This document shows, in pieces, positions 1 to 64,000 of a DNA stretch of 64,000 nt. The stretch comes from Nanobdellota archaeon (GTDB lineage: Archaea > Nanobdellota > Nanobdellia > Pacearchaeales > GW2011-AR1). The DNA is taken from assembly GCA_038045705.1 (NCBI GenBank), contig JBBSXO010000002.1, positions 25,557 to 89,556 of the forward strand. The letters run 5' to 3'. The translations under genes and the position numbers were made by a program. The notes under the pieces are model-generated. The model had not been told where the DNA came from. It saw only the letters and a list, made by a program, of their open reading frames with translations, and made no database searches. How positions within the stretch are numbered: position 1 is the first letter of the stretch; each line of letters begins with the position of its first letter.

Positions 1-2363
1 TGGTCTGCAAGCTCAAACTTATGAGTTATAGACCTTCTAGTCTGAGGAAGCTGTTCCCTACTCTGTTTAACTGTTACAACATCTGCCTTCTTAGTCATCT
101 CACCTTCTGTCTTCTTTACATTCAAAGGCTGACTTCTTTTTGAGTTCTCTCTATAAATTGCAACCGCTTTCAATCCTCTCTCCCAAGCAAACATGTAAGC
201 ATCCATTATCTCTTCAACAGTCGCAGATTCAGGCATGTTAATCGTCTTAGAGATAGCCCCAGATACATAAGGCTGACAAACCGCCATCATTAAAACATGA
301 CCTTTATAGTGAATAGATCTTTTACCTTTAGCAGCCTTGAAAGCACAATCAAATACTGGTAAATGTTCAGACTTTAGGTAAGGAGTCCCTTCAATAGTAT
401 CATTCTTATTAATATAATCAAGAATGTTTTTAACATCATTTTCACCATAACCTAGTCTATTCAAAGCAAGCCCGACAGAACGATTAACTATTTTCAACAT
501 TCCTCCGCCAGATAAGACTTTATACTTTACCATTGCAATATCTGGTTCGATCCCAGTTGTATCGCAATCAAGCATAAAAGATATAGTTCCAGTCGGAGCA
601 AGTACTGTGGCTTGTGAGTTTCTAAAACCATATTGTTTACCAAGTTCATAAGCATCGCTCCATGAGTCCCATGCTTCATTTACCAAATATCTCAAATCAT
701 AAGGAATCTTATTTACATCAATATCTTTAACATGATCGCGATGCATCTTAATTACTTCTAACATTGACTCGCGATTTTCATTATATCTTGGAAATGGTCC
801 AACAATAGAAGCAATGTTTGCAGATGCCTTGTAAGCTTGTCCACACATCAAAGCAGTTATTGCAGCACTAACTGCACGACCTTCATCTGAATCATAAGGT
901 AATCCAAAACTCATAAGTAAGGCACCTAAGTTAGCATATCCAAGTCCAAGAGGACGAAAATCATGAGAATTCTGAGCTATCTTTTCAGTTGGGTAACTAG
1001 AACCATCAACTAACAATTCCATTGATGTGATAAATCTATCAACTACTTTCTTAAATGATTCAGTATCAAACTTTCTATCATTATTCAAAAACTTCATCAA
1101 ATTAATTGAAGCCAAATTACAAGCAGAGTCATCTAAAAACAAATATTCAGAACATGGGTTAGAAGCATTTATTCTTCCTGAAACTTTAGAGGTATGATAT
1201 TTGTTAATTATTGTATCGAACTGCATTCCAGGGTCACCACAAACATGTGTTCCTTCAGCTATTTTGCGCAAAATATCTTTGGCCTTAAAAGTTTCGCAGA
1301 CTCCACCAGTTCTGACAAACTTAGTCTGCCATTCCCCATCTGTTTTAACCGCATCCATAAAATTATCAGAAGCCCTAACTGACATATTACAGTTCTGAAA
1401 AGCAACACTTGCATAGGCTTCACCATTCATCCCACCAGAATATCCTTGCTCTATCAATGCCCAAGCTTTTCTTTCTTCTTTCTGTTTAGATTCAATAAAA
1501 TCAAGAACATCAGGATGATCAACATTAAGAATTTCCATCTTAGCAGCACGCCTAGTCTTGCCCCCAGATTTAATAGCTCCAGCGTAAGCATCATAGCCCT
1601 TCATAAAAGACATAGGACCACTAGACCTTCCACCACCAGTTAACTTTTCCTTACTGCTCCTAAGAGTAGAACGGTTAGTTCCAGTCCCACTTCCAGCTTT
1701 AAATAAATTAGCTTCAGCAACTTGAACAGCCATTATAGAGTCCATTGTGTCTTCCATGCTTTGTATAAAACAAGCAGAACATTGAGGTCTATCCATTGTC
1801 TTCTGAGATTTTATAATTTTATCACTAATAGAATCCCAAACATAAGCAGAAACTCCTCCTGCATTAGAATCATACTCTTGAATTCCAACGTTAAACCAAA
1901 CAGGAGAGTTAAAAACAGCCATTTGATGCAAACAAATAGAAGCTACCTCATCTCTCAAAGAATCAGCTTGTTCTTGATTGAATAGTTTCTGTTTAACAGC
2001 TTGTCTTCCAATAAATTTAGAAACCCTGCTAATAATTTTTTCAACAGAATCTTCTCGTTCATTTTTTACCTGATCCCCCCAGAAATATTTACTAGCAACA
2101 ACTTTCAAAGCAAGAGAGCTCCAAAATTCAGGTTTCTTAACATTTTTTTGAGTAAATACAACTTTCCCCATATCATCTGTAACCGCAACATCTTCACTAA
2201 CCCAGTTAATCTCATTTCCATACATATTGTATCTAAAAGCATCCCTTCCAAGCTTAGTAAAGTATCTATCGACTAAAGAATTTGGATTTGCAAAATCAGA
2301 GGCCTGTTTTGAAACAAATATAGAAGAATTTTTATCTTCAGATTCGTTGTTTTCAAGGCTCAT
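1..2363 (-). CDS. nrdJ: Adenosylcobalamin-dependent (class II) ribonucleotide reductase, 3' end outside window
   Basis: Manual minus-strand translation from ATG at 2363 (GGAG RBS upstream): FNSPVWFNVG, PQCSACFI, KSGGKTRRAAKM, ASNPCSEY, ACNLASINL, LAPTGTISF. Absent from the ORF track because it runs off the window edge. Confidence 0.95.
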   Translation of the reverse strand, partial: MSLENNESEDKNSSIFVSKQASDFANPNSLVDRYFTKLGRDAFRYNMYGNEINWVSEDVAVTDDMGKVVFTQKNVKKPEFWSSLALKVVASKYFWGDQVKNEREDSVEKIISRVSKFIGRQAVKQKLFNQEQADSLRDEVASICLHQMAVFNSPVWFNVGIQEYDSNAGGVSAYVWDSISDKIIKSQKTMDRPQCSACFIQSMEDTMDSIMAVQVAEANLFKAGSGTGTNRSTLRSSKEKLTGGGRSSGPMSFMKGYDAYAGAIKSGGKTRRAAKMEILNVDHPDVLDFIESKQKEERKAWALIEQGYSGGMNGEAYASVAFQNCNMSVRASDNFMDAVKTDGEWQTKFVRTGGVCETFKAKDILRKIAEGTHVCGDPGMQFDTIINKYHTSKVSGRINASNPCSEYLFLDDSACNLASINLMKFLNNDRKFDTESFKKVVDRFITSMELLVDGSSYPTEKIAQNSHDFRPLGLGYANLGALLMSFGLPYDSDEGRAVSAAITALMCGQAYKASANIASIVGPFPRYNENRESMLEVIKMHRDHVKDIDVNKIPYDLRYLVNEAWDSWSDAYELGKQYGFRNSQATVLAPTGTISFMLDCDTTGIEPDIAMVKYKVLSGGGMLKIVNRSVGLALNRLGYGENDVKNILDYINKNDTIEGTPYLKSEHLPVFDCAFKAAKGKRSIHYKGHVLMMAVCQPYVSGAISKTINMPESATVEEIMDAYMFAWERGLKAVAIYRENSKRSQPLNVKKTEGEMTKKADVVTVKQSREQLPQTRRSITHKFELAD

Positions 2364-2570
2364 TATTTTTTGTTTTCTCCTTTTTATCGAATGTAAAAAA
2401 CACTTCATCGCTCATTTCTTACAATCTGATTTCTCAATACAAAATCTATATTTAAACTTTTATGTAATTCACTATTTATCTAATTAATTTTTCAGTAGTA
2501 ATGTTCGTTTTACTGTAAAAAATAAAAATTTTTCAGAAAGTTATTTAAACCAAAACTATTTATTAAAATT

Positions 2571-2825
2571 ATGAATCCATTACTAAGTGATTATCAATTT
2601 TTGGCAAATATCCCCCCAATTCTGTTAGCAATAGTATTGATTTGGTCTTTAATTTGGAAAGGTCTTGCATTATGGAAAGCTTCAAAAAGAGATAGTAAGG
2701 GTTGGTTTGTGGCAATTTTAATAATTAACACAGTAGGTATTTTAGAAATTCTCTATTTCTTTCTGTTCTCAAAGATAGATTTAGATGAAAAGAATAGTAA
2801 ATCTAAAGTGAAGAAAAGAAAGTAA
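2571..2825 (+). CDS. Small membrane protein, DUF5652-like
   Basis: WSLIWKGLALWKAS...WF..IL.INT.GILEI.Y motif, two TM helices. Confidence 0.75.
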   Translation: MNPLLSDYQFLANIPPILLAIVLIWSLIWKGLALWKASKRDSKGWFVAILIINTVGILEILYFFLFSKIDLDEKNSKSKVKKRK

Positions 2826-2827
2826 TT

Positions 2828-3700
2828 TTATTTAGCAGTTTCAGTAAACTGGACGTCGTCGGGTAAAAAGAGAACTGCCTTTTTCTGAATTTCTTCATAG
2901 CTTTTTATGAGCTCATCGTAATTTGTGTTATTATCTTTTTTATAATTACACCAATCACAATATCTACCATTGCAAGATGGCCATTCAGTTGTAGACTCTA
3001 TCTTTTTTATCAATTCAATGGTATCATACCTTAATTTATCAAGTTGTTCAGGAGTTCTTTCAGAAACGACCTGTTTATTAAAATTAAGGAAATGCCAAAT
3101 TAATTTTACCTTTATTTCTTTTCCAAATGCTTCTTTTAATCCAATATGGTACAGTGCAAGTTGTCTATCATTCTCAAAGTCCTCTTTCTTTTTCATGGAC
3201 TGATTTGTCTTATAATCATGAACTTCATAAGTTCCATCCTCAGCCATATCTAACCTATCTATAAATCCTTGAATTTTATATTTTCCTTCTGGGTCTAATG
3301 AGAATAAGACTTTACGTTCTATAGCCAAAACATTTTGCTTAAACGGTTTGTTCTTAGTATAATAATCTGTCAAAAACCTAACCCCTTTATTATAAGCTTG
3401 AATATCATCTCCATCCTCTGCTCTTAGACTTTCATCTTGAAGAAGAGAAATCCATCGTTCAGTAAAGTATTCCATTAATTCATCAATACTAACTTCTCTA
3501 TGTTTTACCTGGTAGTATAACCATTCCAAAGCCTCATGTACAGCACTCCCCAAAAAGAGAGGAATTGTAGTAGGCATTTGAGGTGCTTTCTTATCAATAT
3601 ATTTCAGTTTGTAAAATTCAGGGCAACTCTCGTAAAGCCACAATCGAGAGTGTGAATAGATAGTTTCACCACTCCCATTACTCGATTTTCTCATCACCAT
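2828..3700 (-). CDS. PD-(D/E)XK nuclease, RecB/AddB/Cas4-like
   Basis: YSHSRL..Y..CP, GSAVHEALE, GFIDRLD, HDYKT, QLALY, C-terminal C..YCDWC; start probably 3700 rather than 3739. Confidence 0.85.
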   Translation of the reverse strand: MVMRKSSNGSGETIYSHSRLWLYESCPEFYKLKYIDKKAPQMPTTIPLFLGSAVHEALEWLYYQVKHREVSIDELMEYFTERWISLLQDESLRAEDGDDIQAYNKGVRFLTDYYTKNKPFKQNVLAIERKVLFSLDPEGKYKIQGFIDRLDMAEDGTYEVHDYKTNQSMKKKEDFENDRQLALYHIGLKEAFGKEIKVKLIWHFLNFNKQVVSERTPEQLDKLRYDTIELIKKIESTTEWPSCNGRYCDWCNYKKDNNTNYDELIKSYEEIQKKAVLFLPDDVQFTETAK

Positions 3701-3735
3701 GTTACAGACACAAAAATGTCTATTATAAAAATCTA

Positions 3736-4047
3736 TCAATCATCAACAAGTCTATTTTTCTGAATCCAATCTCTCTTTGCCTGACAATGCATTTCTCGAG
3801 TAAGTCCATACCCCAGATCAATATCTGTATTTGTATATCCTGATGGTTTTCTACATAGGGGTGGAAAATCTTGTTTCATTAAATCCATTGATGGAAATTC
3901 TCTTTTTCGATGAGTAAGACCAGATTTACCAATAGTTGCACGATGAGTTATATAGTGTTCTTTTCCATTAGAATCTACAAAAAGTAATGCACTACAAATA
4001 ATTCTATCCATTTCAATACAACTTAACATTTCTAATCTTTGGGGCAT
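3736..4047 (-). CDS. Orphan hypothetical protein
   Basis: ORF with TATA-like element upstream; no recognisable motif. Confidence 0.45.
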   Translation of the reverse strand: MPQRLEMLSCIEMDRIICSALLFVDSNGKEHYITHRATIGKSGLTHRKREFPSMDLMKQDFPPLCRKPSGYTNTDIDLGYGLTREMHCQAKRDWIQKNRLVDD

Positions 4048-4098
4048 GAAAAACAACTGAAACCATACATATTAAAATCTTTTTATAGCCTAAAACAA

Positions 4099-4176
4099 TT
4101 ATCTTCCAGCAACTCTTCTATTTACTTTTCTCTTAAGAATTGCTTTTCTTCTCGATCTTCGAACTGTTTTCCTCAT
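4099..4176 (-). CDS. 25-aa Arg/Lys-rich peptide (eL41-like ribosomal peptide candidate)
   Basis: Manual translation MRKTVRRSRRKAILKRKVNRRVAGR*; TTTAAA box ~25 nt upstream. Confidence 0.5.
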   Translation of the reverse strand: MRKTVRRSRRKAILKRKVNRRVAGR

Positions 4177-4206
4177 AATAAAATAAGTAAGAACTAATTT
4201 TTAAAC

Positions 4207-5316
4207 CTATCTAATTAATTCTTTCAAAATCTTCAAAAAATAATCTGCATCTTTCTTTGTAATATCAACTGGAAGAGATATACGAATAGAACTTTTTATC
4301 TTCAAAGTAGATAAACCAATAGCTTTCAAGACACTATCTTCTTTTTCTTTCTTAGAATCACAAGCACTCCCTATAGAAACATAAACTCCTTTATTTGACA
4401 AGTCATAAAGTAATTTTTCAGCATTAATCCCAGAAAAAGTAACAAAGATATTATTTTGGATTCTACATTTTGATGAACCGACAAGTTTAGCTCCAAAATG
4501 TCCTAATTTCTCAATTAAATAATCTCTAATTTCAGAAACAGCTTTCCAATCATTTTTATATGAAATATCAAGAGACTTAGAAAAACCAACAATTCCAGGA
4601 ACATTTTCAGTACCACTACGAAGACCATTTTCTTGTCCACCACCATAAATTAAAGGTGTAATTTTAACTCCGTCACGAATATAAAGTAAACCTATTCCTT
4701 TAGGTCCTGAAATCTTATGAGCAGAAGCAGAAAGTAAATCTATATTCCAATCATGCACAAATATCTTCATCTTTCCAAATGTCTGGGCTACATCTGTATG
4801 GAATAAAACATTCTTGTTTTTACAAATATCCCCAATTTTCTTCAAATTCTGAATAGTTCCAAATACATTATTTCCATGAATAACTGAAACAACTAATGTG
4901 TTAGAATCTATATTCCTTTCAATAAAATTCAAATCAACAAACCCATCATTATCTACAGGAATTTCAACTATTTTGTATCCAAGATGTTCTAGTCTTAAGC
5001 AAACCGCTCTAACAGAAGGATGTTCAATAGAAGAGATTAATATTTTTTTCCTGTTCGGATAAGATTTCGCAAGTCCAAATAAAGCCCAGTTATTCGATTC
5101 TGTTGTTCCAGAAGTAAAGAATATTTCATTTGCTCTAGCACCAAGATGTCTAGCAATATTTATCCTAGACTCAAGAACAATCTTATTAGAAGAATCACCG
5201 AAAGCATGAGAAGAACTAGGATTTCCATAATCTTCAAGCATAACTTTATTCATTGATTTAACTACTTCCTCATCAACACGAGTAGTTGCGTTATTGTCAA
5301 AGCATAGTTTTTTCAT
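4207..5316 (-). CDS. iscS: Cysteine desulfurase IscS/NifS
   Basis: DNNATT, GNPSS.H, FTSGTTESNN, IEHPSV, SAHKISGPKG, RSGTENVPGI, GSACDS. Confidence 0.93.
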   Translation of the reverse strand: MKKLCFDNNATTRVDEEVVKSMNKVMLEDYGNPSSSHAFGDSSNKIVLESRINIARHLGARANEIFFTSGTTESNNWALFGLAKSYPNRKKILISSIEHPSVRAVCLRLEHLGYKIVEIPVDNDGFVDLNFIERNIDSNTLVVSVIHGNNVFGTIQNLKKIGDICKNKNVLFHTDVAQTFGKMKIFVHDWNIDLLSASAHKISGPKGIGLLYIRDGVKITPLIYGGGQENGLRSGTENVPGIVGFSKSLDISYKNDWKAVSEIRDYLIEKLGHFGAKLVGSSKCRIQNNIFVTFSGINAEKLLYDLSNKGVYVSIGSACDSKKEKEDSVLKAIGLSTLKIKSSIRISLPVDITKKDADYFLKILKELIR

Positions 5317-5366
5317 ACACAATGAAGCAAGATAAGACTTTTAACCTTAACCTTCTAAACAAAACA

Positions 5367-6125
5367 ATGAAACTAGTCTCATGGAATGTCAATGGAATTC
5401 GTTCAGTATTAGGAAAAGATTTTATCAAAAGCATAGAACAAGAAAATCCGGATATTTTATGCATTCAGGAAATAAAAGCACGCCCTGAACAAGTTGACAA
5501 GATTTTATCCCAATATCAAGAACATATATGGAATCCAGCTGAAAAGAAAGGTTATGCTGGAACAGCAATATTCAGCAAATTAAAGCCTATTTCAGTAACT
5601 TTAGGCAAGCAAATTTTAGAAGATACAGAAGGCCGAGTTATAATAGCAGAATTCTCACATTTCTATTTAGTTAATGTTTACACCCCTAACTCACAAAGAG
5701 GTTTATTGAGACTGAAGCACAGGCTCGAGTGGGATAAGAAATTTATCCAGCTATTAAAAGATTTAGAAAACCAAAAACCAATAATCTTCTGTGGAGATTT
5801 AAATGTAGCCCATGAAGAAATAGATATAGCAAGACCAAAAGAAAATGTAAAAAATGCAGGTTTTACTCCAGAGGAAAGAGAAAGCTTCAGTAGTTACATC
5901 AAACACGGTTTTATAGATGCATTTAGACATTTTCATTTAGAAGAAAAGAACCATTATAGTTGGTGGAGTTACATGCATAATGCAAGGACAAAAAATATAG
6001 GATGGAGAATAGATTATTTCTGTATTTCAAACTCATTAAAGAACAATTTAGTTTCAGCTCAAATTTTAAAAAACATTTATGGAAGTGATCATTGTCCAGT
6101 TTCAATTAAATTGAATTTTAGTTAA
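5367..6125 (+). CDS. xth: Exodeoxyribonuclease III (AP endonuclease)
   Basis: SWNVNGIR, LCIQEIK, GDLNVAH, GWRIDYF, SDHCPV. Confidence 0.95.
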   Translation: MKLVSWNVNGIRSVLGKDFIKSIEQENPDILCIQEIKARPEQVDKILSQYQEHIWNPAEKKGYAGTAIFSKLKPISVTLGKQILEDTEGRVIIAEFSHFYLVNVYTPNSQRGLLRLKHRLEWDKKFIQLLKDLENQKPIIFCGDLNVAHEEIDIARPKENVKNAGFTPEERESFSSYIKHGFIDAFRHFHLEEKNHYSWWSYMHNARTKNIGWRIDYFCISNSLKNNLVSAQILKNIYGSDHCPVSIKLNFS

Positions 6126-6489
6126 CATCACAACCAGAGATTTTAATAAGATCATCCAAATTCTTCAAACCATAATAAGTCTGTTTTCCAATAGTCCATG
6201 CAGGAACTCCTCCTTCAGGACAAGATTCAGCATTTTCACAAACCACAACATTCAAGATTTTAGAAGCATCTCTCCCAAACAGTTCAAGCTGTTTTTCACA
6301 GTCTGGACATGTACTTGAAGTGTAAAAAACAGCATTCTTAGTACCTAAACAGCTGGCAAGTTTTGTTTTCTCATCATCTCCCAAAACATAACCAGTTGTT
6401 CTAGAAAACCAATCACTAAAATAATACAAGCCAAACAATACAATAACTAAAACTCCGAAAGTAATCATAGTCTTTCTGTATTGTTCCAT
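6118..6489 (-). CDS. Membrane-anchored thioredoxin-fold protein
   Basis: N-terminal TM helix, CPDC motif, GVPAW; paralog of 54947..55315. Confidence 0.7.
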   Translation of the reverse strand: MEQYRKTMITFGVLVIVLFGLYYFSDWFSRTTGYVLGDDEKTKLASCLGTKNAVFYTSSTCPDCEKQLELFGRDASKILNVVVCENAESCPEGGVPAWTIGKQTYYGLKNLDDLIKISGCDVN

Positions 6490-6549
6490 AATTACTAAAT
6501 AGATAGAACCTATAAAAACATTTATAATCAAGAGTTTTTACAAAAGAAC

Positions 6550-7098
6550 ATGTTAACTTGGATTTTATTGGTAATTGGAGTAATAGTAGTGATAATGTTC
6601 ATATATTATTACAATCGCCTGGTCAGTTTAAGTAATCAAATTGATAATTCCCTATCACAAATAGATGTTCAATTAAAGAAAAGAGCAGACCTAGTTCCTA
6701 ACTTACTTGCTTCAGTTAAAGGATATATGAAACATGAAAAAGAAGCAATATCAGAGGTAACAAATGCTAGAAAAGCTCTTCTAGGAGCAAAGTCATTTGA
6801 AGGAAAAGTAAAAGCAGGAGCACAATTAGAATCTGCTTTAGGCTCAATATTTGTAATCGCAGAAAATTACCCTCAGTTAAGAGCAAGTGAAAACTTTATA
6901 CAGCTACAGCAAGAATTGTCAGCAATAGAAGATAAAATAGCATATGCCCGTCAATTTTACAATGATGGAATACTATCTTATAATAATACATGTACAACAT
7001 TCCCTGGAAAAATATTCGCATCAATATACAATAGAAAAGAAAAAACATTCTTGCAAATAACAAAGGAAGAAAAAGCTGTTCCAAAAGTTAGTTTCTAA
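6550..7098 (+). CDS. lemA: LemA family protein
   Basis: IDVQLKKRADLVPNL, AENYPQLRASENF, RQFYN. Confidence 0.93.
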   Translation: MLTWILLVIGVIVVIMFIYYYNRLVSLSNQIDNSLSQIDVQLKKRADLVPNLLASVKGYMKHEKEAISEVTNARKALLGAKSFEGKVKAGAQLESALGSIFVIAENYPQLRASENFIQLQQELSAIEDKIAYARQFYNDGILSYNNTCTTFPGKIFASIYNRKEKTFLQITKEEKAVPKVSF

Positions 7099-7130
7099 AA
7101 ATTTAAATAGCCTTTAAATTTATACACATC

Positions 7131-7400
7131 ATGGTTTCTTACCAAGGTAGACCTGAGTCAGCATATTCTGACAATCTAAAAATATTAGAAGCCAGACGAG
7201 TTCAAACAGGAGATCTGAAGCTAGTTCTACGGGATAATTCTCTTAGAAAATATGATCATACTGTACCAGCAAAAGAATCTAAAAGTCTCGGAAGTAAACC
7301 TGTCAGAGGACTTGAGGGTAGAAATGTTTTAGGAATTATTAATCTCAGAGGTCATAGCTTAACATTAAAAGCAGTTTTTTTAGATTATATGATACCTTAA
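7131..7400 (+). CDS. Orphan hypothetical protein
   Basis: ORF with TTTAAA upstream. Confidence 0.45.
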   Translation: MVSYQGRPESAYSDNLKILEARRVQTGDLKLVLRDNSLRKYDHTVPAKESKSLGSKPVRGLEGRNVLGIINLRGHSLTLKAVFLDYMIP

Positions 7401-7448
7401 AATCCAAGAATTCTAAAGATTTAAATATGTCTTAAACTTAACAGAAAC

Positions 7449-8087
7449 ATGATAAAAAGAGTTTTTGTTTCAAGTATAATAGCCTTACTTATTATGTCAA
7501 CATTTGTTTTGGCAGCGGGATCATCTTCTGGAAATGCTCGAGTAAGTCCAACCACTGCAGATCGAGTAGCAGAATCAACAGTTTCAACATGTGAAGACAA
7601 AGAAACGGTAAGAGATAGAATCAAATGCAGGATCGAAAACCCTCAAGTTGCTAGAGCTGAAGCTTATGATGCAGTTGAAGAGGCATGTAGAGATAGCGAT
7701 AAAAAAGATGCTTGTGAAAGATTATATAAATCTTCAGCTTACTGTTATGATCAAACAGATCCAGCTGAAAAGAAAAGATGTTTCTTGAAAGAATCAGGAG
7801 TAAACATTAATTCTAAAGGTACATTTAGAGCAGCTCCAGATGAAACAAAAAGAAATTATGTAGTTTTATTATTCTATGAATTGCAGGAAAGAATCGAAAA
7901 AATGCAAGAAGAAGGCAAAATAACTGCGGATCAAGCAACAAGTCTTATTACAAAAATAGTAGAGATAAAGAAGATGATTATAGCTGGAGAAAAAAGAGAA
8001 GATATAGTTGTCAAAATAATAGACTTTAAAAAAGAATATAGATCCGTTGTTTCAAGCTTCATTCCAGGAGTTGCTAACGACTCATGA
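7449..8087 (+). CDS. Secreted Cys-containing hypothetical protein
   Basis: Signal peptide, spaced cysteines, helical C-terminus. Confidence 0.7.
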   Translation: MIKRVFVSSIIALLIMSTFVLAAGSSSGNARVSPTTADRVAESTVSTCEDKETVRDRIKCRIENPQVARAEAYDAVEEACRDSDKKDACERLYKSSAYCYDQTDPAEKKRCFLKESGVNINSKGTFRAAPDETKRNYVVLLFYELQERIEKMQEEGKITADQATSLITKIVEIKKMIIAGEKREDIVVKIIDFKKEYRSVVSSFIPGVANDS

Positions 8088-8281
8088 AAATTCTTATTTG
8101 GATTATAGTTGCGTTAGTTATAGTTGGTGGATTAGCTTGGTTTATGTCAGGAGATAAAGAAACAAGCACAAACACCCAACAAAACAGCCTAGAGAATACA
8201 GGAATAACAGAATCAAGTAGCATTGGATCAGATGATCAAGTATTTACAGAGATAGATAATGCATTATCAGAATTAGAATGA
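8084..8281 (+). CDS. Small membrane-anchored protein
   Basis: N-terminal TM; ATGA overlap with previous gene. Confidence 0.6.
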   Translation: MKILIWIIVALVIVGGLAWFMSGDKETSTNTQQNSLENTGITESSSIGSDDQVFTEIDNALSELE

Positions 8282-8284
8282 AAT

Positions 8285-8713
8285 TTATTTTTTATCTTTT
8301 TTCTTATCACCTTCAATATCCACTAAATTAGAAAGACTAATAATAGAATAACCAATTAATAAAACATATAATCCACACATCAAATCATGGTCGTCTAAAG
8401 TTAAATGTTCATTATTCCAGGTATCATATCTTCTGACATCATTAGACTCCACTAAAATTTCAAGGTTTTTATTAAATTTATCTATCTTGCTATCTAAATG
8501 AACAAGTTTATGATCATTTTCTTGCAAAGATGCTCTTTGATTCCACAAGCTATCTAAAGAATAAATAGTCTCTTTATACTTATTAACAACCTCAATTTGA
8601 GAGTATGGATTTGCACAACTGTTACTGGTTGCATTATAAATTCCAGCAATAGGCAAAATAGGCAATGGAATCAGAGCGAGAGAAATGATACGGTCAAGTC
8701 TTTTTGAAACCAT
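8285..8713 (-). CDS. Orphan two-TM protein with coiled-coil
   Basis: TM-coil-TM layout, similar in plan to 51060..51494. Confidence 0.5.
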   Translation of the reverse strand: MVSKRLDRIISLALIPLPILPIAGIYNATSNSCANPYSQIEVVNKYKETIYSLDSLWNQRASLQENDHKLVHLDSKIDKFNKNLEILVESNDVRRYDTWNNEHLTLDDHDLMCGLYVLLIGYSIISLSNLVDIEGDKKKDKK

Positions 8714-8798
8714 GCAGAAAACGAATAACTATAATTTATAATGATTGTTATGCCTCGATTTTCAAAGGCTTTATATAATTTAAAATACACATAATAAA

Positions 8799-9704
8799 AT
8801 GAAAGAAAGATTATCATTTCACACAGAAATTCAAAATAATAATATTAAATCTATTGTATTGATGATTTTTATGATTCTAATCCTTATAGGAATTGGATAT
8901 ATTGTAACACTTTTCTTTGACCCATCTTATTTCTTCTTCATCATGATTTTATCAATAATTATTTCTTTAAGTTACACAATTTTTAGTTATTACAATTCAG
9001 ATAAAATAGCGTTAGCTTCAGTAAAAGCAAAACCAGCTTCATCAATTTATCACAGACAACTACTAGCCTCAGTTGAAAATATGGCCTTAGCTTCAGGTTT
9101 ACCGATGCCAAGAGTTTATGTGATGAATTCGCCACAAATTAATGCCTTCGCTTCTGGAAGAAACCCAAAAAATGCAGTAATTTGCGTAACAACAGGGACA
9201 TTAGAGAAATTAAGTAAACAAGAATTAGAAGGAGTAATAGCTCATGAAATGTCTCACATAGCAAACTATGATATAAAATTCATGACATTTACTGCAATAG
9301 TAATAGGGATGATTTCGATCATAGCAGAGATATTCTTGAGAAGTTTATGGTTCTCAGGAGGCAACAATAATAGAGACGGTAAATCTCATGCTTTTCTTAT
9401 AGTTATGGGTATAGCCCTATCAATAATAGCACCGATACTTTCAAATTTAGTTTCACTAGCAATATCTAGGAGAAGAGAATATACAGCAGATGCAACAGGA
9501 GTTAAATTAACAAGATATCCAGTAGGTCTTGCATCTGCATTAAGAAAAATTAAGAGTGAGCACGTTTCAGAAGAGGATAAGCATAGATTTCCTAAAGCAG
9601 TAGCACCACTATTTATTTCAGATCCATACAAGAAAAAATTTAGAAATCTTTTCTCAAGCCATCCACCTATAGACAATAGAATCGCGAAGTTAGAGAGAAT
9701 GTAA
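8799..9704 (+). CDS. htpX: M48 zinc metalloprotease HtpX
   Basis: INAFASGRNP, AHEMSH, SRRREYTADA, SSHPPI..RI; near lemA as is usual. Confidence 0.93.
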   Translation: MKERLSFHTEIQNNNIKSIVLMIFMILILIGIGYIVTLFFDPSYFFFIMILSIIISLSYTIFSYYNSDKIALASVKAKPASSIYHRQLLASVENMALASGLPMPRVYVMNSPQINAFASGRNPKNAVICVTTGTLEKLSKQELEGVIAHEMSHIANYDIKFMTFTAIVIGMISIIAEIFLRSLWFSGGNNNRDGKSHAFLIVMGIALSIIAPILSNLVSLAISRRREYTADATGVKLTRYPVGLASALRKIKSEHVSEEDKHRFPKAVAPLFISDPYKKKFRNLFSSHPPIDNRIAKLERM

Positions 9705-9892
9705 CCTAAAGTTCTCTTTAATATATAACAAAAAATCATAGAAAAGATTATAAACTAAATAATATAAAAGATAAGATGAGTAGACATACAAACAGTATAA
9801 AAACAAAAAATACTAATTGGAAATCTACTAAAGTTAAGTTTTACGGCATTAATTAGTTGCCATCTAAATTTCCTTTAAATTCTTATCACAAA

Positions 9893-10231
9893 ATGAGCGA
9901 CAACATCAACAATTCAAATGAAATTCTTTTAAAGAATAATCTTAGTAGGCAAAGCTGTGTTCGAGTAGTCAGAAAATCAAATCTACCACTTATACTTAAA
10001 GCGGAAGCAGAAAAATTCATAGAAAGAAATATCCTTCAGGATTGCGGAATGGTTCCACCAAATTGTTTAAAAGCATTTATGTTAAAAACTGCTCAGAAAA
10101 TGGGTTTGCAAAAAATAGTTCCTTATGTAAAAGACTTGTTTAGATCCAAAATAGGTTATGATGGCTATTATTTAGATGGAGGAAAGCTGTTCAGAGTTGA
10201 TTTGGTTGATAACTCCAGAGACTTTACTTAA
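9893..10231 (+). CDS. Hypothetical protein
   Basis: ORF with plausible composition; overlaps 3' end of HAD gene. Confidence 0.55.
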   Translation: MSDNINNSNEILLKNNLSRQSCVRVVRKSNLPLILKAEAEKFIERNILQDCGMVPPNCLKAFMLKTAQKMGLQKIVPYVKDLFRSKIGYDGYYLDGGKLFRVDLVDNSRDFT

Positions 10232-10864
10232 ATCAGTAAGTAAATAGTCAGGTCTTTTTTTAATTATATCTTTCCTTGAAGACCATGAACTTTGATTCGA
10301 AATAATTATACTATATACTCCAGCACATCTTGCCACATCAACGTCAATATCTTTATCACCTATATAGATTATTTCTGACCTGGATAGACCATACTTTTTG
10401 CGCAACTTATCAATCATCCAAGATTTATTATGTTTAAATCTATCCGCTCCATAAACGCCATCAAAGAAGTTTGCTTTCAGAAAATTCAGAGATTTTTCAA
10501 TAAAGAAAGTAACATTATTAGAAAGAATTATTTTTCTTATTTTAATATTTTTAACACTCATAAAGTTTTTACAAGGTTTTATTTTATGATATTCTTTAAA
10601 AAAGTCATCATGGATTCCAGCGCAAACACTTCTGACTAAATCTGTAGGAAGCCCAGTAAGCATCAAATAATGTTCTAAAGGAGTATTCCCAAAAAATCTA
10701 ATCAAATCTTTAGTCAAAGATATTTCAAAAGAAAAAAGATGTTTTTTTATTATGCGCAAAAGTAACTCCCTTGTATCTGCAAGTGTACCATCAAAATCAA
10801 AGATGACTAACTTTATCCCAGGATCCTCTCTATTAGAAATTATCCTCCTAAAAAGATATGTCAT
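10172..10864 (-). CDS. HAD-superfamily phosphatase
   Basis: FDFDGTLAD motif I, YIGDKDID motif IV. Confidence 0.88.
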   Translation of the reverse strand: MTYLFRRIISNREDPGIKLVIFDFDGTLADTRELLLRIIKKHLFSFEISLTKDLIRFFGNTPLEHYLMLTGLPTDLVRSVCAGIHDDFFKEYHKIKPCKNFMSVKNIKIRKIILSNNVTFFIEKSLNFLKANFFDGVYGADRFKHNKSWMIDKLRKKYGLSRSEIIYIGDKDIDVDVARCAGVYSIIISNQSSWSSRKDIIKKRPDYLLTDLSKVSGVINQINSEQLSSI

Positions 10865-12945
10865 TATTTATTCCTATCGGAAAACCTTTTAATAAAATCT
10901 TTACTAGAGGAATGATCTATTACTCTAAGTACTTCCCAAACACCTTGAAAAGGAGATCTTTCAGCTTTAACTGTACTTATTACTTTTCTCCTTATAGAAT
11001 CTGAAATCAAAAGCTTTGTATTAGATGCATTGGCAAGTCTTTTCGCATAACTTATTAGATTGCCTGTACTCGTGAAATGAAATTTATTATTTTCAACTTC
11101 ACTTATTATTTCCCCATCACTAACTCCAATTCCGAAGTTTATTCCATCATTATTAATGCTACTATGTTCAAGGAATAAAGCTTGTATACGCCTTGCAACA
11201 CTAATTGCAGAGGATTCATTATCTTGACTTCCAGTCAATCTAGGAGATAACAAAACTATCTTATATTCACCGTCCACGTAGACTTTAGCTTTAACTTCTT
11301 GTGCAAGGGACAATGCTCTATTAAGAGTCTCAGAAACAGAAGGTGAATTAGCATGTATATATAATGCAATAGCTACAGCTCTCTCTCTAATTCCCTGTCC
11401 TTGAGTTCCAAACAAATTGGTAGGACTTACTTTAGCAACAGGTAAAAATGAATTAACACTTGAAGTTGCTGAAGATGGAACTTTAGGTTTATTAAACCAA
11501 GACATATCAAACTTACTCTTATTATCAGAAGAATCAAATATATTGCTTCTAGTATTGGGTGTAAACTCGGTCTTGGCAGGCTTCATCTCAACCTTATTTG
11601 AAGACATGCTAGAAATTGAGGATCTAGGGTTAACTTTCTGCATTCTAAGCCTAACCTGAACAAGTATTATCACCAAAATTAAAAGAATTACTCCTAGCCA
11701 CCAAATTAAAGGATTAGTAAATGTATAAATAACATCTTCTCTGAAATCTGTTACTTTTACCGCATTTCCAGTTAGAAAAGCACTACCAAGTGTCTTAATT
11801 TCACCAGCTTTATCTGAAACAGCAATTGAATAATCTCCATCAGGTGCTCTCAATGTAAACTTCTGAGTTTCTCCTGGACCAAGCTTAACTTGTTTAACTT
11901 CTACAAACGAACCAATAGTTATCTCTAACGGTCCAGAATAAGGAGCATTTCCAACATTAGTAACTATTAGAGTATTATTTATCAAACTAGTCTGTAAAGT
12001 ATTTATTTCAGAAAGATAAAATAATTTTCTATTCAATAAACCATCAACATCTGTTTCAATACTCCAGTAACCAGGACTATCATTAAGAAAGAAACTTATT
12101 TTCTGATCTTCTCCAGATTTAACAATCTTCTTAATAAATGGAATCCCTTTAGGTTTATTTACGGTTAGACTAACTTCCTTATCTATTAAATCTCCTGCCT
12201 GATCAAGCGTATCAATTCTAAAAATAAATTCAGACTCGGGTTTTGCAATTTCATCATTCAAATGAATGTTAACTTCTTTCAATATTTGACCAACACTAAA
12301 AGTATTATAATAAGAACCAGAATTTATTTTTCTAGAATTATAATCTGTATTATGCACTTCAACGGTAAAATTATGATCTCCAGATTTTGAATTAGATGGT
12401 AAAACGATAGTAATATTAAAAAATCCATCAATAACAAGCGCAGATTTATACAGATTTAAAGCAGGAATAAAAAGTTCGGCGAATCCATCAACAGGTACAC
12501 TACTTCTCTTAATTGCGCTTCCAGAAACATATAATGTCTGTCCAGGATTAAGACTCTCAACTTCGAGTTCCGCGTCAACATCTATCAATTTAGAAATCAT
12601 AAACGAATTGCTGTTCACAACCTCATTTGCAAAACTAGCCCTCAAAAAGCAAGAACTTGTCATATTTTCTAGAAGAGGGCTTAAAAGCTCTGTAGTGACA
12701 GTCACAGGTATTTCAACATTAGCTTGAGCTTCAAAAAAGCTATTAAAAACATTAGCAGTAAAATTTGTCCCGCACTTTAAGTCTACAACATAATGGGAAC
12801 TAGTGGTTACAGATGGAACTATTGTTGTATCAACACTAACTTGATCCCCATAATTATAAATCTGTCTCAAAGGTTCAACAAAAATACTCGACGATACCAA
12901 AGGCAACACCAAAACTAGTAGAACTAACATCAACCTCACTTTCAT
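10864..12945 (-). CDS. Large single-pass membrane protein: Ig-like ectodomain plus degenerate class III nucleotide-cyclase-like cytoplasmic domain
   Basis: Signal peptide, beta-rich ectodomain, TM (WWLGVILLILVIILV), C-terminal FGIGVSDGEI...FTSTGNLISYAKRL. Confidence 0.6.
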   Translation of the reverse strand: MKVRLMLVLLVLVLPLVSSSIFVEPLRQIYNYGDQVSVDTTIVPSVTTSSHYVVDLKCGTNFTANVFNSFFEAQANVEIPVTVTTELLSPLLENMTSSCFLRASFANEVVNSNSFMISKLIDVDAELEVESLNPGQTLYVSGSAIKRSSVPVDGFAELFIPALNLYKSALVIDGFFNITIVLPSNSKSGDHNFTVEVHNTDYNSRKINSGSYYNTFSVGQILKEVNIHLNDEIAKPESEFIFRIDTLDQAGDLIDKEVSLTVNKPKGIPFIKKIVKSGEDQKISFFLNDSPGYWSIETDVDGLLNRKLFYLSEINTLQTSLINNTLIVTNVGNAPYSGPLEITIGSFVEVKQVKLGPGETQKFTLRAPDGDYSIAVSDKAGEIKTLGSAFLTGNAVKVTDFREDVIYTFTNPLIWWLGVILLILVIILVQVRLRMQKVNPRSSISSMSSNKVEMKPAKTEFTPNTRSNIFDSSDNKSKFDMSWFNKPKVPSSATSSVNSFLPVAKVSPTNLFGTQGQGIRERAVAIALYIHANSPSVSETLNRALSLAQEVKAKVYVDGEYKIVLLSPRLTGSQDNESSAISVARRIQALFLEHSSINNDGINFGIGVSDGEIISEVENNKFHFTSTGNLISYAKRLANASNTKLLISDSIRRKVISTVKAERSPFQGVWEVLRVIDHSSSKDFIKRFSDRNK

Positions 12946-13001
12946 GTAAATAGCAGTTATGTAAGATATATAAATATTATCAAAAAGCTTTTGACATCAA
13001 A

Positions 13002-13658
13002 TTATCTATTTGATGATCTCTGAGTTGCTAAACTACAAGCGCATTTTAGTAAGAGATCACGGTTTGATTCAATACGTTTTTTAAGCCCGCCCATTCCATT
13101 AATTTCAGCATTTAAATATTCCTCACGATTAGCATATTCAATTGCAGCTTCTCTGATTCTTCCTTTATTAAGTAATTCGCGAGTCTTAGGACTATCTGCA
13201 AGATCTCCTCTATAAGCCATATCAACAAGAGCTTTTTTTCCATTCAAAGGGAAATTTTTAAAATCAGGAACAAGTCTTTGAGCAACCTCTAAATGTCTCT
13301 TTAAGTCAGCTAAAAACAAAATATTAACTTGTTTATCAGTTAAGAAAATTTTTCCGTTTTTTACTGAATCATAATCTACTCCTTCTAAAGCATCTTCAAA
13401 TGTTTTTTTGGATCTAGGTGCCCCAAGATAATGTCCTATCCCTATAGTTGGTTCATAAACTGTAGCAGAAGGATTAGCATCATATACCTTATTTCTTCTG
13501 CCCTCGAAACTCCCAGTATATTCTGCAAAGATTTGCATTTCATCAATCAACCTAAGTTCTACATTTGCCAGATCTTTTCTAAATAAATATTTTAATCCAA
13601 TAAATCCAACAGTAAAACCAGTCAATGCTAACAAAGATTTTTTTAATGTTTTGTGCAT
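13002..13658 (-). CDS. GH24 / phage T4-type lysozyme (muramidase) with N-terminal hydrophobic anchor
   Basis: FEGRRNKVYD...PTIGIGH catalytic segment, ALVDMAY, G..EAA.EY. Confidence 0.75.
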   Translation of the reverse strand: MHKTLKKSLLALTGFTVGFIGLKYLFRKDLANVELRLIDEMQIFAEYTGSFEGRRNKVYDANPSATVYEPTIGIGHYLGAPRSKKTFEDALEGVDYDSVKNGKIFLTDKQVNILFLADLKRHLEVAQRLVPDFKNFPLNGKKALVDMAYRGDLADSPKTRELLNKGRIREAAIEYANREEYLNAEINGMGGLKKRIESNRDLLLKCACSLATQRSSNR

Positions 13659-13765
13659 AAAAATAAAACTTTAATCTCTTTTTAAAGTTTACTATTTAAT
13701 GTCATAAATTAGTAGTAACGATAATAAAGAGCATATTTTAAATATTATCTAATTGTATATCAAAT

Positions 13766-15490
13766 ATGAGGATACTTACATTACATTGCGACTATATCAA
13801 GTTCAAAGCTCTTAAAAAAGCAATAAAGAGCATAGAAGATTTATCTGAAGAAGAAAAAGAGTCTAAAGAAGTGAAAGAATGTCTTGTTATTTTAACTTCA
13901 ATAGAACAAGGAGACACAGAAAAAACAATCCATCAATTAGTAGAAGCGGTTGAAAAAACAGCAAAAGAAGTCAAAACAGATAAAATAGTACTATATCCTT
14001 ATGCACATCTGTCATCAAACTTAGCAAAACCACAAATAGCTTTAGAATTATTAAAAGAAGCAGAATCTCAATTAAGTAAAAAATTCAAAACAATTAGAGC
14101 TCCATTTGGTTATTATAAGGAATTTGAATTCAAATGCAAAGGTCATCCATTGGCAGAGTTAAGTAAGGAATTTAGGCAAGAAGACTCAGTAGAGACTAAA
14201 TCAAAAATGGTCTCGAAAGAAGAACCAATAGATTCTTCAAAATTATTAAATCAAATATCTCGTTCAAAGCTAGATACATCAAAACTAAAAGACAACGACC
14301 ACAGAATCCTAGGACAAAGACTTGACTTATTCAGTTTCAATGAAGTAGCTCCTGGAATGGTTTTCTGGCATAATAACGGTTTAACAATATATAATGAATT
14401 AGTGGGCTTCTGGAGAGATGAACAGAAAAAAGAGAATTATCTAGAAATAAAAACTCCTCAAATAATGGATTCAAAATTATGGAAAGTATCAGGTCATTGG
14501 GACAAATATAAAGAAAATAACTTTATCACAGATTATGAAGGCAGATCATTCCTTGTCAAACCAATGAACTGTCCTGGAGGAATGCTGGTCTTCAAAGCAA
14601 ACTCAAAATCCTACAGAGACTTACCTTTAAAAGTTTCAGAAATGGGGACAGTTCACAGAACTGAGCTTTCAGGTGTCATTAACGGACTGTTTAGAGTAAT
14701 ACAATTTACCCAAGATGATGCTCATATATTCTGCGCAGACGAACCTCAGGCAGAATTAGAGATATTAGAAGTAATAAAACTAATAAAAAGATTTTATGAA
14801 AAATTCAAATTAGAATTTGATCACGTAGAACTCTCAACAAGACCTGAAAAAAGAATAGGTTCTGACGAAATGTGGAATAATGCTGAAAGTTTGTTAGAAA
14901 AAGCATTAAAGAAAGCTAAGATTAAATATGGTGTAAAAAAAGGAGAAGGTGCATTCTATGGTCCAAAAATCGACTTTCACGTGAAAGACTCTTTAGAAAG
15001 AACTTGGCAGGTTTCAACCATACAGCTTGATTTTGCGATGCCCGAAAGATTCGAATTAGAATTCACAGATAAAGATAATCATCAAAAAAGACCAATAATG
15101 CTTCACAGAGTAATCTATGGTTCATTAGAAAGATTTATAGGCATTTTACTAGAGCACACAAACGGAGCTTTACCATTATGGTTATCTCCAAGACAAGTCA
15201 GAGTTATATCATTTACAGATAGAAATGATAAGGCAACTGAAAAACTAGCTCAAGAACTAAAAGAATTAATCCCATCAATAAGAATAGATACTGATACTCG
15301 TTCAGACACAGTTCAATCAAAGATCAGAGATGCAGAAATGCTAAAAGTAAATTATACATTAGTTGTAGGAGATAAAGAAGAAGAAAATGATACTCTAGCT
15401 ATAAGACCTAGAGGTGGAAAACCGCAATTTAATGTAAATAAAGATAAATTTGTAAAACAGTTAAAAGAAGAATTATCCAAAAGACTATAA
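13766..15490 (+). CDS. thrS: Threonine--tRNA ligase
   Basis: Archaeal N-terminal editing domain (LYPYAHLS, APFGYYK), KPMNCPG, FTQDDAH, AFYGPKID, HRVIYGSLERF. Confidence 0.97.
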   Translation: MRILTLHCDYIKFKALKKAIKSIEDLSEEEKESKEVKECLVILTSIEQGDTEKTIHQLVEAVEKTAKEVKTDKIVLYPYAHLSSNLAKPQIALELLKEAESQLSKKFKTIRAPFGYYKEFEFKCKGHPLAELSKEFRQEDSVETKSKMVSKEEPIDSSKLLNQISRSKLDTSKLKDNDHRILGQRLDLFSFNEVAPGMVFWHNNGLTIYNELVGFWRDEQKKENYLEIKTPQIMDSKLWKVSGHWDKYKENNFITDYEGRSFLVKPMNCPGGMLVFKANSKSYRDLPLKVSEMGTVHRTELSGVINGLFRVIQFTQDDAHIFCADEPQAELEILEVIKLIKRFYEKFKLEFDHVELSTRPEKRIGSDEMWNNAESLLEKALKKAKIKYGVKKGEGAFYGPKIDFHVKDSLERTWQVSTIQLDFAMPERFELEFTDKDNHQKRPIMLHRVIYGSLERFIGILLEHTNGALPLWLSPRQVRVISFTDRNDKATEKLAQELKELIPSIRIDTDTRSDTVQSKIRDAEMLKVNYTLVVGDKEEENDTLAIRPRGGKPQFNVNKDKFVKQLKEELSKRL

Positions 15491-15736
15491 TTATAACACA
15501 AATACCCAATATCTATCTTTACGCTCTTCAAGTGAATAAAAACTTAAAGTCTTGTTATTTGGCAAAACAAATGTTCTTTTTAAATAAGGATCTAAATCAA
15601 TCCTTTCAAGACCTAAGACATCACAAAATGCCCTCTGTATTTCAGAGTATGATCTATAACCACTAGACCACCACCCTAACAACCTTCTTTTTAGTACAGG
15701 AATTTCTCTTCTAGTTATCAAAGGTTCATCTTCCAC
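15491..15736 (-). CDS. Orphan hypothetical protein
   Basis: Short ORF, GTG start. Confidence 0.4.
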   Translation of the reverse strand: MEDEPLITRREIPVLKRRLLGWWSSGYRSYSEIQRAFCDVLGLERIDLDPYLKRTFVLPNNKTLSFYSLEERKDRYWVFVL

Positions 15737-15800
15737 AATAATACCATGAAAATAGTATTATTAAACTTAATTTATTATAACCCATTTATACATTAATTAT

Positions 15801-16337
15801 TCAATCATCTCTATCTTGAGATCTACAGTATTCTCCAACAGATTTTATTGCGTTCCTTATTCTTCTACAAACTTCCTCCATTTTCAATCCAAGTAATTCA
15901 GAAATTTCTTTATAATCTACGCCATTAAGCGCAAGAGAAAGAGCTTCACCGCGACGACGAGGAATCAGGGGTAATACTCTTCTTACTTTTTCAAATTCTT
16001 CCCGTTCAATAATTTTATCTAATGTATTAGGAGCCTCTACATAACAAATCAAACTTGGATTTTTTAATGATTTTAATCTTTTCGCATTGCGGAAGTAATC
16101 CATACAAGAATTAGTAAAAATAACATATGCGAGTCCTCGTAAAGTTCTAGGTATTAATTTACCATCTCTGGCAAGAACAAGTAATTTATAAGCAGTATCT
16201 TGAAAAAAGTCTTGAGCTACATCTAAAGAAAGATTATATCTCATACGACCCAAATTAACTAGGAGTCGTTCCAAATAGACTAATGACTCAGCTAAATCAG
16301 TATCTTTTTCTTCAATAGTTTCATCAAAACGAACCAT
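15801..16337 (-). CDS. ECF-type (sigma-70 group 4) sigma factor-like protein
   Basis: Region 2: AQDFFQDTAYKLL...YVIFTNSCMDYFR; region 4: LIPRRRGEALSL..NGVDYKEISELLGL....V.RRIRNA. Confidence 0.75.
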   Translation of the reverse strand: MVRFDETIEEKDTDLAESLVYLERLLVNLGRMRYNLSLDVAQDFFQDTAYKLLVLARDGKLIPRTLRGLAYVIFTNSCMDYFRNAKRLKSLKNPSLICYVEAPNTLDKIIEREEFEKVRRVLPLIPRRRGEALSLALNGVDYKEISELLGLKMEEVCRRIRNAIKSVGEYCRSQDRDD

Positions 16338-16441
16338 GACTTAAAAATTATAAATTTACTTTTAAAACTATCTCCTGTGGTAAAAATTGGCGACATATTT
16401 ATATATCAATTATTCAATAACTAAATATCAAGAGGCTCATA

Positions 16442-17077
16442 ATGAAAATTCAACCATACGTCCAAAAACTTCAAACATCTGAAAAATATAAAAAGTTTAT
16501 AAAAGAAAACGCAGAATCATTTCTAGTCGCAGGATTCTTTGTTTTAGATTATGAGGCTGGGATGAATGTACATCAAATAGATTATTATGTACCATCGAAA
16601 AGACAAGTTGCAGCATTTAATTTAGACGGGGAAGTCGAAGTTCGTCTTTTAGATATGATGCATAAAGAAAAAAAACCTGAAAAATTAGATATTAGAACAA
16701 AAGTAGATCTTGACGCATTAAAAGGAATTCTTGAAGATGAGATGAAGAACAGAAATATAACTGAAACTATAAAAAAATGTGTTGCAGTTATTCAGATGGT
16801 AGATGGCAAAAAATTATGGGTATTAAATTGTGTCCTTTCAGGCATGGAAATATTAAAAGCCCATGTAGATGATGAATCAAGAACAGTTTTAAAAATGGAA
16901 AAATCTTCAATGCTTGACTATGTAAAAAAAATGCCTGCTATGCCTCAACAAAGTCCTAAAGCAAATAAAGAAACTCTTCAAAAACAAATTGAGCAATTAA
17001 ATAAATTAAAAGAACAATTAGAGAATGAAAAAGCCCAATTAGATAAGCAAGGAAAGTCTAGTGAAAACGTAGAATAA
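16442..17077 (+). CDS. Hypothetical protein with C-terminal coiled-coil
   Basis: Long ORF with typical codon usage. Confidence 0.7.
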   Translation: MKIQPYVQKLQTSEKYKKFIKENAESFLVAGFFVLDYEAGMNVHQIDYYVPSKRQVAAFNLDGEVEVRLLDMMHKEKKPEKLDIRTKVDLDALKGILEDEMKNRNITETIKKCVAVIQMVDGKKLWVLNCVLSGMEILKAHVDDESRTVLKMEKSSMLDYVKKMPAMPQQSPKANKETLQKQIEQLNKLKEQLENEKAQLDKQGKSSENVE

Positions 17078-17626
17078 TTATTTATTTCTCAATGACCAAA
17101 GTTGTTTTGTGTAACCCCTTTGTTCACAATCAGACTCCTTAAACCCAAGACTATTCCTAACATCTATAATTTTATTTCTAGCAACATTAACCTCTTTAAT
17201 AGAACACAGAACTTCCAATTCTAAAAACCAACCTAATTTCTTAACATAATTCAGTTCTATATTTACCCCACTCTTAGTCTTATAAAGTTCAGTAGTTTTT
17301 TCCTTATGAAGCCACTTTCTAAAACCAAAGTCTTTAATCAAATCAAAAAAACCATCAATATCAGATATCTGGAACTGGACTTCTTTTTTTGCATGAATAC
17401 AATTAGATAAGTTAATTCTTTTCTTAAAATTAACCTCTCTAATTTTTCCCATATCTCTAACACGAAGGCTCTTTTCAGGATACTGAAAATATTCTAATGT
17501 ATAATAATCATCTTTTTTATTTTGTTTTTTAACAAACTTAGCAATTTTTTTTATTCTATTTCTAACGCTATACAAATCTTTTTTTTCAAATGGTATTTTA
17601 GTTTCAACTTCTATCCAGCTCATCAT
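17078..17626 (-). CDS. cyaB: CYTH-domain protein (class IV adenylate cyclase/triphosphatase family)
   Basis: IEVETK (ExExK), D.YY, LRVR, LGWFLELE. Confidence 0.85.
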   Translation of the reverse strand: MMSWIEVETKIPFEKKDLYSVRNRIKKIAKFVKKQNKKDDYYTLEYFQYPEKSLRVRDMGKIREVNFKKRINLSNCIHAKKEVQFQISDIDGFFDLIKDFGFRKWLHKEKTTELYKTKSGVNIELNYVKKLGWFLELEVLCSIKEVNVARNKIIDVRNSLGFKESDCEQRGYTKQLWSLRNK

Positions 17627-17661
17627 AACCTCAATTAATTCTAGTTCTTTGTCTTTTTAAA

Positions 17662-18180
17662 TTAAGGCACATAAGTATCACAAATAACTTGTTGTCTTGT
17701 AGGATTACAAATAGTATCTGATTTTCCTACAACTGCACTAACAGTTACAGACAAAGGAGTGTAATCAAGATTCCTAACTGCAGCTTCAACAGAGTTGTAT
17801 TCAACTAACCTAGAGTAATTTGTATCAATATTAATATCTAGTATGTCTAGTTCAACTGGACTCTCAACATGCAAATTGCCAATATCATCTGTAACTGAAA
17901 ATCTCAAATCATTAATATCTTTACCACCCGGAAATCTTTCAACATTAATAAGAATTCCATCACCAGTAGTACCAGGTAATCCGATACTCTGAAGAAATTC
18001 TCTTGTGAAAATAAGACAATTATTTACTTCTAAATCTATCCCAAAACATAAAGAAGAATCTCCAGAAGTGTTTTTATTAACATTTCCAAGGTAAGCTCTT
18101 AAAAATATAGATGTCCCTACAACAGCAATAAGAATAAGAATAATATAAGCAACAACAGAACCAACGCCATTTCTTTTCAT
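17662..18180 (-). CDS. Type IV pilin-like protein
   Basis: Class III-like signal KRNG|VGSVVAYIILILIAVVG. Confidence 0.7.
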   Translation of the reverse strand: MKRNGVGSVVAYIILILIAVVGTSIFLRAYLGNVNKNTSGDSSLCFGIDLEVNNCLIFTREFLQSIGLPGTTGDGILINVERFPGGKDINDLRFSVTDDIGNLHVESPVELDILDINIDTNYSRLVEYNSVEAAVRNLDYTPLSVTVSAVVGKSDTICNPTRQQVICDTYVP

Positions 18181-18185
18181 ACTAA

Positions 18186-18926
18186 TCATCTAACTATTGT
18201 TATAGACCCTCCAGTATTAGGATTAACTTGACAACAAACAGTTTTATTTCCAGGAGGTAATATTCCATTTATTAATTGACGAGTAATTGGATTAATTGGA
18301 TAAGATTGATCCATTCCATTATAACACTCACTGTAATTAACAGGGTGTTGACAACAATTCCCAGCCCTATTACTATTAGAATATGTTCCTCCAGTATATG
18401 TATTATTAGACACATTTCCAAGTGGAGGGGTCATAGTTACAGAAGGACATCTTACAGAGTTGGATGCAATAGGGCAGACATCTTTATTTTTTCCAATTAA
18501 AGCAGCAACACGTAATAAATGAGGTTCTCCCGCCTGAACAGGTATAGCATCATAAGGATCTGTAAATTGTAAACTCTGTAATTCTCCCAACCCAATTGCA
18601 TTTAAATTTCTATCATAAGTACCCTTTCCCCCAAGCCAATTTTCAAATATAAATCTTAGACCTGTTACATTTCCTTGTCCAACACTTCTTTTAACAAGAA
18701 CATTTGCTTCATAATAACCGCCTCCAATTTGATAATTACATGCCCCATAAGTCTGACAGTTCATAAGTTCAAGATTAACTGTCAAGCAATCAGGATCAAC
18801 AATTTCACTAGAAGCGTTTTCTATATTTTTTGAAATAAATGCCCAAAGTAACGCTACTCCTATAATTGCCCCAAGAGTTATTAGTGCAACAGAAACAACA
18901 GAACTAATACCTCCCCGATCAATCAT
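18186..18926 (-). CDS. Type IV pilin-like protein with Cys-rich C-terminus
   Basis: RGG|ISSVVSVALITLGAIIGVALLW; VKRSVG motif shared with paralogs. Confidence 0.7.
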   Translation of the reverse strand: MIDRGGISSVVSVALITLGAIIGVALLWAFISKNIENASSEIVDPDCLTVNLELMNCQTYGACNYQIGGGYYEANVLVKRSVGQGNVTGLRFIFENWLGGKGTYDRNLNAIGLGELQSLQFTDPYDAIPVQAGEPHLLRVAALIGKNKDVCPIASNSVRCPSVTMTPPLGNVSNNTYTGGTYSNSNRAGNCCQHPVNYSECYNGMDQSYPINPITRQLINGILPPGNKTVCCQVNPNTGGSITIVR

Positions 18927-19064
18927 CAATAAAAATATAATTCCATTATTTATAAACAATACCTCGCCATATCCATAACTATATATAATCTCAAATGACG
19001 TTAATTTAAGTTATAAGACAAATAAGGCTTTGAAAATCGCATATTTCTTTATAATCAAAGCTAA

Positions 19065-19265
19065 ATGAATAATCGTAGAAATAGTTTTTGGAACAAAGCA
19101 GACACAACAAGAAGTTGTTCGTGTGGTAGAACTCTAAAACAAAAGAAAAGAGTTAACTATCCATTCGGTAGAAATTCACAACCCATAGTAACAAAATTCT
19201 ACAAATGCGACACTTGTCAGAAAAATCTAAAACCCTTAGTTAGGGAAAGTAAAAAATTAGTATAA
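19065..19265 (+). CDS. Small basic zinc-ribbon protein
   Basis: CSCG...CDTC. Confidence 0.55.
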   Translation: MNNRRNSFWNKADTTRSCSCGRTLKQKKRVNYPFGRNSQPIVTKFYKCDTCQKNLKPLVRESKKLV

Positions 19266-19295
19266 AAAATAAAATAAAAAATAAATAGTAATTAA

Positions 19296-19748
19296 CTAAC
19301 AATCAATAGGTTGTGTAGTTATCTGACACAATTGTCCACCACTAACAACGACTGTATTAACACTTATAGCGTCAAATGTTGAAGAAGTTGTACCTACAAC
19401 TGTCAATGTACTAAGCTCAGATAAAGTAGTGTCACTAGCAACAGGAGTTGTTACAACTTTTTGAGTCTCTTCATTAGCATTTTCAAATACAAGATCTACA
19501 GAATCAAATTCTCCGGCTCCCGGGTTACGTTTCACTACGACATTCCATTGACCTTCAGTACTGCCAGGTACACAACTAATCGGCTCCACACTAACTGTAA
19601 AACAATCAGCTTGAATTCCAGCAGCGCCCTTATCAATTGTTGGTTTTACAACAGACCATATAACAGCAATTCCGACAATTACCAGAAGTACTATGAGGAC
19701 ATTAGCGACAACTTCACTCACTCCTTTTTTTGAATTAAACATTCTCAT
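19296..19748 (-). CDS. Archaeal type IV pilin
   Basis: KKG|VSEVVANVLIVLLVIVGIAVIW; GGAGG RBS upstream. Confidence 0.85.
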   Translation of the reverse strand: MRMFNSKKGVSEVVANVLIVLLVIVGIAVIWSVVKPTIDKGAAGIQADCFTVSVEPISCVPGSTEGQWNVVVKRNPGAGEFDSVDLVFENANEETQKVVTTPVASDTTLSELSTLTVVGTTSSTFDAISVNTVVVSGGQLCQITTQPIDC

Positions 19749-19803
19749 AAACCTCCTTTACAGTTAAGACAATATCAAGGACTTTATAAATTATTCGCCC
19801 AAA

Positions 19804-21480
19804 TCAGGGGTGTGAAAACCAATATTCAGCAATCTCTTCATGAACTCTGTCAAACTTTACAAACCCAAACCTTTCAAACTGAACAACCGTTCCAGACTTT
19901 ATTTTAGCGCCAGCAGGCTCTACAAAACCTGCAATCCAATTCCCATCAGGCATCAATATTCGAGTTTTTACTGCTCCAGATGAAACCCAGTTTATTTTAG
20001 GTATCTTCTTATTATCTATAGAAGTAATTTCAGTTCTCTCTCCTATTTTTACATTAAATAAATGTAAAAGTCTAACTTCATTTCCACGATTTTTATCAAA
20101 GTCTTTTCCAGAAATTGCAATATCATCACTAACTAAAACCTCTCTAGTATCTTCAGGTCTATCTGGATGATTGGGTACAATAATTCTATCTACCCCATTC
20201 ATTTCAGAAGCAGAGATATTCAGCTTCTTAGGGTCCTCAACAAAAGAATAACGTAAAGTTTCTGAATCAATCATCTGACGATTTATTGCATAAAGAACAT
20301 CAATAGGCACAATAATATCTTGTTTATTCAAACCAATTCTTTTAACAAACTCTCGTATAGCTTCAGGTTTTATTCCTCTTCTAGCTAAACTCTGAACGCT
20401 CCAAGTTCTAGGATCATCCCATCCGCTAAACTCTCCAGAACTAACTTCTTTAGCAGCTTTTGATTTAGAGATTTTAGCACCAACACCTTCAAGCCTAATA
20501 ACTCCAACGTGAATTAAAATAGGGTGCTTCCACTTAAATAAATCCCAAATATATTTTTCCATATCACTCTCAATCATTAATTCATTTCCTCTTATTATAT
20601 GTGTAATTCCAAGCAAATGATCATCTACTGCCCAGCACATTTCAAGAGTTGGCCAGACTCTATACTTCGTTCCTACTCTAGGATGAGGTCTATCCGCAAT
20701 TCTAAAAAGTACTCTGTCCCTAAAAGCAGGATTAGGATGTTGCATATCCGTTTTAATTCGTAAAACTGCTTCTCCTTCTTTAACTTTAGAATTGAACAAT
20801 TCTTTCCATCTAGAATGTTGAATTCCAGTGGGATATTGTCTGCAAGAACATTCTTTTCCTTCGGCTCTATTTTGCCTTAATAATTCAGCCTTGCAGTAGC
20901 AAACATAAGCTTTATTCATTTCAATTAATTTTTCAGCATATTCATAATAAATCTCGAGCCTATCTGATTTAAAATAAGTCTTTTTATAATTAATTCCAAG
21001 CCATTTAAATGCATCAGGAATTAAATCATAAGCCTCCTTCACAATAGGTTTTTCAACACTTCCTATAGTATCATCCATAACAAGAAGCAAATCCCCGTTA
21101 TATTTTTCAGCATATAATGCATTAAGCAAGTAAGTCTTAGTATTTCCTATATGCAATGCTCCAGATGGAAAAGGCGCAAGTCTCAAGACCATTTTTTTAC
21201 CAATATCTGAAGGTGGTAATTCAGGAAGTTCATAATCTTCAGTTTTATCAGTTTTCTTAACTAAATCTTTAACACTATCAAATAATTTAGCCCTATTTTT
21301 CTCATTTAATAAATTAACATCATCAACAGTTTTGTTAACAATCTTCATAACAAGAGGGATTTCCTTCTTATCCAAACCATGCTGAAACAGTTTTGTTAAG
21401 ACTCTTGAAGCATCTGCCTTGCCATGTTCCATGGCATTTTGTAATGCATATGCCAGTATTTCCCTAGAAAAATCTTTCAT
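19804..21480 (-). CDS. gltX: Glutamate--tRNA ligase (archaeal type)
   Basis: RLAPFPSGALHIGN (HIGH), ISKS, GWDDPRT, QFERFGF. Confidence 0.96.
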   Translation of the reverse strand: MKDFSREILAYALQNAMEHGKADASRVLTKLFQHGLDKKEIPLVMKIVNKTVDDVNLLNEKNRAKLFDSVKDLVKKTDKTEDYELPELPPSDIGKKMVLRLAPFPSGALHIGNTKTYLLNALYAEKYNGDLLLVMDDTIGSVEKPIVKEAYDLIPDAFKWLGINYKKTYFKSDRLEIYYEYAEKLIEMNKAYVCYCKAELLRQNRAEGKECSCRQYPTGIQHSRWKELFNSKVKEGEAVLRIKTDMQHPNPAFRDRVLFRIADRPHPRVGTKYRVWPTLEMCWAVDDHLLGITHIIRGNELMIESDMEKYIWDLFKWKHPILIHVGVIRLEGVGAKISKSKAAKEVSSGEFSGWDDPRTWSVQSLARRGIKPEAIREFVKRIGLNKQDIIVPIDVLYAINRQMIDSETLRYSFVEDPKKLNISASEMNGVDRIIVPNHPDRPEDTREVLVSDDIAISGKDFDKNRGNEVRLLHLFNVKIGERTEITSIDNKKIPKINWVSSGAVKTRILMPDGNWIAGFVEPAGAKIKSGTVVQFERFGFVKFDRVHEEIAEYWFSHP

Positions 21481-21510
21481 TAAAATTACAAATTAATTGT
21501 ATATTTAAAA

Positions 21511-21720
21511 TTACCTTCTATAATCAATATAAGCAAGATGTTTATCAGAATCCTCTGATTCTGAAATGATTTCAAGATTACTAATTTCATCCCTCTTACC
21601 TGCAGAAGAAGATAGAGATCCATATAGACCAATTCCAAGGCTCAAAAGAATAATGGACAAATCAATCAAATAATTATTTCTAGAAGATTCATGCACAGGA
21701 ACATATTGTCCGCGTAACAT
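21511..21720 (-). CDS. Small orphan membrane protein
   Basis: One TM segment. Confidence 0.35.
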   Translation of the reverse strand: MLRGQYVPVHESSRNNYLIDLSIILLSLGIGLYGSLSSSAGKRDEISNLEIISESEDSDKHLAYIDYRR

Positions 21721-21749
21721 AATCAACAAAGAACTATTTAATATATAAA

Positions 21750-23738
21750 CTATTCTAAAGGAGCTCCAGAAAATGAGCTATTATTTGCTTTTCCAGGAAT
21801 TTCTCCTCCAAGAGATGCTGGCAGACCACTAAACCCTCCCCCATAAACTGAATGGTGTATCTCTGGGTTAATAGGGCCTAGTCCACCAAAGTAACCTCCA
21901 TCATTCATTATTGCGCTATTCCAGTAAGCAGACCCAGCATTACCCATTGAACCTTCAGCATACACTGGAGCAGTCAATCCAGAAAGAGATTCAGCAACAG
22001 GCGTCTTAGTCATTCCTAACCCACCTTGACGTGAAAACCAGTCTCCTGTTTCTATTGCCTTTTTAGCCTTTCTAAAATTTTCCCCCCATTCCTGATTGTT
22101 AAGAATTTCATCAATAGGAACGTTACCCATTCCAGCAGGCAATTCAGCATCTTCAAACCCTAAGTTATCAGCAATATGCATATGCTTAACATGTTTAGAG
22201 ATTGTTTTAGCCTGATTCAAAACATCTTGTCGATTATAACCCCATTTCTGAATTGAATTAATATGTCCAACGTCCCAAGTTGCTCCAATAATTTTTTCAG
22301 CTGTCTTTTTTGCCTCATCTTTAGAAAGACCCAATCCACCATTTTTTGTAGGAGCACTAGCTTTTTCAATAAATTTCCTTTGAGTTTCTTCAACAAGTTC
22401 AGCAATTTCATCAGCCCTGGTTAATCCAGACATTCCAGCAGGAGGATTTTCAATACTAATTATTCCAGGAGCAAATCCATGTTTTTTAGCATTTTGATAA
22501 GCATGTATTGCAACATTAGAAAAAGTATCAGACCCTTTATCAACGGCAAATTTTCGAAGTGGCTTAAACAACTCAGGTTTAATCCCCTCGCTACCTAGCA
22601 GTCTCGTACCTTCCGAAATTTTATCTTGTAAATCAACAAAATTATAATCTTTATTGAATCTATCCCATGCACCCATTAACTCTTTCTTATAATTTCCAAG
22701 TTTAGCCAAAGCCTTTCCATTATCTTTTTCTTTATTTCTCAAAGCTTCACCATAAGCCTCACTATACAAATCTTTAAGCTGGTCATAAGATTCTCTGACG
22801 AAAAAATCAGCATTTTGTAAACCTGAAACTCCATTATTAATTAAAGAAGCAACCTGCGGATTTTTCTGCCTTATTTCTTCAAGATCTTTTTTATATCTTT
22901 CATAATCTTTGCTATAAACCTTATAACCCTCAAAAAGACTCTCTGAATATTCAGGTGCAATTTCTTTTATCTTTGAATTATTTTCTTTCACATTAGTTAG
23001 ATTCTCAATAACTTCTCTATTCACCCGAGTATTATTAACATAAACAGATTCTATTTGTTTTTTCCACTGCTCCTTATTAAATTCATCAAGAGTTTTTTTC
23101 ATTTCATAGTCTTCTTTTTTGCCATCATCAAAATAATCTTTTTTTGGAATAGGCAAATTTCCAATCTGTCCAGAACGCTCATTATAAACAGCCATCTGAA
23201 CTGTCTTTTCTCTACGATCATTCTTATCATCAACAACAATAATTTTTCTTTCAACTTCAGGTAATCCATTATTAGAGTGAAATGTCATTACTATTCCCTT
23301 CTCTTTATCATCTGAATTCATCTGCTGTGCCAATTCAACAGCAGCCTTCATCTGTTTTTCAGCTTCAACTCTCTGATCTTCAGACCAATTACCTCTAGAA
23401 AATCCAGTAGACTCAACAAGAGGTCCATGAAAAGTTAAATCAACACCAGTCAGTTTTCTAAGTCTGTCTATTTCTTTCCAATGCTGTTTAGGAATGGAAG
23501 CTAAATGTTTCATAGGCCCTGCCCCACTTAACCCAAGACCTGAAACCTCGATAGTCTGAGCACCAGTATTCAATTTATCAGAAACTTTTTTCAACTGATT
23601 GGCAGTCAACGGATCAGTAGGATATGCAATATCTTTCACAGAAGGGTGATAAGCTTTAGCACCTAAGAAACCACCATATGGTTTCTCAAAAGGATAACTA
23701 GAACCATTTTCAGGATAAAAAGTCTCGTAACTTGCCAT
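21750..23738 (-). CDS. Xylose isomerase/endonuclease IV-like TIM-barrel protein with helical insertion
   Basis: TFHGP, TFHS, SIENP, WDVGHIN, HMHIADN.G..D.E, IETG metal-ligand motifs. Confidence 0.7.
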   Translation of the reverse strand: MASYETFYPENGSSYPFEKPYGGFLGAKAYHPSVKDIAYPTDPLTANQLKKVSDKLNTGAQTIEVSGLGLSGAGPMKHLASIPKQHWKEIDRLRKLTGVDLTFHGPLVESTGFSRGNWSEDQRVEAEKQMKAAVELAQQMNSDDKEKGIVMTFHSNNGLPEVERKIIVVDDKNDRREKTVQMAVYNERSGQIGNLPIPKKDYFDDGKKEDYEMKKTLDEFNKEQWKKQIESVYVNNTRVNREVIENLTNVKENNSKIKEIAPEYSESLFEGYKVYSKDYERYKKDLEEIRQKNPQVASLINNGVSGLQNADFFVRESYDQLKDLYSEAYGEALRNKEKDNGKALAKLGNYKKELMGAWDRFNKDYNFVDLQDKISEGTRLLGSEGIKPELFKPLRKFAVDKGSDTFSNVAIHAYQNAKKHGFAPGIISIENPPAGMSGLTRADEIAELVEETQRKFIEKASAPTKNGGLGLSKDEAKKTAEKIIGATWDVGHINSIQKWGYNRQDVLNQAKTISKHVKHMHIADNLGFEDAELPAGMGNVPIDEILNNQEWGENFRKAKKAIETGDWFSRQGGLGMTKTPVAESLSGLTAPVYAEGSMGNAGSAYWNSAIMNDGGYFGGLGPINPEIHHSVYGGGFSGLPASLGGEIPGKANNSSFSGAPLE

Positions 23739-23778
23739 CTCCCCTCTATATAATGATTAATTCAGAATATATAAACCT

Positions 23779-24267
23779 TTAAAGGTCTCGTCTTCTATCT
23801 TTTTTCTGTTGATCTTGTTCACGCTCGCCAACATAGGTTCTACCAGGATTTATCTCTCCTCTTGATTGTTGTTGTTCCACCTTATTATTTTGAAAAGTTC
23901 TATCTTGTTCAAAATTTCTTTCTCCAAAGTTTCTAGTGCCACTATCTGTTGCCTCAGCAGAACCAACAGGTTTGTAATTATTACCTTGATAAGAATTATT
24001 TCCCCCTCCAACATAAGATGGTCTGAAATCAATCTCATCTCTATCTTTTTTAGCAACTCTAACTGACCTTTCTTCAGGAGTACTTTGAGAACCTTCAGTA
24101 GCATCTAAAGTTGAAGTTTTGTTAAATCTTCTTACAGAAACCGAAGAGAAATCATTTCCTGCTTCTTCAAATTCTTCTTCATCAAACTCATCATCTATAG
24201 ACTCAACTTTTTTTGGAATTTCTTTAATGGGAGATTCAATTTTCTTTATTTCTTTTATTTTTGACAT
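23779..24267 (-). CDS. Low-complexity charged hypothetical protein
   Basis: Likely disordered ORF. Confidence 0.6.
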   Translation of the reverse strand: MSKIKEIKKIESPIKEIPKKVESIDDEFDEEEFEEAGNDFSSVSVRRFNKTSTLDATEGSQSTPEERSVRVAKKDRDEIDFRPSYVGGGNNSYQGNNYKPVGSAEATDSGTRNFGERNFEQDRTFQNNKVEQQQSRGEINPGRTYVGEREQDQQKKDRRRDL

Positions 24268-24300
24268 ATTTATTTAGATTAAGGATAGTTAAATATTTTC

Positions 24301-25941
24301 CTATTGAGCATCATATGGATTAGCATGTGAAGGCATACCATGTGCTTTCTTATAAGTATCAAATATAGTAAAACAAGATTCTCTTGCACTTAATGCAGTT
24401 TGAGAACGCACAACCTTTTCATATTCATTATCAGGATCTACACCTTTAGTTAAATCTGCTTTTTCTTTGTCTTTTTTCTTAATTCTAAAAGCAGAAAAGA
24501 AAGCTTTCAGACCAAAATCATCTCCTGAACCTTTCTTTCTTTTTTCATCTTCTTCTTTCTTTTTCTTATCCTCTTCTTCTATTTCCGATTCTTCTTTTCC
24601 TTCGGTTAATGCCCTAATCTCTTTCTCAATCTGTTTCAAACTATCATCAGTTACACCTTGAACAAGTTTCAAAACACTATTAAGATCGTCTTTCTCAAGC
24701 TCATCTTTTAAAACCTTAAGCTCTTGTTCATTTAGAGCATAACTAGTAAATTTAACTTCAGTCTTTCCACCAAAAGACCAATCTCCTCTTTGGGATATTC
24801 TTTGTGGTATACCTCTAAAACTTAATTCTAAAATTAGAACTTTATTATACTTCCTATCAAACTTAATTTTTTTAAATAAATCTGGAAGCAATCCAGCATC
24901 AACATCATCTTTAATATCGTAAGGTGAATTTGCAATTAACTGCAATTCTAAAATCATTGTGTTAAAAGCAGTAACAAGAGCAGGATTTTTACTTTCTATG
25001 TTTTGTGCAAGTTTTTGTGCAGCAATTAAGTAAGGTTTAACCCACCTTGCATACATCTTAAGCATATTTACTTGAGATTTTAAGTAATTTCTTTCTATTT
25101 CATATCTCTGTTTAAGAGATGTATGAGACTCATCTATCCACATAAAGAATTCCTGAGCTCTCTGTTGTAAGATTCTTTTTACTCTCTCATTTAAATCAAT
25201 ACCTTCTCCTTTCGCATTCTGTAATTTATCATTTACTACAGACATAAAAGCATCACGAAGTGTCACAAAGTCTAATTCCCCTGAAGATAAAGCGTTAATA
25301 CTTCCTCTGCCCTTACGAATATCTACATTATCCAGCCAAATCTGTTTTAAGGAAAGCAACTGTTTATTTTTATCATCTTTGCTAGATTTTTCATCCATAT
25401 AAACCTTGTAAGGTTTCAACCTTAACCTAAACTCTTTCAGATCATAGACTAAATTAAGAACAGATTTCAAAACGGTATTTACATTTCCCATTGTTCGTGA
25501 AGCTTCCTGTTGCATTTGAGTAGCCTTTCCCTGTAGTTCTGAGAAATGTCCAGATCCTGGAGAAGAGATAAAATTATCAGTTATCTTGTTTATTTCTCCA
25601 CCTGCATATATGGCCTTAAGAAAATCTAGTAACCAAAAATAAATTGGTTCTAAACCTTCTGCAGGAGAATCATAAGTAAGGCTATGTTCTTCTTTTGGAG
25701 ATTTCAGACCCCATAAATTTAAAGCATCAGCTTTAGCATCATCATAATTATAAGCAGGAAGGCTACTAGATTTAATTGGTTTAACTTCCTTCATTACTTT
25801 ATCAGAAGAATAACCTTCTCGCTTAACAAGTTCCCTTACAATCTTAACTAAATCTATAGTCTTTCCATTCTCTCCTTCTTTAGTTTTCTCACAATAAATC
25901 TCGGGACTAATAGCTGCAATTAACTTATGAATATCAACCAT
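24301..25941 (-). CDS. Helical hypothetical protein
   Basis: 546-aa ORF, no recognised motif. Confidence 0.75.
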   Translation of the reverse strand: MVDIHKLIAAISPEIYCEKTKEGENGKTIDLVKIVRELVKREGYSSDKVMKEVKPIKSSSLPAYNYDDAKADALNLWGLKSPKEEHSLTYDSPAEGLEPIYFWLLDFLKAIYAGGEINKITDNFISSPGSGHFSELQGKATQMQQEASRTMGNVNTVLKSVLNLVYDLKEFRLRLKPYKVYMDEKSSKDDKNKQLLSLKQIWLDNVDIRKGRGSINALSSGELDFVTLRDAFMSVVNDKLQNAKGEGIDLNERVKRILQQRAQEFFMWIDESHTSLKQRYEIERNYLKSQVNMLKMYARWVKPYLIAAQKLAQNIESKNPALVTAFNTMILELQLIANSPYDIKDDVDAGLLPDLFKKIKFDRKYNKVLILELSFRGIPQRISQRGDWSFGGKTEVKFTSYALNEQELKVLKDELEKDDLNSVLKLVQGVTDDSLKQIEKEIRALTEGKEESEIEEEDKKKKEEDEKRKKGSGDDFGLKAFFSAFRIKKKDKEKADLTKGVDPDNEYEKVVRSQTALSARESCFTIFDTYKKAHGMPSHANPYDAQ

Positions 25942-26020
25942 CTTCTTTTAATTACAAATAGAATCTATTTATTTAAAGGTGTTGGAGTATATTTATATAA
26001 GATAAAACGCTAAAAAGAAG

Positions 26021-26407
26021 ATGTTCAAAAAAAGAGAAAGTATAGAGATTTTAGATATTCCAGAATTGCATAGAAAAAAATTAATCAAATTACCAGAAGT
26101 ACAAAAAGAAGAGTCTACAAAAATAACAAATGACGGTTTTTTTGATCTTTCACAAATTACTCCTCAAAACAACAATATTTCTGAAGTAACTCAAAAAAAT
26201 GAAGAAATAAAAACTCAAGAAACTAACCAGTTAACAAACTTCTTGACAGATTTTGCTTCAATAGGAACATCAAACCCAACACAAAATGTCCAAAAAGAAA
26301 CAAAAACAGAAGACAGCTCTGAAGTAAAAGACTTAAAATGGAGAATAGAAAATCTAGAGTTTAAATTAGAGCAATTAATAGAAAAAGTAAACTCAATAAA
26401 TGAATAA
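26021..26407 (+). CDS. Hypothetical protein with C-terminal coiled-coil
   Basis: ORF; heptad C-terminus. Confidence 0.6.
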   Translation: MFKKRESIEILDIPELHRKKLIKLPEVQKEESTKITNDGFFDLSQITPQNNNISEVTQKNEEIKTQETNQLTNFLTDFASIGTSNPTQNVQKETKTEDSSEVKDLKWRIENLEFKLEQLIEKVNSINE

Positions 26408-26464
26408 TTACACCTCCGGAGTAATGTTTAAATAATGCTTTATCATTAAAACGTCGAGAGGAAG

Positions 26465-27304
26465 ATGAATAAAGAAAAAATACCTAGCAAGCCTGTTAAA
26501 AAGAATTATTCTAAATTCAGAACAGACAAAGATATTGCAATGGACTTTGCGACAAAAGTTCAAAGAAAATTTGACCATTTAATTAAAGCAACAGTTCTAT
26601 TTGGTTCACAAGTTTCAGGAGAAATAAAACCAGGTTCTGATATAGATATTGTAATAATTTTAGATGATGCATCAATAAATTGGGACATGGAATTAACTGC
26701 ATGGTACAGAGAAGAGCTGTCAAAATTAATTACAGAACAAAACTATTCTAGAGACTTACATGTAAACACAATTAGATTGACGACATGGTGGCGCGATTTA
26801 TTGCACGGAGACCCAGTAGTACTAAACATAGTGAGGCAAGGTCAAGTCCTAATTGATATAGGAGGATTCTTCAATCCAATAAAATCATTAATGATTCAAG
26901 GTAAGATACACTCAACTCCTGAAGCAGTTTATGCCGCGTTACAAAGATCTCCTTATCATTTAACGAGAAGCAAAATGTCTATGCTAAACGCAGTAGAAGG
27001 AGTTTATTGGTGCATGGTAGAAGCAGCCCAAGCAGCTTTAATCACTTTGGGAAAATTACCTCCTTCACCAGAACATATAACTAAAATGTTACATGAAAAT
27101 TTTGTTGAAACAGGAGTCTTAAAGTCAGAATTTGTAAAATGGTACCATAACATACACATTTTACACAAACAAATAGCTCACGGCGAAATAAAAATGGTAA
27201 AAGCACAAGAAATAGAGACATCCCAAATAAGAGCAGAAGAATTTATGAAAAAAATGGTTGAAATTATAGACAAATTAATAGAAGCTCGTAAAGATCAAAA
27301 ATAA
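26465..27304 (+). CDS. Pol-beta nucleotidyltransferase + HEPN-like helical domain
   Basis: LFGSQ...SDIDIVIILDD; C-terminal helical bundle. Confidence 0.8.
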   Translation: MNKEKIPSKPVKKNYSKFRTDKDIAMDFATKVQRKFDHLIKATVLFGSQVSGEIKPGSDIDIVIILDDASINWDMELTAWYREELSKLITEQNYSRDLHVNTIRLTTWWRDLLHGDPVVLNIVRQGQVLIDIGGFFNPIKSLMIQGKIHSTPEAVYAALQRSPYHLTRSKMSMLNAVEGVYWCMVEAAQAALITLGKLPPSPEHITKMLHENFVETGVLKSEFVKWYHNIHILHKQIAHGEIKMVKAQEIETSQIRAEEFMKKMVEIIDKLIEARKDQK

Positions 27305-27318
27305 AGATTGATAAAAAA

Positions 27319-28053
27319 TTAAGCTGCTTTCTTCTTAGCGCGTTCTTTCTCTTTTTCAACACTATATTGAGCAACAGCTATTCCAAGACCATAAGCTTCA
27401 GCAGGTCTATCTTTATCTTTTGTAGCATCATATCCTGCCATAGCATATCCTCTTAAAAGATCATCTTCTAAAGCATCGAAAGCCCTTATTTTATTAATAG
27501 CATCAGTTTGCACAGCACTCTTAGCAATGTTAAGATTATTTCTTAATACCCATGCAATAGAACCCTTTAGAGAGTTAGATTTGGCTCCATTGATAAGATC
27601 TTCATTATATTTATTAGCAACTTCATTCAAAGCATTTTCATCAGTAAGTATTTGTTGTGCATTGTAAGCATCTTTATGTGCTTTAATTACATCAGTAAGA
27701 CCAAATGGTAACGAGAAAGGTTTCTTACTCATTAAATATTGTCTTAAAGTTTTACCTCCAATACCATCAATAGCTTCACGTACATCAGATTGCACTTCAG
27801 TCACAACTCCACTAAAGACTTCTCCCAAATAAGCTTCAAGCCTTTCTCCTTGTCTAGCGGAAGTCATGTCTGCAGAATAAGCCTGTAAATGTTCCCATCT
27901 TTCAACATCCTTAGGATTTTTTGATTTATCAAGACCTTGCATCTTAGCAATTTCTAAAGCAGCATTTAAACCCCTAACCTTAGTAAATTTATCTCTGAAA
28001 GCCTCAGCTACCATTGCACCATTACCTGCTTTTATGATTGTTTCCAATGTCAT
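27319..28053 (-). CDS. Orphan helical hypothetical protein
   Basis: 244-aa Ala-rich ORF. Confidence 0.6.
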   Translation of the reverse strand: MTLETIIKAGNGAMVAEAFRDKFTKVRGLNAALEIAKMQGLDKSKNPKDVERWEHLQAYSADMTSARQGERLEAYLGEVFSGVVTEVQSDVREAIDGIGGKTLRQYLMSKKPFSLPFGLTDVIKAHKDAYNAQQILTDENALNEVANKYNEDLINGAKSNSLKGSIAWVLRNNLNIAKSAVQTDAINKIRAFDALEDDLLRGYAMAGYDATKDKDRPAEAYGLGIAVAQYSVEKEKERAKKKAA

Positions 28054-28115
28054 AAAAACAATATAAGTTCGTACTATTTAAATCTTTCTATTTTGTTCAC
28101 ACTATATAGTAACAA

Positions 28116-30857
28116 CTATTCAGCAGACTCAATTTGACCCTGAGGCTCAAGCATCTTTCTAACAGCAGGATTATTCTCAACTTCACCAAACACAATAGCA
28201 TCAAATAATATATCCTGCTGTACTTCATAAGGTATCTCTGAAACTTCCATTTTTTCACTAGATAACTCAATAATCTCTTCTTCAACTTTTTTAGAAGCAA
28301 AATCCTCCGAACTCAAAGACATAGAGTCATTCAACGCTGGTATCTCACTAGAAGCCCCCTTTCCAGGATTATAATCTCCCTCTTCAACACCCCAACTTTC
28401 TATATGTTTCATAACATCATTATGAGCTATGGCAGGTTCAACATGCTCAGAAGCTTGAAGCATAGGCCTTATAGTCTGCAAACCAATCCCTTGAGAAGGC
28501 GCATGGTGAACTGGAGTATCAATTCCATGAGAGATTCTCTTTATCTTTACAGTTCTTTCTACATCATTAAACTTCTCATGAACTTTAGTCTTAGTATTTT
28601 CGATCTCATTAATCAAAAGAGAAACAGCATGTGCGGCATCAGCATTTACTGAAATACTGTCTATCCCCTCTGAAATTAAAAACTTGACCATCTCAGGCTT
28701 ACTTCCAGCCTGTCCACAAATAGATGTTTCAACACCATATTTCTTACAACGTCTTATAACATAAGAAATAGAATTAAGTATAGCAGGATTAAGCTCATTA
28801 TACAAATTCTGAACATCTTCATTATTTCTATCTAGCGCTAAGGTATACTGAGTTAAGTCATTAGTTCCAAAGCTAACAAAGTTAATCCCTTCTTCACAAA
28901 GGTCATTTATTATTTGAACAGCAGCTGGTGTTTCAACCATGATTCCTAGTTTAACATTACTCGGAAATTTAACTTTAGAAGCAATTCTTTTGGCAGACTT
29001 CACTTCATCAACAGAGATTATCTGAGGAAACATCACACCAAATATTTTTTTACTATATTCGTCAGCAAGCTCTTTAATAGCCATGAATTCAGCTTCAAGT
29101 AAATCTTCATTCTTTAAACTAAATCTTATTCCGTGATCTCCTAACATCGGATTCATCTCTATAGTTTCAGGAGCACCTTCCAAATTTCTATATTCATCAC
29201 TTCTAATATCTGAAGTTCTAATCCACATTTCATCAAAATGTTTTGCTATTTTCTTAAGACCAGAGTGTATAGTTGAAACATACTCATTCAGTTTATTCTT
29301 TTTGACAAACCAAACTGGATGTTTACCAGAAGTAGCAATTAAAGTCTCCAATCTAATCAAACCTACACCAGTAACACCAGATAAAGCAGCACGTTCTGCA
29401 TAATCTGGCAAATCAACTATTGTTTTTATCTTTGTCTTTTTAGTTGGAACTATCTGTTTAATTTCCACCTTTTTTTCAAAAGTCTTTCCGTCAAATATAC
29501 GACCAGTAAATCCATCAACAGTAACTAATTGTCCATCCTTAAGTCTTTCAGTAGAATTGCGAGTTCCAACAACCGCAGGAATTCCCATCTCACGAGAAAT
29601 AATAGCTGCATGTGATGTTGCTCCACCTTCATCCGTAATTATTGCTGAAGCCCTTGCCATTGCAACAACCATATCAGGATTAGTCATCTTAGTTACGAGA
29701 ATAGACCCTTTACTAACTTTAGAAAGCTCATCAAGAGAATGAACTATTTTAACTATTCCAGATGCAACTCCAGGAGAAGCAGCTAAACCAGAAAGTAAAA
29801 CATTACCTTCTATTTCTTGATTACTTTCATGAACTTTGGTAGTAATGGGTCTTGATTGCACAATATAGACGCCATCTCTATCTATAGCAAACTCAATATC
29901 TTGAGGTTTACCATAATGCTCTTCAAGTTTCAGACCATATTGACCTAGAATCTTAAGCTCATGACCTGTCAAAACTTCCCTATTACTTATTTCATGACTT
30001 AATTTTACTTCTTCGGTTTTTCCTGAAGAGCTTCTTGTTAAAGCTATTTTTTTATCTGATATTTTATGATCTACCAAATCAAGCTTGGAATTCATCACAT
30101 AATGATCTGGAGAAATCATCCCAGAGACTATCCCCTCTCCTAAACCAAAAACAGCTTCAATAACAATATTTCCATCGTTCTTCAAAGGATTTTTAGAAAA
30201 CATAACACCAGATTTTTGCGAATCAATCATTCTTTGAACTACAACAGCTAAATATCCTTTTTCAGTTGCAAACCCTTTCTTTTTACGATAATAAATTGCT
30301 CTAGCAGTAAACAAAGAGGCAAAACATTTTTTTACAGACTCAATTAAAGAATCAGCCCCTTTAACATTTAAGAAAGTCTCTTGTTGCCCTGCAAAACTAG
30401 CATCTGCTAAATCTTCCATCGTAGCACTAGAACGAACTGCAACAAATGGAGGTTCATGAGAGTTCTTCAATATTGATAGGGCTCCATCAGTCATCCCTTT
30501 ATGTTTGATTCTTTCCCTCTCAACATCTAAAACTTGATATGCTTCAGCAATATCATTTCTCATTTCATGAGACATAGGAGCATCGACTATCAATCCTCTA
30601 ATCTTTTTAGCAGTAGACTCAAGTTGTTTTGTATCATCAACATCAATTGAATTTACAAGATTAATTATCTGATTTCTAAGTCCAGATTTTTCGATAAAAT
30701 AATCATAAGCCTGTGCAGTTACAATAAATCCAGGAGGCACAGGAAATTTATTGTTATACATCTCCGCTAAACTTGCACCTTTACCACCAGCAATGGAAAT
30801 ATCCTTATTACTCAATTCGGAAAACCATTTAACAAATCCTTTATTAGCATCACCCAT
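28116..30857 (-). CDS. ppsA: Phosphoenolpyruvate synthase with acidic C-terminal tail
   Basis: GGKGASL, AVRSSAT.EDL..ASFAGQQET, GGATSHAAI, ETPAA, SFGTNDLTQ, SICGQA. Confidence 0.95.
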   Translation of the reverse strand: MGDANKGFVKWFSELSNKDISIAGGKGASLAEMYNNKFPVPPGFIVTAQAYDYFIEKSGLRNQIINLVNSIDVDDTKQLESTAKKIRGLIVDAPMSHEMRNDIAEAYQVLDVERERIKHKGMTDGALSILKNSHEPPFVAVRSSATMEDLADASFAGQQETFLNVKGADSLIESVKKCFASLFTARAIYYRKKKGFATEKGYLAVVVQRMIDSQKSGVMFSKNPLKNDGNIVIEAVFGLGEGIVSGMISPDHYVMNSKLDLVDHKISDKKIALTRSSSGKTEEVKLSHEISNREVLTGHELKILGQYGLKLEEHYGKPQDIEFAIDRDGVYIVQSRPITTKVHESNQEIEGNVLLSGLAASPGVASGIVKIVHSLDELSKVSKGSILVTKMTNPDMVVAMARASAIITDEGGATSHAAIISREMGIPAVVGTRNSTERLKDGQLVTVDGFTGRIFDGKTFEKKVEIKQIVPTKKTKIKTIVDLPDYAERAALSGVTGVGLIRLETLIATSGKHPVWFVKKNKLNEYVSTIHSGLKKIAKHFDEMWIRTSDIRSDEYRNLEGAPETIEMNPMLGDHGIRFSLKNEDLLEAEFMAIKELADEYSKKIFGVMFPQIISVDEVKSAKRIASKVKFPSNVKLGIMVETPAAVQIINDLCEEGINFVSFGTNDLTQYTLALDRNNEDVQNLYNELNPAILNSISYVIRRCKKYGVETSICGQAGSKPEMVKFLISEGIDSISVNADAAHAVSLLINEIENTKTKVHEKFNDVERTVKIKRISHGIDTPVHHAPSQGIGLQTIRPMLQASEHVEPAIAHNDVMKHIESWGVEEGDYNPGKGASSEIPALNDSMSLSSEDFASKKVEEEIIELSSEKMEVSEIPYEVQQDILFDAIVFGEVENNPAVRKMLEPQGQIESAE

Positions 30858-30949
30858 AAAGAAAGAAAACACAATCAGTTAATAAATATTACTTCAATTC
30901 AAGCTGATCTTTTATTATGATGTCATAATCTTCAACAACATTAAATAGG

Positions 30950-32032
30950 TTATGTTTTCTCTGTAGAAAGCTTAGTTTTAACGAATTCAATAATATTTTT
31001 CTTAAATCTATCCAAATCTTTCTTCATAAAACTACCACCAGATGCATTAGGATGTCCAGCACCCATTGCATTTTCAAGTCCTTTAACTCCATATCCAAGC
31101 ATTTCATTCATAAAGTAGATAAGTTTATCAGCATTATTACGAACAGAGACTTTTAGCCTATCAGTTCCATTAATTTCAGAAAAAGTAATTATTGTAGAAC
31201 CCCTATGTCTGACAGAGAGTATTGTAGACATTTTTGAACCCATAGAAAATCGAGATTTAAATAAATAAAAATACAAATGATTATCAAAATGTCTTTCAGC
31301 ATTTTTCTCAAAATCTTGTAAACACCTCTCCATTTCAGAAGAAACTTCAGAATGAATATTGTCAATAACCTCAAAATCTTTCTTTAGTAAAATATCGTAA
31401 GCTTTTAAAGAATCTTTTGAATAATAAATCACTAAAGAACTTGTCTTATTTACAACATTAAATATTTCTGAATTCTCAACATTCTTTGCATCAAAATCAG
31501 GGTAATGTTTCTGTATAAATTTCAAGTTCTCATCACCCTTATAAGAAAACTCTGAAATAGCAGTAACACAAGCTAACCAAGTCCATTTACTATAATCTAT
31601 TATTCCTTCGCCAAATCTATAAATAACTAGCCCAGTACAATCATGACCATCTGTTTTAATCACATTCTCATCCATTATTAATTTAAGATTAACAGGGTGA
31701 TGATCTATAAAACAAACATTAAAATTTTTTCTAAATTTTTCAAATTCATCTATCATCTCCATATCAACATTCAAATCAAGAACAAAAACCCTCTTTATTT
31801 CAATTTTGTTAAATCTTTCAGCAAGTTTGTCAAGAGCCCCAGTGGTATAAGAGATAAAATTAATATCTGCTTTAATTATGGGATACTTCTTTTTCAATAT
31901 CTCAACCATAAAAATAGCAGAAGTCATACCATCAAGACAATTAGCATGTGAAACTATTCCAACCATTTCTTCATCTTTCAAGCTATCTAAGAAATTAAAG
32001 AAATTTCTTTTATGTTTTTCAAAATCCTGCAT
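30950..32032 (-). CDS. DHH/DHHA1 phosphoesterase
   Basis: H..CLDG, FIDHHP, GAGHPNASG. Confidence 0.85.
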   Translation of the reverse strand: MQDFEKHKRNFFNFLDSLKDEEMVGIVSHANCLDGMTSAIFMVEILKKKYPIIKADINFISYTTGALDKLAERFNKIEIKRVFVLDLNVDMEMIDEFEKFRKNFNVCFIDHHPVNLKLIMDENVIKTDGHDCTGLVIYRFGEGIIDYSKWTWLACVTAISEFSYKGDENLKFIQKHYPDFDAKNVENSEIFNVVNKTSSLVIYYSKDSLKAYDILLKKDFEVIDNIHSEVSSEMERCLQDFEKNAERHFDNHLYFYLFKSRFSMGSKMSTILSVRHRGSTIITFSEINGTDRLKVSVRNNADKLIYFMNEMLGYGVKGLENAMGAGHPNASGGSFMKKDLDRFKKNIIEFVKTKLSTEKT

Positions 32033-32097
32033 TAATCAAAACAATAAAAGCTATATAAAATCCTTTCTAAAATGAAACACCTTTGAGTTCCTCATAA

Positions 32098-32667
32098 TTA
32101 TTGAGAAACAGGAGTAGGAGAATGAGCCTTATCTTCAACTTTATCAAACAAAACACGAGTTCTACAAGGCAACTTTGCCTTAGCCATAGAAATTATTTCT
32201 CGAGCTACCTTAACGGTAGATTCAGAATCACAAGCAACCATAAATAATTCCTGACCTCCCAAAACACGAGCAGCTCTGCCCTCAATAATACCAAATGACT
32301 GTTTCATACCAGTAGATAAACGGTCTGCTCCAGCCCCAGCAGCTGCTTTATTATTTCTCAAAATGTGATGTGGGTGTATCTTAACCCAAAGATAAAATTT
32401 ACCAGCTAATCTTGTCTCAAGATTCTTAGTCAAAACCATTCTTCCAGCTTCAATTGCTAAATCTTTAATAACAATCATCTCATCTGAAATAAGTCTTAAA
32501 ATAAAAGGTAACTTTCCTTCAACAAAAGCCTTCTGATTCCCAATATTATATTTAACAACTTTATTTGGAGGAACAACTTTAATGTAAGACTTTGATTTTG
32601 CTTTAGAAACACGAGTATAAGGTCTATTGTGTTTTTTAGAATATGAAAGGGATTTACGAACAGCCAT
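32098..32667 (-). CDS. rpl10e: 50S ribosomal protein uL16 (L10e)
   Basis: HPHHILRNNK..AGAGADRLSTGMKQSFG, KLPC. Confidence 0.95.
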   Translation of the reverse strand: MAVRKSLSYSKKHNRPYTRVSKAKSKSYIKVVPPNKVVKYNIGNQKAFVEGKLPFILRLISDEMIVIKDLAIEAGRMVLTKNLETRLAGKFYLWVKIHPHHILRNNKAAAGAGADRLSTGMKQSFGIIEGRAARVLGGQELFMVACDSESTVKVAREIISMAKAKLPCRTRVLFDKVEDKAHSPTPVSQ

Positions 32668-32750
32668 GTTAAATTTTATCCTCGAAAATGAAATTCAATT
32701 CACTGTTATATTGTGAGTGAAGGCGAGCAGTGTGAGTTAAATAAATCATT

Positions 32751-33005
32751 TTATTTTACTTCCACATCTGTTGTTACAGCTTGTCCAGGCAATCCAGTTT
32801 CAAAAATAGCTCTAACAAGACCTTTATTTCCATGAGCATCACTTATCTTTCCATGAATTGCTTTTCCAGCTGTACTCTTCCAAATAACCTGTTTTCCAAC
32901 AAGTTTTTTAGCATCATCACGAGAATTAAACCCTAAGTCTAGTAAGTAGTGTCTTTCATGAATCCTGTGTCTGCTTCTTCTAAACTGCACTATAATTCCT
33001 TTCAT
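32751..33005 (-). CDS. rpl35ae: 50S ribosomal protein eL33 (L35Ae)
   Basis: GKI...HGNKGLVRAIFETGLPGQA. Confidence 0.92.
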   Translation of the reverse strand: MKGIIVQFRRSRHRIHERHYLLDLGFNSRDDAKKLVGKQVIWKSTAGKAIHGKISDAHGNKGLVRAIFETGLPGQAVTTDVEVK

Positions 33006-33052
33006 CTTTTTACGATAGAAAATAGGGTTTTTAAAGCTTGCTTGTAAGAGCC

Positions 33053-33355
33053 CTAACGTTGATATTTTCTTTTATCAAATACATTGGATGCAATTTCTTC
33101 TCCAAGAAAAGACCCAATATAAGGTAATGTAGGTACTCGATCTTTCCACATAGCATATGAAACACCAGTAAAACCAGCAATAGAAATCCCCCAAGAAACA
33201 GGATCTTCAAAAAAAGGACTATCTATAAAACCATTAATTGCTAAATATGAAAGACTCTTTATTAAAAAGATAGGGACAAAAAAACCCAAAACACACCCAA
33301 TAGTTCTTCCAGCCACTGAAATAACCTTATCTTCAAGCTTAGATTCGATACCCAT
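33053..33355 (-). CDS. Orphan membrane protein
   Basis: Two TM segments. Confidence 0.5.
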   Translation of the reverse strand: MGIESKLEDKVISVAGRTIGCVLGFFVPIFLIKSLSYLAINGFIDSPFFEDPVSWGISIAGFTGVSYAMWKDRVPTLPYIGSFLGEEIASNVFDKRKYQR

Positions 33356-33465
33356 ACAAAAAAACAAGATACATTATTTTTAAAGCTTTAGATCAAATTT
33401 TTAAAAAGACATATTACTATAAAATAAGAGATTATAATCCTATGTTGTCGTGATTTTGCAACAAA

Positions 33466-35271
33466 TCACAGTAAAATCTCAAAATCTCCAAGTTCTTTAC
33501 TTAAGGCAGAAAGTACAGAAGAAGAAATTTTAACCTGAGTTTTATCATTCTTATGAGTTACTAAGGCTTTCTCCAAAGCAATACTATCGCTCAACTTGAA
33601 AGAATTACCGACTATCTGCATCACACGACCAGATTCAATAAAGAAATTTCCAGAACCAGTCAAAACAAGTTCTCCTTTTTTATCTCCAAAGACAACTTCA
33701 ACAACTTCTTTTTCCTCAAGAAGCAAATCAGCTCTCTGTGTATAATCAAGCAATTCTTTAATCAATTCAATTGCATCTCTACGAAGAGCACCCATTTCCA
33801 AAGAAGTAATTTTTCCAGATTTAACCCTAGATTTCATAGCAACAATTTCTTTCAAAGGCTTGGCAAATCTAGGTTGCAATTTACCCTTGGCAATCAGTTC
33901 ATTATTTACATCCTTAACAAGAGCATCAACACTCTTATCACCAAATATTTTCTTAAGTAAATCAAAAACCTCTTTATAGCTACGATCAGCATCATGAACA
34001 ATCAATCTAGCTTCTAGTTTTTTCCTTATTTCTTGAAGTTTCTTATCATATTTTTTAGACTCTTCAAGTAGCTCATCAACTTCTTTTCCAGGAATAGTTT
34101 TCAAAGTTCCATGTTCATAATCTTTATACAATTTAATAACTCTTTCAAGGAACTTCAATTCATTTACAGACATTATTTTTTCCGTATCGACTAAAACTTT
34201 CTTAACATCTGCAACCATATGTTTTGGAGCAGGAGGAGCATGACCTGCAAGCATCACAAGAGCTTGCGTAGGAGTTACGACTCCCCAATAAATATCAACC
34301 ATCGCATCAATTAATCTTCTAGTGACAAGAGACTCATTTTGCTCTCCATATTTCATAAATTTATCGACCGCCTCAGGAGATGGCTTAACTTTACCCATCT
34401 GGAGTAATAATTTCCAAGGCAAGAATGTACCCCTGTCATACATTGGTACACCATCACGAATAAAGGTAAACATTACAGGATTTGCATCTTTAACATTATC
34501 CCAGAAATCAGTCAACAAATAGACTTGAACATTTAAAACATTTTTAGTTCCAGATAAAGCAGTTGCTTCACGAATATAATCATGAATCATTCCCCTAAGT
34601 TTTTCAAGCAACTGTAACCGAGGCATTCTTTTTACATCAGTATCATCAATAATAACAAAAGTATCTACATCACTTGTTTTATCAGCAGTACCTCTAACAA
34701 GACTCCCACCAACAACATAACTAGCAACATATTTTTCAAACTTACGTAAAACCAAAGTCTTATGGATATTAGCAAGTCTCATTGAACCAAGCAAACCTTT
34801 ATCATGCAATGGGAAACTGGAAGCAATAGCATCAACAAATTCAAATTTGCTATCTAAACCATAATTCCACAAATCAACTTCAGTTTTTATGTGAACCCAT
34901 AACTCTTGTTTTGATTCCTTAACCAACTTCAAAATCTCAGGTTTAATCTTCTTAGGAATATTCTTAAATTCATCTTCGGGAATAAGCATAACCATGTGAA
35001 TAGGCTTTTTAGCAATTTCTTCAGGAAGCAAACCTTCATCTTCTTCAAACAACTTGAAAGCAGGCGCAGGCAAGATACTCAAAAAAGTAGTAAATGGAAA
35101 CTTCTTAACTAATTTTTTCTTAAAATCCTCAAAACTTTCCTTGAGTTTCTCATTCTTAGCTAAATTCTCATCAGAAATTTGAGGCATAGAACCAGGAATA
35201 TTCCCAGGTGGAACATAAGTATTAGTAGAAGACATAGCATCACTCAGGCCATGAGATTTCTTTTCCTGCAT
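33466..35271 (-). CDS. Multidomain nucleotidyltransferase (degenerate NT + NT + HEPN-like)
   Basis: VVGGSLVRG...SDVDTFVIIDD; paralogous to 26465..27304. Confidence 0.8.
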   Translation of the reverse strand: MQEKKSHGLSDAMSSTNTYVPPGNIPGSMPQISDENLAKNEKLKESFEDFKKKLVKKFPFTTFLSILPAPAFKLFEEDEGLLPEEIAKKPIHMVMLIPEDEFKNIPKKIKPEILKLVKESKQELWVHIKTEVDLWNYGLDSKFEFVDAIASSFPLHDKGLLGSMRLANIHKTLVLRKFEKYVASYVVGGSLVRGTADKTSDVDTFVIIDDTDVKRMPRLQLLEKLRGMIHDYIREATALSGTKNVLNVQVYLLTDFWDNVKDANPVMFTFIRDGVPMYDRGTFLPWKLLLQMGKVKPSPEAVDKFMKYGEQNESLVTRRLIDAMVDIYWGVVTPTQALVMLAGHAPPAPKHMVADVKKVLVDTEKIMSVNELKFLERVIKLYKDYEHGTLKTIPGKEVDELLEESKKYDKKLQEIRKKLEARLIVHDADRSYKEVFDLLKKIFGDKSVDALVKDVNNELIAKGKLQPRFAKPLKEIVAMKSRVKSGKITSLEMGALRRDAIELIKELLDYTQRADLLLEEKEVVEVVFGDKKGELVLTGSGNFFIESGRVMQIVGNSFKLSDSIALEKALVTHKNDKTQVKISSSVLSALSKELGDFEILL

Positions 35272-35356
35272 ATCAACAAAAAGCATTAATGCTATTTAAG
35301 GCTTACCAAAAGCGTTAATAAAGCTTAATCTCTTTAATAAAAAGGAAAAAGAAAAG

Positions 35357-35899
35357 ATGCCACAAGCAGTTACACACGTTTTAATACCTATAATTTTATT
35401 ATCAATATTTAGACACATCTATCAAAAAAGAACTAATAAAAAATTCCCATTACAATACGTCTTAATAGGAGGTCTAGCAGGAGTAATTCCAGATTTAGAT
35501 ATTCCTTTATTCTGGATAATGCATTACTTCGGCTACAGCCTAGAACAAATCCATCGAACTTTTTTACACACAATTTTCATCCCGCTAATTTTTTTAGCAC
35601 TGGCATTTATATCAAAATATACAATAAAAAAGAAAATTGGCAGAAATAAACTTTCAATTCCAGTGATCTTAATTTTATTTGCATTTGGCAGCACAATACA
35701 CCTTATCCTAGACTCAACTTTGGCAGGATATATAACTCCATTATATCCATTTTCAGAAACAAAGTTTGGAACAGGTTTTCCATTCAGCATCTTACCCGAA
35801 CATCTAGCAATATTTTTCTTAGCAACTTTAGATGGAGTTCTATTTATATTATGGATTTTATATCTAGAAATAAAACACAAAATATCGGATTTTATATGA
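35357..35899 (+). CDS. Membrane metal-dependent hydrolase (YdjM-like)
   Basis: TH, PDLD, HRTFLHT, HLILD, PLYPFS. Confidence 0.85.
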   Translation: MPQAVTHVLIPIILLSIFRHIYQKRTNKKFPLQYVLIGGLAGVIPDLDIPLFWIMHYFGYSLEQIHRTFLHTIFIPLIFLALAFISKYTIKKKIGRNKLSIPVILILFAFGSTIHLILDSTLAGYITPLYPFSETKFGTGFPFSILPEHLAIFFLATLDGVLFILWILYLEIKHKISDFI

Positions 35900-36315
35900 A
35901 TATATTATTTCTATGCAAAGCAAATATGTTCAGAAGCCAAATGGCAGAAGCATGGTGCAACCTTCTGTCTAAAAACAAAGTAAAAAGTGCAGCATTAATA
36001 GCACATGAAGGGAAATTATCTTGGTTAGTTATAGATTCTAGTAAAGAATTTGGATTAGATCTATCAAATCATATATCTAAAGACGTAACCAAATCAATGA
36101 TTCAAAAAGCAGATCTTATCATAATTATGAACAAAAATTTACGTGAACATTTTGAGAAATATAAAAAGTTGCTAAAGAAAAATGCTTTAGTTGAAATGTG
36201 GGAAATTCAAGATATAGTAGCAAAAGATACAGACAATGATATTTATCCTGAATTTGTTAAAACTTGTAAAATTATAGGGGAAAAAGTAAAATCTTTAGTT
36301 AAAAGATATGGATGA
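35896..36315 (+). CDS. Low-molecular-weight phosphatase / arsenate reductase family
   Basis: ILFLCKANMFRSQMAEA (CX5R), ADLIIIM, WEIQD. Confidence 0.85.
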   Translation: MNILFLCKANMFRSQMAEAWCNLLSKNKVKSAALIAHEGKLSWLVIDSSKEFGLDLSNHISKDVTKSMIQKADLIIIMNKNLREHFEKYKKLLKKNALVEMWEIQDIVAKDTDNDIYPEFVKTCKIIGEKVKSLVKRYG

Positions 36316-36447
36316 AGAAATAGACTCTAATTATGTTTGTGAAGCTCGTGGTTATCAATCACTAAATTCTTCTATTGCTTTTATACTATCCAAAATTACT
36401 TGGTGTAAATAATATTGTCTTAAAGGTTAAATTCTTTGTTATATGAA

Positions 36448-36714
36448 TTACATTGCTCTCAATTTATCTTTGTATTCATGAAAAGAAATTTCAGCTGGTC
36501 TTATATCTAGTACTTCTTTAAGTCTTGAAGCAATACACCCAAGCTGAGAACCTGCTTCAAAAGGACCCTCTACAAGCCCTAATCTAACAGCTTCTTTTAA
36601 ATCTTGAAAACTCTTTCCTTCTTTGTAACCTGCAACCTTCTCTAGACTGTTTGCATCTATTCCTTCAAAAAAAATCCTCTCGACAAGAGCAACGTAATAT
36701 CGATGATTCTCCAT
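36448..36714 (-). CDS. Orphan hypothetical protein
   Basis: Short ORF. Confidence 0.45.
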   Translation of the reverse strand: MENHRYYVALVERIFFEGIDANSLEKVAGYKEGKSFQDLKEAVRLGLVEGPFEAGSQLGCIASRLKEVLDIRPAEISFHEYKDKLRAM

Positions 36715-36775
36715 TGATGTTTATTTAATTAATATGTTTTTAATAATTTGTGTAATCTGACTGTATATTACTATA

Positions 36776-36814
36776 TGGCCCGTGGAAGAATCGGACTTCC
36801 GCCTTCTCGGTGTA
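36776..36814 (-). pseudogene. Isolated tRNA(Val-like) 3' half, att-like remnant
   Basis: Minus strand TACAC-CGAGA-AGGC-GGAAG-TCCGATT-CTTCC-ACGGGCC-A: anticodon 3' arm, T arm and acceptor 3' strand, no 5' half. Confidence 0.65.
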
Positions 36815-36832
36815 TAAATGCTCTTCTTATAA

Positions 36833-36933
36833 TGGCCCCACGCAGACTCGAACTGCGAATTACTCGGCTTTTAGTGTCTTCATTTCTTCCAACAGATGTA
36901 AACGAGTCGTTTGAACCCTTAGACTATGGGGCC
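36833..36933 (-). tRNA. tRNA-Val(TAC) with 29-nt intron at 37/38 (36868..36896)
   Basis: GGCCCCA/TGGGGCC acceptor stem, ACTCG-TTTACAC-CGAGT anticodon arm after splicing, CGCAG-TTCGAGT-CTGCG T arm; TTTA/TAAA central BHB helix; D-stem imperfect. Confidence 0.88.
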
Positions 36934-36937
36934 ATAC

Positions 36938-37885
36938 TTACGATTTTATTTTACTTATTATAAACGTTTCTACCTGTTCTTTTTTTGGTACTTTTCCAGT
37001 TCTTAGAAACTCTTTATATTTGTAATTATTCTTAAAATTTGAGAATCCTATTTTATCATAAAAATCTTTTACTTTCTCTTTTGTATAAATCATAATTCCT
37101 TTGTTGTATACTCCATGCTTTATTTCTAACATCTTTAACCCTTGACTTACAGAATCTATTAAAGACTTTATTGTAATGGATAAATGAATCATTATTTTTG
37201 AATTTGGGTGTGAAGATAAACTTCCATCTGTATCCATTAATCCCCTTATACAAGACGCCACGGCTTCTTTATTAGCCATAATATAACCAGGAATTACTGG
37301 ATTTGAGCCATATTTTACTCCTATTGGAAATCCGCATTTGTTTAGATATTCTGCTACTTTCTTACTATAAATTAAGCACCTTATCACCCTTTCTCTTTTA
37401 TTAGTATAAATTTTTGGATAAAATCCAAAGAGATTATTAATTAGATTATTCAAAAAATTGTTATAATAAAAATAGTCCACTATTTTATCTCCTGTAATAG
37501 ATGTAGCTTTTTTATCTGAAAATATGCACCCATCTCCTAATAATACTCCATACAATTCTGCAAAATGAGGATTTTCTTTATCTGGAAAAGTTACTTCTTT
37601 TATTTGTAACTTCTGACCCCAGAAAGGTTCAGTTCTTTTAATATCTAATTTAGTAATATCAACATCTGCTAATTTTATTAATTTATTAAACTTTGATGAT
37701 GCAATTGTTCTATTAGGTATTAACCAATCATGAATTACTGCTTGCAGGTTAATTTCTAGTTTAGAGGCTAGTTGCTTCCAAGTTAGATTATTCTTTATCT
37801 TAGCTGAATTAAGAATTTCTTTTAAAGATCTCTTATCTAATAGTATTCTTTCTTCTATAAACCTACCGTCAGTTGTTCTTTTCAT
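36938..37885 (-). CDS. Free-standing LAGLIDADG homing-endonuclease-like protein with N-terminal HTH
   Basis: Two motifs LYGVLLGDGCI and CIRGLMDTDGS; FYDKIGFSN; no intein splicing motifs. Confidence 0.85.
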   Translation of the reverse strand: MKRTTDGRFIEERILLDKRSLKEILNSAKIKNNLTWKQLASKLEINLQAVIHDWLIPNRTIASSKFNKLIKLADVDITKLDIKRTEPFWGQKLQIKEVTFPDKENPHFAELYGVLLGDGCIFSDKKATSITGDKIVDYFYYNNFLNNLINNLFGFYPKIYTNKRERVIRCLIYSKKVAEYLNKCGFPIGVKYGSNPVIPGYIMANKEAVASCIRGLMDTDGSLSSHPNSKIMIHLSITIKSLIDSVSQGLKMLEIKHGVYNKGIMIYTKEKVKDFYDKIGFSNFKNNYKYKEFLRTGKVPKKEQVETFIISKIKS

Positions 37886-37987
37886 TTCTTTTAATAATGC
37901 TCTTTTATTTATATTTATTCATACTACTAGACTAATATTATGATTAGAATAAAGCTTTATAAAACCTTTCTGTCCACTAACAAATAA

Positions 37988-38091
37988 GCGCGGGTAGTAT
38001 AGTGGTTAGTATACGACGTTGCCACTTTTTCCCTTTAGTAAGAAGAGAAAGCAAAGACGTTGTGGCCCGGGTTCAATTCCCGGCCCGCGCA
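37988..38091 (+). tRNA. tRNA-Gly(GCC) with 32-nt intron at 37/38 (38025..38056)
   Basis: GCGCGGG/CCCGCGC acceptor, CGACG-TTGCCAA-CGTTG anticodon arm after splicing, CCGGG-TTCAATT-CCCGG; TTGC/GCAA BHB helix. Confidence 0.93.
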
Positions 38092-38171
38092 TACCTCCAT
38101 CATGGCTCCTTTCATGTGAACTCGCCTTATTGTCCGAACCTTTCATTAAAAAAAATATAAACTCTTTTAAT

Positions 38172-38912
38172 CTAAACTTCTTTAGAAAGATTCCATAGAA
38201 AGTCAAATTGCTTTCTAAAAGTATTAAACACTTCTTCATTCTTGATTACCACCCCAAGAGGCTCTCCTGAATAGACTATTATAGCAACTTGATCCTCAAA
38301 CAGCATAATCTCAGTTACCTGAATTAATTGTCGAGGCAGTTTCTTACGTTCGCTAAGAGCTTTAGTTATTCCAACTGTATTCTTAAAATCTGCATTAAAA
38401 AGGAGATGTTCTTTTATTTTACGATTTTTTCTTAACTGATTAAAATGCGTCCAGTAGGTTTCGCCTAATATTTCTACAGAAGCGTTACTTACTCCAATTA
38501 TCCAAAACTCTTTACTGGATAACATATCTTGCAATATTTTCTTTACGCCTTGAATTCCTCTAAATAAGAATGTTTCCTGTTCAGTCTTACTAGTTGAAAG
38601 TATTGAATTGATCTCTGGGATAAGATTTGTTGCAGATTTTATTTCTTCTTCTAGATTCTTCTTTTTTGTTTCCAAAAAATCAATAATGCTTTCTGGTTTC
38701 TCGGCAATGAATTTTCTCTTTGTTCCTTCAACCACATAAGAAACAAGCCCTTTATCAATCAGTTTTTCAAGATTATCATATATTATATTTCTATGAACCC
38801 CTACAGACTTTACTAATTCGGAAGCTGTAGCTTGTCCTTTCTTAAGTAGGCCAAAATACACCTTGGCTTCATTTTTATTCAACCCTAGTTTCTCTAAATC
38901 TGCAATGTGCAT
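38172..38912 (-). CDS. TrmB-family transcriptional regulator
   Basis: LGLNKNEAKVY..LL..G...ASEL....VHR..IYD.LEKL..KGLV; FRGIQGVK. Confidence 0.88.
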   Translation of the reverse strand: MHIADLEKLGLNKNEAKVYFGLLKKGQATASELVKSVGVHRNIIYDNLEKLIDKGLVSYVVEGTKRKFIAEKPESIIDFLETKKKNLEEEIKSATNLIPEINSILSTSKTEQETFLFRGIQGVKKILQDMLSSKEFWIIGVSNASVEILGETYWTHFNQLRKNRKIKEHLLFNADFKNTVGITKALSERKKLPRQLIQVTEIMLFEDQVAIIVYSGEPLGVVIKNEEVFNTFRKQFDFLWNLSKEV

Positions 38913-39024
38913 ATCTTTAGATTAATTATTTCTATTTAAATCTATCTTATGCTGTCACAACTTATTGCAACATTCTATTAAATAGCCTTGTTTTTCAAAC
39001 TACTTTATAGGGATAATAAGAACA

Positions 39025-39519
39025 ATGGAAAACAAAGATAACTCGGAATTTGAATTTGGAGAAAGCAAACATAGATGGAATGATTGGTTTCCATTAGCTA
39101 GCGAACTTCATTCGACCTTTGTTCATTTTAAAGGCCATTCTTTGGTAGTAGGGGAAGCAAAAGATTTGATTAGAAAATGGATTTCAGAACCACGATATTC
39201 AGAAAGTAGAACACCACTTTGGAGTATAATCACAAGATCTTATTTGAGAGATTATGGAATTGACTTGCAAACAATAACAAAAGTTGATTTTGAAAATAAA
39301 CTTGGAGATTTAGTTAGAAGAGGTCTGAAGTTTGAAGTTGTTAAAAGTCTAGATGATTTAGCTGTTGAGGTAAATAGATCTACAAAAGATGCAGTAGATG
39401 GAAAAGGACCATTTGAGTGGAGAAAATATGCTGAAGCTTGTAAGATAGCAGGACACTTAATATATGGACCTAATGCAGAAGTATTTGCAGATAAGATAGT
39501 AATTCCTGAACAGTTTTAG
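39025..39519 (+). CDS. Orphan hypothetical protein
   Basis: ORF inside island. Confidence 0.55.
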   Translation: MENKDNSEFEFGESKHRWNDWFPLASELHSTFVHFKGHSLVVGEAKDLIRKWISEPRYSESRTPLWSIITRSYLRDYGIDLQTITKVDFENKLGDLVRRGLKFEVVKSLDDLAVEVNRSTKDAVDGKGPFEWRKYAEACKIAGHLIYGPNAEVFADKIVIPEQF

Positions 39520-39551
39520 TTCCCATCAGGATGCGCGAAGTGTATTGAACA

Positions 39552-39599
39552 CGGCCCGCGCATACCCCTCTTCGTATCCTTTCATGCGCACCCAATTAA
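39552..39599 (+). repeat. Copy of tRNA-Gly 3' end plus downstream motif (att-like)
   Basis: CGGCCCGCGCATACC identical to 38081..38095; TCCTTTCATG follows at near-identical spacing; 39575..39599 is 23/25 identical to the reverse complement of 48807..48831. Confidence 0.85.
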
Positions 39600-39606
39600 T
39601 CCACAG

Positions 39607-40164
39607 TTATTGCTCTGGAGAAACATAATGATTTGGGTGCACTGCTGGTAGTGTTTCAAGATGTGCTTTCTCATCTGCACTTAAACATGCGTATTGAGCA
39701 AAACGCTCGATATAACCTTCTCTTTTTGTCTCCAATGTCAAAACACTTCTGCGTAATTTAGGGTAAGGTGGATCAGTAGAAATTAATTTCGCAATAGTTC
39801 TAAAACTCACTTTAAGAGCCATAGCTAATTCTCTATTTCTTGGTCTTACCTGTTTAGCAAAATCCCTAATTGCTCCGAATACATCAAGATATTTATTTTG
39901 ATCATATTTAAAGCCAGAACGTGTAATTTTACCTCTTAAAGCCCTTTCTCTATCAATCTGGCTGGCAGGTAAAATATGCGCTTCTCCATTTTGTAAAGAA
40001 GTTAAGATCTGTTCCAAATCCCCTACTAACATATTTGCATCTCTACTTGACTTGGTACCCCTTATACGTTCCACTAAGGCTTCTGTTATTCTTTTTGGAT
40101 AAAATTCAGAAACATATCTTAGATAGTGTTCTTTTGCATGTTCCCAAGCTTGATCGTTTGCCAT
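39607..40164 (-). CDS. Orphan hypothetical protein
   Basis: 185-aa ORF. Confidence 0.55.
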   Translation of the reverse strand: MANDQAWEHAKEHYLRYVSEFYPKRITEALVERIRGTKSSRDANMLVGDLEQILTSLQNGEAHILPASQIDRERALRGKITRSGFKYDQNKYLDVFGAIRDFAKQVRPRNRELAMALKVSFRTIAKLISTDPPYPKLRRSVLTLETKREGYIERFAQYACLSADEKAHLETLPAVHPNHYVSPEQ

Positions 40165-40218
40165 AGAAAAAAGTCAAAAGAAAGGTATATAAAGATAATG
40201 TGTAACTAATAGTTACCT

Positions 40219-40956
40219 ATGATTGAACCTACTCAACTACGTGCATTAGGTATCTCAGAAAATGAAGCAGTTATACTTGCAGAGATCATACAAAATTCTT
40301 CATGTACTGCAACAGAACTCATTGAATCGACAGGGATGAACCGTAAAGTAGTCTATGATGGACTTAAGAGACTTGCACATAAAGCTCTTATTAATTCATT
40401 AAAAAGTGGCAAGGAGCGTAAATACTCTTTTGGAGGAGAACCAAGTATAAGAGCACTTATAGAAAGAGAAAAACAATCTATGGAAATAAGAGCAAAAGAA
40501 ATGCTTGCAATAACTCAGGCAATAAAAAAAATTCAAGTTGAAGAACCAGTAGAAGTAACTACCTTTAGTGGTACGCAAGGGGTGAGGGTTACCCTAAACA
40601 AGCTATTAGAATTAAACTCAGATTATGTTGCATTTGGTGGCCCATTAGAATCAGAAGCAATAATGACTGAAACTTTTTGGCTTAATTTTCAGCAAAAACA
40701 AAAAGATATGAATATTAAAATAAAATTGCTTTTCAATAATTCTCTAAAGAAATGGATTGGAAAAATAGATAACTCTAATATAAATATTAAATTTCTAAAG
40801 GAAGTCGAACCTTTAGCAGAAACAATTATATGTAAAGATCATGTATTCCTTATTATATGGACAGCAAACCCATCAGGAACAATTATAATAAATAAAGCTC
40901 TAGCAAAATCATATACTCAAATTTTTGATATGTTATGGGAACGTGCTTCAAAATAA
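40219..40956 (+). CDS. TrmB-family transcriptional regulator
   Basis: LGISENEA...TATEL...TGMNRKVVYDGLKRL; FSGTQGV. Confidence 0.85.
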   Translation: MIEPTQLRALGISENEAVILAEIIQNSSCTATELIESTGMNRKVVYDGLKRLAHKALINSLKSGKERKYSFGGEPSIRALIEREKQSMEIRAKEMLAITQAIKKIQVEEPVEVTTFSGTQGVRVTLNKLLELNSDYVAFGGPLESEAIMTETFWLNFQQKQKDMNIKIKLLFNNSLKKWIGKIDNSNINIKFLKEVEPLAETIICKDHVFLIIWTANPSGTIIINKALAKSYTQIFDMLWERASK

Positions 40957-40989
40957 ATAGCTCACTTAAATTCAAACACGGACCCAAAT

Positions 40990-41058
40990 TAGTAAGAGCC
41001 ATGGAGTTACAGAGAGCCTAATTTTGGGCTGTTTCTCCCGCGTACGTAACGAATTCTA
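40990..41058 (+). repeat. Degenerate copy of the element-end repeat
   Basis: AGTAAGAGCC, TACAGAGA and GCGT(A)CGTAACGAATTCT blocks collinear with 43370..43473. Confidence 0.6.
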
Positions 41059-41196
41059 AATTATTTAATTGTGGGCTACAACCCTTGCCGCACTCTGGGC
41101 TCACTTGGCATTTTCATGGGATTTATTTCTTTTCTCTTAATATTTTTATTATATTAGATACATAAAGATTAAATAGACTCAATTTTCATATTTTTT

Positions 41197-41673
41197 ATGA
41201 AAAAAGCAAGATTACAAATGGGAGATTTGCCTTACCCTCAATATATGGGTGAAGCACCAGATACTACCAATGATGGAAACATTAGATGGATAGGTGTTAA
41301 AGCATATGGGCTATCGGGTAAAGTAGAAGACTTCTTGTGGTGGAGAAATTTCAAAGTAGGCAACCTAAATGATGAAAGAGCAAGACATGAAGCAGCAGCA
41401 TTTATAGCAAGATTAAAAATTGGGATGAATACTGATTCAGCTTTTGGCCGTGCCTTAGATCTAAGTAATTGTGATCAAGCTACTGGAAGGGTTGCCGCAT
41501 CTAATGAGCGTGGATTATATGGAGTATATGTTGAAGCAGAAAAGAGACCATTATTTAATTTTATGACTATGATGAATGGTCTTGAAACTGAAGAAGCATT
41601 TAGAAGAAAAGACTCTAAGGAATTTGAGAGAATTTACTTACAAGCAAAAACAGTTCTCCCTTATAGTAAATAA
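41197..41673 (+). CDS. Orphan hypothetical protein
   Basis: 158-aa ORF. Confidence 0.55.
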   Translation: MKKARLQMGDLPYPQYMGEAPDTTNDGNIRWIGVKAYGLSGKVEDFLWWRNFKVGNLNDERARHEAAAFIARLKIGMNTDSAFGRALDLSNCDQATGRVAASNERGLYGVYVEAEKRPLFNFMTMMNGLETEEAFRRKDSKEFERIYLQAKTVLPYSK

Positions 41674-41688
41674 TTATAATTTTGCTAA

Positions 41689-42372
41689 TCACTTAGACTT
41701 TTTATATGGAAGCTTCTTTGGGCCTTTTGGTTCTGGTTGAGCTTTTGTAAAATCTGGAATAATGAAGACTTCTCCTCTAACTTGACTTTGATCAGTATAA
41801 GTTACATCTCTACCAGATACTACACTGGCAACCAAATTTAGTCTTCTATGGCCTAACTCTTTTCCTTCAACCCCAAAAACTTTGTCTCCTTCTGTTCCAT
41901 GATATTCAACTGCAATTAATGTTCCAGGTAAAAATGCCATAACACCATATGCTCCACCCTCTACTCCAACTTTTACATAGTCGGGAGTATTTTTATTTCC
42001 TCTTACAACTTGTAAATCTGTTACTTTTTTACCATTTAGCATTCTCTCAGAAATCTCTCTAATTGGCGAACTACTATTGGTTCTGTGAACTTTTAATTTA
42101 GGATCTCTCTTAACTAAAGCGATTCCTAAACTGTCGCTTTCTTTTTGTTCAGTTCCAAAATAATGTCTTTCTTCCATCGAACCAATACATGTTCCTATGT
42201 AACCTGGTCTCTCAAACCTAAAAGTTAGTCTTGTTCCTTGACTTGTTTCAAAATTAGCCCAATGTTCTGTGTACCACGTTGGATGAAATGTTCTTACAGT
42301 TTCTTGTGTAACATCATGAGTAATTCTTTCTAAATCGGATTTTTGAGCTAATCTATAATCTTCATTAGCCAT
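41689..42372 (-). CDS. Hypothetical protein, third gene of macro-domain operon
   Basis: Start abuts macro gene stop. Confidence 0.65.
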   Translation of the reverse strand: MANEDYRLAQKSDLERITHDVTQETVRTFHPTWYTEHWANFETSQGTRLTFRFERPGYIGTCIGSMEERHYFGTEQKESDSLGIALVKRDPKLKVHRTNSSSPIREISERMLNGKKVTDLQVVRGNKNTPDYVKVGVEGGAYGVMAFLPGTLIAVEYHGTEGDKVFGVEGKELGHRRLNLVASVVSGRDVTYTDQSQVRGEVFIIPDFTKAQPEPKGPKKLPYKKSK

Positions 42373-42373
42373 A

Positions 42374-42925
42374 TTAATTAGAAGATAATCCTGATCTTAA
42401 TTTCATTGCTGTAGCAACATCACCATAAACTACAAATGTTAGATTATTCATTTTTGTTTTAGCACCGTATTGATCCATAAATCTTCCTATACCTGCTCCA
42501 AGCTTAGAAATTGCTTCTTGGGGAGTTTTTTCTACTACTCCTGCCATTACACCCATTCTTATAGTTGGGATAAGGATTTTTCCATAATTTTGGCTGTGTG
42601 CAGCTTCAAGTCCAGCATAGACTACTTCATCTAGCGGACTTCTTAAATCATCTACTACAAATACTACATCTCTAAATCCAATTTTTCTATCAGGTCTAGC
42701 TCCACCTTTTGCAATTATTGTTTGTAAATTTTGTAAAGGCATAGCTTTTGAAGCTTGTGAATGATAATGATCTCCAGCTACTCTTTGTATAGCCCCATCA
42801 ATTCCGCCAAACCACATACCACCAGAATTAATCGCAGTAATTAAAGCATCAGCTGGTATTTTAGTTATATCTCCATCCACAACATACAAACCAGTTTTAC
42901 CGATTTTCTTTACCAACCCATCCAT
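42374..42925 (-). CDS. Macro-domain (ADP-ribose binding/hydrolase) protein
   Basis: VVDGDITKIPADALITAINS.G.W.GGIDGAI, PTIRMGV. Confidence 0.85.
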   Translation of the reverse strand: MDGLVKKIGKTGLYVVDGDITKIPADALITAINSGGMWFGGIDGAIQRVAGDHYHSQASKAMPLQNLQTIIAKGGARPDRKIGFRDVVFVVDDLRSPLDEVVYAGLEAAHSQNYGKILIPTIRMGVMAGVVEKTPQEAISKLGAGIGRFMDQYGAKTKMNNLTFVVYGDVATAMKLRSGLSSN

Positions 42926-42927
42926 AA

Positions 42928-43305
42928 TTACTTTTCTCCAACGATTACATCTTTCTTTTCAAAAGGCTGGAAGTTTCCTCTTCTTGTTTTTACAATTTTT
43001 TTCCAACCATTAGATCTCATATTGCTTTGTAAAATATCACTATTTGGCACTTCTCTCTTAACATCATCAAGGCTCATAAGTTTCCCAAAATAATGCATTC
43101 CAGAACGATTTCTCGGTTCTCCAACAAGAATCTCTCCATCTTGAGCAACATATTCTTGTCTGTCAAAAAATGCATAACCAAATGCTTCTCTTGGTGTTTG
43201 AACTACTGATGGATCTCTTGCTTCAACTTCTTGAGCAGAACTTTCACTAAAGAAGCTTCCTAGATAAAGGAATTCTACATAATGCTTTAATGTTTCTTTT
43301 GCCAT
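42928..43305 (-). CDS. Hypothetical protein, first gene of macro-domain operon
   Basis: 2-bp gap to macro gene. Confidence 0.65.
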   Translation of the reverse strand: MAKETLKHYVEFLYLGSFFSESSAQEVEARDPSVVQTPREAFGYAFFDRQEYVAQDGEILVGEPRNRSGMHYFGKLMSLDDVKREVPNSDILQSNMRSNGWKKIVKTRRGNFQPFEKKDVIVGEK

Positions 43306-43369
43306 AATTTTAAAGCTAAATTTAAGTATTTAAATGTTTGTATGGTTGTTCTTATTTAGTAACAACTTA

Positions 43370-43541
43370 AGTAAGAGCCAAAGAGAGCCCTTTGAGGCGC
43401 TCTGGGAGACATAGAGATACAGAGACCTACTTTTTTCAATAAATCTCAAATTTAGCGTCGTAAACGCAATTCTCCACCCGCCGAGATCGGGTGGCTTATT
43501 CTAGCCATTTTTCTATGGCTTTTTCTGCTTCTGTTCTCTGG
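43370..43541. repeat. Element-end repeat, longest copy (hairpin + coding tail)
   Basis: 43486..43529 is 42/44 identical to 46280..46323; CCACCCG/CGGGTGG hairpin. Confidence 0.85.
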
Positions 43542-43580
43542 GGAGAAATATTTAAATATCTCAATTACAATAGCATTACC

Positions 43581-43829
43581 ATGGTAATGGATACAATTCA
43601 AGTAAGATTAGGACATGGCTTGGTAAAAAAGATTGACGCACTAGTAGACACTGGCGTTTATTCTAGTAGATCAGATGTACTAAGAGATGCTGTAAGAAGG
43701 TTAGTGTTGGATAAACTAATAGGCTTAATTTCCGATGAAGGAGATTCTGTTGTTCAAGCTAAGAATTTGAGAAAAAAGTTATCAAAAGAAAAATTTGATT
43801 TAAATGAGATAAATAAGTTAGCTGAATGA
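43581..43829 (+). CDS. Ribbon-helix-helix (CopG/Arc) antitoxin-like regulator
   Basis: TIQVRL....VKKIDALV..G.YSSRSDVLRDAVR. Confidence 0.85.
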   Translation: MVMDTIQVRLGHGLVKKIDALVDTGVYSSRSDVLRDAVRRLVLDKLIGLISDEGDSVVQAKNLRKKLSKEKFDLNEINKLAE

Positions 43830-44249
43830 CTCTTCTGGTTTTGAAACGTTTACATGTTTTTTTGCGAAAATGATTAAATCTTCATCGCGTGTAATTAATT
43901 GTAGATTCAGTCTTTTTGCTATTGCAATATGCAAGTAATCGTAAAAACTTAGAGTTTCATTTTCTTTCTCCCATTTCCTTGCTAAATCATAATCTCTAGG
44001 ATCTGTTTTTATAATTTCAATGAAATCAGATTCTTTAAAAAATTGGTTAACTAACTGAAATCTCTCTTTGAGAGTATAATATAATTCTTTAAGAACAATT
44101 GTAGATATAACTATTTTCTCTTGTTTATCCTCAATTTTTTCAATGAAATCTTTTGCAAGTTTCCAATATTGTACGCCACTTTTTGGATTAACTTCTTTCT
44201 TTAACAAATTTAACCAAATACATGTATCAAGATAGTATTTCTTTCCCAC
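43818..44249 (-). CDS. PIN-domain (VapC-like) ribonuclease
   Basis: YYLDTCIW, LKEL, SFYDYLHIAIA, LITRDEDL; probable GTG start. Confidence 0.88.
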   Translation of the reverse strand: MGKKYYLDTCIWLNLLKKEVNPKSGVQYWKLAKDFIEKIEDKQEKIVISTIVLKELYYTLKERFQLVNQFFKESDFIEIIKTDPRDYDLARKWEKENETLSFYDYLHIAIAKRLNLQLITRDEDLIIFAKKHVNVSKPEESFS

Positions 44250-44387
44250 ATAAGTTAAACATTTAATAATTATAAATAACTTTCTCTTTCGTCTCGACAA
44301 GATATATAAATCCTAAGTGTCTTTAAGAATTAACAAAATTAAGAACATACTCGATGCTCATCGGATTAGACAAAACTTCCTAGTGCA

Positions 44388-44399
44388 CGGCCCGCGCAT
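44388..44399 (+). repeat. Copy of tRNA-Gly 3' end (att-like)
   Basis: CGGCCCGCGCAT, a 12-bp GC-rich exact match in AT-rich DNA. Confidence 0.75.
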
Positions 44400-44626
44400 G
44401 GTACCATTATGCGATTTCTAAGAGTAATAAATTGGCTGAAAAAGATAAGCTAGTTAAGATTAATTAAATGCTATTTTGCGCTATAAGTTACAAAATGTTT
44501 ACATATAGCTACAAAATAGGTTTATTAATAATAGATATCAATACTAAAATGTATTAAAACTTACAAAATATGTAAGAAATAATACCAAATAGCAATATTT
44601 ATAAACTCTAAAACCTTAAGTATATT

Positions 44627-45868
44627 ATGGTAACTAAGTATGATGCTTTTGAAATAATTTACAAAAATAGGGCATTGCTTAAACCGATTGAGGTAGTTAA
44701 GAAGCTCAATAAAGATGAAAGGGAATATCATATAATTCATAGATACTTAAGAGAGTTAGCAAATGAAAATTTATTAGTCAAAAAGAAAGACGGATTTCAA
44801 GCAGAGATATCAGAAAAAACGGACCTCTTGTATAATCTAATTCTTTATTGCATAAAAAATGGAATAAATTATAATCTTATTTTAGATAAAAACTTTGCGC
44901 AATTTATAAGCCAGTCTATACAAAGAGAAGAAATTAGTTCTAAGAGCATTAAATTGAATCCTAGAACTATAAAAAAGTATGTCGAGATTTTAGACCGTTA
45001 TGGTTTAATATTGATAATTTCTGAAAAACCATTAAGGGCTAAATTATTCTATAATGTCCTTCTTAACAATTTGCTTGTTTATTTTGGGTATAAACACTCT
45101 GTAGTTAATGAAAACTCCAGAAATTACATTAGGGAAATAAAAAAAGAGTTAGAATCCTTTCGAAAGCTAAAGAAGAAAGATGAAGCAAAATATAGAAAGA
45201 TAGTGAACGAATTTGAGATATCCTTTATTTATCATAGCTTATCTCTAGAGGGAAACCCAATAACCCTTCCAGATACGATTAAAATATTAAAAGAAAATTT
45301 AGTTCCTGCGAATCTAAAAATAAAGGACGTTGATGAAGTTAAAAATTATCAAGAAGCTATGTTTCAAATGCTAAAAGACACAAATGAAAGAAAGCCACTA
45401 AGCATACAATCAGTCTTAGATTATCATAGAATTGCAATGAGACATCAAACATACCTTGCAGGAAGCATTAGAACAATTTCTGTACATATCAAAGGCAATC
45501 CAGATTTTAAGACAACCAATGCTGAAAAAATTAAAGAAGAACTGGATAAGTTATTTGATAGATACAACGAATTCATCAAAAGAAAAAATGTGCCTTTAGA
45601 AGAAATATTAAAATTCGCCGTTTATTTTCACAATGAGTTTCAGCACATTCATCCATTCATAGATGGAAACAGCAGAACAACCAGATTAATCACATTTCAC
45701 TTGCTTCAATCCTTAGACATTCCCATTATTGATATTCCATTTGGCTTGCTTGATGAATATTTAAGCTCCACGAAAGGCTCAAAGAACAGAGAGGATAGTA
45801 AGTTATATCAAAATCTTCAAAAGATAATTTTGTTTAATCTCAAGAAGATAAATAAGAGATTAGCTTGA
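44627..45868 (+). CDS. Fic-domain protein with N-terminal wHTH-like region
   Basis: SLSLEGN, HPFIDGNSRTTR. Confidence 0.92.
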   Translation: MVTKYDAFEIIYKNRALLKPIEVVKKLNKDEREYHIIHRYLRELANENLLVKKKDGFQAEISEKTDLLYNLILYCIKNGINYNLILDKNFAQFISQSIQREEISSKSIKLNPRTIKKYVEILDRYGLILIISEKPLRAKLFYNVLLNNLLVYFGYKHSVVNENSRNYIREIKKELESFRKLKKKDEAKYRKIVNEFEISFIYHSLSLEGNPITLPDTIKILKENLVPANLKIKDVDEVKNYQEAMFQMLKDTNERKPLSIQSVLDYHRIAMRHQTYLAGSIRTISVHIKGNPDFKTTNAEKIKEELDKLFDRYNEFIKRKNVPLEEILKFAVYFHNEFQHIHPFIDGNSRTTRLITFHLLQSLDIPIIDIPFGLLDEYLSSTKGSKNREDSKLYQNLQKIILFNLKKINKRLA

Positions 45869-45964
45869 CTAAAAGGTTCGTGACAAGTGGTTGGTGCGCA
45901 TGCAATTCATCCAATCCACGCCTTACCATAAAGTATATAAAGTATTAATTTCTTACTTTCTTAC

Positions 45965-46171
45965 ATGGAAATAACTAAAGTCAGTTCAAAAGGTCAAGTA
46001 GTAATACCTTCAAAAATAAGGGAAATGTTGGGTCTAGTGGAAGGCTCAACTGTAGCTTTAGAAGTAATTAATGATATGGCTGTAATAAAAAAGTTAGATG
46101 TGGATCTAGTAAGTCAGTTTAAGAACAGCTTGTCTGATGTTAAGGCTGGTAGAATAAGAAGAGTAGCTTAA
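45965..46171 (+). CDS. AbrB/MazE/SpoVT-family DNA-binding protein
   Basis: TKVSSKGQVVIPSKIRE.LGL.EG. Confidence 0.9.
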   Translation: MEITKVSSKGQVVIPSKIREMLGLVEGSTVALEVINDMAVIKKLDVDLVSQFKNSLSDVKAGRIRRVA

Positions 46172-46209
46172 TTATTTGATAATCTCTTTTTCATATTATG
46201 TATACATAT

Positions 46210-46335
46210 ATACAGAGACTGACTCTTTTTAGCAAAATCGTGAATTTAACGTCGACATTCCATTTCCCCACCAGCGAAAATCGGGTGGCTTATTCCAGCC
46301 ATTTTTCTATAGCTTTTTCTGCTATGTTCTCTTGG
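46210..46335. repeat. Element-end repeat, second long copy
   Basis: Collinear with 43417..43541. Confidence 0.85.
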
Positions 46336-46384
46336 TGCCCATTAACGATAACTTTAAATATCAATTGATACTAGAAAATATCAG

Positions 46385-46915
46385 ATGAAAATAAAAGATA
46401 TCAAACAAGCAATTAAGGAGTATTTCTTTGTTAATCCTGCTTCTAAGCTTAGAGTCAGAGAAATTGAAAGAACATTAAAACTTTCTCTGCCTTCTGTTAT
46501 TAGGTACTGCAAAGAATTAGAGCAAGATGGTATTTTAACAATAAACAAAACTGGAAGTGTTATTTTCTATACTGCAACCAGAAACGAAACCTACTTTTTA
46601 GAAAAAAAGCTTTACAATATCAAGCAATTATATGATTCTGGGTTAATAGGTTATCTTAAAGTAGAATTAAGCAACCCAGTAATTGTTCTTTTCGGCTCTT
46701 ATGCAAAAGGAGAAGACACAGAAAATAGCGATGTTGATTTGTATATAGAAACGCCATCAAAAAAACAAATAAATATTGAAAAATTCAGTAAATTATTACA
46801 TCGAAAAATCCAATTATTTCAGAATAAAAATCTAAAAGAAATGACAAACCCGCACCTAGCAAATAATATTATAAACGGTATAACTCTAAATAACCATATT
46901 GAGGTCTTCAAATGA
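46385..46915 (+). CDS. wHTH + minimal nucleotidyltransferase (MNT antitoxin)
   Basis: LFGSYAKGED...SDVDLYI. Confidence 0.9.
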   Translation: MKIKDIKQAIKEYFFVNPASKLRVREIERTLKLSLPSVIRYCKELEQDGILTINKTGSVIFYTATRNETYFLEKKLYNIKQLYDSGLIGYLKVELSNPVIVLFGSYAKGEDTENSDVDLYIETPSKKQINIEKFSKLLHRKIQLFQNKNLKEMTNPHLANNIINGITLNNHIEVFK

Positions 46916-47313
46916 AAGAAACAAACTGGAATGATTGTTTAATAAATAAAACAGCAAAAAGCATAACTCCTGACATAAACCGAGCAAAGTCACTTATAGA
47001 AACTGCAAAAGAAAGAATAAGTCTTATCAAAGAAATAAATCAAAAGAACTGCAATTTTGTATTTGAAGATTATTACACATCTTTATTGGAGCTTTTGCAA
47101 GCAATAACTTTCAAAAAAGGATTTAATATCATAAACCATATATGCTTAGGTTTTTATCTAAGAGATATCCTAAAAAGAGAAGATTTATACTTTCTATTTG
47201 ATGACCTAAGATTTAAGAGAAACTCTCTCACTTATTACGGAAGTAGAATGGATTATGAAACAGCAAAGCAAGCCATAGAAAAATGTAAAAGGCTGATTAA
47301 TGAGTTGGAATGA
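46912..47313 (+). CDS. HEPN-domain protein (toxin partner of MNT)
   Basis: ATGA overlap with MNT; YY.S, NH, RFKRNSLTYYG. Confidence 0.8.
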   Translation: MKETNWNDCLINKTAKSITPDINRAKSLIETAKERISLIKEINQKNCNFVFEDYYTSLLELLQAITFKKGFNIINHICLGFYLRDILKREDLYFLFDDLRFKRNSLTYYGSRMDYETAKQAIEKCKRLINELE

Positions 47314-47579
47314 AATCTATAATAATAGAAGCCCAGATTGAAGATTTCGCTTAGATATATGTTATGAAATTGTATTAGGGTCTACAAGTGTGAAAAACCC
47401 TCTGGAAATACCACAGGACCCTAATGCCTCTGCCGCACATACCACAAGATATTTAAGCTCTGAATGGGTCTAATTTTTAATAAACTCCATGGAATCTTCA
47501 CGGACCCCATGATTTTTTTAATTATATTAATTTACTAACCAAAAGTCTTATATAACCTTAATTCCTCATAATATTAACA

Positions 47580-47699
47580 TAATCCCGGGTGATCTTACGG
47601 TTGCCCGATGTTTCTTAACCGCAAGATATTTAATAGGTCGAAGGTCTTGATTTATTATCTACCCACTAGGTTTGCACTGCAACCCTAGTTTTTTGTTTT
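47580..47699 (+). ncRNA. Candidate structured RNA or leader with terminator-like end
   Basis: TTATATAA at 47548; stems 47586..47607, 47632..47656, 47665..47689 then U-tract. Confidence 0.45.
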
Positions 47700-47721
47700 A
47701 TTATAGCCGTGATTGAATACT

Positions 47722-48132
47722 ATGAATGAATCTAAAGAGGAATATTTTGTTTTAAGCGAAAGACTTGAAATAGTTAGATGGGCCATTAGTGGAGATTGTG
47801 ATGACATTGATTGTGATAGATATCTTTACAAGGATCTTTTAAGGAAAAAGTATAAGCCTGTTTTAGAACATAATTTTTCTTGTATTAACAAACTGAAAAG
47901 AGAGGAAAAAGCTCTTTTAAGAATCCTTAGTGATAAAAGGTATAAAAAGTCCCGTTATGAAACCTGTCAGGTCTGTAAAAACTACGCTGATAAGTTAGAT
48001 GAAAAAAATGAAATTGTTTGTTTTGCTAAAGAACTAGGTGATAGAAAAGGTTCAGAAATAAAAACCTTTTTTGTACATAAAAGATGTTACAAGAAAGTTA
48101 AATCTCCTAAAGGGTGGAATAAACTAATATAA
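47722..48132 (+). CDS. Cys/His-containing hypothetical protein
   Basis: CQVC...HKRC possible Zn site. Confidence 0.55.
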   Translation: MNESKEEYFVLSERLEIVRWAISGDCDDIDCDRYLYKDLLRKKYKPVLEHNFSCINKLKREEKALLRILSDKRYKKSRYETCQVCKNYADKLDEKNEIVCFAKELGDRKGSEIKTFFVHKRCYKKVKSPKGWNKLI

Positions 48133-48175
48133 AAAGGTTTAAATAATATCAATTGATAATATTATCATTAGATAC

Positions 48176-48469
48176 ATGGAAACTCAAGAATTAAAGAAAA
48201 TGAAATTTAACTTAAATGAAATTATAACGAGAAGTCCTAGACTAGACACCGTAGTTATGGTAGAACATTTTATCAAAGAGTATAGTGGAGAATATAAAAA
48301 AACAGAATTGTTCAATAAACTCCCTAAAAAGATGATGTGGGGAACATTTAATGTAATTTTACAATATTTATGGGATAACAATAAAATAGGGATAGATAAA
48401 AATGATTATGTTGTTTATATCTGGAATCCTGAATTAGTAGAGAAACTTAAAAATAGAAAAGCATATTAA
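48176..48469 (+). CDS. Small wHTH-like protein (putative antitoxin)
   Basis: PRLDTV.MVE...LF.KLPKKMMW.T..VIL.YL; directly upstream of RelE-like gene. Confidence 0.6.
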   Translation: METQELKKMKFNLNEIITRSPRLDTVVMVEHFIKEYSGEYKKTELFNKLPKKMMWGTFNVILQYLWDNNKIGIDKNDYVVYIWNPELVEKLKNRKAY

Positions 48470-48474
48470 ACTTT

Positions 48475-48810
48475 ATGTTGGTTAAACCTGCTAAAGAGCT
48501 TAAATTTATAGAGCAAGATATAGAAGATAATTTTCTTTCTTTACCAAATAATAGTCTTATAAAAAAAGGAATTCAAAGAGCTATTACCAAGCTAAAAGAA
48601 AATGTTTTTGCAGGAGAAAATATTCGTAAAGAGCGAATACCTAAAGAATATATTCAAAAATATTTGATAGATAATTTATGGTGGTATCCACTGCCTGATG
48701 CATGGAGATTAGTTTATTCTATTGCAACAAGTAAATCAGAAGTATTGGTTACAATTATTGAATATTTTGATCATAAAAATTATGCTAAAAGATTTGGTTA
48801 CAAATCTTAA
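48475..48810 (+). CDS. RelE/ParE-like toxin
   Basis: NLWWYPLPDAWRLVYSI...DHKNYAKRFGY. Confidence 0.65.
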   Translation: MLVKPAKELKFIEQDIEDNFLSLPNNSLIKKGIQRAITKLKENVFAGENIRKERIPKEYIQKYLIDNLWWYPLPDAWRLVYSIATSKSEVLVTIIEYFDHKNYAKRFGYKS

Positions 48811-48872
48811 TTAGGTGCGCATGAAAGAATATCCGTAGGACCCAGTACGGCCCTTGAGCAACTTTCACGTGA
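48807..48872. repeat. Palindromic junction between convergent TA modules containing inverted and direct copies of island junction motifs
   Basis: 48807..48831 inverted copy of 39575..39599; ACGGCCC...CTTTCACGTGA resembles 38081..38119. Confidence 0.65.
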
Positions 48873-48886
48873 TATGGGGCAATTAA

Positions 48887-49225
48887 TTAGAAACCTTCTT
48901 CACCAATACTTCTTAAAATTCTTTTGATTTCGTCAATTACTTTTTGCTGATCTTTCTTATTAGACATTCTTACAAATTTGATTAATAAATCATTTAATTC
49001 TTCTTTTTGAAGGACCTTTATTTTGAAACCATTGGTTATGAAATAGAATCTGTAGTTGTCACGCTTGAGCTCTTTAATCACCATTCCACTTACTTGGCCT
49101 ACAACTTGGCCTTTATGTGGATTTTGTTCTAATTCTCTAAATGACTCGAATATTTCTGTTGATTGTTTCTTAAAAATTTTATATATTTCTTCTTCTAGTT
49201 TTTTTGTAACTATTACTTTTGCCAT
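48887..49225 (-). CDS. RelE/ParE-like toxin
   Basis: LEQNPHKG...IKELKR..YRFYF. Confidence 0.6.
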   Translation of the reverse strand: MAKVIVTKKLEEEIYKIFKKQSTEIFESFRELEQNPHKGQVVGQVSGMVIKELKRDNYRFYFITNGFKIKVLQKEELNDLLIKFVRMSNKKDQQKVIDEIKRILRSIGEEGF

Positions 49226-49419
49226 CTTTTTTTAGAATTCTCTATGGCTTCATCTATCGAAATTGTATCTTCTTCATCCATTAATAAGTCTTGTAATTGT
49301 CTTTTCTTAGCACTAGCTATTAATTTTGCAAGTATTTGAGAATAAGTTTCTCCTTTATTTCCAAATTCTTTTATTTGATCTTTTATTTCATTACTTAGGG
49401 CAATTGTTGTATTTTCCAT
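49213..49419 (-). CDS. Small antitoxin-like protein
   Basis: TTIALS.EIK..IKEFG.KGETY.QIL; overlaps toxin start. Confidence 0.7.
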   Translation of the reverse strand: MENTTIALSNEIKDQIKEFGNKGETYSQILAKLIASAKKRQLQDLLMDEEDTISIDEAIENSKKRWQK

Positions 49420-49624
49420 ATTATAATCGTTATAATAATTATAATGGCTATAATATATAAATCTTCGTATTTCAATATAGTTTGTGTTGGTGAATGTGTA
49501 TCAAGTTCGGACAGTACATAATTAATCTAATTTAATGAAATGTTTAGTCAATTATATAGTCTCCAAAAGTCAACTCCACTCGTAAAACTAACATCTTTAT
49601 TAATCTCATAAGCATAAACAAAAT

Positions 49625-50106
49625 ATGAATAAATTCATAGGTTATGGGAGCTTATTAAGCCATTCTTCATTAAAAGAAACAATAAAAGACAAAAAATTTA
49701 CTCCGATAATTGTTAAAGGTTACAAAAGAATATTCAATCTAAAAATAAGAAATAATGGAAAAACAGATATTCTAAATCTAATAAAAGATAAAAGAGCTCG
49801 TTCAATAGAGTCTTGTTCAAAATAAACAAAAAAGAATTGATAAAAATAAAAAAAAGAGAAGATGAGTATAGTTTAGAAGAAGTAGAAGTCTATGATTTTA
49901 AAACAGAGAAAAGACTAGGAAATGGACTAGTTGCAATAGATTACCTAGTAAATTTAGATAACACTAGAAAGAAGCCAAATAAACATTATTTAGAGTTATG
50001 CAGGAAATCAGCATATAAAATAGGTAAAGAATTTGGAAAAGTCTGGGATGAAACAACATACACTTCAAATGGTAAGAAAATTAGTGATTGGTTAAAGAGA
50101 AGATAA
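49625..50106 (+). pseudogene. Gamma-glutamylcyclotransferase-like gene split by a frameshift near 49795
   Basis: FIGYGSLL...VKGYKRIFN in frame 1; FNRVLFKI...KRE..Y continues in another frame. Confidence 0.65.
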
Positions 50107-50115
50107 AATACTTTT

Positions 50116-50412
50116 TTAGAGAGATCCAAGCATCTTAAACATACCATCTAGACATTTACGACTACCTTCAATAGCATTTCTTCTTGTATAAAATAGTGCC
50201 TTTGAATCTCCAATAAAACTAACTCTGTCTTCATTAAAAAACCATAACTTATATCCATGTCTCTTAGATCCATTCATAAATTCATATAAAGTGACTCTAA
50301 AAAAACTATTTTCTAGTAATTGTCCATTTGTTACTGTTTCATTATCCTCACCCATCTGAATATATTTTCCGATATTCGCATGATCTATTTCCATTCCACG
50401 ATCCATTGACAT
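50116..50412 (-). CDS. Orphan hypothetical protein
   Basis: Short ORF. Confidence 0.45.
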   Translation of the reverse strand: MSMDRGMEIDHANIGKYIQMGEDNETVTNGQLLENSFFRVTLYEFMNGSKRHGYKLWFFNEDRVSFIGDSKALFYTRRNAIEGSRKCLDGMFKMLGSL

Positions 50413-50483
50413 GACTTTAAAGTGACAGTATTTAAGGCTTTTGAATACTTCAAACTTAAATAACAAAAAACATTAACTAAAAC

Positions 50484-51065
50484 ATGGATTTCCAAAAAAA
50501 GTTGCGCGTTTTAGATCCAGCAGTAAAAAAGAACATTACAAAATTAATCAAAGAAATAGAAAAAAATATAGACTACTTATATGAAATAGCAACAATAGAT
50601 GAAAAAACAGGTGTATATAACAATAAATTTTTTAAAACAATTTCAGAAATGGAATTAGACAAGACAAAAAGAGGAATCGGTCCATTAAGCCTTTTAATAA
50701 TAGACTTGGATAATTTCAAAAAGTTAAATGATAAATATGGACATTTAATAGGAGACAAGATATTACATCGTTTAGGTTTTGTATTAAAAGAGAATACAAG
50801 AAAATATGATATTGTATCTCGATTTGGAGGAGAAGAATTTATTATCCTTCTTCCAAATACAACCTTAAAGAGAGCAAAGGTAGTATGCGAACGTTTAAGA
50901 AAAAAAGTTCAAGATGACTCTGAAATGAGTAAATACTCTGTAACTATGTCAGGAGGCTTAACTGAATATAGAAAAGGAGATAGTGTAAAAAGAATGCAAA
51001 TTAGAGCAGATAAAGCAGTTTACAAAGCAAAAATATTAGGAAAAAACAGATTAGAGATATTATAG
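50484..51065 (+). CDS. GGDEF-domain diguanylate cyclase
   Basis: DEKTGVYN, IDLDNFKKLNDKYGHLIGD, RKYD I-site, SRFGGEEF, AD..VY.AK..GKNR. Confidence 0.92.
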   Translation: MDFQKKLRVLDPAVKKNITKLIKEIEKNIDYLYEIATIDEKTGVYNNKFFKTISEMELDKTKRGIGPLSLLIIDLDNFKKLNDKYGHLIGDKILHRLGFVLKENTRKYDIVSRFGGEEFIILLPNTTLKRAKVVCERLRKKVQDDSEMSKYSVTMSGGLTEYRKGDSVKRMQIRADKAVYKAKILGKNRLEIL

Positions 51066-51494
51066 AGAACTATGTTGTATTCTTGATTTAACCCCAAGAC
51101 CGAAAAAAGAAAGTCCTAAAACCAGTCCTAAAATTCCAAGAAAACCAGTAGTAGAAGTATTAGATCTACAATCAACATATTTTTGAACTTTAGGATTTAA
51201 AAATAGTAAATGTTCTCTTTGACGCTCCAAATCATCTTCATGTCGAAGAAGATAACCCTTAACATTTTCTATATCTCCAGAATATGAATCTAATTTACTC
51301 AAGGCAAGTCTAGCTTCTCTAAAATCATTTATATCATAAGTTAGACCATCATAACTATCAATCGTCTGTCTTAATCCTGGTTCTTCACTAAGAAAGTATC
51401 TGTTAGCACTATTAAATACAACTGGAGAAGATCCAAAAACAAGAAAAGAAACGCCAAGAACATCAAAAGTAACACTTTTTTTCTTATTATCCAT
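51060..51494 (-). CDS. Orphan two-TM protein
   Basis: TM-coil-TM. Confidence 0.5.
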   Translation of the reverse strand: MDNKKKSVTFDVLGVSFLVFGSSPVVFNSANRYFLSEEPGLRQTIDSYDGLTYDINDFREARLALSKLDSYSGDIENVKGYLLRHEDDLERQREHLLFLNPKVQKYVDCRSNTSTTGFLGILGLVLGLSFFGLGVKSRIQHSSL

Positions 51495-51516
51495 TTAAAA
51501 AAAACCAATATCTAAC

Positions 51517-52377
51517 TTATAAAGATTTGTATTTATTTTCAATAAAATCTAAAATTTCTTTATGGACCAAATAAGCATATTTATCAATCAAAAACATATG
51601 ATAAGATTCAGGAATTGTTATAATTTTCTTATATTTGGAAGCAGATTTTGAGATAATATAATTTGAGCTTTCAGGATCAACAAGATGATCTTTATCAACC
51701 TGCATAACAAGAAGCGGTTTTTTTATTTTAGGAAGAGATTTTTTAGTCAAAGACAATAGTTTTAACAATTGAGAGAGGCTTCTTAGAGGCATCGACTGAT
51801 AAGACCAAGCTTTTTCAGTCATCAATTTCTTAGCAAAGGGAGTTTTATATTTCTTAGCCTGAAATAGTTTTATTCTTCTAAGGATTGGAAAGAAGACAAA
51901 ACGTCTCACTTTATCTCTTCTAAAGAACATTGGTGTACCAAGAGTAACCACACCTTTAATTTTTGGAGAATATTGAGCACATATAAGAGCAAGATTGCCT
52001 CCAAAAGAGTTTCCAATTAGATAAATTTCATTATAATCTTGCGCAAGCATTGAAATCTGCTCTTCAACAGATTCAACCCAATGGTAATAAGACATAACAG
52101 CAAGCCTTTCTGGGCTTGTCCCATGACCTGGAAGCAAAGGAGCATAAGAACTCATACCATTTTTAGCAAGATAATTTGAAAGATCTCTAAATTCTTTAGG
52201 GCTACTTGTAAAACCATGCAATAACAAAGCAACCTTCTGACCAGGAACTTTTTTAAAAAATGGTTTTGCCTCTGAAACAATAGGCACTGGACCTCTAACA
52301 CGACGTTTAATTAAAAAGAAGCGAATTCCTTGAAAAGCTCTAAGTAAAGCAAGTAAACCTACAATATATTCCCACAT
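51517..52377 (-). CDS. Alpha/beta hydrolase (carboxylesterase-like), membrane anchored
   Basis: LLHGFTSSP, PGHGT, GNSFGG, DHLV, SYH. Confidence 0.88.
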   Translation of the reverse strand: MWEYIVGLLALLRAFQGIRFFLIKRRVRGPVPIVSEAKPFFKKVPGQKVALLLHGFTSSPKEFRDLSNYLAKNGMSSYAPLLPGHGTSPERLAVMSYYHWVESVEEQISMLAQDYNEIYLIGNSFGGNLALICAQYSPKIKGVVTLGTPMFFRRDKVRRFVFFPILRRIKLFQAKKYKTPFAKKLMTEKAWSYQSMPLRSLSQLLKLLSLTKKSLPKIKKPLLVMQVDKDHLVDPESSNYIISKSASKYKKIITIPESYHMFLIDKYAYLVHKEILDFIENKYKSL

Positions 52378-52436
52378 ATAATTAATAAATTCAATGGATA
52401 TATAAACCAAGTTTTCTAATAAAATATATGAGAAAG

Positions 52437-52613
52437 ATGGCAAAAAAAGCAGAAAAAAAGACCATTAAAAAGACACACCCTAAAATAATCTTAACAGCTC
52501 TAGCAGCATTAGCATTTGTAATTTTAGCTTTTTGGAACTGGCTATTTATTTTTCCAGCAGTGTTTTTATGGTGGATAAATAAAAAAGAAATAAAGAAACA
52601 CTTTGGAGTCTAA
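52437..52613 (+). CDS. Small membrane protein
   Basis: Basic N-terminus plus hydrophobic hairpin. Confidence 0.5.
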   Translation: MAKKAEKKTIKKTHPKIILTALAALAFVILAFWNWLFIFPAVFLWWINKKEIKKHFGV

Positions 52614-52614
52614 A

Positions 52615-52839
52615 ATGAAGCTAGGAAGATATAAGCATTACAAAGGAAACTTCTATGAAGTCATAGCCTTAGCAAAACACAGCGAGACATTAGAAGAACT
52701 AGTCGTTTACAAAGCATTATATGACTCAAAAGATTTCGGAAATAATGCTGTGTGGGTAAGACCAATAAAAATGTTTGAAGAAAGTCTAGATTTTGAAGGT
52801 AAAATTGTAAAAAGATTTACTTTTATAGAATCATCTTAA
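52615..52839 (+). CDS. DUF1653-domain protein
   Basis: GRYKHYKGN.YEV...AKHSET.E.LVVY.ALY....WVRP..MF. Confidence 0.9.
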   Translation: MKLGRYKHYKGNFYEVIALAKHSETLEELVVYKALYDSKDFGNNAVWVRPIKMFEESLDFEGKIVKRFTFIESS

Positions 52840-52840
52840 T

Positions 52841-54445
52841 TTAATCCATTCCATCATAAGCATTAGGTCTACTCATAGAATTAACTTTGGATCCAGAAGA
52901 AGCCAATACATCATCTATTCTCAAAATCATTGTAGCAACTTCAGATGAAGAAGCAACAGCAAGTAATTTTACTCGAACAGGTTCGACAATTCCTGCAGCA
53001 AGACAATCTTCAACTCGATTTACAAATAAGTTTATCCCATCTCTAGAAGCACCAGACTCATGCCTCTGTTTAAGTTCAGTCATTATATTTACTGGATCTA
53101 ATCCAGCATTTTCAGCAAGGGTTTCAGGAACATATTCCATAGCACTAGCAAATTCTTCAACTGCAAGTTGCTCTCTACCCCCAAGAGTCTTAGCGTACTG
53201 CCTAAGTCTCTTAGCAAGCTCCATCTCCACTGCTCCGCCTCCAGAAACAACTCTCCCATCCTTTACAGCAGAAGAAACATCTCCAAGACCATCCTTCACA
53301 GCTCTCTCAACCTCGTCCAAAACATGATCTGTGCTCCCACATAATAAAATAGTAACTGCTTTTGGATTTTTACATTCACGAACATAAGTCATCGTATTAT
53401 CTCCTTTCTTAATCTGCTCAACAATCATCGCAAAACCGAGATCTTCTTTACGTATTTCTTGCAAACTAGACACAATTCTCCCAGAAGTTGCCATAGATAA
53501 TTTTTCCATATCGGACTTTGCAACTCTTCTATAAGCCATTATTCCAGCCTTAGATAAAAAATATTGAGCCACATCATCAATACCTTTCTGACAAAAGACT
53601 ACTTTAGCACTAGAATTAATTATCTTAGAAGTCATATCCCTTAAAGCAAGTTCTTCAGAAGCAATAAATTGCTGAAGTTGTTCTGGAGTAGAAACTGAAA
53701 TTTTTGTTTCAGTTTCAGGACTTCTCAATTCCAATGGAAAGTCAATCATTAAAATAGAAGCATTCTCAATTCTGCGAGGCATAAATTCATTAGCAACCTC
53801 TTTATCTAAAACAATTCCATTAATTAATTCGCTGTCTTCAATAGAGCTTCCTTTCTGCTTTACAATCTTAATAAAATCCATATTAATATCTTTACCAGAA
53901 GCAATCTGATCAACTCCTGTAACAATTAAATCTGCTAAATGCTCTCGATTACTTTCAGCACCTTTTCCAGTCATTGCAGTCATTGCTATTTGCTTCAAAA
54001 TATGTCTATCACTAACTGGAACTGAAATCTCATTCAAAATAGATTTAGCTTTATCAGCAGCCAATCTATAACCTTTAATTATCACAGTAGGATGTATCTT
54101 TTTATCAAGTAACTTCTCAGCGTTCTCAAGCAGTCTACCAGCAAGCATCACAACAGTAGTTGTCCCATCTCCAACCTCATTTTCTTGAGTCTTAGCTATC
54201 TCCGCAATCATTTTAGCTGCAGGATGATCTAATTGTATCTCTTCAAGTATTGTAACTCCATCATTAGTAACAATAATATTCCCAGCAGAATCAACTAACA
54301 TTTTATCCATTCCCTTTGGTCCAAGAGTAGTTTTAACAATATCAGCAATTATTTTAGCGGCGAGTATGTTATTGCGTTGAGCATCTTTTCCAAGAGTTCT
54401 AGAGACATTTTCAGGAAGAATATATACTGGTTGTTTATCAGCCAT
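52841..54445 (-). CDS. thsA: Thermosome (group II chaperonin) subunit
   Basis: [44 protein letters not shown]. Confidence 0.96.
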
Positions 54446-54500
54446 GTTAAACTCCTTCAAGTATATGTTTTAAAGATTATTGTGATATCAAAGTGTCTGA

Positions 54501-54600
54501 AAACCACACCCTTTAGGGTGTGAACACTTTGAGCATCCAAAAATCGAGCACCAATCAAACCACACACTTTAGTGTGTGGTGGTGCATCGATTTTTTGATT
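54501..54600. mobile_element. IS200/IS605-type palindromic mini-element (MITE/PATE-like)
   Basis: CACACCC-TTTA-GGGTGTG and ACCACACAC-TTTA-GTGTGTGGT hairpins, the second nested in an AAAAATCGA.GCACC/GGTGC.TCGATTTTT stem; no transposase. Confidence 0.6.
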
Positions 54601-54678
54601 TTCAAGCAACCCAAAGTCCAAGATGGAAAGATTTATAGGCAAGAAAACTCTTTAAACTCAACATTTTTAAGAGAGATT

Positions 54679-54888
54679 ATGGATAATAGTAGACAAGAAA
54701 CAATAGCAGTTTATGAAAGAGGTTTAAATAGAGATTTAACGATATTAAAAGAACTACCATCATGGCATGCCGAAGTAAGGATTCAAAGAGCAAGATATTT
54801 TATAGGTTTAGATGGTATTAAAGAAACTGATCAAGATGCAAGAAGACTATATGAAACCATAAAAAAAATAGAACTAGGGCAGTTATAA
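54679..54888 (+). CDS. Orphan hypothetical protein
   Basis: ATG 54679 with TTTAAA upstream. Confidence 0.4.
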   Translation: MDNSRQETIAVYERGLNRDLTILKELPSWHAEVRIQRARYFIGLDGIKETDQDARRLYETIKKIELGQL

Positions 54889-54946
54889 GGTTGAGAGAAT
54901 CGCCAATAAAAGTTAATTTTAAATATCATAATAGTCAATTAAACAC

Positions 54947-55315
54947 ATGAAAAGAACATTCTGGATAGGTCTAGCAGTTATAGGTCTAGTAGTTTTAATA
55001 ATTTATTTAACATCTTCGAAATCAAGTCAATACGATGAATTCACTCAATGCGTCACAGACAGTGGTACAAAAATGTATGGAGCATATTGGTGTCCTCACT
55101 GTCAGGCTCAAAAGAAGCTATTTGGAAGCAGTTGGGATTTAGTTAACTATGTTGAATGTGCAACCCCTGGAAGTAATCAACAAACAACAGCTTGTAATAC
55201 TGCAGGAATAAAAAGCTATCCAACATGGGTGTTTGCAGACGGCAAGTCAATTTCAGGAGAACTTTCATTGCAACAATTAAGCACCTTCACAAGCTGTGAG
55301 TTACCAGCAGAGTAA
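54947..55315 (+). CDS. Membrane-anchored thioredoxin-fold protein
   Basis: MYGAYWCPHC..QK.LFG, YVEC, YPTW. Confidence 0.85.
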   Translation: MKRTFWIGLAVIGLVVLIIYLTSSKSSQYDEFTQCVTDSGTKMYGAYWCPHCQAQKKLFGSSWDLVNYVECATPGSNQQTTACNTAGIKSYPTWVFADGKSISGELSLQQLSTFTSCELPAE

Positions 55316-55354
55316 AAAATAATTTTATAAACTAAGAATTTTCTTATCCCATAA

Positions 55355-55425
55355 GGGCTTATGGTTCAATGGTAGAATGTTCGGCTGGCAGTCGAAAGAT
55401 TCGAGTTCGATTCTCGATAGGTCCA
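55355..55425 (+). tRNA. tRNA-Ala(GGC), intronless
   Basis: GGGCTTA/TAGGTCC acceptor with G3:U70, TTCGG-CTGGCAG-TCGAA, TCGAG-TTCGATT-CTCGA. Confidence 0.92.
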
Positions 55426-55471
55426 AATTTCTTATAGGAAGGTTTAAAATTCAGTTTTACATAATTGATTT

Positions 55472-55666
55472 ATGGTTAAGAAAGAATATAGTCAAGAAGG
55501 ACATCTTTGGGACCTTATTTCCTCATTAGTTCTTATAATTGCATTCGCCCTTGTATCTATATCTGAATACATAGAAGAAAGAATTTTTAGTGCAATAGCC
55601 TTTGCAGTTATATCCATAATCTATTTAGTCCATTTTATTATAATCAATAAAAATAGAAAGAGTTAA
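55472..55666 (+). CDS. Small two-TM protein inside tRNA-Ala mini-island
   Basis: Two hydrophobic helices; own TTTAAA box. Confidence 0.55.
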   Translation: MVKKEYSQEGHLWDLISSLVLIIAFALVSISEYIEERIFSAIAFAVISIIYLVHFIIINKNRKS

Positions 55667-55689
55667 CTGTATATGTTTTTATACAGTCG

Positions 55690-55700
55690 CGATAGGTCCA
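55690..55700 (+). repeat. Direct repeat of tRNA-Ala 3' end (attR-like)
   Basis: CGATAGGTCCA identical to 55415..55425. Confidence 0.7.
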
Positions 55701-55701
55701 T

Positions 55702-55890
55702 CTATCTCTTAATATTATCTGCAAACTGTTCACGAATAACAAAACTGTCTAAAACGTCTGATGCAAAATCATCCCTCTTATAATTTAAAGCCTTCAATCC
55801 TCTTAAACAATTTTCTCTCCAATCATGTTCATCCGTAGAAAAATATTCAGGCAATGATCTGTAAATTCTACTCTGTGTTCTAGTGGACAT
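55702..55890 (-). CDS. Orphan hypothetical protein
   Basis: ATG at 55890 directly after upstream stop. Confidence 0.4.
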   Translation of the reverse strand: MSTRTQSRIYRSLPEYFSTDEHDWRENCLRGLKALNYKRDDFASDVLDSFVIREQFADNIKR

Positions 55891-55891
55891 T

Positions 55892-57262
55892 TTAATTCTC
55901 AGTTGTTTCAGCTGCAAAATGAGTCCTATTTGACAAAACATGTTCTCTCTTTCCATCATGCTCAAAAGAAACACTAGCAGCAGCAAGCTCAAAACTACCT
56001 ACAATATTTATCTTTGAATAAATTATATATGAAAACATTCTTTCTTCCCCTGCATTCATTTGAGAAATATCCCATTCTATTTTTCTAGCATGTTCATCAA
56101 TCCTATGAGGAGGAATCCCAAATTTATTAAACAATTTAGCATGCCCTGGTATCCTATCAGAAATTATTACATTTTTAATATTTCCCCTAGATTTAACTCT
56201 TAAATTAACCTTAAGTGCAAGCTCTCCACCTTTAGTTCTAACTAAAGAAACTCCTTTGTAAATAGATAGCTTCTTAGTCGCTACAAATTTGACGAACAAA
56301 CCAACCACAACAACAAGTAAAATAATTATAAATGGAAAAGTGTAATTAGTTGTTATAATCACTGTATAAGACTCTCCAACCCCTATCTCTTTCTCCCAAG
56401 AATAATCTACAAATATGCCATTACGTTCACTGGTAGTTGGTCTATCAGAATAAACTGTAAACAATCTTGTCAGTATATTTCTTCTAATCTCTATCAAAGC
56501 AACAGCAGGAACATTACCTTCATTAGATTTTGTTATATTTGTCTTTTTAACTATAAATCCACTAGTAGATTCATAAAAAGAGATACCGCTAGCTTCAAGA
56601 TACATTATAGGCAAAGTATTTGATGATTTTATATTATTAATCTCATAAATAACTTCTACTTCATAATCTCCTGCAGAAATTTTATCCTCGAGAGTTATTG
56701 GAATAGAAAAAATCTTATCTTCTTTTCTGTTTAAATCAAAAGTTTCAGAGAACTCAAAAAAATTAGATTTAACAACTATTTTCAAACCAGGAATTTCAAC
56801 ATTTTCCTTATTCTTAACTATCATTTGGACTTCAGTAGCATTCAAAGGAATGTCATCTATAGAAACCATTACAGCATCTTTAACATCAAACAATCTAATA
56901 GCTAAAGCTTCTTTGAAAAATCCAGTATTTTCCCCTTTGATTTGGTATTCAAAAGCATATATTCCTCTTTTATCCCTAAGAATCTCTCTAAAAGGAACAG
57001 CTGTAACATCAAGAATGATTGTTTCTCCATTATTTATTCTAAAAGGTTCTTTAGGATACATTCCAACGCTTACAAGAGAGTAAATTTGAAAATAATCAGA
57101 ATCGTCATTGTTAGTTATTTGTAGCTTAAAAGTAGCGTTAGTTTTGTCAAGTTCAGTAATTATTATCTCATCTTTTTCAAGAATATTAACCTCAAGATCT
57201 GCAGCACTAACAACTGAAGTTAACAAAATAATTGAGAAAAATACAAATAATCTTAAATTCAT
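55892..57262 (-). CDS. Secreted/membrane Ig-like (S-layer-associated type) protein
   Basis: Signal peptide, beta-rich domains, one TM, cytoplasmic DUF11-like domain. Confidence 0.7.
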   Translation of the reverse strand: MNLRLFVFFSIILLTSVVSAADLEVNILEKDEIIITELDKTNATFKLQITNNDDSDYFQIYSLVSVGMYPKEPFRINNGETIILDVTAVPFREILRDKRGIYAFEYQIKGENTGFFKEALAIRLFDVKDAVMVSIDDIPLNATEVQMIVKNKENVEIPGLKIVVKSNFFEFSETFDLNRKEDKIFSIPITLEDKISAGDYEVEVIYEINNIKSSNTLPIMYLEASGISFYESTSGFIVKKTNITKSNEGNVPAVALIEIRRNILTRLFTVYSDRPTTSERNGIFVDYSWEKEIGVGESYTVIITTNYTFPFIIILLVVVVGLFVKFVATKKLSIYKGVSLVRTKGGELALKVNLRVKSRGNIKNVIISDRIPGHAKLFNKFGIPPHRIDEHARKIEWDISQMNAGEERMFSYIIYSKINIVGSFELAAASVSFEHDGKREHVLSNRTHFAAETTEN

Positions 57263-57307
57263 TACTTCGTTGATGACTTTTTCTATTTAAAGATTATTAT
57301 AACTTAA

Positions 57308-57811
57308 CTACTTCTTTCCAGTTAACTCAAGAAGAGCTTTCATCTCTTCCTTGAAGTCCTGAACCACTTTTTCAACACCATCTTTCATCTGGTCAGTCCT
57401 AGATGGAATAACAAATTTATTATAAATTTCTTTAAAGAATTTTGTAGTGGCAGATTTATTCCATTCATTTTTATAGTCTTTAATCAAACTACCCTTTAAT
57501 TCTATGCCCAATTCCATAAATTTATTCATTTTCTTTTTTTTACCATCTATTTCAACTTCAACATCCTCCATGCCTAGAATTCTCCACTTAAGATCAATTT
57601 CCATCTTGAAATAATCCGTAACTTGTTTTGAAGCCTTCCAAACAACTTCAACATCTTTAGAAGAACCTTTAACCTTCTCAGTGTATTGCTCTTCAACAAT
57701 CCCAAAGCCCTCCTGTTTCATCCAATCATGAGCATAAGAATAAATATCACTAAATTTCCCATATCCAGAATACTTGATTTTCTCCTTAAGAATTACATCT
57801 TTTTCAGCCAT
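57308..57811 (-). CDS. Hypothetical protein
   Basis: 167-aa ORF with typical codon usage. Confidence 0.7.
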   Translation of the reverse strand: MAEKDVILKEKIKYSGYGKFSDIYSYAHDWMKQEGFGIVEEQYTEKVKGSSKDVEVVWKASKQVTDYFKMEIDLKWRILGMEDVEVEIDGKKKKMNKFMELGIELKGSLIKDYKNEWNKSATTKFFKEIYNKFVIPSRTDQMKDGVEKVVQDFKEEMKALLELTGKK

Positions 57812-57914
57812 GCTTTTATTAAACCTAACAAAGTTTCTATATAAACTTTGTTCTTATGATTACTAAAGATTATACTCTCCGATTAATTTTCAAAATGCTA
57901 CAAGATCAAATTCT

Positions 57915-58250
57915 CTAATTTATCCTATTAGATGGAGGGTGTGATAAATATCTTTGTAGGCGTTCTTTTGACATAAATACCACTTGAAGATCAGTAAGAT
58001 CTATTCCAATAACAGTACTGAGTGCTTCAGCATATTCACGAAAAGGTATAATCATAATTTCGTCAATTTGACGTGTTACTAATTCCAGTGGAGATATATC
58101 CGGTTTTTCCCACCAACGATCATTTTCATATCTTTGCATGACATCCATAGTACCATCTACATCTCTTTGGCAAGGATCTTCATTTCTCATCCTTTCCCTA
58201 ATATGCTTTCTTGCATAAGCTTCATCTATTTGAGGTGTTATCTTAACCAT
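57915..58250 (-). CDS. Orphan hypothetical protein
   Basis: 111-aa ORF. Confidence 0.5.
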   Translation of the reverse strand: MVKITPQIDEAYARKHIRERMRNEDPCQRDVDGTMDVMQRYENDRWWEKPDISPLELVTRQIDEIMIIPFREYAEALSTVIGIDLTDLQVVFMSKERLQRYLSHPPSNRIN

Positions 58251-58337
58251 AAAAATTCATAATTTGACCCTAATTAAACATTTGTGGTATTCTCACAATA
58301 CCATTAAATTTATATAGAAACAAGATAATAAGAAGTT

Positions 58338-59075
58338 ATGATTGCAGAAATGTTAAATAAAATAGGCCTTTCAGAAGGTGAAATAAGGGTATATTCCGCT
58401 TTACTAGATAACGGCAGTTCTCCAGTAAATATAATACATGAAAAAACTGGAATAGAAAGAAGGAATATTTATGATATTCTAAATAAACTAATAGAAAAGG
58501 GGCTTGTATCTTATGTTTACGAAAATAAAAGAAGACTATTTCAAATAAGTTCTCCAGATAAAATAATTAGTTATATGGAAGAAAAGAAAGACAATCTAGA
58601 AAAAACAACACAAGAAATAAAGAAAAATATTCCCTTACTAATGGATAAGTTTAAACTTAAAAGACCTTCTATAGGAGCAGAAATCTTTAGGGGATATGAA
58701 GGAGTAAAAGCAATATTGGAAGATATGTTGAACTATAATAAAATATACTGGATTGGTTCAGGAAGATATATTCCAAAGAAATTTCCTAACTTCTTTGAAA
58801 ATTGGAATAAAAGAAGAATACAAAAGAAAGTAATGCTATCTAACCTGCTTAGATATGAATTAAAAGGAGAAACAAAACAAATGTCTCTAGAAGAAATGAG
58901 ATTCTTACCAAAAGAATTTAGCGCTAATCCAATAGTAATATGTATATATGGGGATAAAGTAGTTAATTTTCTTTTTGGAAAAGATATTTTTGCATTTCTT
59001 ATTGAAAGTAAAGAACTAGCACACAATTATCTAATATACCACAAATATTTATTAGATAATGTTGCTAGTAAGTAA
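58338..59075 (+). CDS. TrmB-family transcriptional regulator
   Basis: IGLSEGEIRVY.ALL..G....I.EKTGIERRNIYDIL.KL.EKGLV; FRGYEGVK. Confidence 0.88.
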   Translation: MIAEMLNKIGLSEGEIRVYSALLDNGSSPVNIIHEKTGIERRNIYDILNKLIEKGLVSYVYENKRRLFQISSPDKIISYMEEKKDNLEKTTQEIKKNIPLLMDKFKLKRPSIGAEIFRGYEGVKAILEDMLNYNKIYWIGSGRYIPKKFPNFFENWNKRRIQKKVMLSNLLRYELKGETKQMSLEEMRFLPKEFSANPIVICIYGDKVVNFLFGKDIFAFLIESKELAHNYLIYHKYLLDNVASK

Positions 59076-59076
59076 A

Positions 59077-59646
59077 ATGAAACCAATTATAATAATAGAA
59101 CATTTAGAAACAAAAGTCTGGCCATGGTGTCTAATAGAGTATCAAAGCATATCTAAGATATTAAAGAGATCAAACCTTTGGTTCACAAACATAAAAGAAA
59201 ATAAGTCTAAATTAAAAAAATTAGGAAAAATATTCAAAAAGTCTGTAATAAATATCAATTTAGAAGATATATGTGTACTAGACCCAGATGCTAAAAAGAC
59301 ACTTAGCCCAAAAGAAGCAAAAAAATTCAAGTATTTTATAATTGGGGGCATATTAGGAGACTATCCTCCAAAAAAAAGAACAAAAATAGAATTAACAAGA
59401 AAACTAAAGAAAACACAAGCAAGAAATATTGGTAAAAAACAGTTTAGCACAGATAACGCAGTATATGTTCTAAAGAAAATAATAGATGGTACTCCATTAA
59501 TCAAAATGAAATTTCAAAATAAAATTATAATTCCGATAAACAAAATAGAGTCAATAGAGTTACCCTATTATTATCCTTTAATTAACAATAAACCAAGAAT
59601 AAGTAAAAACCTTCTCAGATATTTAAAGAATAAGAAAGAATTCTAG
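59077..59646 (+). CDS. SPOUT-class SAM-dependent methyltransferase (Sfm1/DUF431-like)
   Basis: IIEHLE....W..IEY, LDP.A...L.P, IIGGILGDYPP..RT, QFSTDNAV. Confidence 0.8.
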   Translation: MKPIIIIEHLETKVWPWCLIEYQSISKILKRSNLWFTNIKENKSKLKKLGKIFKKSVININLEDICVLDPDAKKTLSPKEAKKFKYFIIGGILGDYPPKKRTKIELTRKLKKTQARNIGKKQFSTDNAVYVLKKIIDGTPLIKMKFQNKIIIPINKIESIELPYYYPLINNKPRISKNLLRYLKNKKEF

Positions 59647-60827
59647 TAACAATTCTTACAGATAAAACCTCTTCCACCTGCATCAGCATCCATAAATCTT
59701 TTATTTTTGAAGGCTTTACATTTAACACAAACTCTTCCGCATTGCCTGCATATTTTTCTTTTAGTAACAGAACATATATTTCTCAAACAAGTTTCACAAG
59801 ATATTTGATTACAATCTTCGCATCTTGCCCCACAATTTCGACATACAAGATGGTTTCCATTACAGATAATTATTTCATTAAGAGAATTTTTACATAAATC
59901 ACACAAAGGTAAATCAATTTTATTTTTTAATGGGTCAAACTTAATTACAACAAGTCGAGTTACATTTTCAGACTTAAAGAAAGTCTCAATAGAATAAACA
60001 GGATAATCTATAATCGTTGTGGTTATCAGTTTAGTATTCAATCGTAAAGCATGTTTTTTTTGCTCATTCTGGACAAATAAATCTCTTTCAGCAACAAATT
60101 GTATCTTCTGTCTTTCCAGCTCAATAGGATCTTTTGATTTAAGAGAACCAGCGTTTACCTTAGCAATCTGCTCATCAATTTCCTTAACTTGCTGATCATG
60201 ATATATATTTATCCGATTTATTTCCTTAGAAAGACTAACATCAAGAACAGAAGCAATTTTAGAAGTTCTTTCATTAACTAAACCTTTAATATTTTCTTTA
60301 GCAGTAGAATAATAATCTCTTAATTCTGTTATCTCAATATCTTTCTTATTTGTGTTAGAAACAGTAAATTTACTCAAATCAGGATTTACAACTAAACCTT
60401 CATCAACATATAATTCATTAATTAACTTTTCTTCTTCGTTAAGATATTTGTAAGTAGTCTGAAAAGTAAATTTAAACATAAAATTATGTGTTGTATTAGC
60501 AGTTGCCTTAACAACAGAGCAATTTAGAAGTTTCAAATTATCTTTAATAAAAGAATCTACATGCAGTTTATAGTTTAATGAAGTTAAAACAGCATCACCA
60601 GAATTATCTAAATAAGCTCTCATCATTTTCAGTAAATAGCTTTCAGGAGCAACCAATTCTCCTGAAATAGATTTATCAAAAACAAGTTTGTAAGGCTCAT
60701 TTTTACCATAAAATTTCTGGAACTTTGGAGGGACATCCTTCACTTCTAAATAATCTCCAGAATCAGAAACACTAGCTCCTAATTCCCTAAAAAACTGCAA
60801 ACTAAATGCCTTAAGCTGGTTGTCCAT
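59643..60827 (-). CDS. YqhG-like helicase partner with C-terminal multi-Cys zinc fingers
   Basis: Overlaps SNF2 gene; central coiled-coil; many CxxC pairs at C-terminus. Confidence 0.6.
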   Translation of the reverse strand: MDNQLKAFSLQFFRELGASVSDSGDYLEVKDVPPKFQKFYGKNEPYKLVFDKSISGELVAPESYLLKMMRAYLDNSGDAVLTSLNYKLHVDSFIKDNLKLLNCSVVKATANTTHNFMFKFTFQTTYKYLNEEEKLINELYVDEGLVVNPDLSKFTVSNTNKKDIEITELRDYYSTAKENIKGLVNERTSKIASVLDVSLSKEINRINIYHDQQVKEIDEQIAKVNAGSLKSKDPIELERQKIQFVAERDLFVQNEQKKHALRLNTKLITTTIIDYPVYSIETFFKSENVTRLVVIKFDPLKNKIDLPLCDLCKNSLNEIIICNGNHLVCRNCGARCEDCNQISCETCLRNICSVTKRKICRQCGRVCVKCKAFKNKRFMDADAGGRGFICKNCY

Positions 60828-62598
60828 CTAAAGCCTCCGTAGTTGCATTTTTAGCCTCATTATAGTCATCTATACCTTTCTGAATTAACTTGCTTATTCC
60901 TTTAACATCTTGCGCAAATATTTCCAAATTATTTTTAGAGTCTATAAATGAATTCATCAACATCTCTTCTATCTTGCTCAATCCAGATTTTCCAGGACTA
61001 TCAAGACCAAGATTAAATAAAATAGTTGGTAATTCACCAATAACAAGACCAATACAACACATTTTATTGATTATGAGATCAACAACATGTTCCTCCATAG
61101 TATCTTTAGTTGCTAAACTATATATTTTCATATCTCTTTTCTGACCTATTCTGTCGAGTCTTCCAATTCTCTGTTCAACAGACATTGGATTCCAAGGTAA
61201 ATCATAATTGATCAAAACATTGCAAAATTGAAAGTTTAAGCCTTCAGCACCAGTCTCAGTACTTATCATCAATTGTGCGTCTTTTTTGAATGCTTCAATC
61301 TTTTCAGTCTTCTCTTGACGAGTTAATCCTCCAGTAAACTCCACTATTTTAAGGTTATAAGGCTCTAGCTTCTCTATTATATATTTCAAAGTAGTAGGAT
61401 GCTTAGTATAGAGTAAAATCTTAGCATCTCTATCTTCTTTTAAAACTTTATCAATTATCTCAATCAACTTTTCAATTTTAGAGTCTTTAGTTAATTTAGA
61501 GTAGGCATCTATGATATCTTGAGCAATCTGTCTAGTTTGAGAATGATATTTCTCACTTTCAGCAATCTTAGTCAAAGATTCAACAGCAGACCTTGATGAA
61601 CTAGTAACTTTAGGCAAAATTGCATAAATAATCAATTTTCCACGCAATTCTTCTCCATTAGCAGAAAAATATTTTGTTTTTAACAGATCACAAATAGAAT
61701 CATAAATCTTCTTTTCCTCAAGAGTTAAATGAACTATTTCAATTTTAGGAATTCTTTTCTTATATTCTATCCCAGTCTCTTCACGCTTTCTTCGAACCAT
61801 AACTTCCTGAAGTCTTCTCCTAAGTTCCAAAGGATTCAAAGGACGTCTTTTATTTCCCCTTAACAAAAATTTTTCCCTAAACTCTTGAATAGTTCCCAAA
61901 TGACCTCGTCTAAGCAAATGAAGCAGATTATAAAGCTCAATTAAATCATTTTGAAAAGGAGTAGCTGTCAACAAAAGAAATCTCTTTTTCTGCATCCTAT
62001 CAACAAATTTCCATCTTGTAGTATTTCTCTGTTTAAGCTTGTGAGCTTCATCAACAACAAGTAAATCCCAAGGTATTTCATGAGCAATCTGATGCCTAAA
62101 TTTGCCTGCCTCCTTATCAAAAATCTTCACCTTGTCAATAGAAGCAATAACTAAATCAGCAGTATTCCAGTCGCTCTCTGATTCAATTATTTTAAAATTC
62201 AGGTTAAACTTCTCATTTAACTCAGCAACCCATTGATCTACAAGTGAAGGCGGAGTTAAAATCAAAACTTTATTTACAAAACCCCTAACAAGACACTCTT
62301 TGATTACCATTCCAGTAGTAATTGTTTTTCCAAGTCCAACCTCATCAGCAAGCAATGCAGAACCATTCATTTCCTTCAATATATGCAAAGCCCCATCTGT
62401 CTGATGTTTCAGCTTGTAAGTCAAATTGTCTTTAATCATGTCATAAGAAACTAATCCCTTAAACTCCGTATTCTTCTCTAATATGATAGCATCTACCTTT
62501 AGCTTAGCAGAATCAGCAGAACCAAACTTTCTCTGTTCAACTTTTTCAAGAACAAGAGAATCATCATCAGAAAAAGATTCATCTATGATTATAGCCAT
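60811..62598 (-). CDS. SNF2-family (YqhH/RapA-like) helicase
   Basis: LADEVGLGKT, VVDEAH, LTATPFQN, EGLNFQ, NYDLPWNP..VEQRIGRLDRIGQ. Confidence 0.92.
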   Translation of the reverse strand: MAIIIDESFSDDDSLVLEKVEQRKFGSADSAKLKVDAIILEKNTEFKGLVSYDMIKDNLTYKLKHQTDGALHILKEMNGSALLADEVGLGKTITTGMVIKECLVRGFVNKVLILTPPSLVDQWVAELNEKFNLNFKIIESESDWNTADLVIASIDKVKIFDKEAGKFRHQIAHEIPWDLLVVDEAHKLKQRNTTRWKFVDRMQKKRFLLLTATPFQNDLIELYNLLHLLRRGHLGTIQEFREKFLLRGNKRRPLNPLELRRRLQEVMVRRKREETGIEYKKRIPKIEIVHLTLEEKKIYDSICDLLKTKYFSANGEELRGKLIIYAILPKVTSSSRSAVESLTKIAESEKYHSQTRQIAQDIIDAYSKLTKDSKIEKLIEIIDKVLKEDRDAKILLYTKHPTTLKYIIEKLEPYNLKIVEFTGGLTRQEKTEKIEAFKKDAQLMISTETGAEGLNFQFCNVLINYDLPWNPMSVEQRIGRLDRIGQKRDMKIYSLATKDTMEEHVVDLIINKMCCIGLVIGELPTILFNLGLDSPGKSGLSKIEEMLMNSFIDSKNNLEIFAQDVKGISKLIQKGIDDYNEAKNATTEALDGQPA

Positions 62599-62662
62599 TT
62601 AACACCTCAGGAAAAGAAATCGGAATAAGTACTTTTTAAGGATAAGTGTAGTGGAATGAAGA

Positions 62663-63187
62663 TTAGTTATCCAGTAGAAGACCTTCCATTAATGTCAGAA
62701 ATTCTTTAGCCCTACCCAAAGATGTTTTAGCCTTAGACTCTTTGATGTTTTCAGTAGTTTCATATTGAAAAGTTGCCCTTTTTATTTTTTCATTTTCATA
62801 ATTACTAAGATAATTATCGCTTATAGTCAAAGCTTCTTCTTTTCCCAATTCATACTCAGTTAAAACATGATTCTTTATTTTATGTCTAGCTTGAACAATT
62901 AGAGATTCATTAACAACTTGGTGAGCTATTTCTTCACCAATTTTATATCCTAATTTGTAAAGATATGCTCTAGCTATATAGAACATTGAATAATAACTTG
63001 TTACAACGACCCAAAGAGAAGAGATTTTATTTTGGAAAATATGGTTTGCGACAGCAAGACTTTCTCTAGCATTTCTTACATAAGTATCATAAATTATATT
63101 TTGAATCTGGAAAACTTTCTTTATTTTACCATCTTCAAGATAATGTTTAAAGTTATTTTCAGCTTCTTTTATTCTTTTTTCATCCAT
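62663..63187 (-). CDS. HEPN-domain protein
   Basis: VVTSYYSMFY.ARA.L..LG......H; KRATFQY. Confidence 0.85.
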   Translation of the reverse strand: MDEKRIKEAENNFKHYLEDGKIKKVFQIQNIIYDTYVRNARESLAVANHIFQNKISSLWVVVTSYYSMFYIARAYLYKLGYKIGEEIAHQVVNESLIVQARHKIKNHVLTEYELGKEEALTISDNYLSNYENEKIKRATFQYETTENIKESKAKTSLGRAKEFLTLMEGLLLDN

Positions 63188-63786
63188 TTTGCTATTATAT
63201 TGTAATAGTTCTCTGTTCCGTATAAGATGATATTTTTATTGATAATTTCATGTCCAAGATTATTCTGTTTTTTTTCAATCATTGAAACAAACTGCTCTGT
63301 ACTAAATTCATGAATTTCCAAAGGCAAGGCTAATAACCTTAATTTATCACACAAAACATTTAACTTCTGAGTATTATCACAAATAATACATAAATCAATA
63401 TCTGAATTAAGACTATTTATTCCCTTAGCATGGGATCCAAAAATAAGAGCAATAAGAAAAGGGTAATTTAATTCTTCAATATAATTTCTTAAAACTTTTA
63501 ATTTAGGATTCTTTAGAAGAAACTCTTCAGTTCTCTTCTTTTCAACATTAAATATCTCTTGATTTGGAAAAAGATTTATGCTTATAAGATTTGTATTTCC
63601 TAGGTGTTCTTTAAATATAATTCCTTGTGATTGAAGTTCATTAACTAAATTGTAAGTGTTCTTATAATCTAATATAATTGCTCCAGAAACCTGCATAGTA
63701 GACTTAGGCACTTTATTCTCTATTAAATACTTGATCAATTTTTCCTTTGGCTTAATCTTGATTTTAGTTATCTTAAACTTTACCAT
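63169..63786 (-). CDS. wHTH + minimal nucleotidyltransferase (MNT)
   Basis: IFGSHAKG....SDIDLCII; overlaps HEPN start. Confidence 0.88.
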   Translation of the reverse strand: MVKFKITKIKIKPKEKLIKYLIENKVPKSTMQVSGAIILDYKNTYNLVNELQSQGIIFKEHLGNTNLISINLFPNQEIFNVEKKRTEEFLLKNPKLKVLRNYIEELNYPFLIALIFGSHAKGINSLNSDIDLCIICDNTQKLNVLCDKLRLLALPLEIHEFSTEQFVSMIEKKQNNLGHEIINKNIILYGTENYYNIIAKWMKKE

Positions 63787-63936
63787 AAGATTATGGTATA
63801 TTTACCATATTTAAGCCTTTCTGATTCTAAAAAAGTTTGATCATACTAAAAAGATAAACAAAAATAAAGAGGTTTCAATTCAATAAGTTTCATCCCAAAA
63901 ATATCTTTGTATCATTTGCTTGCCATTATAACATCT

Positions 63937-63977
63937 TTTACACCGAGTAATTCGCAGTTCGAGTCTGCATTGGACCA
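63937..63977 (+). pseudogene. Intronless 3' half of tRNA-Val(TAC), att-like remnant
   Basis: TTTACA|CCGAGTAATTCGCAGTTCGAGTCTGC matches the spliced form of the 36833..36933 tRNA; acceptor strand diverged (ATTGGACCA). Confidence 0.75.
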
Positions 63978-64000
63978 TATTATATTGTTTCTATTAAGTA

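What the first reader, a model, noticed from the sequence alone, without database searches (positions are those of the whole stretch)
15801..16337. Bacterial ECF-type sigma factor in an archaeal chromosome
Seen: recognisable sigma region 2 (AQDFFQDT..KL; YVIFTNSCMDYFR) and region 4 HTH (GVDYKEISELLGL....V.RRI) in 178 aa. It has an archaeal TATA-like TTTAAA upstream, lies among clearly archaeal genes and has no adjacent anti-sigma. Known: archaeal RNA polymerase initiates with TBP/TFB and does not use sigma-70 factors. Inference: either repurposed as a DNA-binding regulator, or an effector acting on the RNA polymerase of a bacterial host or prey.
Basis: partly seen in the sequence, partly recalled or inferred. 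Interest (0 to 1): 0.75.

Follow-up and report, generated by a model that had tools for sequence, protein, structure and literature searches.

The report
ECF sigma gene in DPANN archaeon
A tiny groundwater archaeon really does carry an intact bacterial-style (ECF) sigma-factor gene, but such genes were already reported in these archaea in 2021; this copy sits in an optional, very fast-changing slot of the chromosome and its function is still unknown.

Summary
ORF 15801-16337(-) encodes 178 aa that pass the curated sigma70-ECF model (TIGR02937, 52.3 bits, cut-off 42.9). The model folds into sigma2 plus sigma4 domains, and its best PDB matches are ECF sigmas. The genome is archaeal: one Rpo1, one Rpo2, TBP and TFB, and no bacterial alpha-CTD. 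Contigs from four non-source runs bridge both junctions.

It is not new. Castelle et al. 2021 reported sigma-70 genes without anti-sigmas in DPANN. This scan had already noted the phenomenon 79 times on other DNA. The model passes its cut-off in 131 of 301 genomes of the phylum.

New here:
- The gene is an optional cassette in the ThrRS-neighbour spacer. It is present in 5 of 15 informative genus genomes and 0 of 28 loci in other genera.
- The slot's allele groups share only 19-36% identity, while the flanks are 78-89% identical.
- The cassette is bracketed by a specific 22-nt direct repeat.
- Sister alleles give dN/dS of about 0.26-0.28.

The mechanism is untested. My best guess is an accessory archaeal transcription regulator.

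The parts
15801..16337 (-). ECF-type sigma-70 family gene, 178 aa
   Evidence: ORF. TIGR02937 scores 52.3 bits against a cut-off of 42.9. AF2 pLDDT is 86.1. The top Foldseek PDB hits are ECF sigmas.
16062..16304 (-). sigma2-like domain (residues 12-92; helices 12-34, 38-57, 63-92). It includes the region-2.2-like motif D43-x-x-Q46-D47 and N76/D80/R83.
   Evidence: Residues 33-87 match Sigma70_r2 only weakly, at 12.4 bits.
15807..16025 (-). sigma4-like helix-turn-helix domain (residues 105-177; helices 105-124, 127-137, 142-149, 153-177)
   Evidence: Sigma70_r4_2 scores 23.6 bits over residues 116-165. AF2 model. E. coli sigmaE region 4 (2h27_D) matches with TM 0.77 on the target and rmsd 2.3.
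16360..16367 (-). TATA-like TTTTAAAA, centred about 26 nt upstream of the ATG. This suggests a leaderless archaeal transcript.
   Evidence: Sequence. A TTTAAA at the same spacing precedes the alleles of G016, G003 and G002. The role is inferred, not shown.
15784..15805 (+). Left copy of the 22-nt direct repeat bracketing the cassette. It overlaps the stop codon of the sigma gene.
   Evidence: 20 of 22 identical to the right copy, spacing 613 nt. Only these 2 matches with <=3 mismatches occur in the window, 0.01 expected, and 0 of 100 shuffles reach 2.
16397..16418 (+). Right copy of the 22-nt direct repeat. It lies in the promoter region of the neighbouring 211-aa gene, and that region is conserved in sigma-less relatives.
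15491..15736 (-). 81-aa fast-evolving small ORF downstream. It is not a sigma partner.
   Evidence: Found in 5 of 17 genus genomes with this query. In G013, G009 and G012 it sits next to the 211-aa gene with no sigma gene. No Pfam, PHROG or PADLOC family matched.
16442..17077 (+). Conserved 211-aa gene of unknown function, transcribed divergently. It serves as the anchor of the slot.
   Evidence: Found in 16 of 17 genus genomes at 62-89% identity. No family passed a cut-off.

Best explanation
Shown. This is a genuine, intact group-4 (ECF-type) sigma-70-family gene resident in the chromosome of a small-genome (0.84 Mb) DPANN-type archaeon. That archaeon has only archaeal transcription machinery in view. 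The gene belongs to a sigma-like family that is common in the phylum and has several paralogues in this genome.

This copy is an optional single-gene cassette of about 613 nt. It sits in the divergent promoter region between a small ORF next to ThrRS and a conserved 211-aa gene. A specific 22-nt direct repeat that duplicates the neighbour's promoter segment brackets it. Within the genus the slot is empty in most species. Where it is filled, it holds sigma alleles that are almost unrelated in sequence.

Inferred. The gene is transcribed from its own archaeal TATA box as a leaderless mRNA. It acts as a non-essential, lineage-specific transcription regulator of the archaeon itself. The sigma4 helix-turn-helix would bind DNA. 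The sigma2 domain keeps the D-x-x-Q-D/E patch that in bacteria contacts the beta' clamp helices (recalled knowledge), and would provide a protein contact. The universally conserved clamp coiled-coil of Rpo1 is the obvious candidate for that contact. No anti-sigma controls it. Control would be by transcription, and by gain and loss of the cassette.
For: Identity. TIGR02937 scores 52.3 bits against a cut-off of 42.9. phmmer against the PDB finds RpoE 9n9q_C (E 4.5e-5) and M. tuberculosis SigE. The AF2 model and Foldseek agree. The protein carries the majority residue at 29 of the 42 columns that are at least 45% conserved among the 66 database hits. These include A41, D43, Q46, D47, N76, D80, R83, P126, L135, G139, E144, G150, V156 and A163.

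Host.
- TBP and TFB are present.
- There is a single Rpo1 and a single Rpo2.
- Residues 1-330 of Rpo1 score 378 bits to Pyrococcus/Thermococcus Rpo1N and only 82-90 bits to bacterial beta'.
- No alpha-CTD was found.

Residency. Composition is host-like. Both junctions are bridged in four non-source runs.

Cassette.
- The direct repeat is specific to this locus.
- A sigma-like ORF lies in the ThrRS-to-211-aa-gene interval in 5 of 15 informative genus genomes: G000, G016, G003, G005 and G001. In G001 it is a 100-aa remnant.
- In G005 the gene lies on the other side of the small ORF.
- 10 of 15 genomes have none.
- 0 of 28 informative loci in other genera of the family have one.

Selection and rate.
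- G000 sigma is 24-27% identical to G016/G003/G002, while the 211-aa flank is 78-79% and ThrRS 84% identical.
- The four slot allele groups are 19-36% identical to each other.
- dN/dS among G016, G003 and G002 is 0.26-0.28, against 0.02-0.09 for the flank.

The sigma2 patch is kept in the family. Among 18 ECF-sized archaeal sigma-likes that aligned in sigma2, 17 have D/E at position 43, 12 have Q46 and 14 have D/E47. This holds even in paralogues that have lost sigma4. One of the 18 comes from the high-GC island.

Family-wide presence. The model passes its cut-off in 17 of 41 relatives and 131 of 301 genomes of the phylum. That count includes the unpublished G283 and G284. At E<=1e-8, 0 of 4 archaeal control genomes match.
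Against: - There are no expression data, and no RNA run holds the locus.
- The gene is dispensable: it is absent from the slot in 10 of 15 genus genomes.
- Its extreme divergence could equally mean weak constraint.
- For the G000 allele itself no relative closer than about 30% identity exists among 1.84 billion representatives or 5.8 billion clusters. Its own dN/dS therefore cannot be measured; comparisons with the other alleles are saturated at 0.57-0.97.
- The Pfam domain models score below their gathering thresholds.
- Two usually hydrophobic or aromatic consensus positions are alanine here (F49->A, L70->A).
- The Rpo1 clamp is of ordinary archaeal sequence, with no sign of adaptation to a sigma.
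- The mapping of D43/Q46/D47 to the beta'-contact residues of sigma70 is recalled from the literature, not computed here.
Confidence: 0.55

Rival explanations
1. True sigma function on the archaeal polymerase. The protein docks through sigma2 on the Rpo1 clamp coiled-coil and directs, or redirects, initiation at a private set of promoters. This would add a sigma-type layer on top of TBP/TFB.
For: The D-x-x-Q-D/E patch is retained in this protein and in most archaeal sigma-likes, including sigma2-only paralogues. The clamp coiled-coil is homologous across domains: bacterial beta' aligns to residues 186-328 of this Rpo1 at 82-90 bits. The family is widespread and multi-copy in a lineage poor in other regulators. 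Two sigma-like paralogues lie directly downstream of EF-1alpha in the rpoB-rpoA-S12-S7-EF2-EF1a cluster of the same contig.
Against: TBP and TFB are present and complete. The clamp sequence is ordinary archaeal. The gene is optional. No promoter motif of the ECF kind was seen upstream (visual inspection only). There is no experimental precedent that I know of.
Confidence: 0.12
2. Near-neutral passenger. The cassette is a selfish or accidental import that is tolerated, turns over quickly and does nothing useful for the cell.
For: It shows presence/absence polymorphism, and at least four unrelated alleles occupy one slot. G001 holds only a 100-aa remnant. A direct repeat typical of an insertion event brackets it. 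Loose ends of co-occurring contigs fall exactly at 15806, the edge of the left repeat, and at 16367, in two runs of one study. Rates are far above those of the flanks.
Against: The 178-codon frame is open in 32% GC DNA. 29 of 42 consensus columns are kept. dN/dS is 0.26-0.28 in the sister alleles. Composition is fully host-like. The family persists across the phylum.
Confidence: 0.22
3. Effector against a bacterial partner. The protein is delivered to a bacterium and reprogrammes its RNA polymerase.
For: It keeps the bacterial two-domain sigma architecture. A membrane-anchored lysozyme-family gene lies about 2 kb away (13002-13658, PF00959 at 26.8 bits), which hints at contact with peptidoglycan-walled cells.
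Against: Neither the sequence nor the model shows an obvious export feature. The gene is not linked to any secretion genes in the window. Rapid allele turnover would not preserve a fit to a conserved bacterial core enzyme.
Confidence: 0.05
4. Binning or assembly artefact: a bacterial fragment wrongly joined to archaeal DNA.
For: None found. Two other sigma hits of this genome do lie on a 55-60% GC island, so foreign DNA does exist in the assembly.
Against: Independent contigs from four non-source runs bridge both junctions with 0 differences. GC and GC3 equal those of the neighbours. Synteny is shared with G016 and G003. The archaeal RNA polymerase genes are on the same contig.
Confidence: 0.01

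Closest known systems
Sigma-70-class genes of DPANN archaea (protein family fam00359; Castelle et al. 2021, Front Microbiol, PMC8204110; one passage read)
   Same: These are sigma-70 family genes on archaeal contigs, prevalent in Woesearchaeota-type DPANN, with no anti-sigma and TBP/TFB/TFE present, and the mechanism is stated to be unclear. All of this was reproduced here.
   Different: Whether this protein is in fam00359 could not be checked, because Supplementary Table 3 is closed. The passage I read does not mention the slot polymorphism, the repeat-bracketed cassette or the evolutionary rate.
Bacterial ECF (group 4) sigma factors, e.g. M. tuberculosis SigE/SigH/SigL (9m9e_F, 6kop_F, 6dv9_F), E. 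coli sigmaE (6jbq_F, 1or7_B, 2h27_D) and P. aeruginosa AlgU (6in7_B)
   Same: It has the two-domain sigma2-linker-sigma4 architecture at about 180 aa. The region 2.2 and 2.4 signature residues and the sigma4 HTH are conserved.
   Different: Identity is only 15-22% in the Foldseek PDB matches and about 30% in the sequence search. The host has no bacterial core enzyme in view. There is no co-transcribed anti-sigma. The promoter spacing is archaeal.
Sigma-like domains that no longer act as sigma factors, e.g. PhyR (3t0y_A, Foldseek rank 48)
   Same: This is a precedent for a sigma2-sigma4 fold reused for protein-protein signalling rather than for initiation.
   Different: PhyR carries a receiver domain and binds NepR. 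Neither feature is present here. The match is weak (E 0.068).
Archaeal TFB / eukaryotic TFIIB
   Same: It is the functional analogue of sigma. In relatives, the 300-330 aa ORFs that weakly match positions 132-161 of the sigma model look like TFB by size. That assignment was not checked.
   Different: It has a different architecture (Zn ribbon plus two cyclin repeats). This genome's own TFB is a separate 329-aa gene on contig C9.

Membership tests
Sigma-70 family, ECF/group 4 (TIGR02937) | Whole-protein score above the curated cut-off of the family model | tested here: met
   52.3 bits against 42.9, E 4.8e-14, model positions 7-161 of 165.
Sigma-70 family, ECF/group 4 (TIGR02937) | sigma2 domain (regions 2.1-2.4) | tested here: inconclusive
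   Pfam Sigma70_r2 scores only 12.4 bits (GA 24). However, the AF2 helices 12-92 superpose on ECF sigma chains, and D43, Q46, D47, N76, D80 and R83 match the consensus.
Sigma-70 family, ECF/group 4 (TIGR02937) | sigma4 helix-turn-helix domain | tested here: inconclusive
   Sigma70_r4_2 scores 23.6 bits, just under GA 25.7. The fold matches sigmaE region 4 (2h27_D, TM 0.77 on the target).
Sigma-70 family, ECF/group 4 (TIGR02937) | No sigma1.1 and no sigma3 domain (two-domain architecture) | tested here: met
   178 aa, in two helical bundles joined by a short disordered linker at 93-104.
Sigma-70 family, ECF/group 4 (TIGR02937) | Binds core RNA polymerase (beta' clamp helices, beta flap) | not testable with these tools
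   No bacterial core enzyme is in the genome. Binding to the archaeal enzyme needs an experiment.
Sigma-70 family, ECF/group 4 (TIGR02937) | Directs recognition of -35/-10 promoter elements | not tested
   No regulon or motif analysis was possible. No transcription data exist.
Sigma-70 family, ECF/group 4 (TIGR02937) | Typical (not obligatory) co-transcribed anti-sigma factor | tested here: not met
   Both neighbours occur without the sigma gene in relatives. zf-HC2 was not found in the genome, which is 91.5% complete.
DPANN sigma-70 genes (fam00359, Castelle et al. 2021) | Sigma-70-class gene on a contig with archaeal marker genes, mis-binning excluded | tested here: met
   rpoB, rpoA, S12, S7, EF2 and EF1a are on the same contig. 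ThrRS carries the archaeal editing domain. Junctions are bridged in independent runs.
DPANN sigma-70 genes (fam00359, Castelle et al. 2021) | Listed member of the protein family fam00359 | not testable with these tools

The most novel reading that the evidence does not exclude
The sigma-like proteins of DPANN archaea still use their conserved region-2.2 patch to dock on the clamp coiled-coil of the archaeal RNA polymerase. These cells would then run a hybrid initiation system: TBP/TFB plus exchangeable sigma-type specificity factors. The factors would be carried on small cassettes that are swapped in and out of chromosomal hot spots. Their extreme divergence would reflect diversifying selection, for example in conflicts with viruses or hosts, rather than decay.
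Probability: 0.12. Interest if true: 0.85.

Novelty: new member of a known kind. Interest (0 to 1): 0.3.

Why it matters
Sigma factors are the textbook hallmark of bacterial transcription initiation, and archaea are not supposed to use them. A sigma-like family present in about 44% of sampled genomes of one archaeal phylum is therefore an open mechanistic question, first raised in 2021.

This locus does not answer that question. It does add three concrete handles:
- The gene behaves as an exchangeable cassette with defined repeat borders.
- The family keeps the surface patch that in bacteria touches the polymerase clamp, even in copies that have lost the DNA-binding sigma4 domain.
- The clamp of this organism is almost identical in that segment to the clamps of model archaeal polymerases. 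A binding test with existing purified enzymes is therefore practical.

Tried and rejected
1. Complex prediction, sigma-like protein (alignment A1) with residues 1-330 of this genome's Rpo1 (alignment A2). The result was 'no answer', score 0.00 in both runs, and the controls were not folded. This is evidence neither for nor against binding.

2. Expression. The look-up of sequencing runs listed no RNA holder, so expression is untested.

3. The 81-aa downstream ORF as a hidden anti-sigma or partner. Rejected. It sits next to the 211-aa gene without any sigma gene in G013, G009 and G012 and in four more genus genomes. It matches no family.

4. A close donor or sister for the G000 allele. None was found.
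- Only the protein itself appeared among 5.8 billion clusters with the word-based search at near lengths.
- The next best among 1.84 billion representatives has E 4.4e-8 and 30% identity.
- Named members of the top clusters are bacterial ECF sigmas such as Labilibaculum.
- Relatives of hit P0003 lie in bacterial MAG records (L087, L088).
- So there is no specific affiliation, and I built no tree because the signal is too weak.

5. Viral or defence origin. The only matches are a weak one to a phage sigma family (phrog_1740, 28.3 bits) and no PADLOC match at all.

6. The same direct repeat around the alleles of G016 and G003. Not found.

7. Literature. Searches found only Castelle et al. 2021 on archaeal sigma genes. 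A 2026 preprint on sigma-domain evolution (10.64898/2026.10.08.757525) mentions archaea only in connection with TFIIB, in the passages shown. The word 'archaea' does not occur in PMC7671368. I saw no supplements.

8. dN/dS of the G000 allele against the other slot alleles. The comparison is saturated (pN 0.47-0.53) and uninformative.

9. My first hmmalign table was misnumbered because of trimming. I discarded it and replaced it.
Full report
THE GENE. The quoted motifs are all in the translation.

It passes the curated NCBIfam model for the ECF branch of the sigma-70 family. TIGR02937 scores 52.3 bits against a cut-off of 42.9, E 4.8e-14, covering model positions 7-161 of 165. The narrower Pfam domain models fall short of their gathering scores: r4_2 23.6 against 25.7, and r2 12.4 against 24.

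phmmer against PDB sequences finds an RpoE (9n9q_C, E 4.5e-5) and M. tuberculosis SigE. An AlphaFold2 model on a 70-row alignment has mean pLDDT 86.1. It shows two helical bundles, residues 12-92 and 105-177, joined by a disordered linker. Foldseek against the PDB returns ECF sigma chains at the top with probability 1.00. TM-scores are low for the whole chain because the two domains are posed differently. Region 4 alone matches at 0.77 (2h27_D).

At the 42 alignment columns that are at least 45% conserved among the 66 database hits, the protein carries the majority residue at 29. These include D43, Q46 and D47 (the region 2.2 signature) and N76, D80 and R83. The hits were selected by similarity to the query, so this count is somewhat flattering.

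THE HOST. The window is G000:C2:25557-89556 of an 844,273-base, 10-contig genome. It is 91.5% complete with 0.45% contamination. Several results mark it as archaeal:
- ThrRS carries the archaea-specific editing domain.
- One tRNA match spans 104 nt, implying an intron.
- The genome has TBP and TFB.
- It has a single Rpo1 and a single Rpo2.
- It has no bacterial alpha C-terminal domain.
- The polymerase genes are on the same contig as the sigma gene, in the usual rpoB-rpoA-...-S12-S7-EF2-EF1a cluster.
- Residues 1-330 of Rpo1 score 378 bits to Pyrococcus/Thermococcus Rpo1N and 82-90 bits to bacterial beta'.

I call the organism DPANN-type from its genome size, its groundwater source and the literature. 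The tools gave no taxon name.

NOT AN ARTEFACT. GC (0.33) and GC3 (0.16) of the gene equal those of its neighbours. Logan contigs of four runs not marked as a possible source, from two studies, cover the locus with no differences. They cover 14092-15843, 15663-16208, 15655-16033 and 15900-16748. Both ends of the gene are therefore joined to their neighbours in independent assemblies.

ALREADY KNOWN. Castelle et al. 2021 (PMC8204110) state that DPANN genomes, Woesearchaeota above all, encode sigma-70-class factors (fam00359). They say mis-binning was ruled out, no anti-sigma factors were found and the mechanism is unclear. I read only that passage.

My own counts agree. The model passes its cut-off in 17 of 41 relatives of the order and in 131 of 301 high-quality genomes sampled across the phylum. 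At E<=1e-8 none of the 4 archaeal control genomes matches. That tally includes the unpublished G283 and G284. This scan's notebook holds 79 earlier findings of the same phenomenon in at least 71 genomes.

PARALOGUES. The genome has seven places that match the model, but only this one passes the cut-off.
- Two sigma-like genes lie in tandem directly downstream of EF-1alpha (C2:2707-3258 and C2:2128-2637). They match only sigma2.
- They are 77-80% identical to their position-mates in G012, where EF-1alpha is 95% identical. They are only 26-33% identical to those of G009 and G013.
- Two further hits (C5:84409-84933 and C6:5972-6304) lie on a foreign high-GC island, described under IN PASSING.

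THE SLOT. This part is new for this locus.

The order here is ThrRS(+), an 81-aa ORF(-), sigma(-), a conserved 211-aa gene(+), and a CYTH gene(-). I searched the 211-aa gene in all 17 genus genomes. It is present in 16, and 15 of those have enough upstream sequence to judge. The contents of the interval are as follows:
- A sigma-like ORF lies between ThrRS and the 211-aa gene in 5 of 15: G000, G016, G003, G005 and G001.
- In G005 it lies on the other side of the small ORF.
- In G001 only a 100-aa sigma2 remnant is left.
- 7 of 15 have only the small ORF.
- 3 of 15 have ThrRS abutting the 211-aa gene.
- G002 has an orthologue of the G016 allele at a contig end, but adjacency is not shown.

In other genera of the family, 0 of 28 informative loci have a sigma-like ORF within 1.5 kb upstream. 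One further locus had only 51 nt upstream. The same HMM detected the G005 and G001 genes, which were not in its training alignment, and this serves as a positive control.

The four allele groups are 19-36% identical to each other. G000 against G016/G003/G002 is 24-27%, while the 211-aa flank is 78-79% and ThrRS 84% identical.

The G000 cassette is bracketed by a 22-nt direct repeat: 15784-15805 and 16397-16418, 20 of 22 identical, spacing 613 nt. Only these two copies occur in the window at <=3 mismatches. That compares with 0.01 expected, and 0 of 100 shuffles reach two. There is one more copy at 3 mismatches in the whole genome. The right copy lies in the promoter region of the 211-aa gene, which is conserved in sigma-less relatives. 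The G016 and G003 alleles have no such repeat.

In two runs of one study, contigs that match up to 15806, the edge of the left repeat, continue with unrelated sequence. Others do the same after 16367. This is a weak hint that co-occurring strains carry something else at the same junctions.

I read all this as repeated gain, loss or replacement of small sigma cassettes at a hot spot. Simple vertical divergence does not fit as well.

SELECTION. The only alleles close enough to compare are G016, G003 and G002, at 58-69% identity. They give Nei-Gojobori dN/dS of 0.26-0.28 at dS of about 0.9-1.1. The flanking gene gives 0.02-0.09. That is purifying but relaxed selection, not decay. For the G000 allele itself no comparison is possible.

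MECHANISM. Nothing here shows what the protein does. The points I weigh are these:
- It has its own TATA-like box, centred about 26 nt upstream of the ATG. The same spacing recurs in the unrelated alleles of three relatives. This fits a leaderless archaeal transcript.
- No anti-sigma is adjacent, and no zf-HC2 was found in the genome.
- Among 18 ECF-sized archaeal sigma-likes of this order that aligned in sigma2, D/E43 is kept in 17, Q46 in 12 and D/E47 in 14. This includes paralogues without sigma4.
- From recalled literature on E. coli sigma70 (D403, Q406, E407), these are solvent-exposed residues that contact the beta' clamp helices. Their retention in a cell without a bacterial core enzyme suggests that a protein contact is still under selection.
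- The homologous Rpo1 clamp coiled-coil is the obvious candidate for that contact. This step is inference.

My ranking is:
- Accessory archaeal regulator, with or without a polymerase contact: 0.55.
- Near-neutral passenger: 0.22.
- True sigma-type initiation factor on the archaeal enzyme: 0.12.
- Effector against a bacterial polymerase: 0.05.
- Artefact: 0.01.

IN PASSING. Contig C5 from about 71.6 kb to its end, and contig C6 from its start to about 14.1 kb, are 55-60% GC in a 31-32% GC genome.
- At the C5 junction lies an intron-bearing tRNA (Rfam 47 bits, L085:3469-3597), followed by a tyrosine integrase.
- The 11 nt at the tRNA's 5' end recur at L086:14074-14084, exactly at the GC drop in C6.
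- Cargo includes ParB, a Ser/Thr kinase, TPR proteins, an ECF-like sigma, a cyclodipeptide synthase, a DNA methylase and a 1334-aa NB-ARC/TPR protein.
- The integrase has relatives at 23-42% identity in 50 of 300 other genomes of the class. The five loci I looked at are mostly AT-rich, and three carry a tRNA nearby.
- So one route by which sigma genes enter these genomes, on tRNA-integrating elements, is visible in this very assembly. I could not check the island with reads.

VERDICT. The phenomenon is already published and was found repeatedly by this scan. This copy is a new, very divergent member with an informative cassette-like setting, and its function remains open.

Noticed in passing
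Outside the window: G000 contig C5 about 71,468 to its end at 85,135 (L085:3469-17136) plus contig C6 1-14,084 (L086): A roughly 27.6-kb island of 55-60% GC sits in a 31-32% GC genome. It starts at an intron-bearing tRNA followed by a tyrosine integrase. The 11 nt at the tRNA's 5' end repeat exactly at the far GC transition. Cargo: ParB, Ser/Thr kinase, TPR proteins, an ECF-like sigma, a sigma4-only ORF, cyclodipeptide synthase, DNA methylase, and a DUF4062-NB-ARC-TPR protein of 1334 aa. Related integrases (23-42% identity) occur in 50 of 300 other genomes of the class. It was not checked with reads, and the two contigs are not shown to be joined.
   Followed up: partly
Outside the window: G000:C2:2128-3258 (minus strand): Two tandem sigma2-only sigma-like genes lie directly downstream of EF-1alpha, at the end of the rpoB-rpoA-S12-S7-EF2-EF1a cluster. 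The same arrangement occurs in G012 (L013). The genes are 77-80% identical to G012 but only 26-33% identical to their position-mates in G009 and G013.
   Followed up: partly
window 15806 and 16367 (runs X4, X5): Contigs of co-occurring populations match up to 15806, the edge of the left direct repeat, or up to 16367, the TATA region of the sigma gene. They then continue with unrelated sequence of 19-35 and 204 letters respectively. This hints at alternative contents or contexts of the cassette. There is one contig per run, and both runs are from one study.
   Followed up: no
window 13002-13658 (-): A 218-aa protein has an N-terminal hydrophobic segment and a phage-lysozyme/endolysin domain (PF00959 26.8 bits; phrog_7). 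A peptidoglycan hydrolase is unexpected in an archaeon and may point to contact with bacteria.
   Followed up: no
window 15491-15736 (-) and its relatives (L051-L054): This small ORF of 79-110 aa next to ThrRS has no family and is itself very fast-evolving. It is 25-39% identical between genus members whose flanking gene is 79-89% identical. G013 and G009 are the exception at 75%. It is missing in 3 of 15 genus loci.
   Followed up: partly
window 13766-15490 versus L051/L052/L054: The C-terminal 340 aa of ThrRS in G000 are 84% identical to G016 but 68% to G013, G009 and G012. The adjacent 211-aa gene shows the opposite pattern: 79% to G016 and 86-89% to G013, G009 and G012. This suggests a recombination breakpoint in or near the slot.
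   Followed up: no
window 37988-38091 (+): A tRNA matched by Rfam over 104 nt (53.1 bits) but not called by ARAGORN, presumably because it contains an intron.
   Followed up: no
window 17662-18959 and 19296-19748 (-): Three ORFs have N-termini that look like archaeal type IV pilin/class III signal peptides (my reading of the sequences). None matches a Pfam family.
   Followed up: no

Follow-up and report, generated by a model that had tools for sequence, protein, structure and literature searches.

The tRNA-Gly locus and its repeats

The window (the whole stretch of 64,000 nucleotides that was analysed) holds a variable island that starts at the 3′ end of a tRNA-Gly(GCC) gene (Table 1). This gene was detected by ARAGORN with intron search but missed in default mode; its divergent partner encodes tRNA-Val(TAC), and the Val/Gly pair shows a block inversion in several congeners. 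The last 12 nt at the 3′ end of tRNA-Gly(GCC), CGGCCCGCGCAT (the core), are repeated in direct orientation, with plus-strand copies at 38081, 39552 and 44388. These are the only three copies in the whole 844,273-bp genome, against a chance expectation of 0.02; three copies were reached in 0 of 100 shuffles, and a search allowing up to two mismatches returned zero matches beyond these positions. The repeats, already pointed out in a preliminary description of the locus, are thus exact, beyond chance and unique genome-wide, and the 15-nt match reported there between copies 1 and 2 was borne out.

The cores are flanked by longer arms. An nhmmer att profile built from 22 junctions, taken from relatives only, ranked the three cores of the window above all else in the genome (E 6e-10, 4.5e-7 and 2.6e-4) and returned a single additional site, on contig C6; the sites were not found in other intergenic DNA. 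The P′ arm after core 1 is similar to the arm preceding the integrase gene in the congener G013. The P arm of core 2 shares 94% identity with the right-hand end of the ICE-like element of G013, and the P′ arm of this core is almost identical in sequence to the region flanking tRNA-Gly(CCC) on contig C3. The P-arm type of core 3 is also present in three congeners (G001, G012 and G006), and its P′ arm is similar to the arm of a resident tRNA-Asp element. A 25-nt motif at 39575-39599 recurs inverted at 48807-48831 with 92% complementarity, as had been noticed.

Table 1 Coordinates of features in and around the island (positions in the window)
Feature	Position	Strand	Evidence or remark
tRNA-Val(TAC), with intron; divergent partner of tRNA-Gly	36832..36934	-	ARAGORN with introns; conserved in relatives
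tRNA-Gly(GCC), 32-nt intron; attachment-site gene	37988..38091	+	Rfam RF00005, 53.1 bits; ARAGORN with intron search
Core copy 1 (attL side), last 11 nt of tRNA + 1 nt	38081..38092	+	Exact-match search
Whole variable island, ~11.5 kb	38093..49595	.	blastn end points; synteny
P′ arm after core 1, element-derived	38093..38145	+	CATGTGAAC at 38113, TGTCCGAAC at 38131
Unit 1, 1459 nt	38093..39551	.	Bounded by perfect cores
TrmB-family regulator, unit 1	38172-38912	-	Pfam TrmB 3.6e-17
ORF164, unit 1	39025-39519	+
P arm + core copy 2 (39552-39563) + P′ arm; attP-like unit 1/unit 2 junction	39508..39600	+	nhmmer E 4.5e-7
Unit 2, 4824 nt	39564..44387	.	Bounded by perfect cores
ORF185, unit 2	39607-40164	-
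TrmB-family gene, unit 2	40219-40956	+	Pfam
Decayed core CACGGACCC, inside unit 2	40977-40985		Pattern search
ORF158, unit 2	41197-41673	+
Operon, unit 2: ORF125, macro-like gene, ORF227	42928-43305, 42374-42925, 41689-42372	-
RHH gene, unit 2	43491-43829	+	Pfam
PIN gene, unit 2	43818-44300	-	Pfam
P arm + core copy 3 (44388-44399) + P′ arm	44345..44430	+	nhmmer E 6.2e-10, genome-wide best match
Fic-domain protein, N-terminal extension	44627..45868	+	Pfam Fic 5e-14; PADLOC SoFic / PDC-S04
att remnant GTTCGTGACA + GTGCGCATG, P-arm orientation	45870..45905	+
AbrB/MazE-type small DNA-binding protein	45965..46171	+	Pfam
MNT nucleotidyltransferase	46385-46915	+	Pfam NTP_transf_2; PADLOC PDC-M05A
HEPN-like MNT partner	46912-47313	+	PADLOC PDC-M05B
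Decayed core CACGGACCCCAT, left boundary of three-ORF cassette	47499..47510	+	Aligns with perfect core in G003:C9
Three-ORF cassette (47713-48132, 48176-48469, 48475-48810)	47511..48845	+
P arm (GGTGCGCATGAAAG...GGACCCAGT) + decayed core CGGCCCTTGAGCA	48802..48858	+	Alignment to perfect G003 site
Two small overlapping ORFs, 112 aa and 68 aa (latter DUF7557)	48887..49419	-

Degenerate copies of the core had been listed under the consensus CAC(G/A)G(A/C)CCC, which matches exactly only at 40977 and 47499 and fails at 48846 and at 47412, a possible further core remnant. The expected number of matches is 0.22, and at least two matches arose in 3 of 100 shuffles; taken one by one, degenerate copies remain at noise level (nhmmer E 1-4), including the decayed core at 48846, which is not significant alone (E 3.9). 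The copies at 47499 and 48846, the latter despite failing the consensus, align to perfect cores in G003, a homology that supports them as genuine decayed copies. In that genome, a three-ORF cassette 83% identical to the one in the window has a perfect core on either side, at a locus (G003:C9) without a tRNA. The att remnant downstream of the Fic gene lacks a recognisable core, and TGTC(A)CGAAC, put forward as a further island motif, is barely enriched, with 3 of 36 genome-wide relaxed-pattern matches in the island. Because the distal cores of the window are decayed, at least those units would be immobile now.

Units and cargo genes

The 11.5 kb comprise about five to eight units, two with perfect cores (1.5 and 4.8 kb) and three to five older ones with decayed cores; unit 2, with a decayed core inside, is probably composite. 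Unit 1 carries no integrase, and Pfam detected no transfer genes in units 1 and 2. Island genes lie on both strands, with AT-rich upstream spacers within units. Most of the cargo families proposed earlier were supported, by Pfam for the two TrmB genes, RHH, PIN, Fic, AbrB/MazE and the MNT nucleotidyltransferase, and by PADLOC for the MNT partner. The suggested macro operon stands as a minus-strand operon with a macro-like gene, but its macro-domain match (20.1 bits) falls short of the Pfam cut-off of 22. Pfam, NCBIfam and PADLOC gave no support to the two supposed 'RelE-type' pairs, and the RHH and PIN genes, described as one module, are convergent and therefore do not form a toxin-antitoxin operon. 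The overlapping ORFs at the distal end form a possible toxin-antitoxin pair, with a paralogous pair ~39 kb upstream on the same contig. ORF164 occurs only in this genome, in two copies, each beside a core or decayed core. The GC-richer spacers of the preliminary description are those that bear att sites (0.53 at 39520-39606 and 0.47 at 48811-48886, versus 0.31 for genes), whereas all spacers together differ little from genes (0.326 vs 0.314); the GC content of unit 2 (0.34-0.36) is slightly higher than that of the flanks.

Variation of the island among congeners

Comparison with relatives revealed that gene order is not conserved and that breakpoints coincide with the repeats. All five aligned relatives lose homology with the window right after the final base of the core (38092/38093), and the blastn alignments pick up again at 49596. 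The island is missing at the corresponding position of G005, which represents the minimal state, with conserved flank genes ~1.2 kb apart around the tRNA pair; the flank after the distal cores in G009, G013 and G002 is similar to that directly after the G005 tRNA. The core is present in 13 of 17 congeners (36 copies in total, against 0 for the reversed control pattern), in uniform orientation within each of the nine multi-copy contigs. Core-bounded units range from 81 to 7826 nt in the genus, with one of 22.3 kb in G013, and from 69 to 174 nt in other genera, so that sizes form a continuous series from about 70 nt to 22 kb. The proposed site-specific build-up of a module array at the tRNA-Gly 3′ end is thus upheld, the array being variable among relatives with breakpoints exactly at the repeats.

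A candidate divergent recombinase family at the same site

As first reported, no integrase is in view: the 64-kb window is devoid of a recombinase, and 12 tblastn HSPs (all E >= 0.19) revealed no integrase fragments in it. The genome, for which a search for tyrosine recombinases had been suggested at that stage, holds two full-length, uninterrupted paralogues at tRNA-Asp on contig C6. These share 55-58% identity with enzymes linked to tRNA-Gly in congeners, where a ~400-aa recombinase lies directly 3′ of the tRNA in 3 of the 11 genomes whose tRNA flank was examined (G013, G001 and G010). The 22.3-kb ICE-like element of G013 lies between the tRNA core and a second core and encodes this recombinase, a type I R-M system, a TraG/VirB4-like ATPase, PrgI and a methylase. 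Pfam Phage_integrase (PF00589) exceeds its cut-off in two of six family members, and the family profile matches archaeal XerA structures (5hxy, 3.5e-5; 4a8e, 8e-4) with TG(I/V)R and RH motifs aligned. Together with invariant residues that are candidates for the catalytic signature R...K...(H/Y)xxR...(H/W)...Y (R188, R286-H287 and H316-Y317-Y318), these sequence features make it a candidate divergent tyrosine recombinase.

The 29 loci examined hold only six full-length recombinase genes, and no close family member was found in G012, G009 and G006, whose assemblies hold multi-core arrays and are 88-89% complete. G009 follows G013 collinearly through ~70 nt of the P′ arm, after which ~21 kb are skipped, the pattern expected of an internal deletion; this signature depends on one 45-nt match. 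The integrase of G013 starts ~140 nt from the core, and the window and G009 keep the whole P′ arm with the integrase wholly gone. This intact arm speaks against accretion followed by decay, as do the multi-core arrays in genomes where no close family member was found. Random deletion should also leave integrase pieces now and then, yet none turned up in the window or among the 15 small units. A branch in the G006 assembly graph straight after a core, and a tandem pair of identical 81-nt units in G105, likewise hint that the arrays have been active recently and are not fossils.

Origin of the island

With a probability of about 0.68, the island arose by serial att-site integration of elements whose integrases were lost or absent, that is, by accretion of CIME-like units. 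The tRNA-Gly(GCC) 3′ end would be the attB used in these small archaea by a family of integrative elements that encode the putative ~400-aa tyrosine recombinase. Every integration would rebuild the tRNA and leave a second 12-nt core downstream, and later integrations would target the existing att site, leading to tandem stacking with the newest unit presumably closest to the tRNA. Integrases would have been lost by deletion, and any present-day mobility of the units is conjectural. The surviving cargo (TrmB regulators, PIN, Fic, AbrB, MNT/HEPN and small gene pairs) may be addictive or defensive and so resist deletion. Observed directly are the repeats and how specific they are to the locus, breakpoints that fall on cores, an array that differs from congener to congener, and a relative in which an integrase-bearing element occupies the same site. 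Units 1 and 2 retain perfect-core bounds yet lack integration and transfer genes, which agrees with the definition of a CIME; intact members with a tyrosine recombinase beside the att site occur in relatives, not in the window.

Three other origins can be envisioned. One, which we regard as unlikely, is an integron-like platform of natively small cassettes, each with its own ~90-130-bp att site (P arm, core and P′ arm) and moved in trans; recombinases of visiting or resident elements, for example the two tRNA-Asp paralogues, could possibly excise, capture and reshuffle them. This origin is consistent with the small size of 11 of the 15 core-bounded units (<2 kb, both arms kept), the lack of integrase remnants in any unit, the recurrence of the three-ORF cassette in the window array and at the tRNA-less G003 locus, and the presence of an AbrB homologue in G010 within a 1.0-kb core-bounded unit. 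Module order also varies, with the small pair before the ORF97/ORF111 genes in G015:C46 and a different upstream spacer joined to them in G012:C3. The resident tRNA-Asp element has arms similar to the one that follows core 3 in the window, and its core occupies the same tRNA positions. The branch exactly after a core in the G006 assembly graph would fit as well. Set against this, no excision or circle junctions at cores occurred in assembled contigs of public runs, although contigs drop rare forms and cannot reveal them; the core of the resident recombinases differs at 4 of 13 positions; the junctions show no general attC-like inverted symmetry beyond that of shuffles (8.42 vs 8.35 +/- 0.15); the array has neither an adjacent integrase nor a common promoter; units of 69 nt are too small for cassettes; and decay has immobilised the distal units of the window. 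The preliminary description favoured an integron analogue capturing natively tiny cassettes, a proposal undercut by relatives in which the cognate recombinase sits on large ICE-like elements at the same tRNA. Accretion and decay of integrative elements explain the data with fewer assumptions and are therefore preferred. Should the platform prove real, which we doubt, tRNA-Gly 3′ ends and derived secondary sites would constitute an integron-like store in a DPANN lineage: the recombinases of passing integrative elements would excise, capture and reorder, in trans, gene-sized, self-expressed cassettes (regulators, toxin-antitoxin and defence genes) with their own att arms, giving very small genomes an exchangeable bank of accessory genes without a dedicated integron integrase.

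It is very improbable that the repeats are short tRNA-derived or regulatory motifs (terminators or promoter elements) arising by chance or local duplication, the island being an ordinary variable one of defence and toxin-antitoxin genes. The noise-level degenerate copies and the hardly enriched outer motif would fit such an origin, but the three exact cores lie far above chance, the sequences around them show homology to both ends of the integrase-bearing G013 element, and breakpoints fall on the core's last base in five relatives; these observations, with the core counts in congeners, largely refute it. Rfam, moreover, yields no RNA families other than tRNAs. SSV-type (class I) integration, in which the integrase is split by its own insertion and core-adjoining ORFs represent Int(N) and Int(C) halves, would suit an archaeal host and the position of ORF164 and ORF185, which belong to no family and abut core 2. 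These ORFs, however, end short of the core and match no integrase family, Pfam PF16795 matches nothing anywhere in the genome, and in relatives the cognate integrase is undivided, its gene adjoining the att site and not spanning it. SSV-type integration is refuted for practical purposes.

Comparison with known systems

The integron analogy is partly supported. Like integrons, which have been reported in archaeal genomes (abstracted in bioRxiv 10.1101/2022.02.06.479319 / PMC9668308), the island comprises ordered small modules between recombination sites, variable in content and order among relatives and enriched in toxin-antitoxin-like genes. Unlike integrons, it lacks an adjoining IntI-type integrase, attI, Pc and attC-type imperfect palindromes (RYYYAAC/GTTRRRY ends were not seen in the preliminary description either); the array starts at a tRNA gene whose 3′ end is the recombination site, and the modules are oriented either way and have upstream regions of their own. 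The tandem tRNA-Asp elements on C6 carry recombinases of the family linked to tRNA-Gly in congeners and share with the island the tRNA positions of the core and similar arms, but are large and retain their integrases.

Archaeal arrays of integrated elements and integrase loss are covered in parts of PMC6563490 (Thaumarchaeota) and PMC8371274 (a review of archaeal tyrosine recombinases; a text search of which finds neither DPANN nor Nanoarchaeota). As in the arrays outlined there, one tRNA att site is re-used by tyrosine-recombinase elements, some of them integrase-less; those arrays consist of a few large elements, whereas gene-sized modules recur across the genus here. The closest bacterial counterparts may be the ICESt1-related ICE/IME-CIME arrays of Streptococcus thermophilus treated in sections of PMC5704250, which defines CIME and accretion and cites Pavlovic 2004 and Bellanger 2011. 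By contrast with these, the units here belong to a DPANN-type archaeon and are far smaller (elsewhere down to ~70 nt) and more numerous, and the recombinase is divergent, detected by Pfam in only two of six members. The shared features, as those sections describe them, are a tyrosine recombinase that integrates into the 3′ end of a gene, the loss of integration and transfer genes with attL and attR kept, and the entry of elements into existing att sites, which creates tandem arrays with hybrid internal att sites. The window units, which lack integrase and transfer genes, would correspond to the cis-mobilisable elements of this bacterial work. In kind, the island is a known one, stacked site-specific insertions of mobile elements, here in an unusually miniaturised form.

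The tRNA-Gly gene and its repeated 3' end

The repeated 12-nt core CGGCCCGCGCAT comprises the last 11 nt of an intron-bearing tRNA-Gly(GCC) gene plus one base, and recurs downstream as two direct repeats (Table). The gene was missed by ARAGORN in default mode and recovered with Rfam and ARAGORN -i, which shows intron-bearing tRNAs in this genome (G000; 844 kb, 10 contigs, 91% complete; the window is C2:25557-89556). Three cores in the window compare with 0.02 expected by chance, at least three being reached in none of 100 shuffles. No other copy was found in the window with up to two mismatches tolerated, and no additional copy in the whole genome. Across the genus, the core is present in 13 of 17 genomes (36 copies, against 0 for a reversed control pattern), and its orientation is uniform on all nine contigs that hold more than one copy. 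In other genera, the identical 12-mer forms the end of tRNA-Gly(TCC).

About 1.0 kb between the tRNA-Val and tRNA-Gly genes is occupied by a 315-aa ORF with a LAGLIDADG domain (Table). The two tRNA regions lie only ~16-18 nt apart in the congeners G013, G006 and G012, and contigs of two public runs omit the stretch from 36933 to 37935/37944. The ORF resembles a free-standing insertion of the homing-endonuclease type, and its presence seems to vary within the population.

Table. Features of the tRNA-Gly locus and related loci. Positions are those of the window unless a contig is named.
Feature	Position	Strand	Remarks
Flank gene, YdjM-like	35357-35899		Homologue flanks the tRNA pair in congener G005
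LAGLIDADG-domain ORF	36938-37885	-	Pfam 1.7e-9
tRNA-Gly(GCC), intron-bearing	37988-38091	+	Rfam 53.1 bits; ARAGORN -i
Core copies 1, 2 and 3	38081, 39552, 44388		CGGCCCGCGCAT
Unit 1	38093-39551
Unit 2	39564-44387
Three-ORF cassette	47511-48845		Decayed cores CACGGACCCCAT at 47499 and CGGCCCTTGAGCA at 48846; P arm conserved
Flank gene	49813-50106		Homologue flanks the tRNA pair in G005
GGDEF gene	50484-51065	+	Pfam 4.4e-38; homologue flanks the tRNA pair in G005
Recombinase paralogue	C6:65667		Full-length, uninterrupted; beside tRNA-Asp
Recombinase paralogue	C6:95415		Full-length, uninterrupted
Array at tRNA-Gly(CCC)	C3:128250-132205		Order: tRNA-Gly(CCC), P' arm, radical-SAM gene, 356-aa HTH gene, ORF164 paralogue, 3-mismatch core, P'-type motif

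Breakpoints and variation among congeners

Homology between the window and five congeners (G005, G009, G013, G006 and G012) stops in all five at 38092/38093 (blastn), at the final base of the core, and in G005 it picks up again at 49596. The conserved flank genes of G005 lie ~1.2 kb apart around the tRNA-Val/tRNA-Gly pair. This locus is not a strictly empty site, as a CYTH-domain gene stands between a flank gene and the tRNA; it is the minimal state, with that gene as its sole extra one. The AT-rich DNA 3' of the G005 tRNA resembles the DNA past the outermost cores of G009, G013 and G002, a likeness that attB and attR would be expected to display. Module order varies between genomes. Contig C39 of G006 ends in an overlap of exactly 127 nt with each of two further contigs, and the paths split one base past the core, which points to a structural alternative at that position or else to the edge of a repeat. 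G009 parallels G013 for ~70 nt past the core and then skips ~21 kb, as would be expected from an internal deletion, the basis being one 45-nt match.

The wider surroundings have also been rearranged in places. The Val/Gly pair is inverted with respect to its flanks in G005, G006, G010, G014, G004, G001 and G012. In G009, G013, G002 and G012, DnaJ-domain and OmdA-domain genes adjoin the distal core; in G000 their homologues are located ~39 kb upstream of the tRNA pair (C2:21307-23070). They are accompanied there by a second version of the small pair 48887-49419 (a paralogue, 65% nt) and by part of a tRNA-Val gene in inverted orientation (76%), which suggests that a large inversion took place between tRNA-derived sites. 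The GGDEF gene, which adjoins the locus in most congeners, encodes a stand-alone diguanylate-cyclase domain protein in a very small archaeal genome.

Conserved arms around the cores

Comparison of congener loci revealed that cores outside the tRNA have conserved flanks. The upstream (P) arm has its CATC block near -29, and GTG often directly precedes the core; the downstream (P') arm contains repeated TTTTGTC...TTTCRTG-type motifs. A junction profile trained on 22 junctions, all from relatives, was scanned against the whole G000 genome. Its top matches were 44345-44430 (E 6e-10), 39508-39584 (4.5e-7) and the tRNA copy (2.6e-4), followed by one site on contig C6 (1.8e-3), all remaining matches having E >0.2. 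Because matches are so few in the genome, the att sites are not a general property of intergenic DNA. The 25-nt motif given in the preliminary description as inverted between 39575 and 48807 is the P' arm at the former position and the P arm at the latter. Such an inverted relation is restricted to certain arm types, of which these two are examples; a general palindromic layout, in which the P' arm would recur inverted as the P arm at every att site, failed a shuffled control. The inner motif CATGYGMAC occurs eight times in the genome, four of them in the island (38093-49595; 1.4% of the genome) and in consistent orientation. The outer TGTC..GAAC motif is barely enriched, with three of 36 genome-wide matches in the island. 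The exact 30-nt junction at core 2 was not found in viral_contigs and metagenome_contigs.

Gene content and size of the units

The ORFs between and after the repeats agree in outline with those listed earlier. Island genes include two TrmB-family regulators, Fic, AbrB/MazE, several family-less ORFs, a macro-like gene that scores under the Pfam cut-off, one three-ORF group, one two-ORF group and an MNT/HEPN-like pair whose members match the two halves of PADLOC PDC-M05. The RHH and PIN genes are convergent and hence do not form an operon, and the 'RelE-type' designation has no profile support. Ten unannotated ORFs had no match in NCBIfam. A 113-nt direct repeat of ~79% identity (43417-43529 and 46210-46323; inverted also at 47262-47285) has a GC-rich hairpin (CCACC..N..GGTGG) and an 89% match in G009:C3; its minus strand would encode ...AEKAIEKWLE followed by a stop, like the C-terminus of the HEPN-like gene 46912-47313, and the repeat was probably left over from related genes, as part of their 3' ends.

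Inter-core segments of the genus (n = 15) range from 81 to 7826 nt, 11 of them being shorter than 2 kb. Once a 22.3-kb element of G013 is added, an integrase is present in one of 16 units, namely that element, and tblastn with six integrases detected no integrase fragments, either in the small units or in the window, where the best E was 0.19. The three-ORF cassette is 83% identical to a segment of contig G003:C9 that is bounded by two perfect cores within a 9-kb stretch lacking any tRNA; the matching boundaries in the window are decayed cores (Table). The AbrB gene occupies in G010 a 1.0-kb core-bounded unit whose boundaries differ from those in the window. In other genera, two to four extra copies of the 12-mer follow tRNA-Gly(TCC), delimiting units of 69-174 nt that are too small for genes (loci L046, L048, L049 and L050); L046 (G105:C3) contains two identical 81-nt periods with internal hairpins at 3822-4181.

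ORF164 is restricted to G000, where it has two copies; it was not found in 16 other congeners and was thus discarded as a conserved element-end gene. Its second copy lies on contig C3 downstream of tRNA-Gly(CCC), a gene followed by a P' arm nearly identical to that of window core 2, and is itself followed by a 3-mismatch core, within what appears as a second, more decayed array (Table).

A recombinase family at the same site

The preliminary description supposed a recombinase acting in trans or since deleted. A genome search found four PF00589 matches in G000, all of them outside the window, and no tyrosine recombinase in the window. An SSV-type split integrase was rejected, as PF16795 has no match in G000 and tblastn found no integrase fragment in the window. 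In G013, G001 and G010 (three of 11 congeners with a fetched tRNA flank), a recombinase ORF of ~400 aa begins 50-140 nt past the tRNA-Gly core. Six members of this family share 55-74% identity, and two of the six pass the Pfam Phage_integrase model. The family profile matches the archaeal XerA structures 5hxy (3.5e-5) and 4a8e (8e-4), with arginine and RH motifs aligned.

Two cores of G013, the one in the tRNA and the one that follows it, enclose 22.3 kb with genes for the recombinase, a type I R-M system, a TraG/VirB4-like ATPase, PrgI and a DNA methylase. An assignment of this segment to the core chromosome is contradicted by its Pfam content, which identifies an ICE-like element in exactly the site used by the window. 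The right end of this element and the P arm of window core 2 share 94% identity. G000 itself has two paralogues of the recombinase on contig C6 (Table) and a 13-bp direct repeat at C6:65572 and 95240. The tRNA positions of this repeat are those of the Gly core, four of the 13 bases are different, and its P' arm is similar to that past window core 3. Within the genus, seven of 17 genomes hold close family members, and a wider sample from the order gives 44 of 151; tblastn returned no match in plasmid and phage collections.

Two further loci concern recombinases more loosely. A conserved ORF of 345-368 aa ~14 kb beyond the locus (L004 934-1971, on G000:C8; syntenic in G009, G013, G001 and G012) has weak, sub-threshold Pfam integrase matches (E 1e-5 to 6e-4) and might be a very divergent recombinase or a topoisomerase-like chromosomal gene. 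At two contig ends of G000 (C5:72-85 kb and C6:0-14 kb), GC rises from ~0.31 to 0.54-0.61, the C5 segment beginning beside tRNA-Leu(TAA) and containing a 418-aa Pfam-positive integrase; these ends are either two parts of a foreign high-GC integrated element or a chimera of assembly or binning.

Probable accretion of modules, or possible mobilisation in trans

We favour, with a probability of about 0.68, accretion of CIME-like units, that is, elements devoid of integration and transfer genes that keep attL and attR. The array would then read, from the tRNA outwards, as attL, unit 1, a hybrid att site, unit 2, an att site and older units with decayed sites, unit 2 itself probably being composite, with a decayed core at 40977. 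All cores beyond 44388 are decayed, which suits insertion at the tRNA-proximal site with age rising distally. The data fit the bacterial ICE/IME/CIME accretion model as outlined in PMC5704250, and also archaeal element arrays with integrase loss as outlined in PMC6563490 and PMC8371274.

Alternatively, the units could be active small cassettes mobilised in trans. Integrase remnants are wholly absent, entire arms are kept around very small units, and arrays are present in G009, G012 and G006, where no family integrase was found, all of which would suit such cassettes; however, some units are too small for any gene, and the array has neither an adjoining integrase nor a common promoter. Movement is also what the three-ORF cassette in differing contexts, the variable module order and the split of the G006 assembly graph at a core would bring to mind, but the distal window sites are decayed, attC-like symmetry is absent, and no excision junctions were seen in assembled contigs, which drop rare forms. 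The assembled contigs of four public runs contain no joints at cores; the contig joints 38684/49421, 44896/47939 and 45830/49583 rest on 20-22 nt per side and are untrustworthy. On balance, we regard mobilisation in trans as unlikely, and accretion remains our preferred explanation.

DPANN archaea have tiny genomes, and their gain and loss of accessory genes is little understood. Here, a widespread recombinase family, poorly detected by standard models, has one tRNA-Gly gene as its landing pad across the genus, and regulators together with defence or toxin-antitoxin genes pile up at the locus as att-bounded mini-modules. The locus provides concrete att sites and candidate enzymes for studying site-specific recombination in DPANN, as well as a natural setting in which modules without an integrase can be examined as either fossils or hitchhikers. 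Non-exhaustive word searches of the open-access literature returned no description of such arrays in DPANN. Tandem integrated elements at tRNA genes, integrase-less ones included, are of a known kind; what sets this case apart is the genus-wide array, its gene-sized and smaller units, its occurrence in a DPANN lineage and its tie to a recombinase family mostly missed by standard models.
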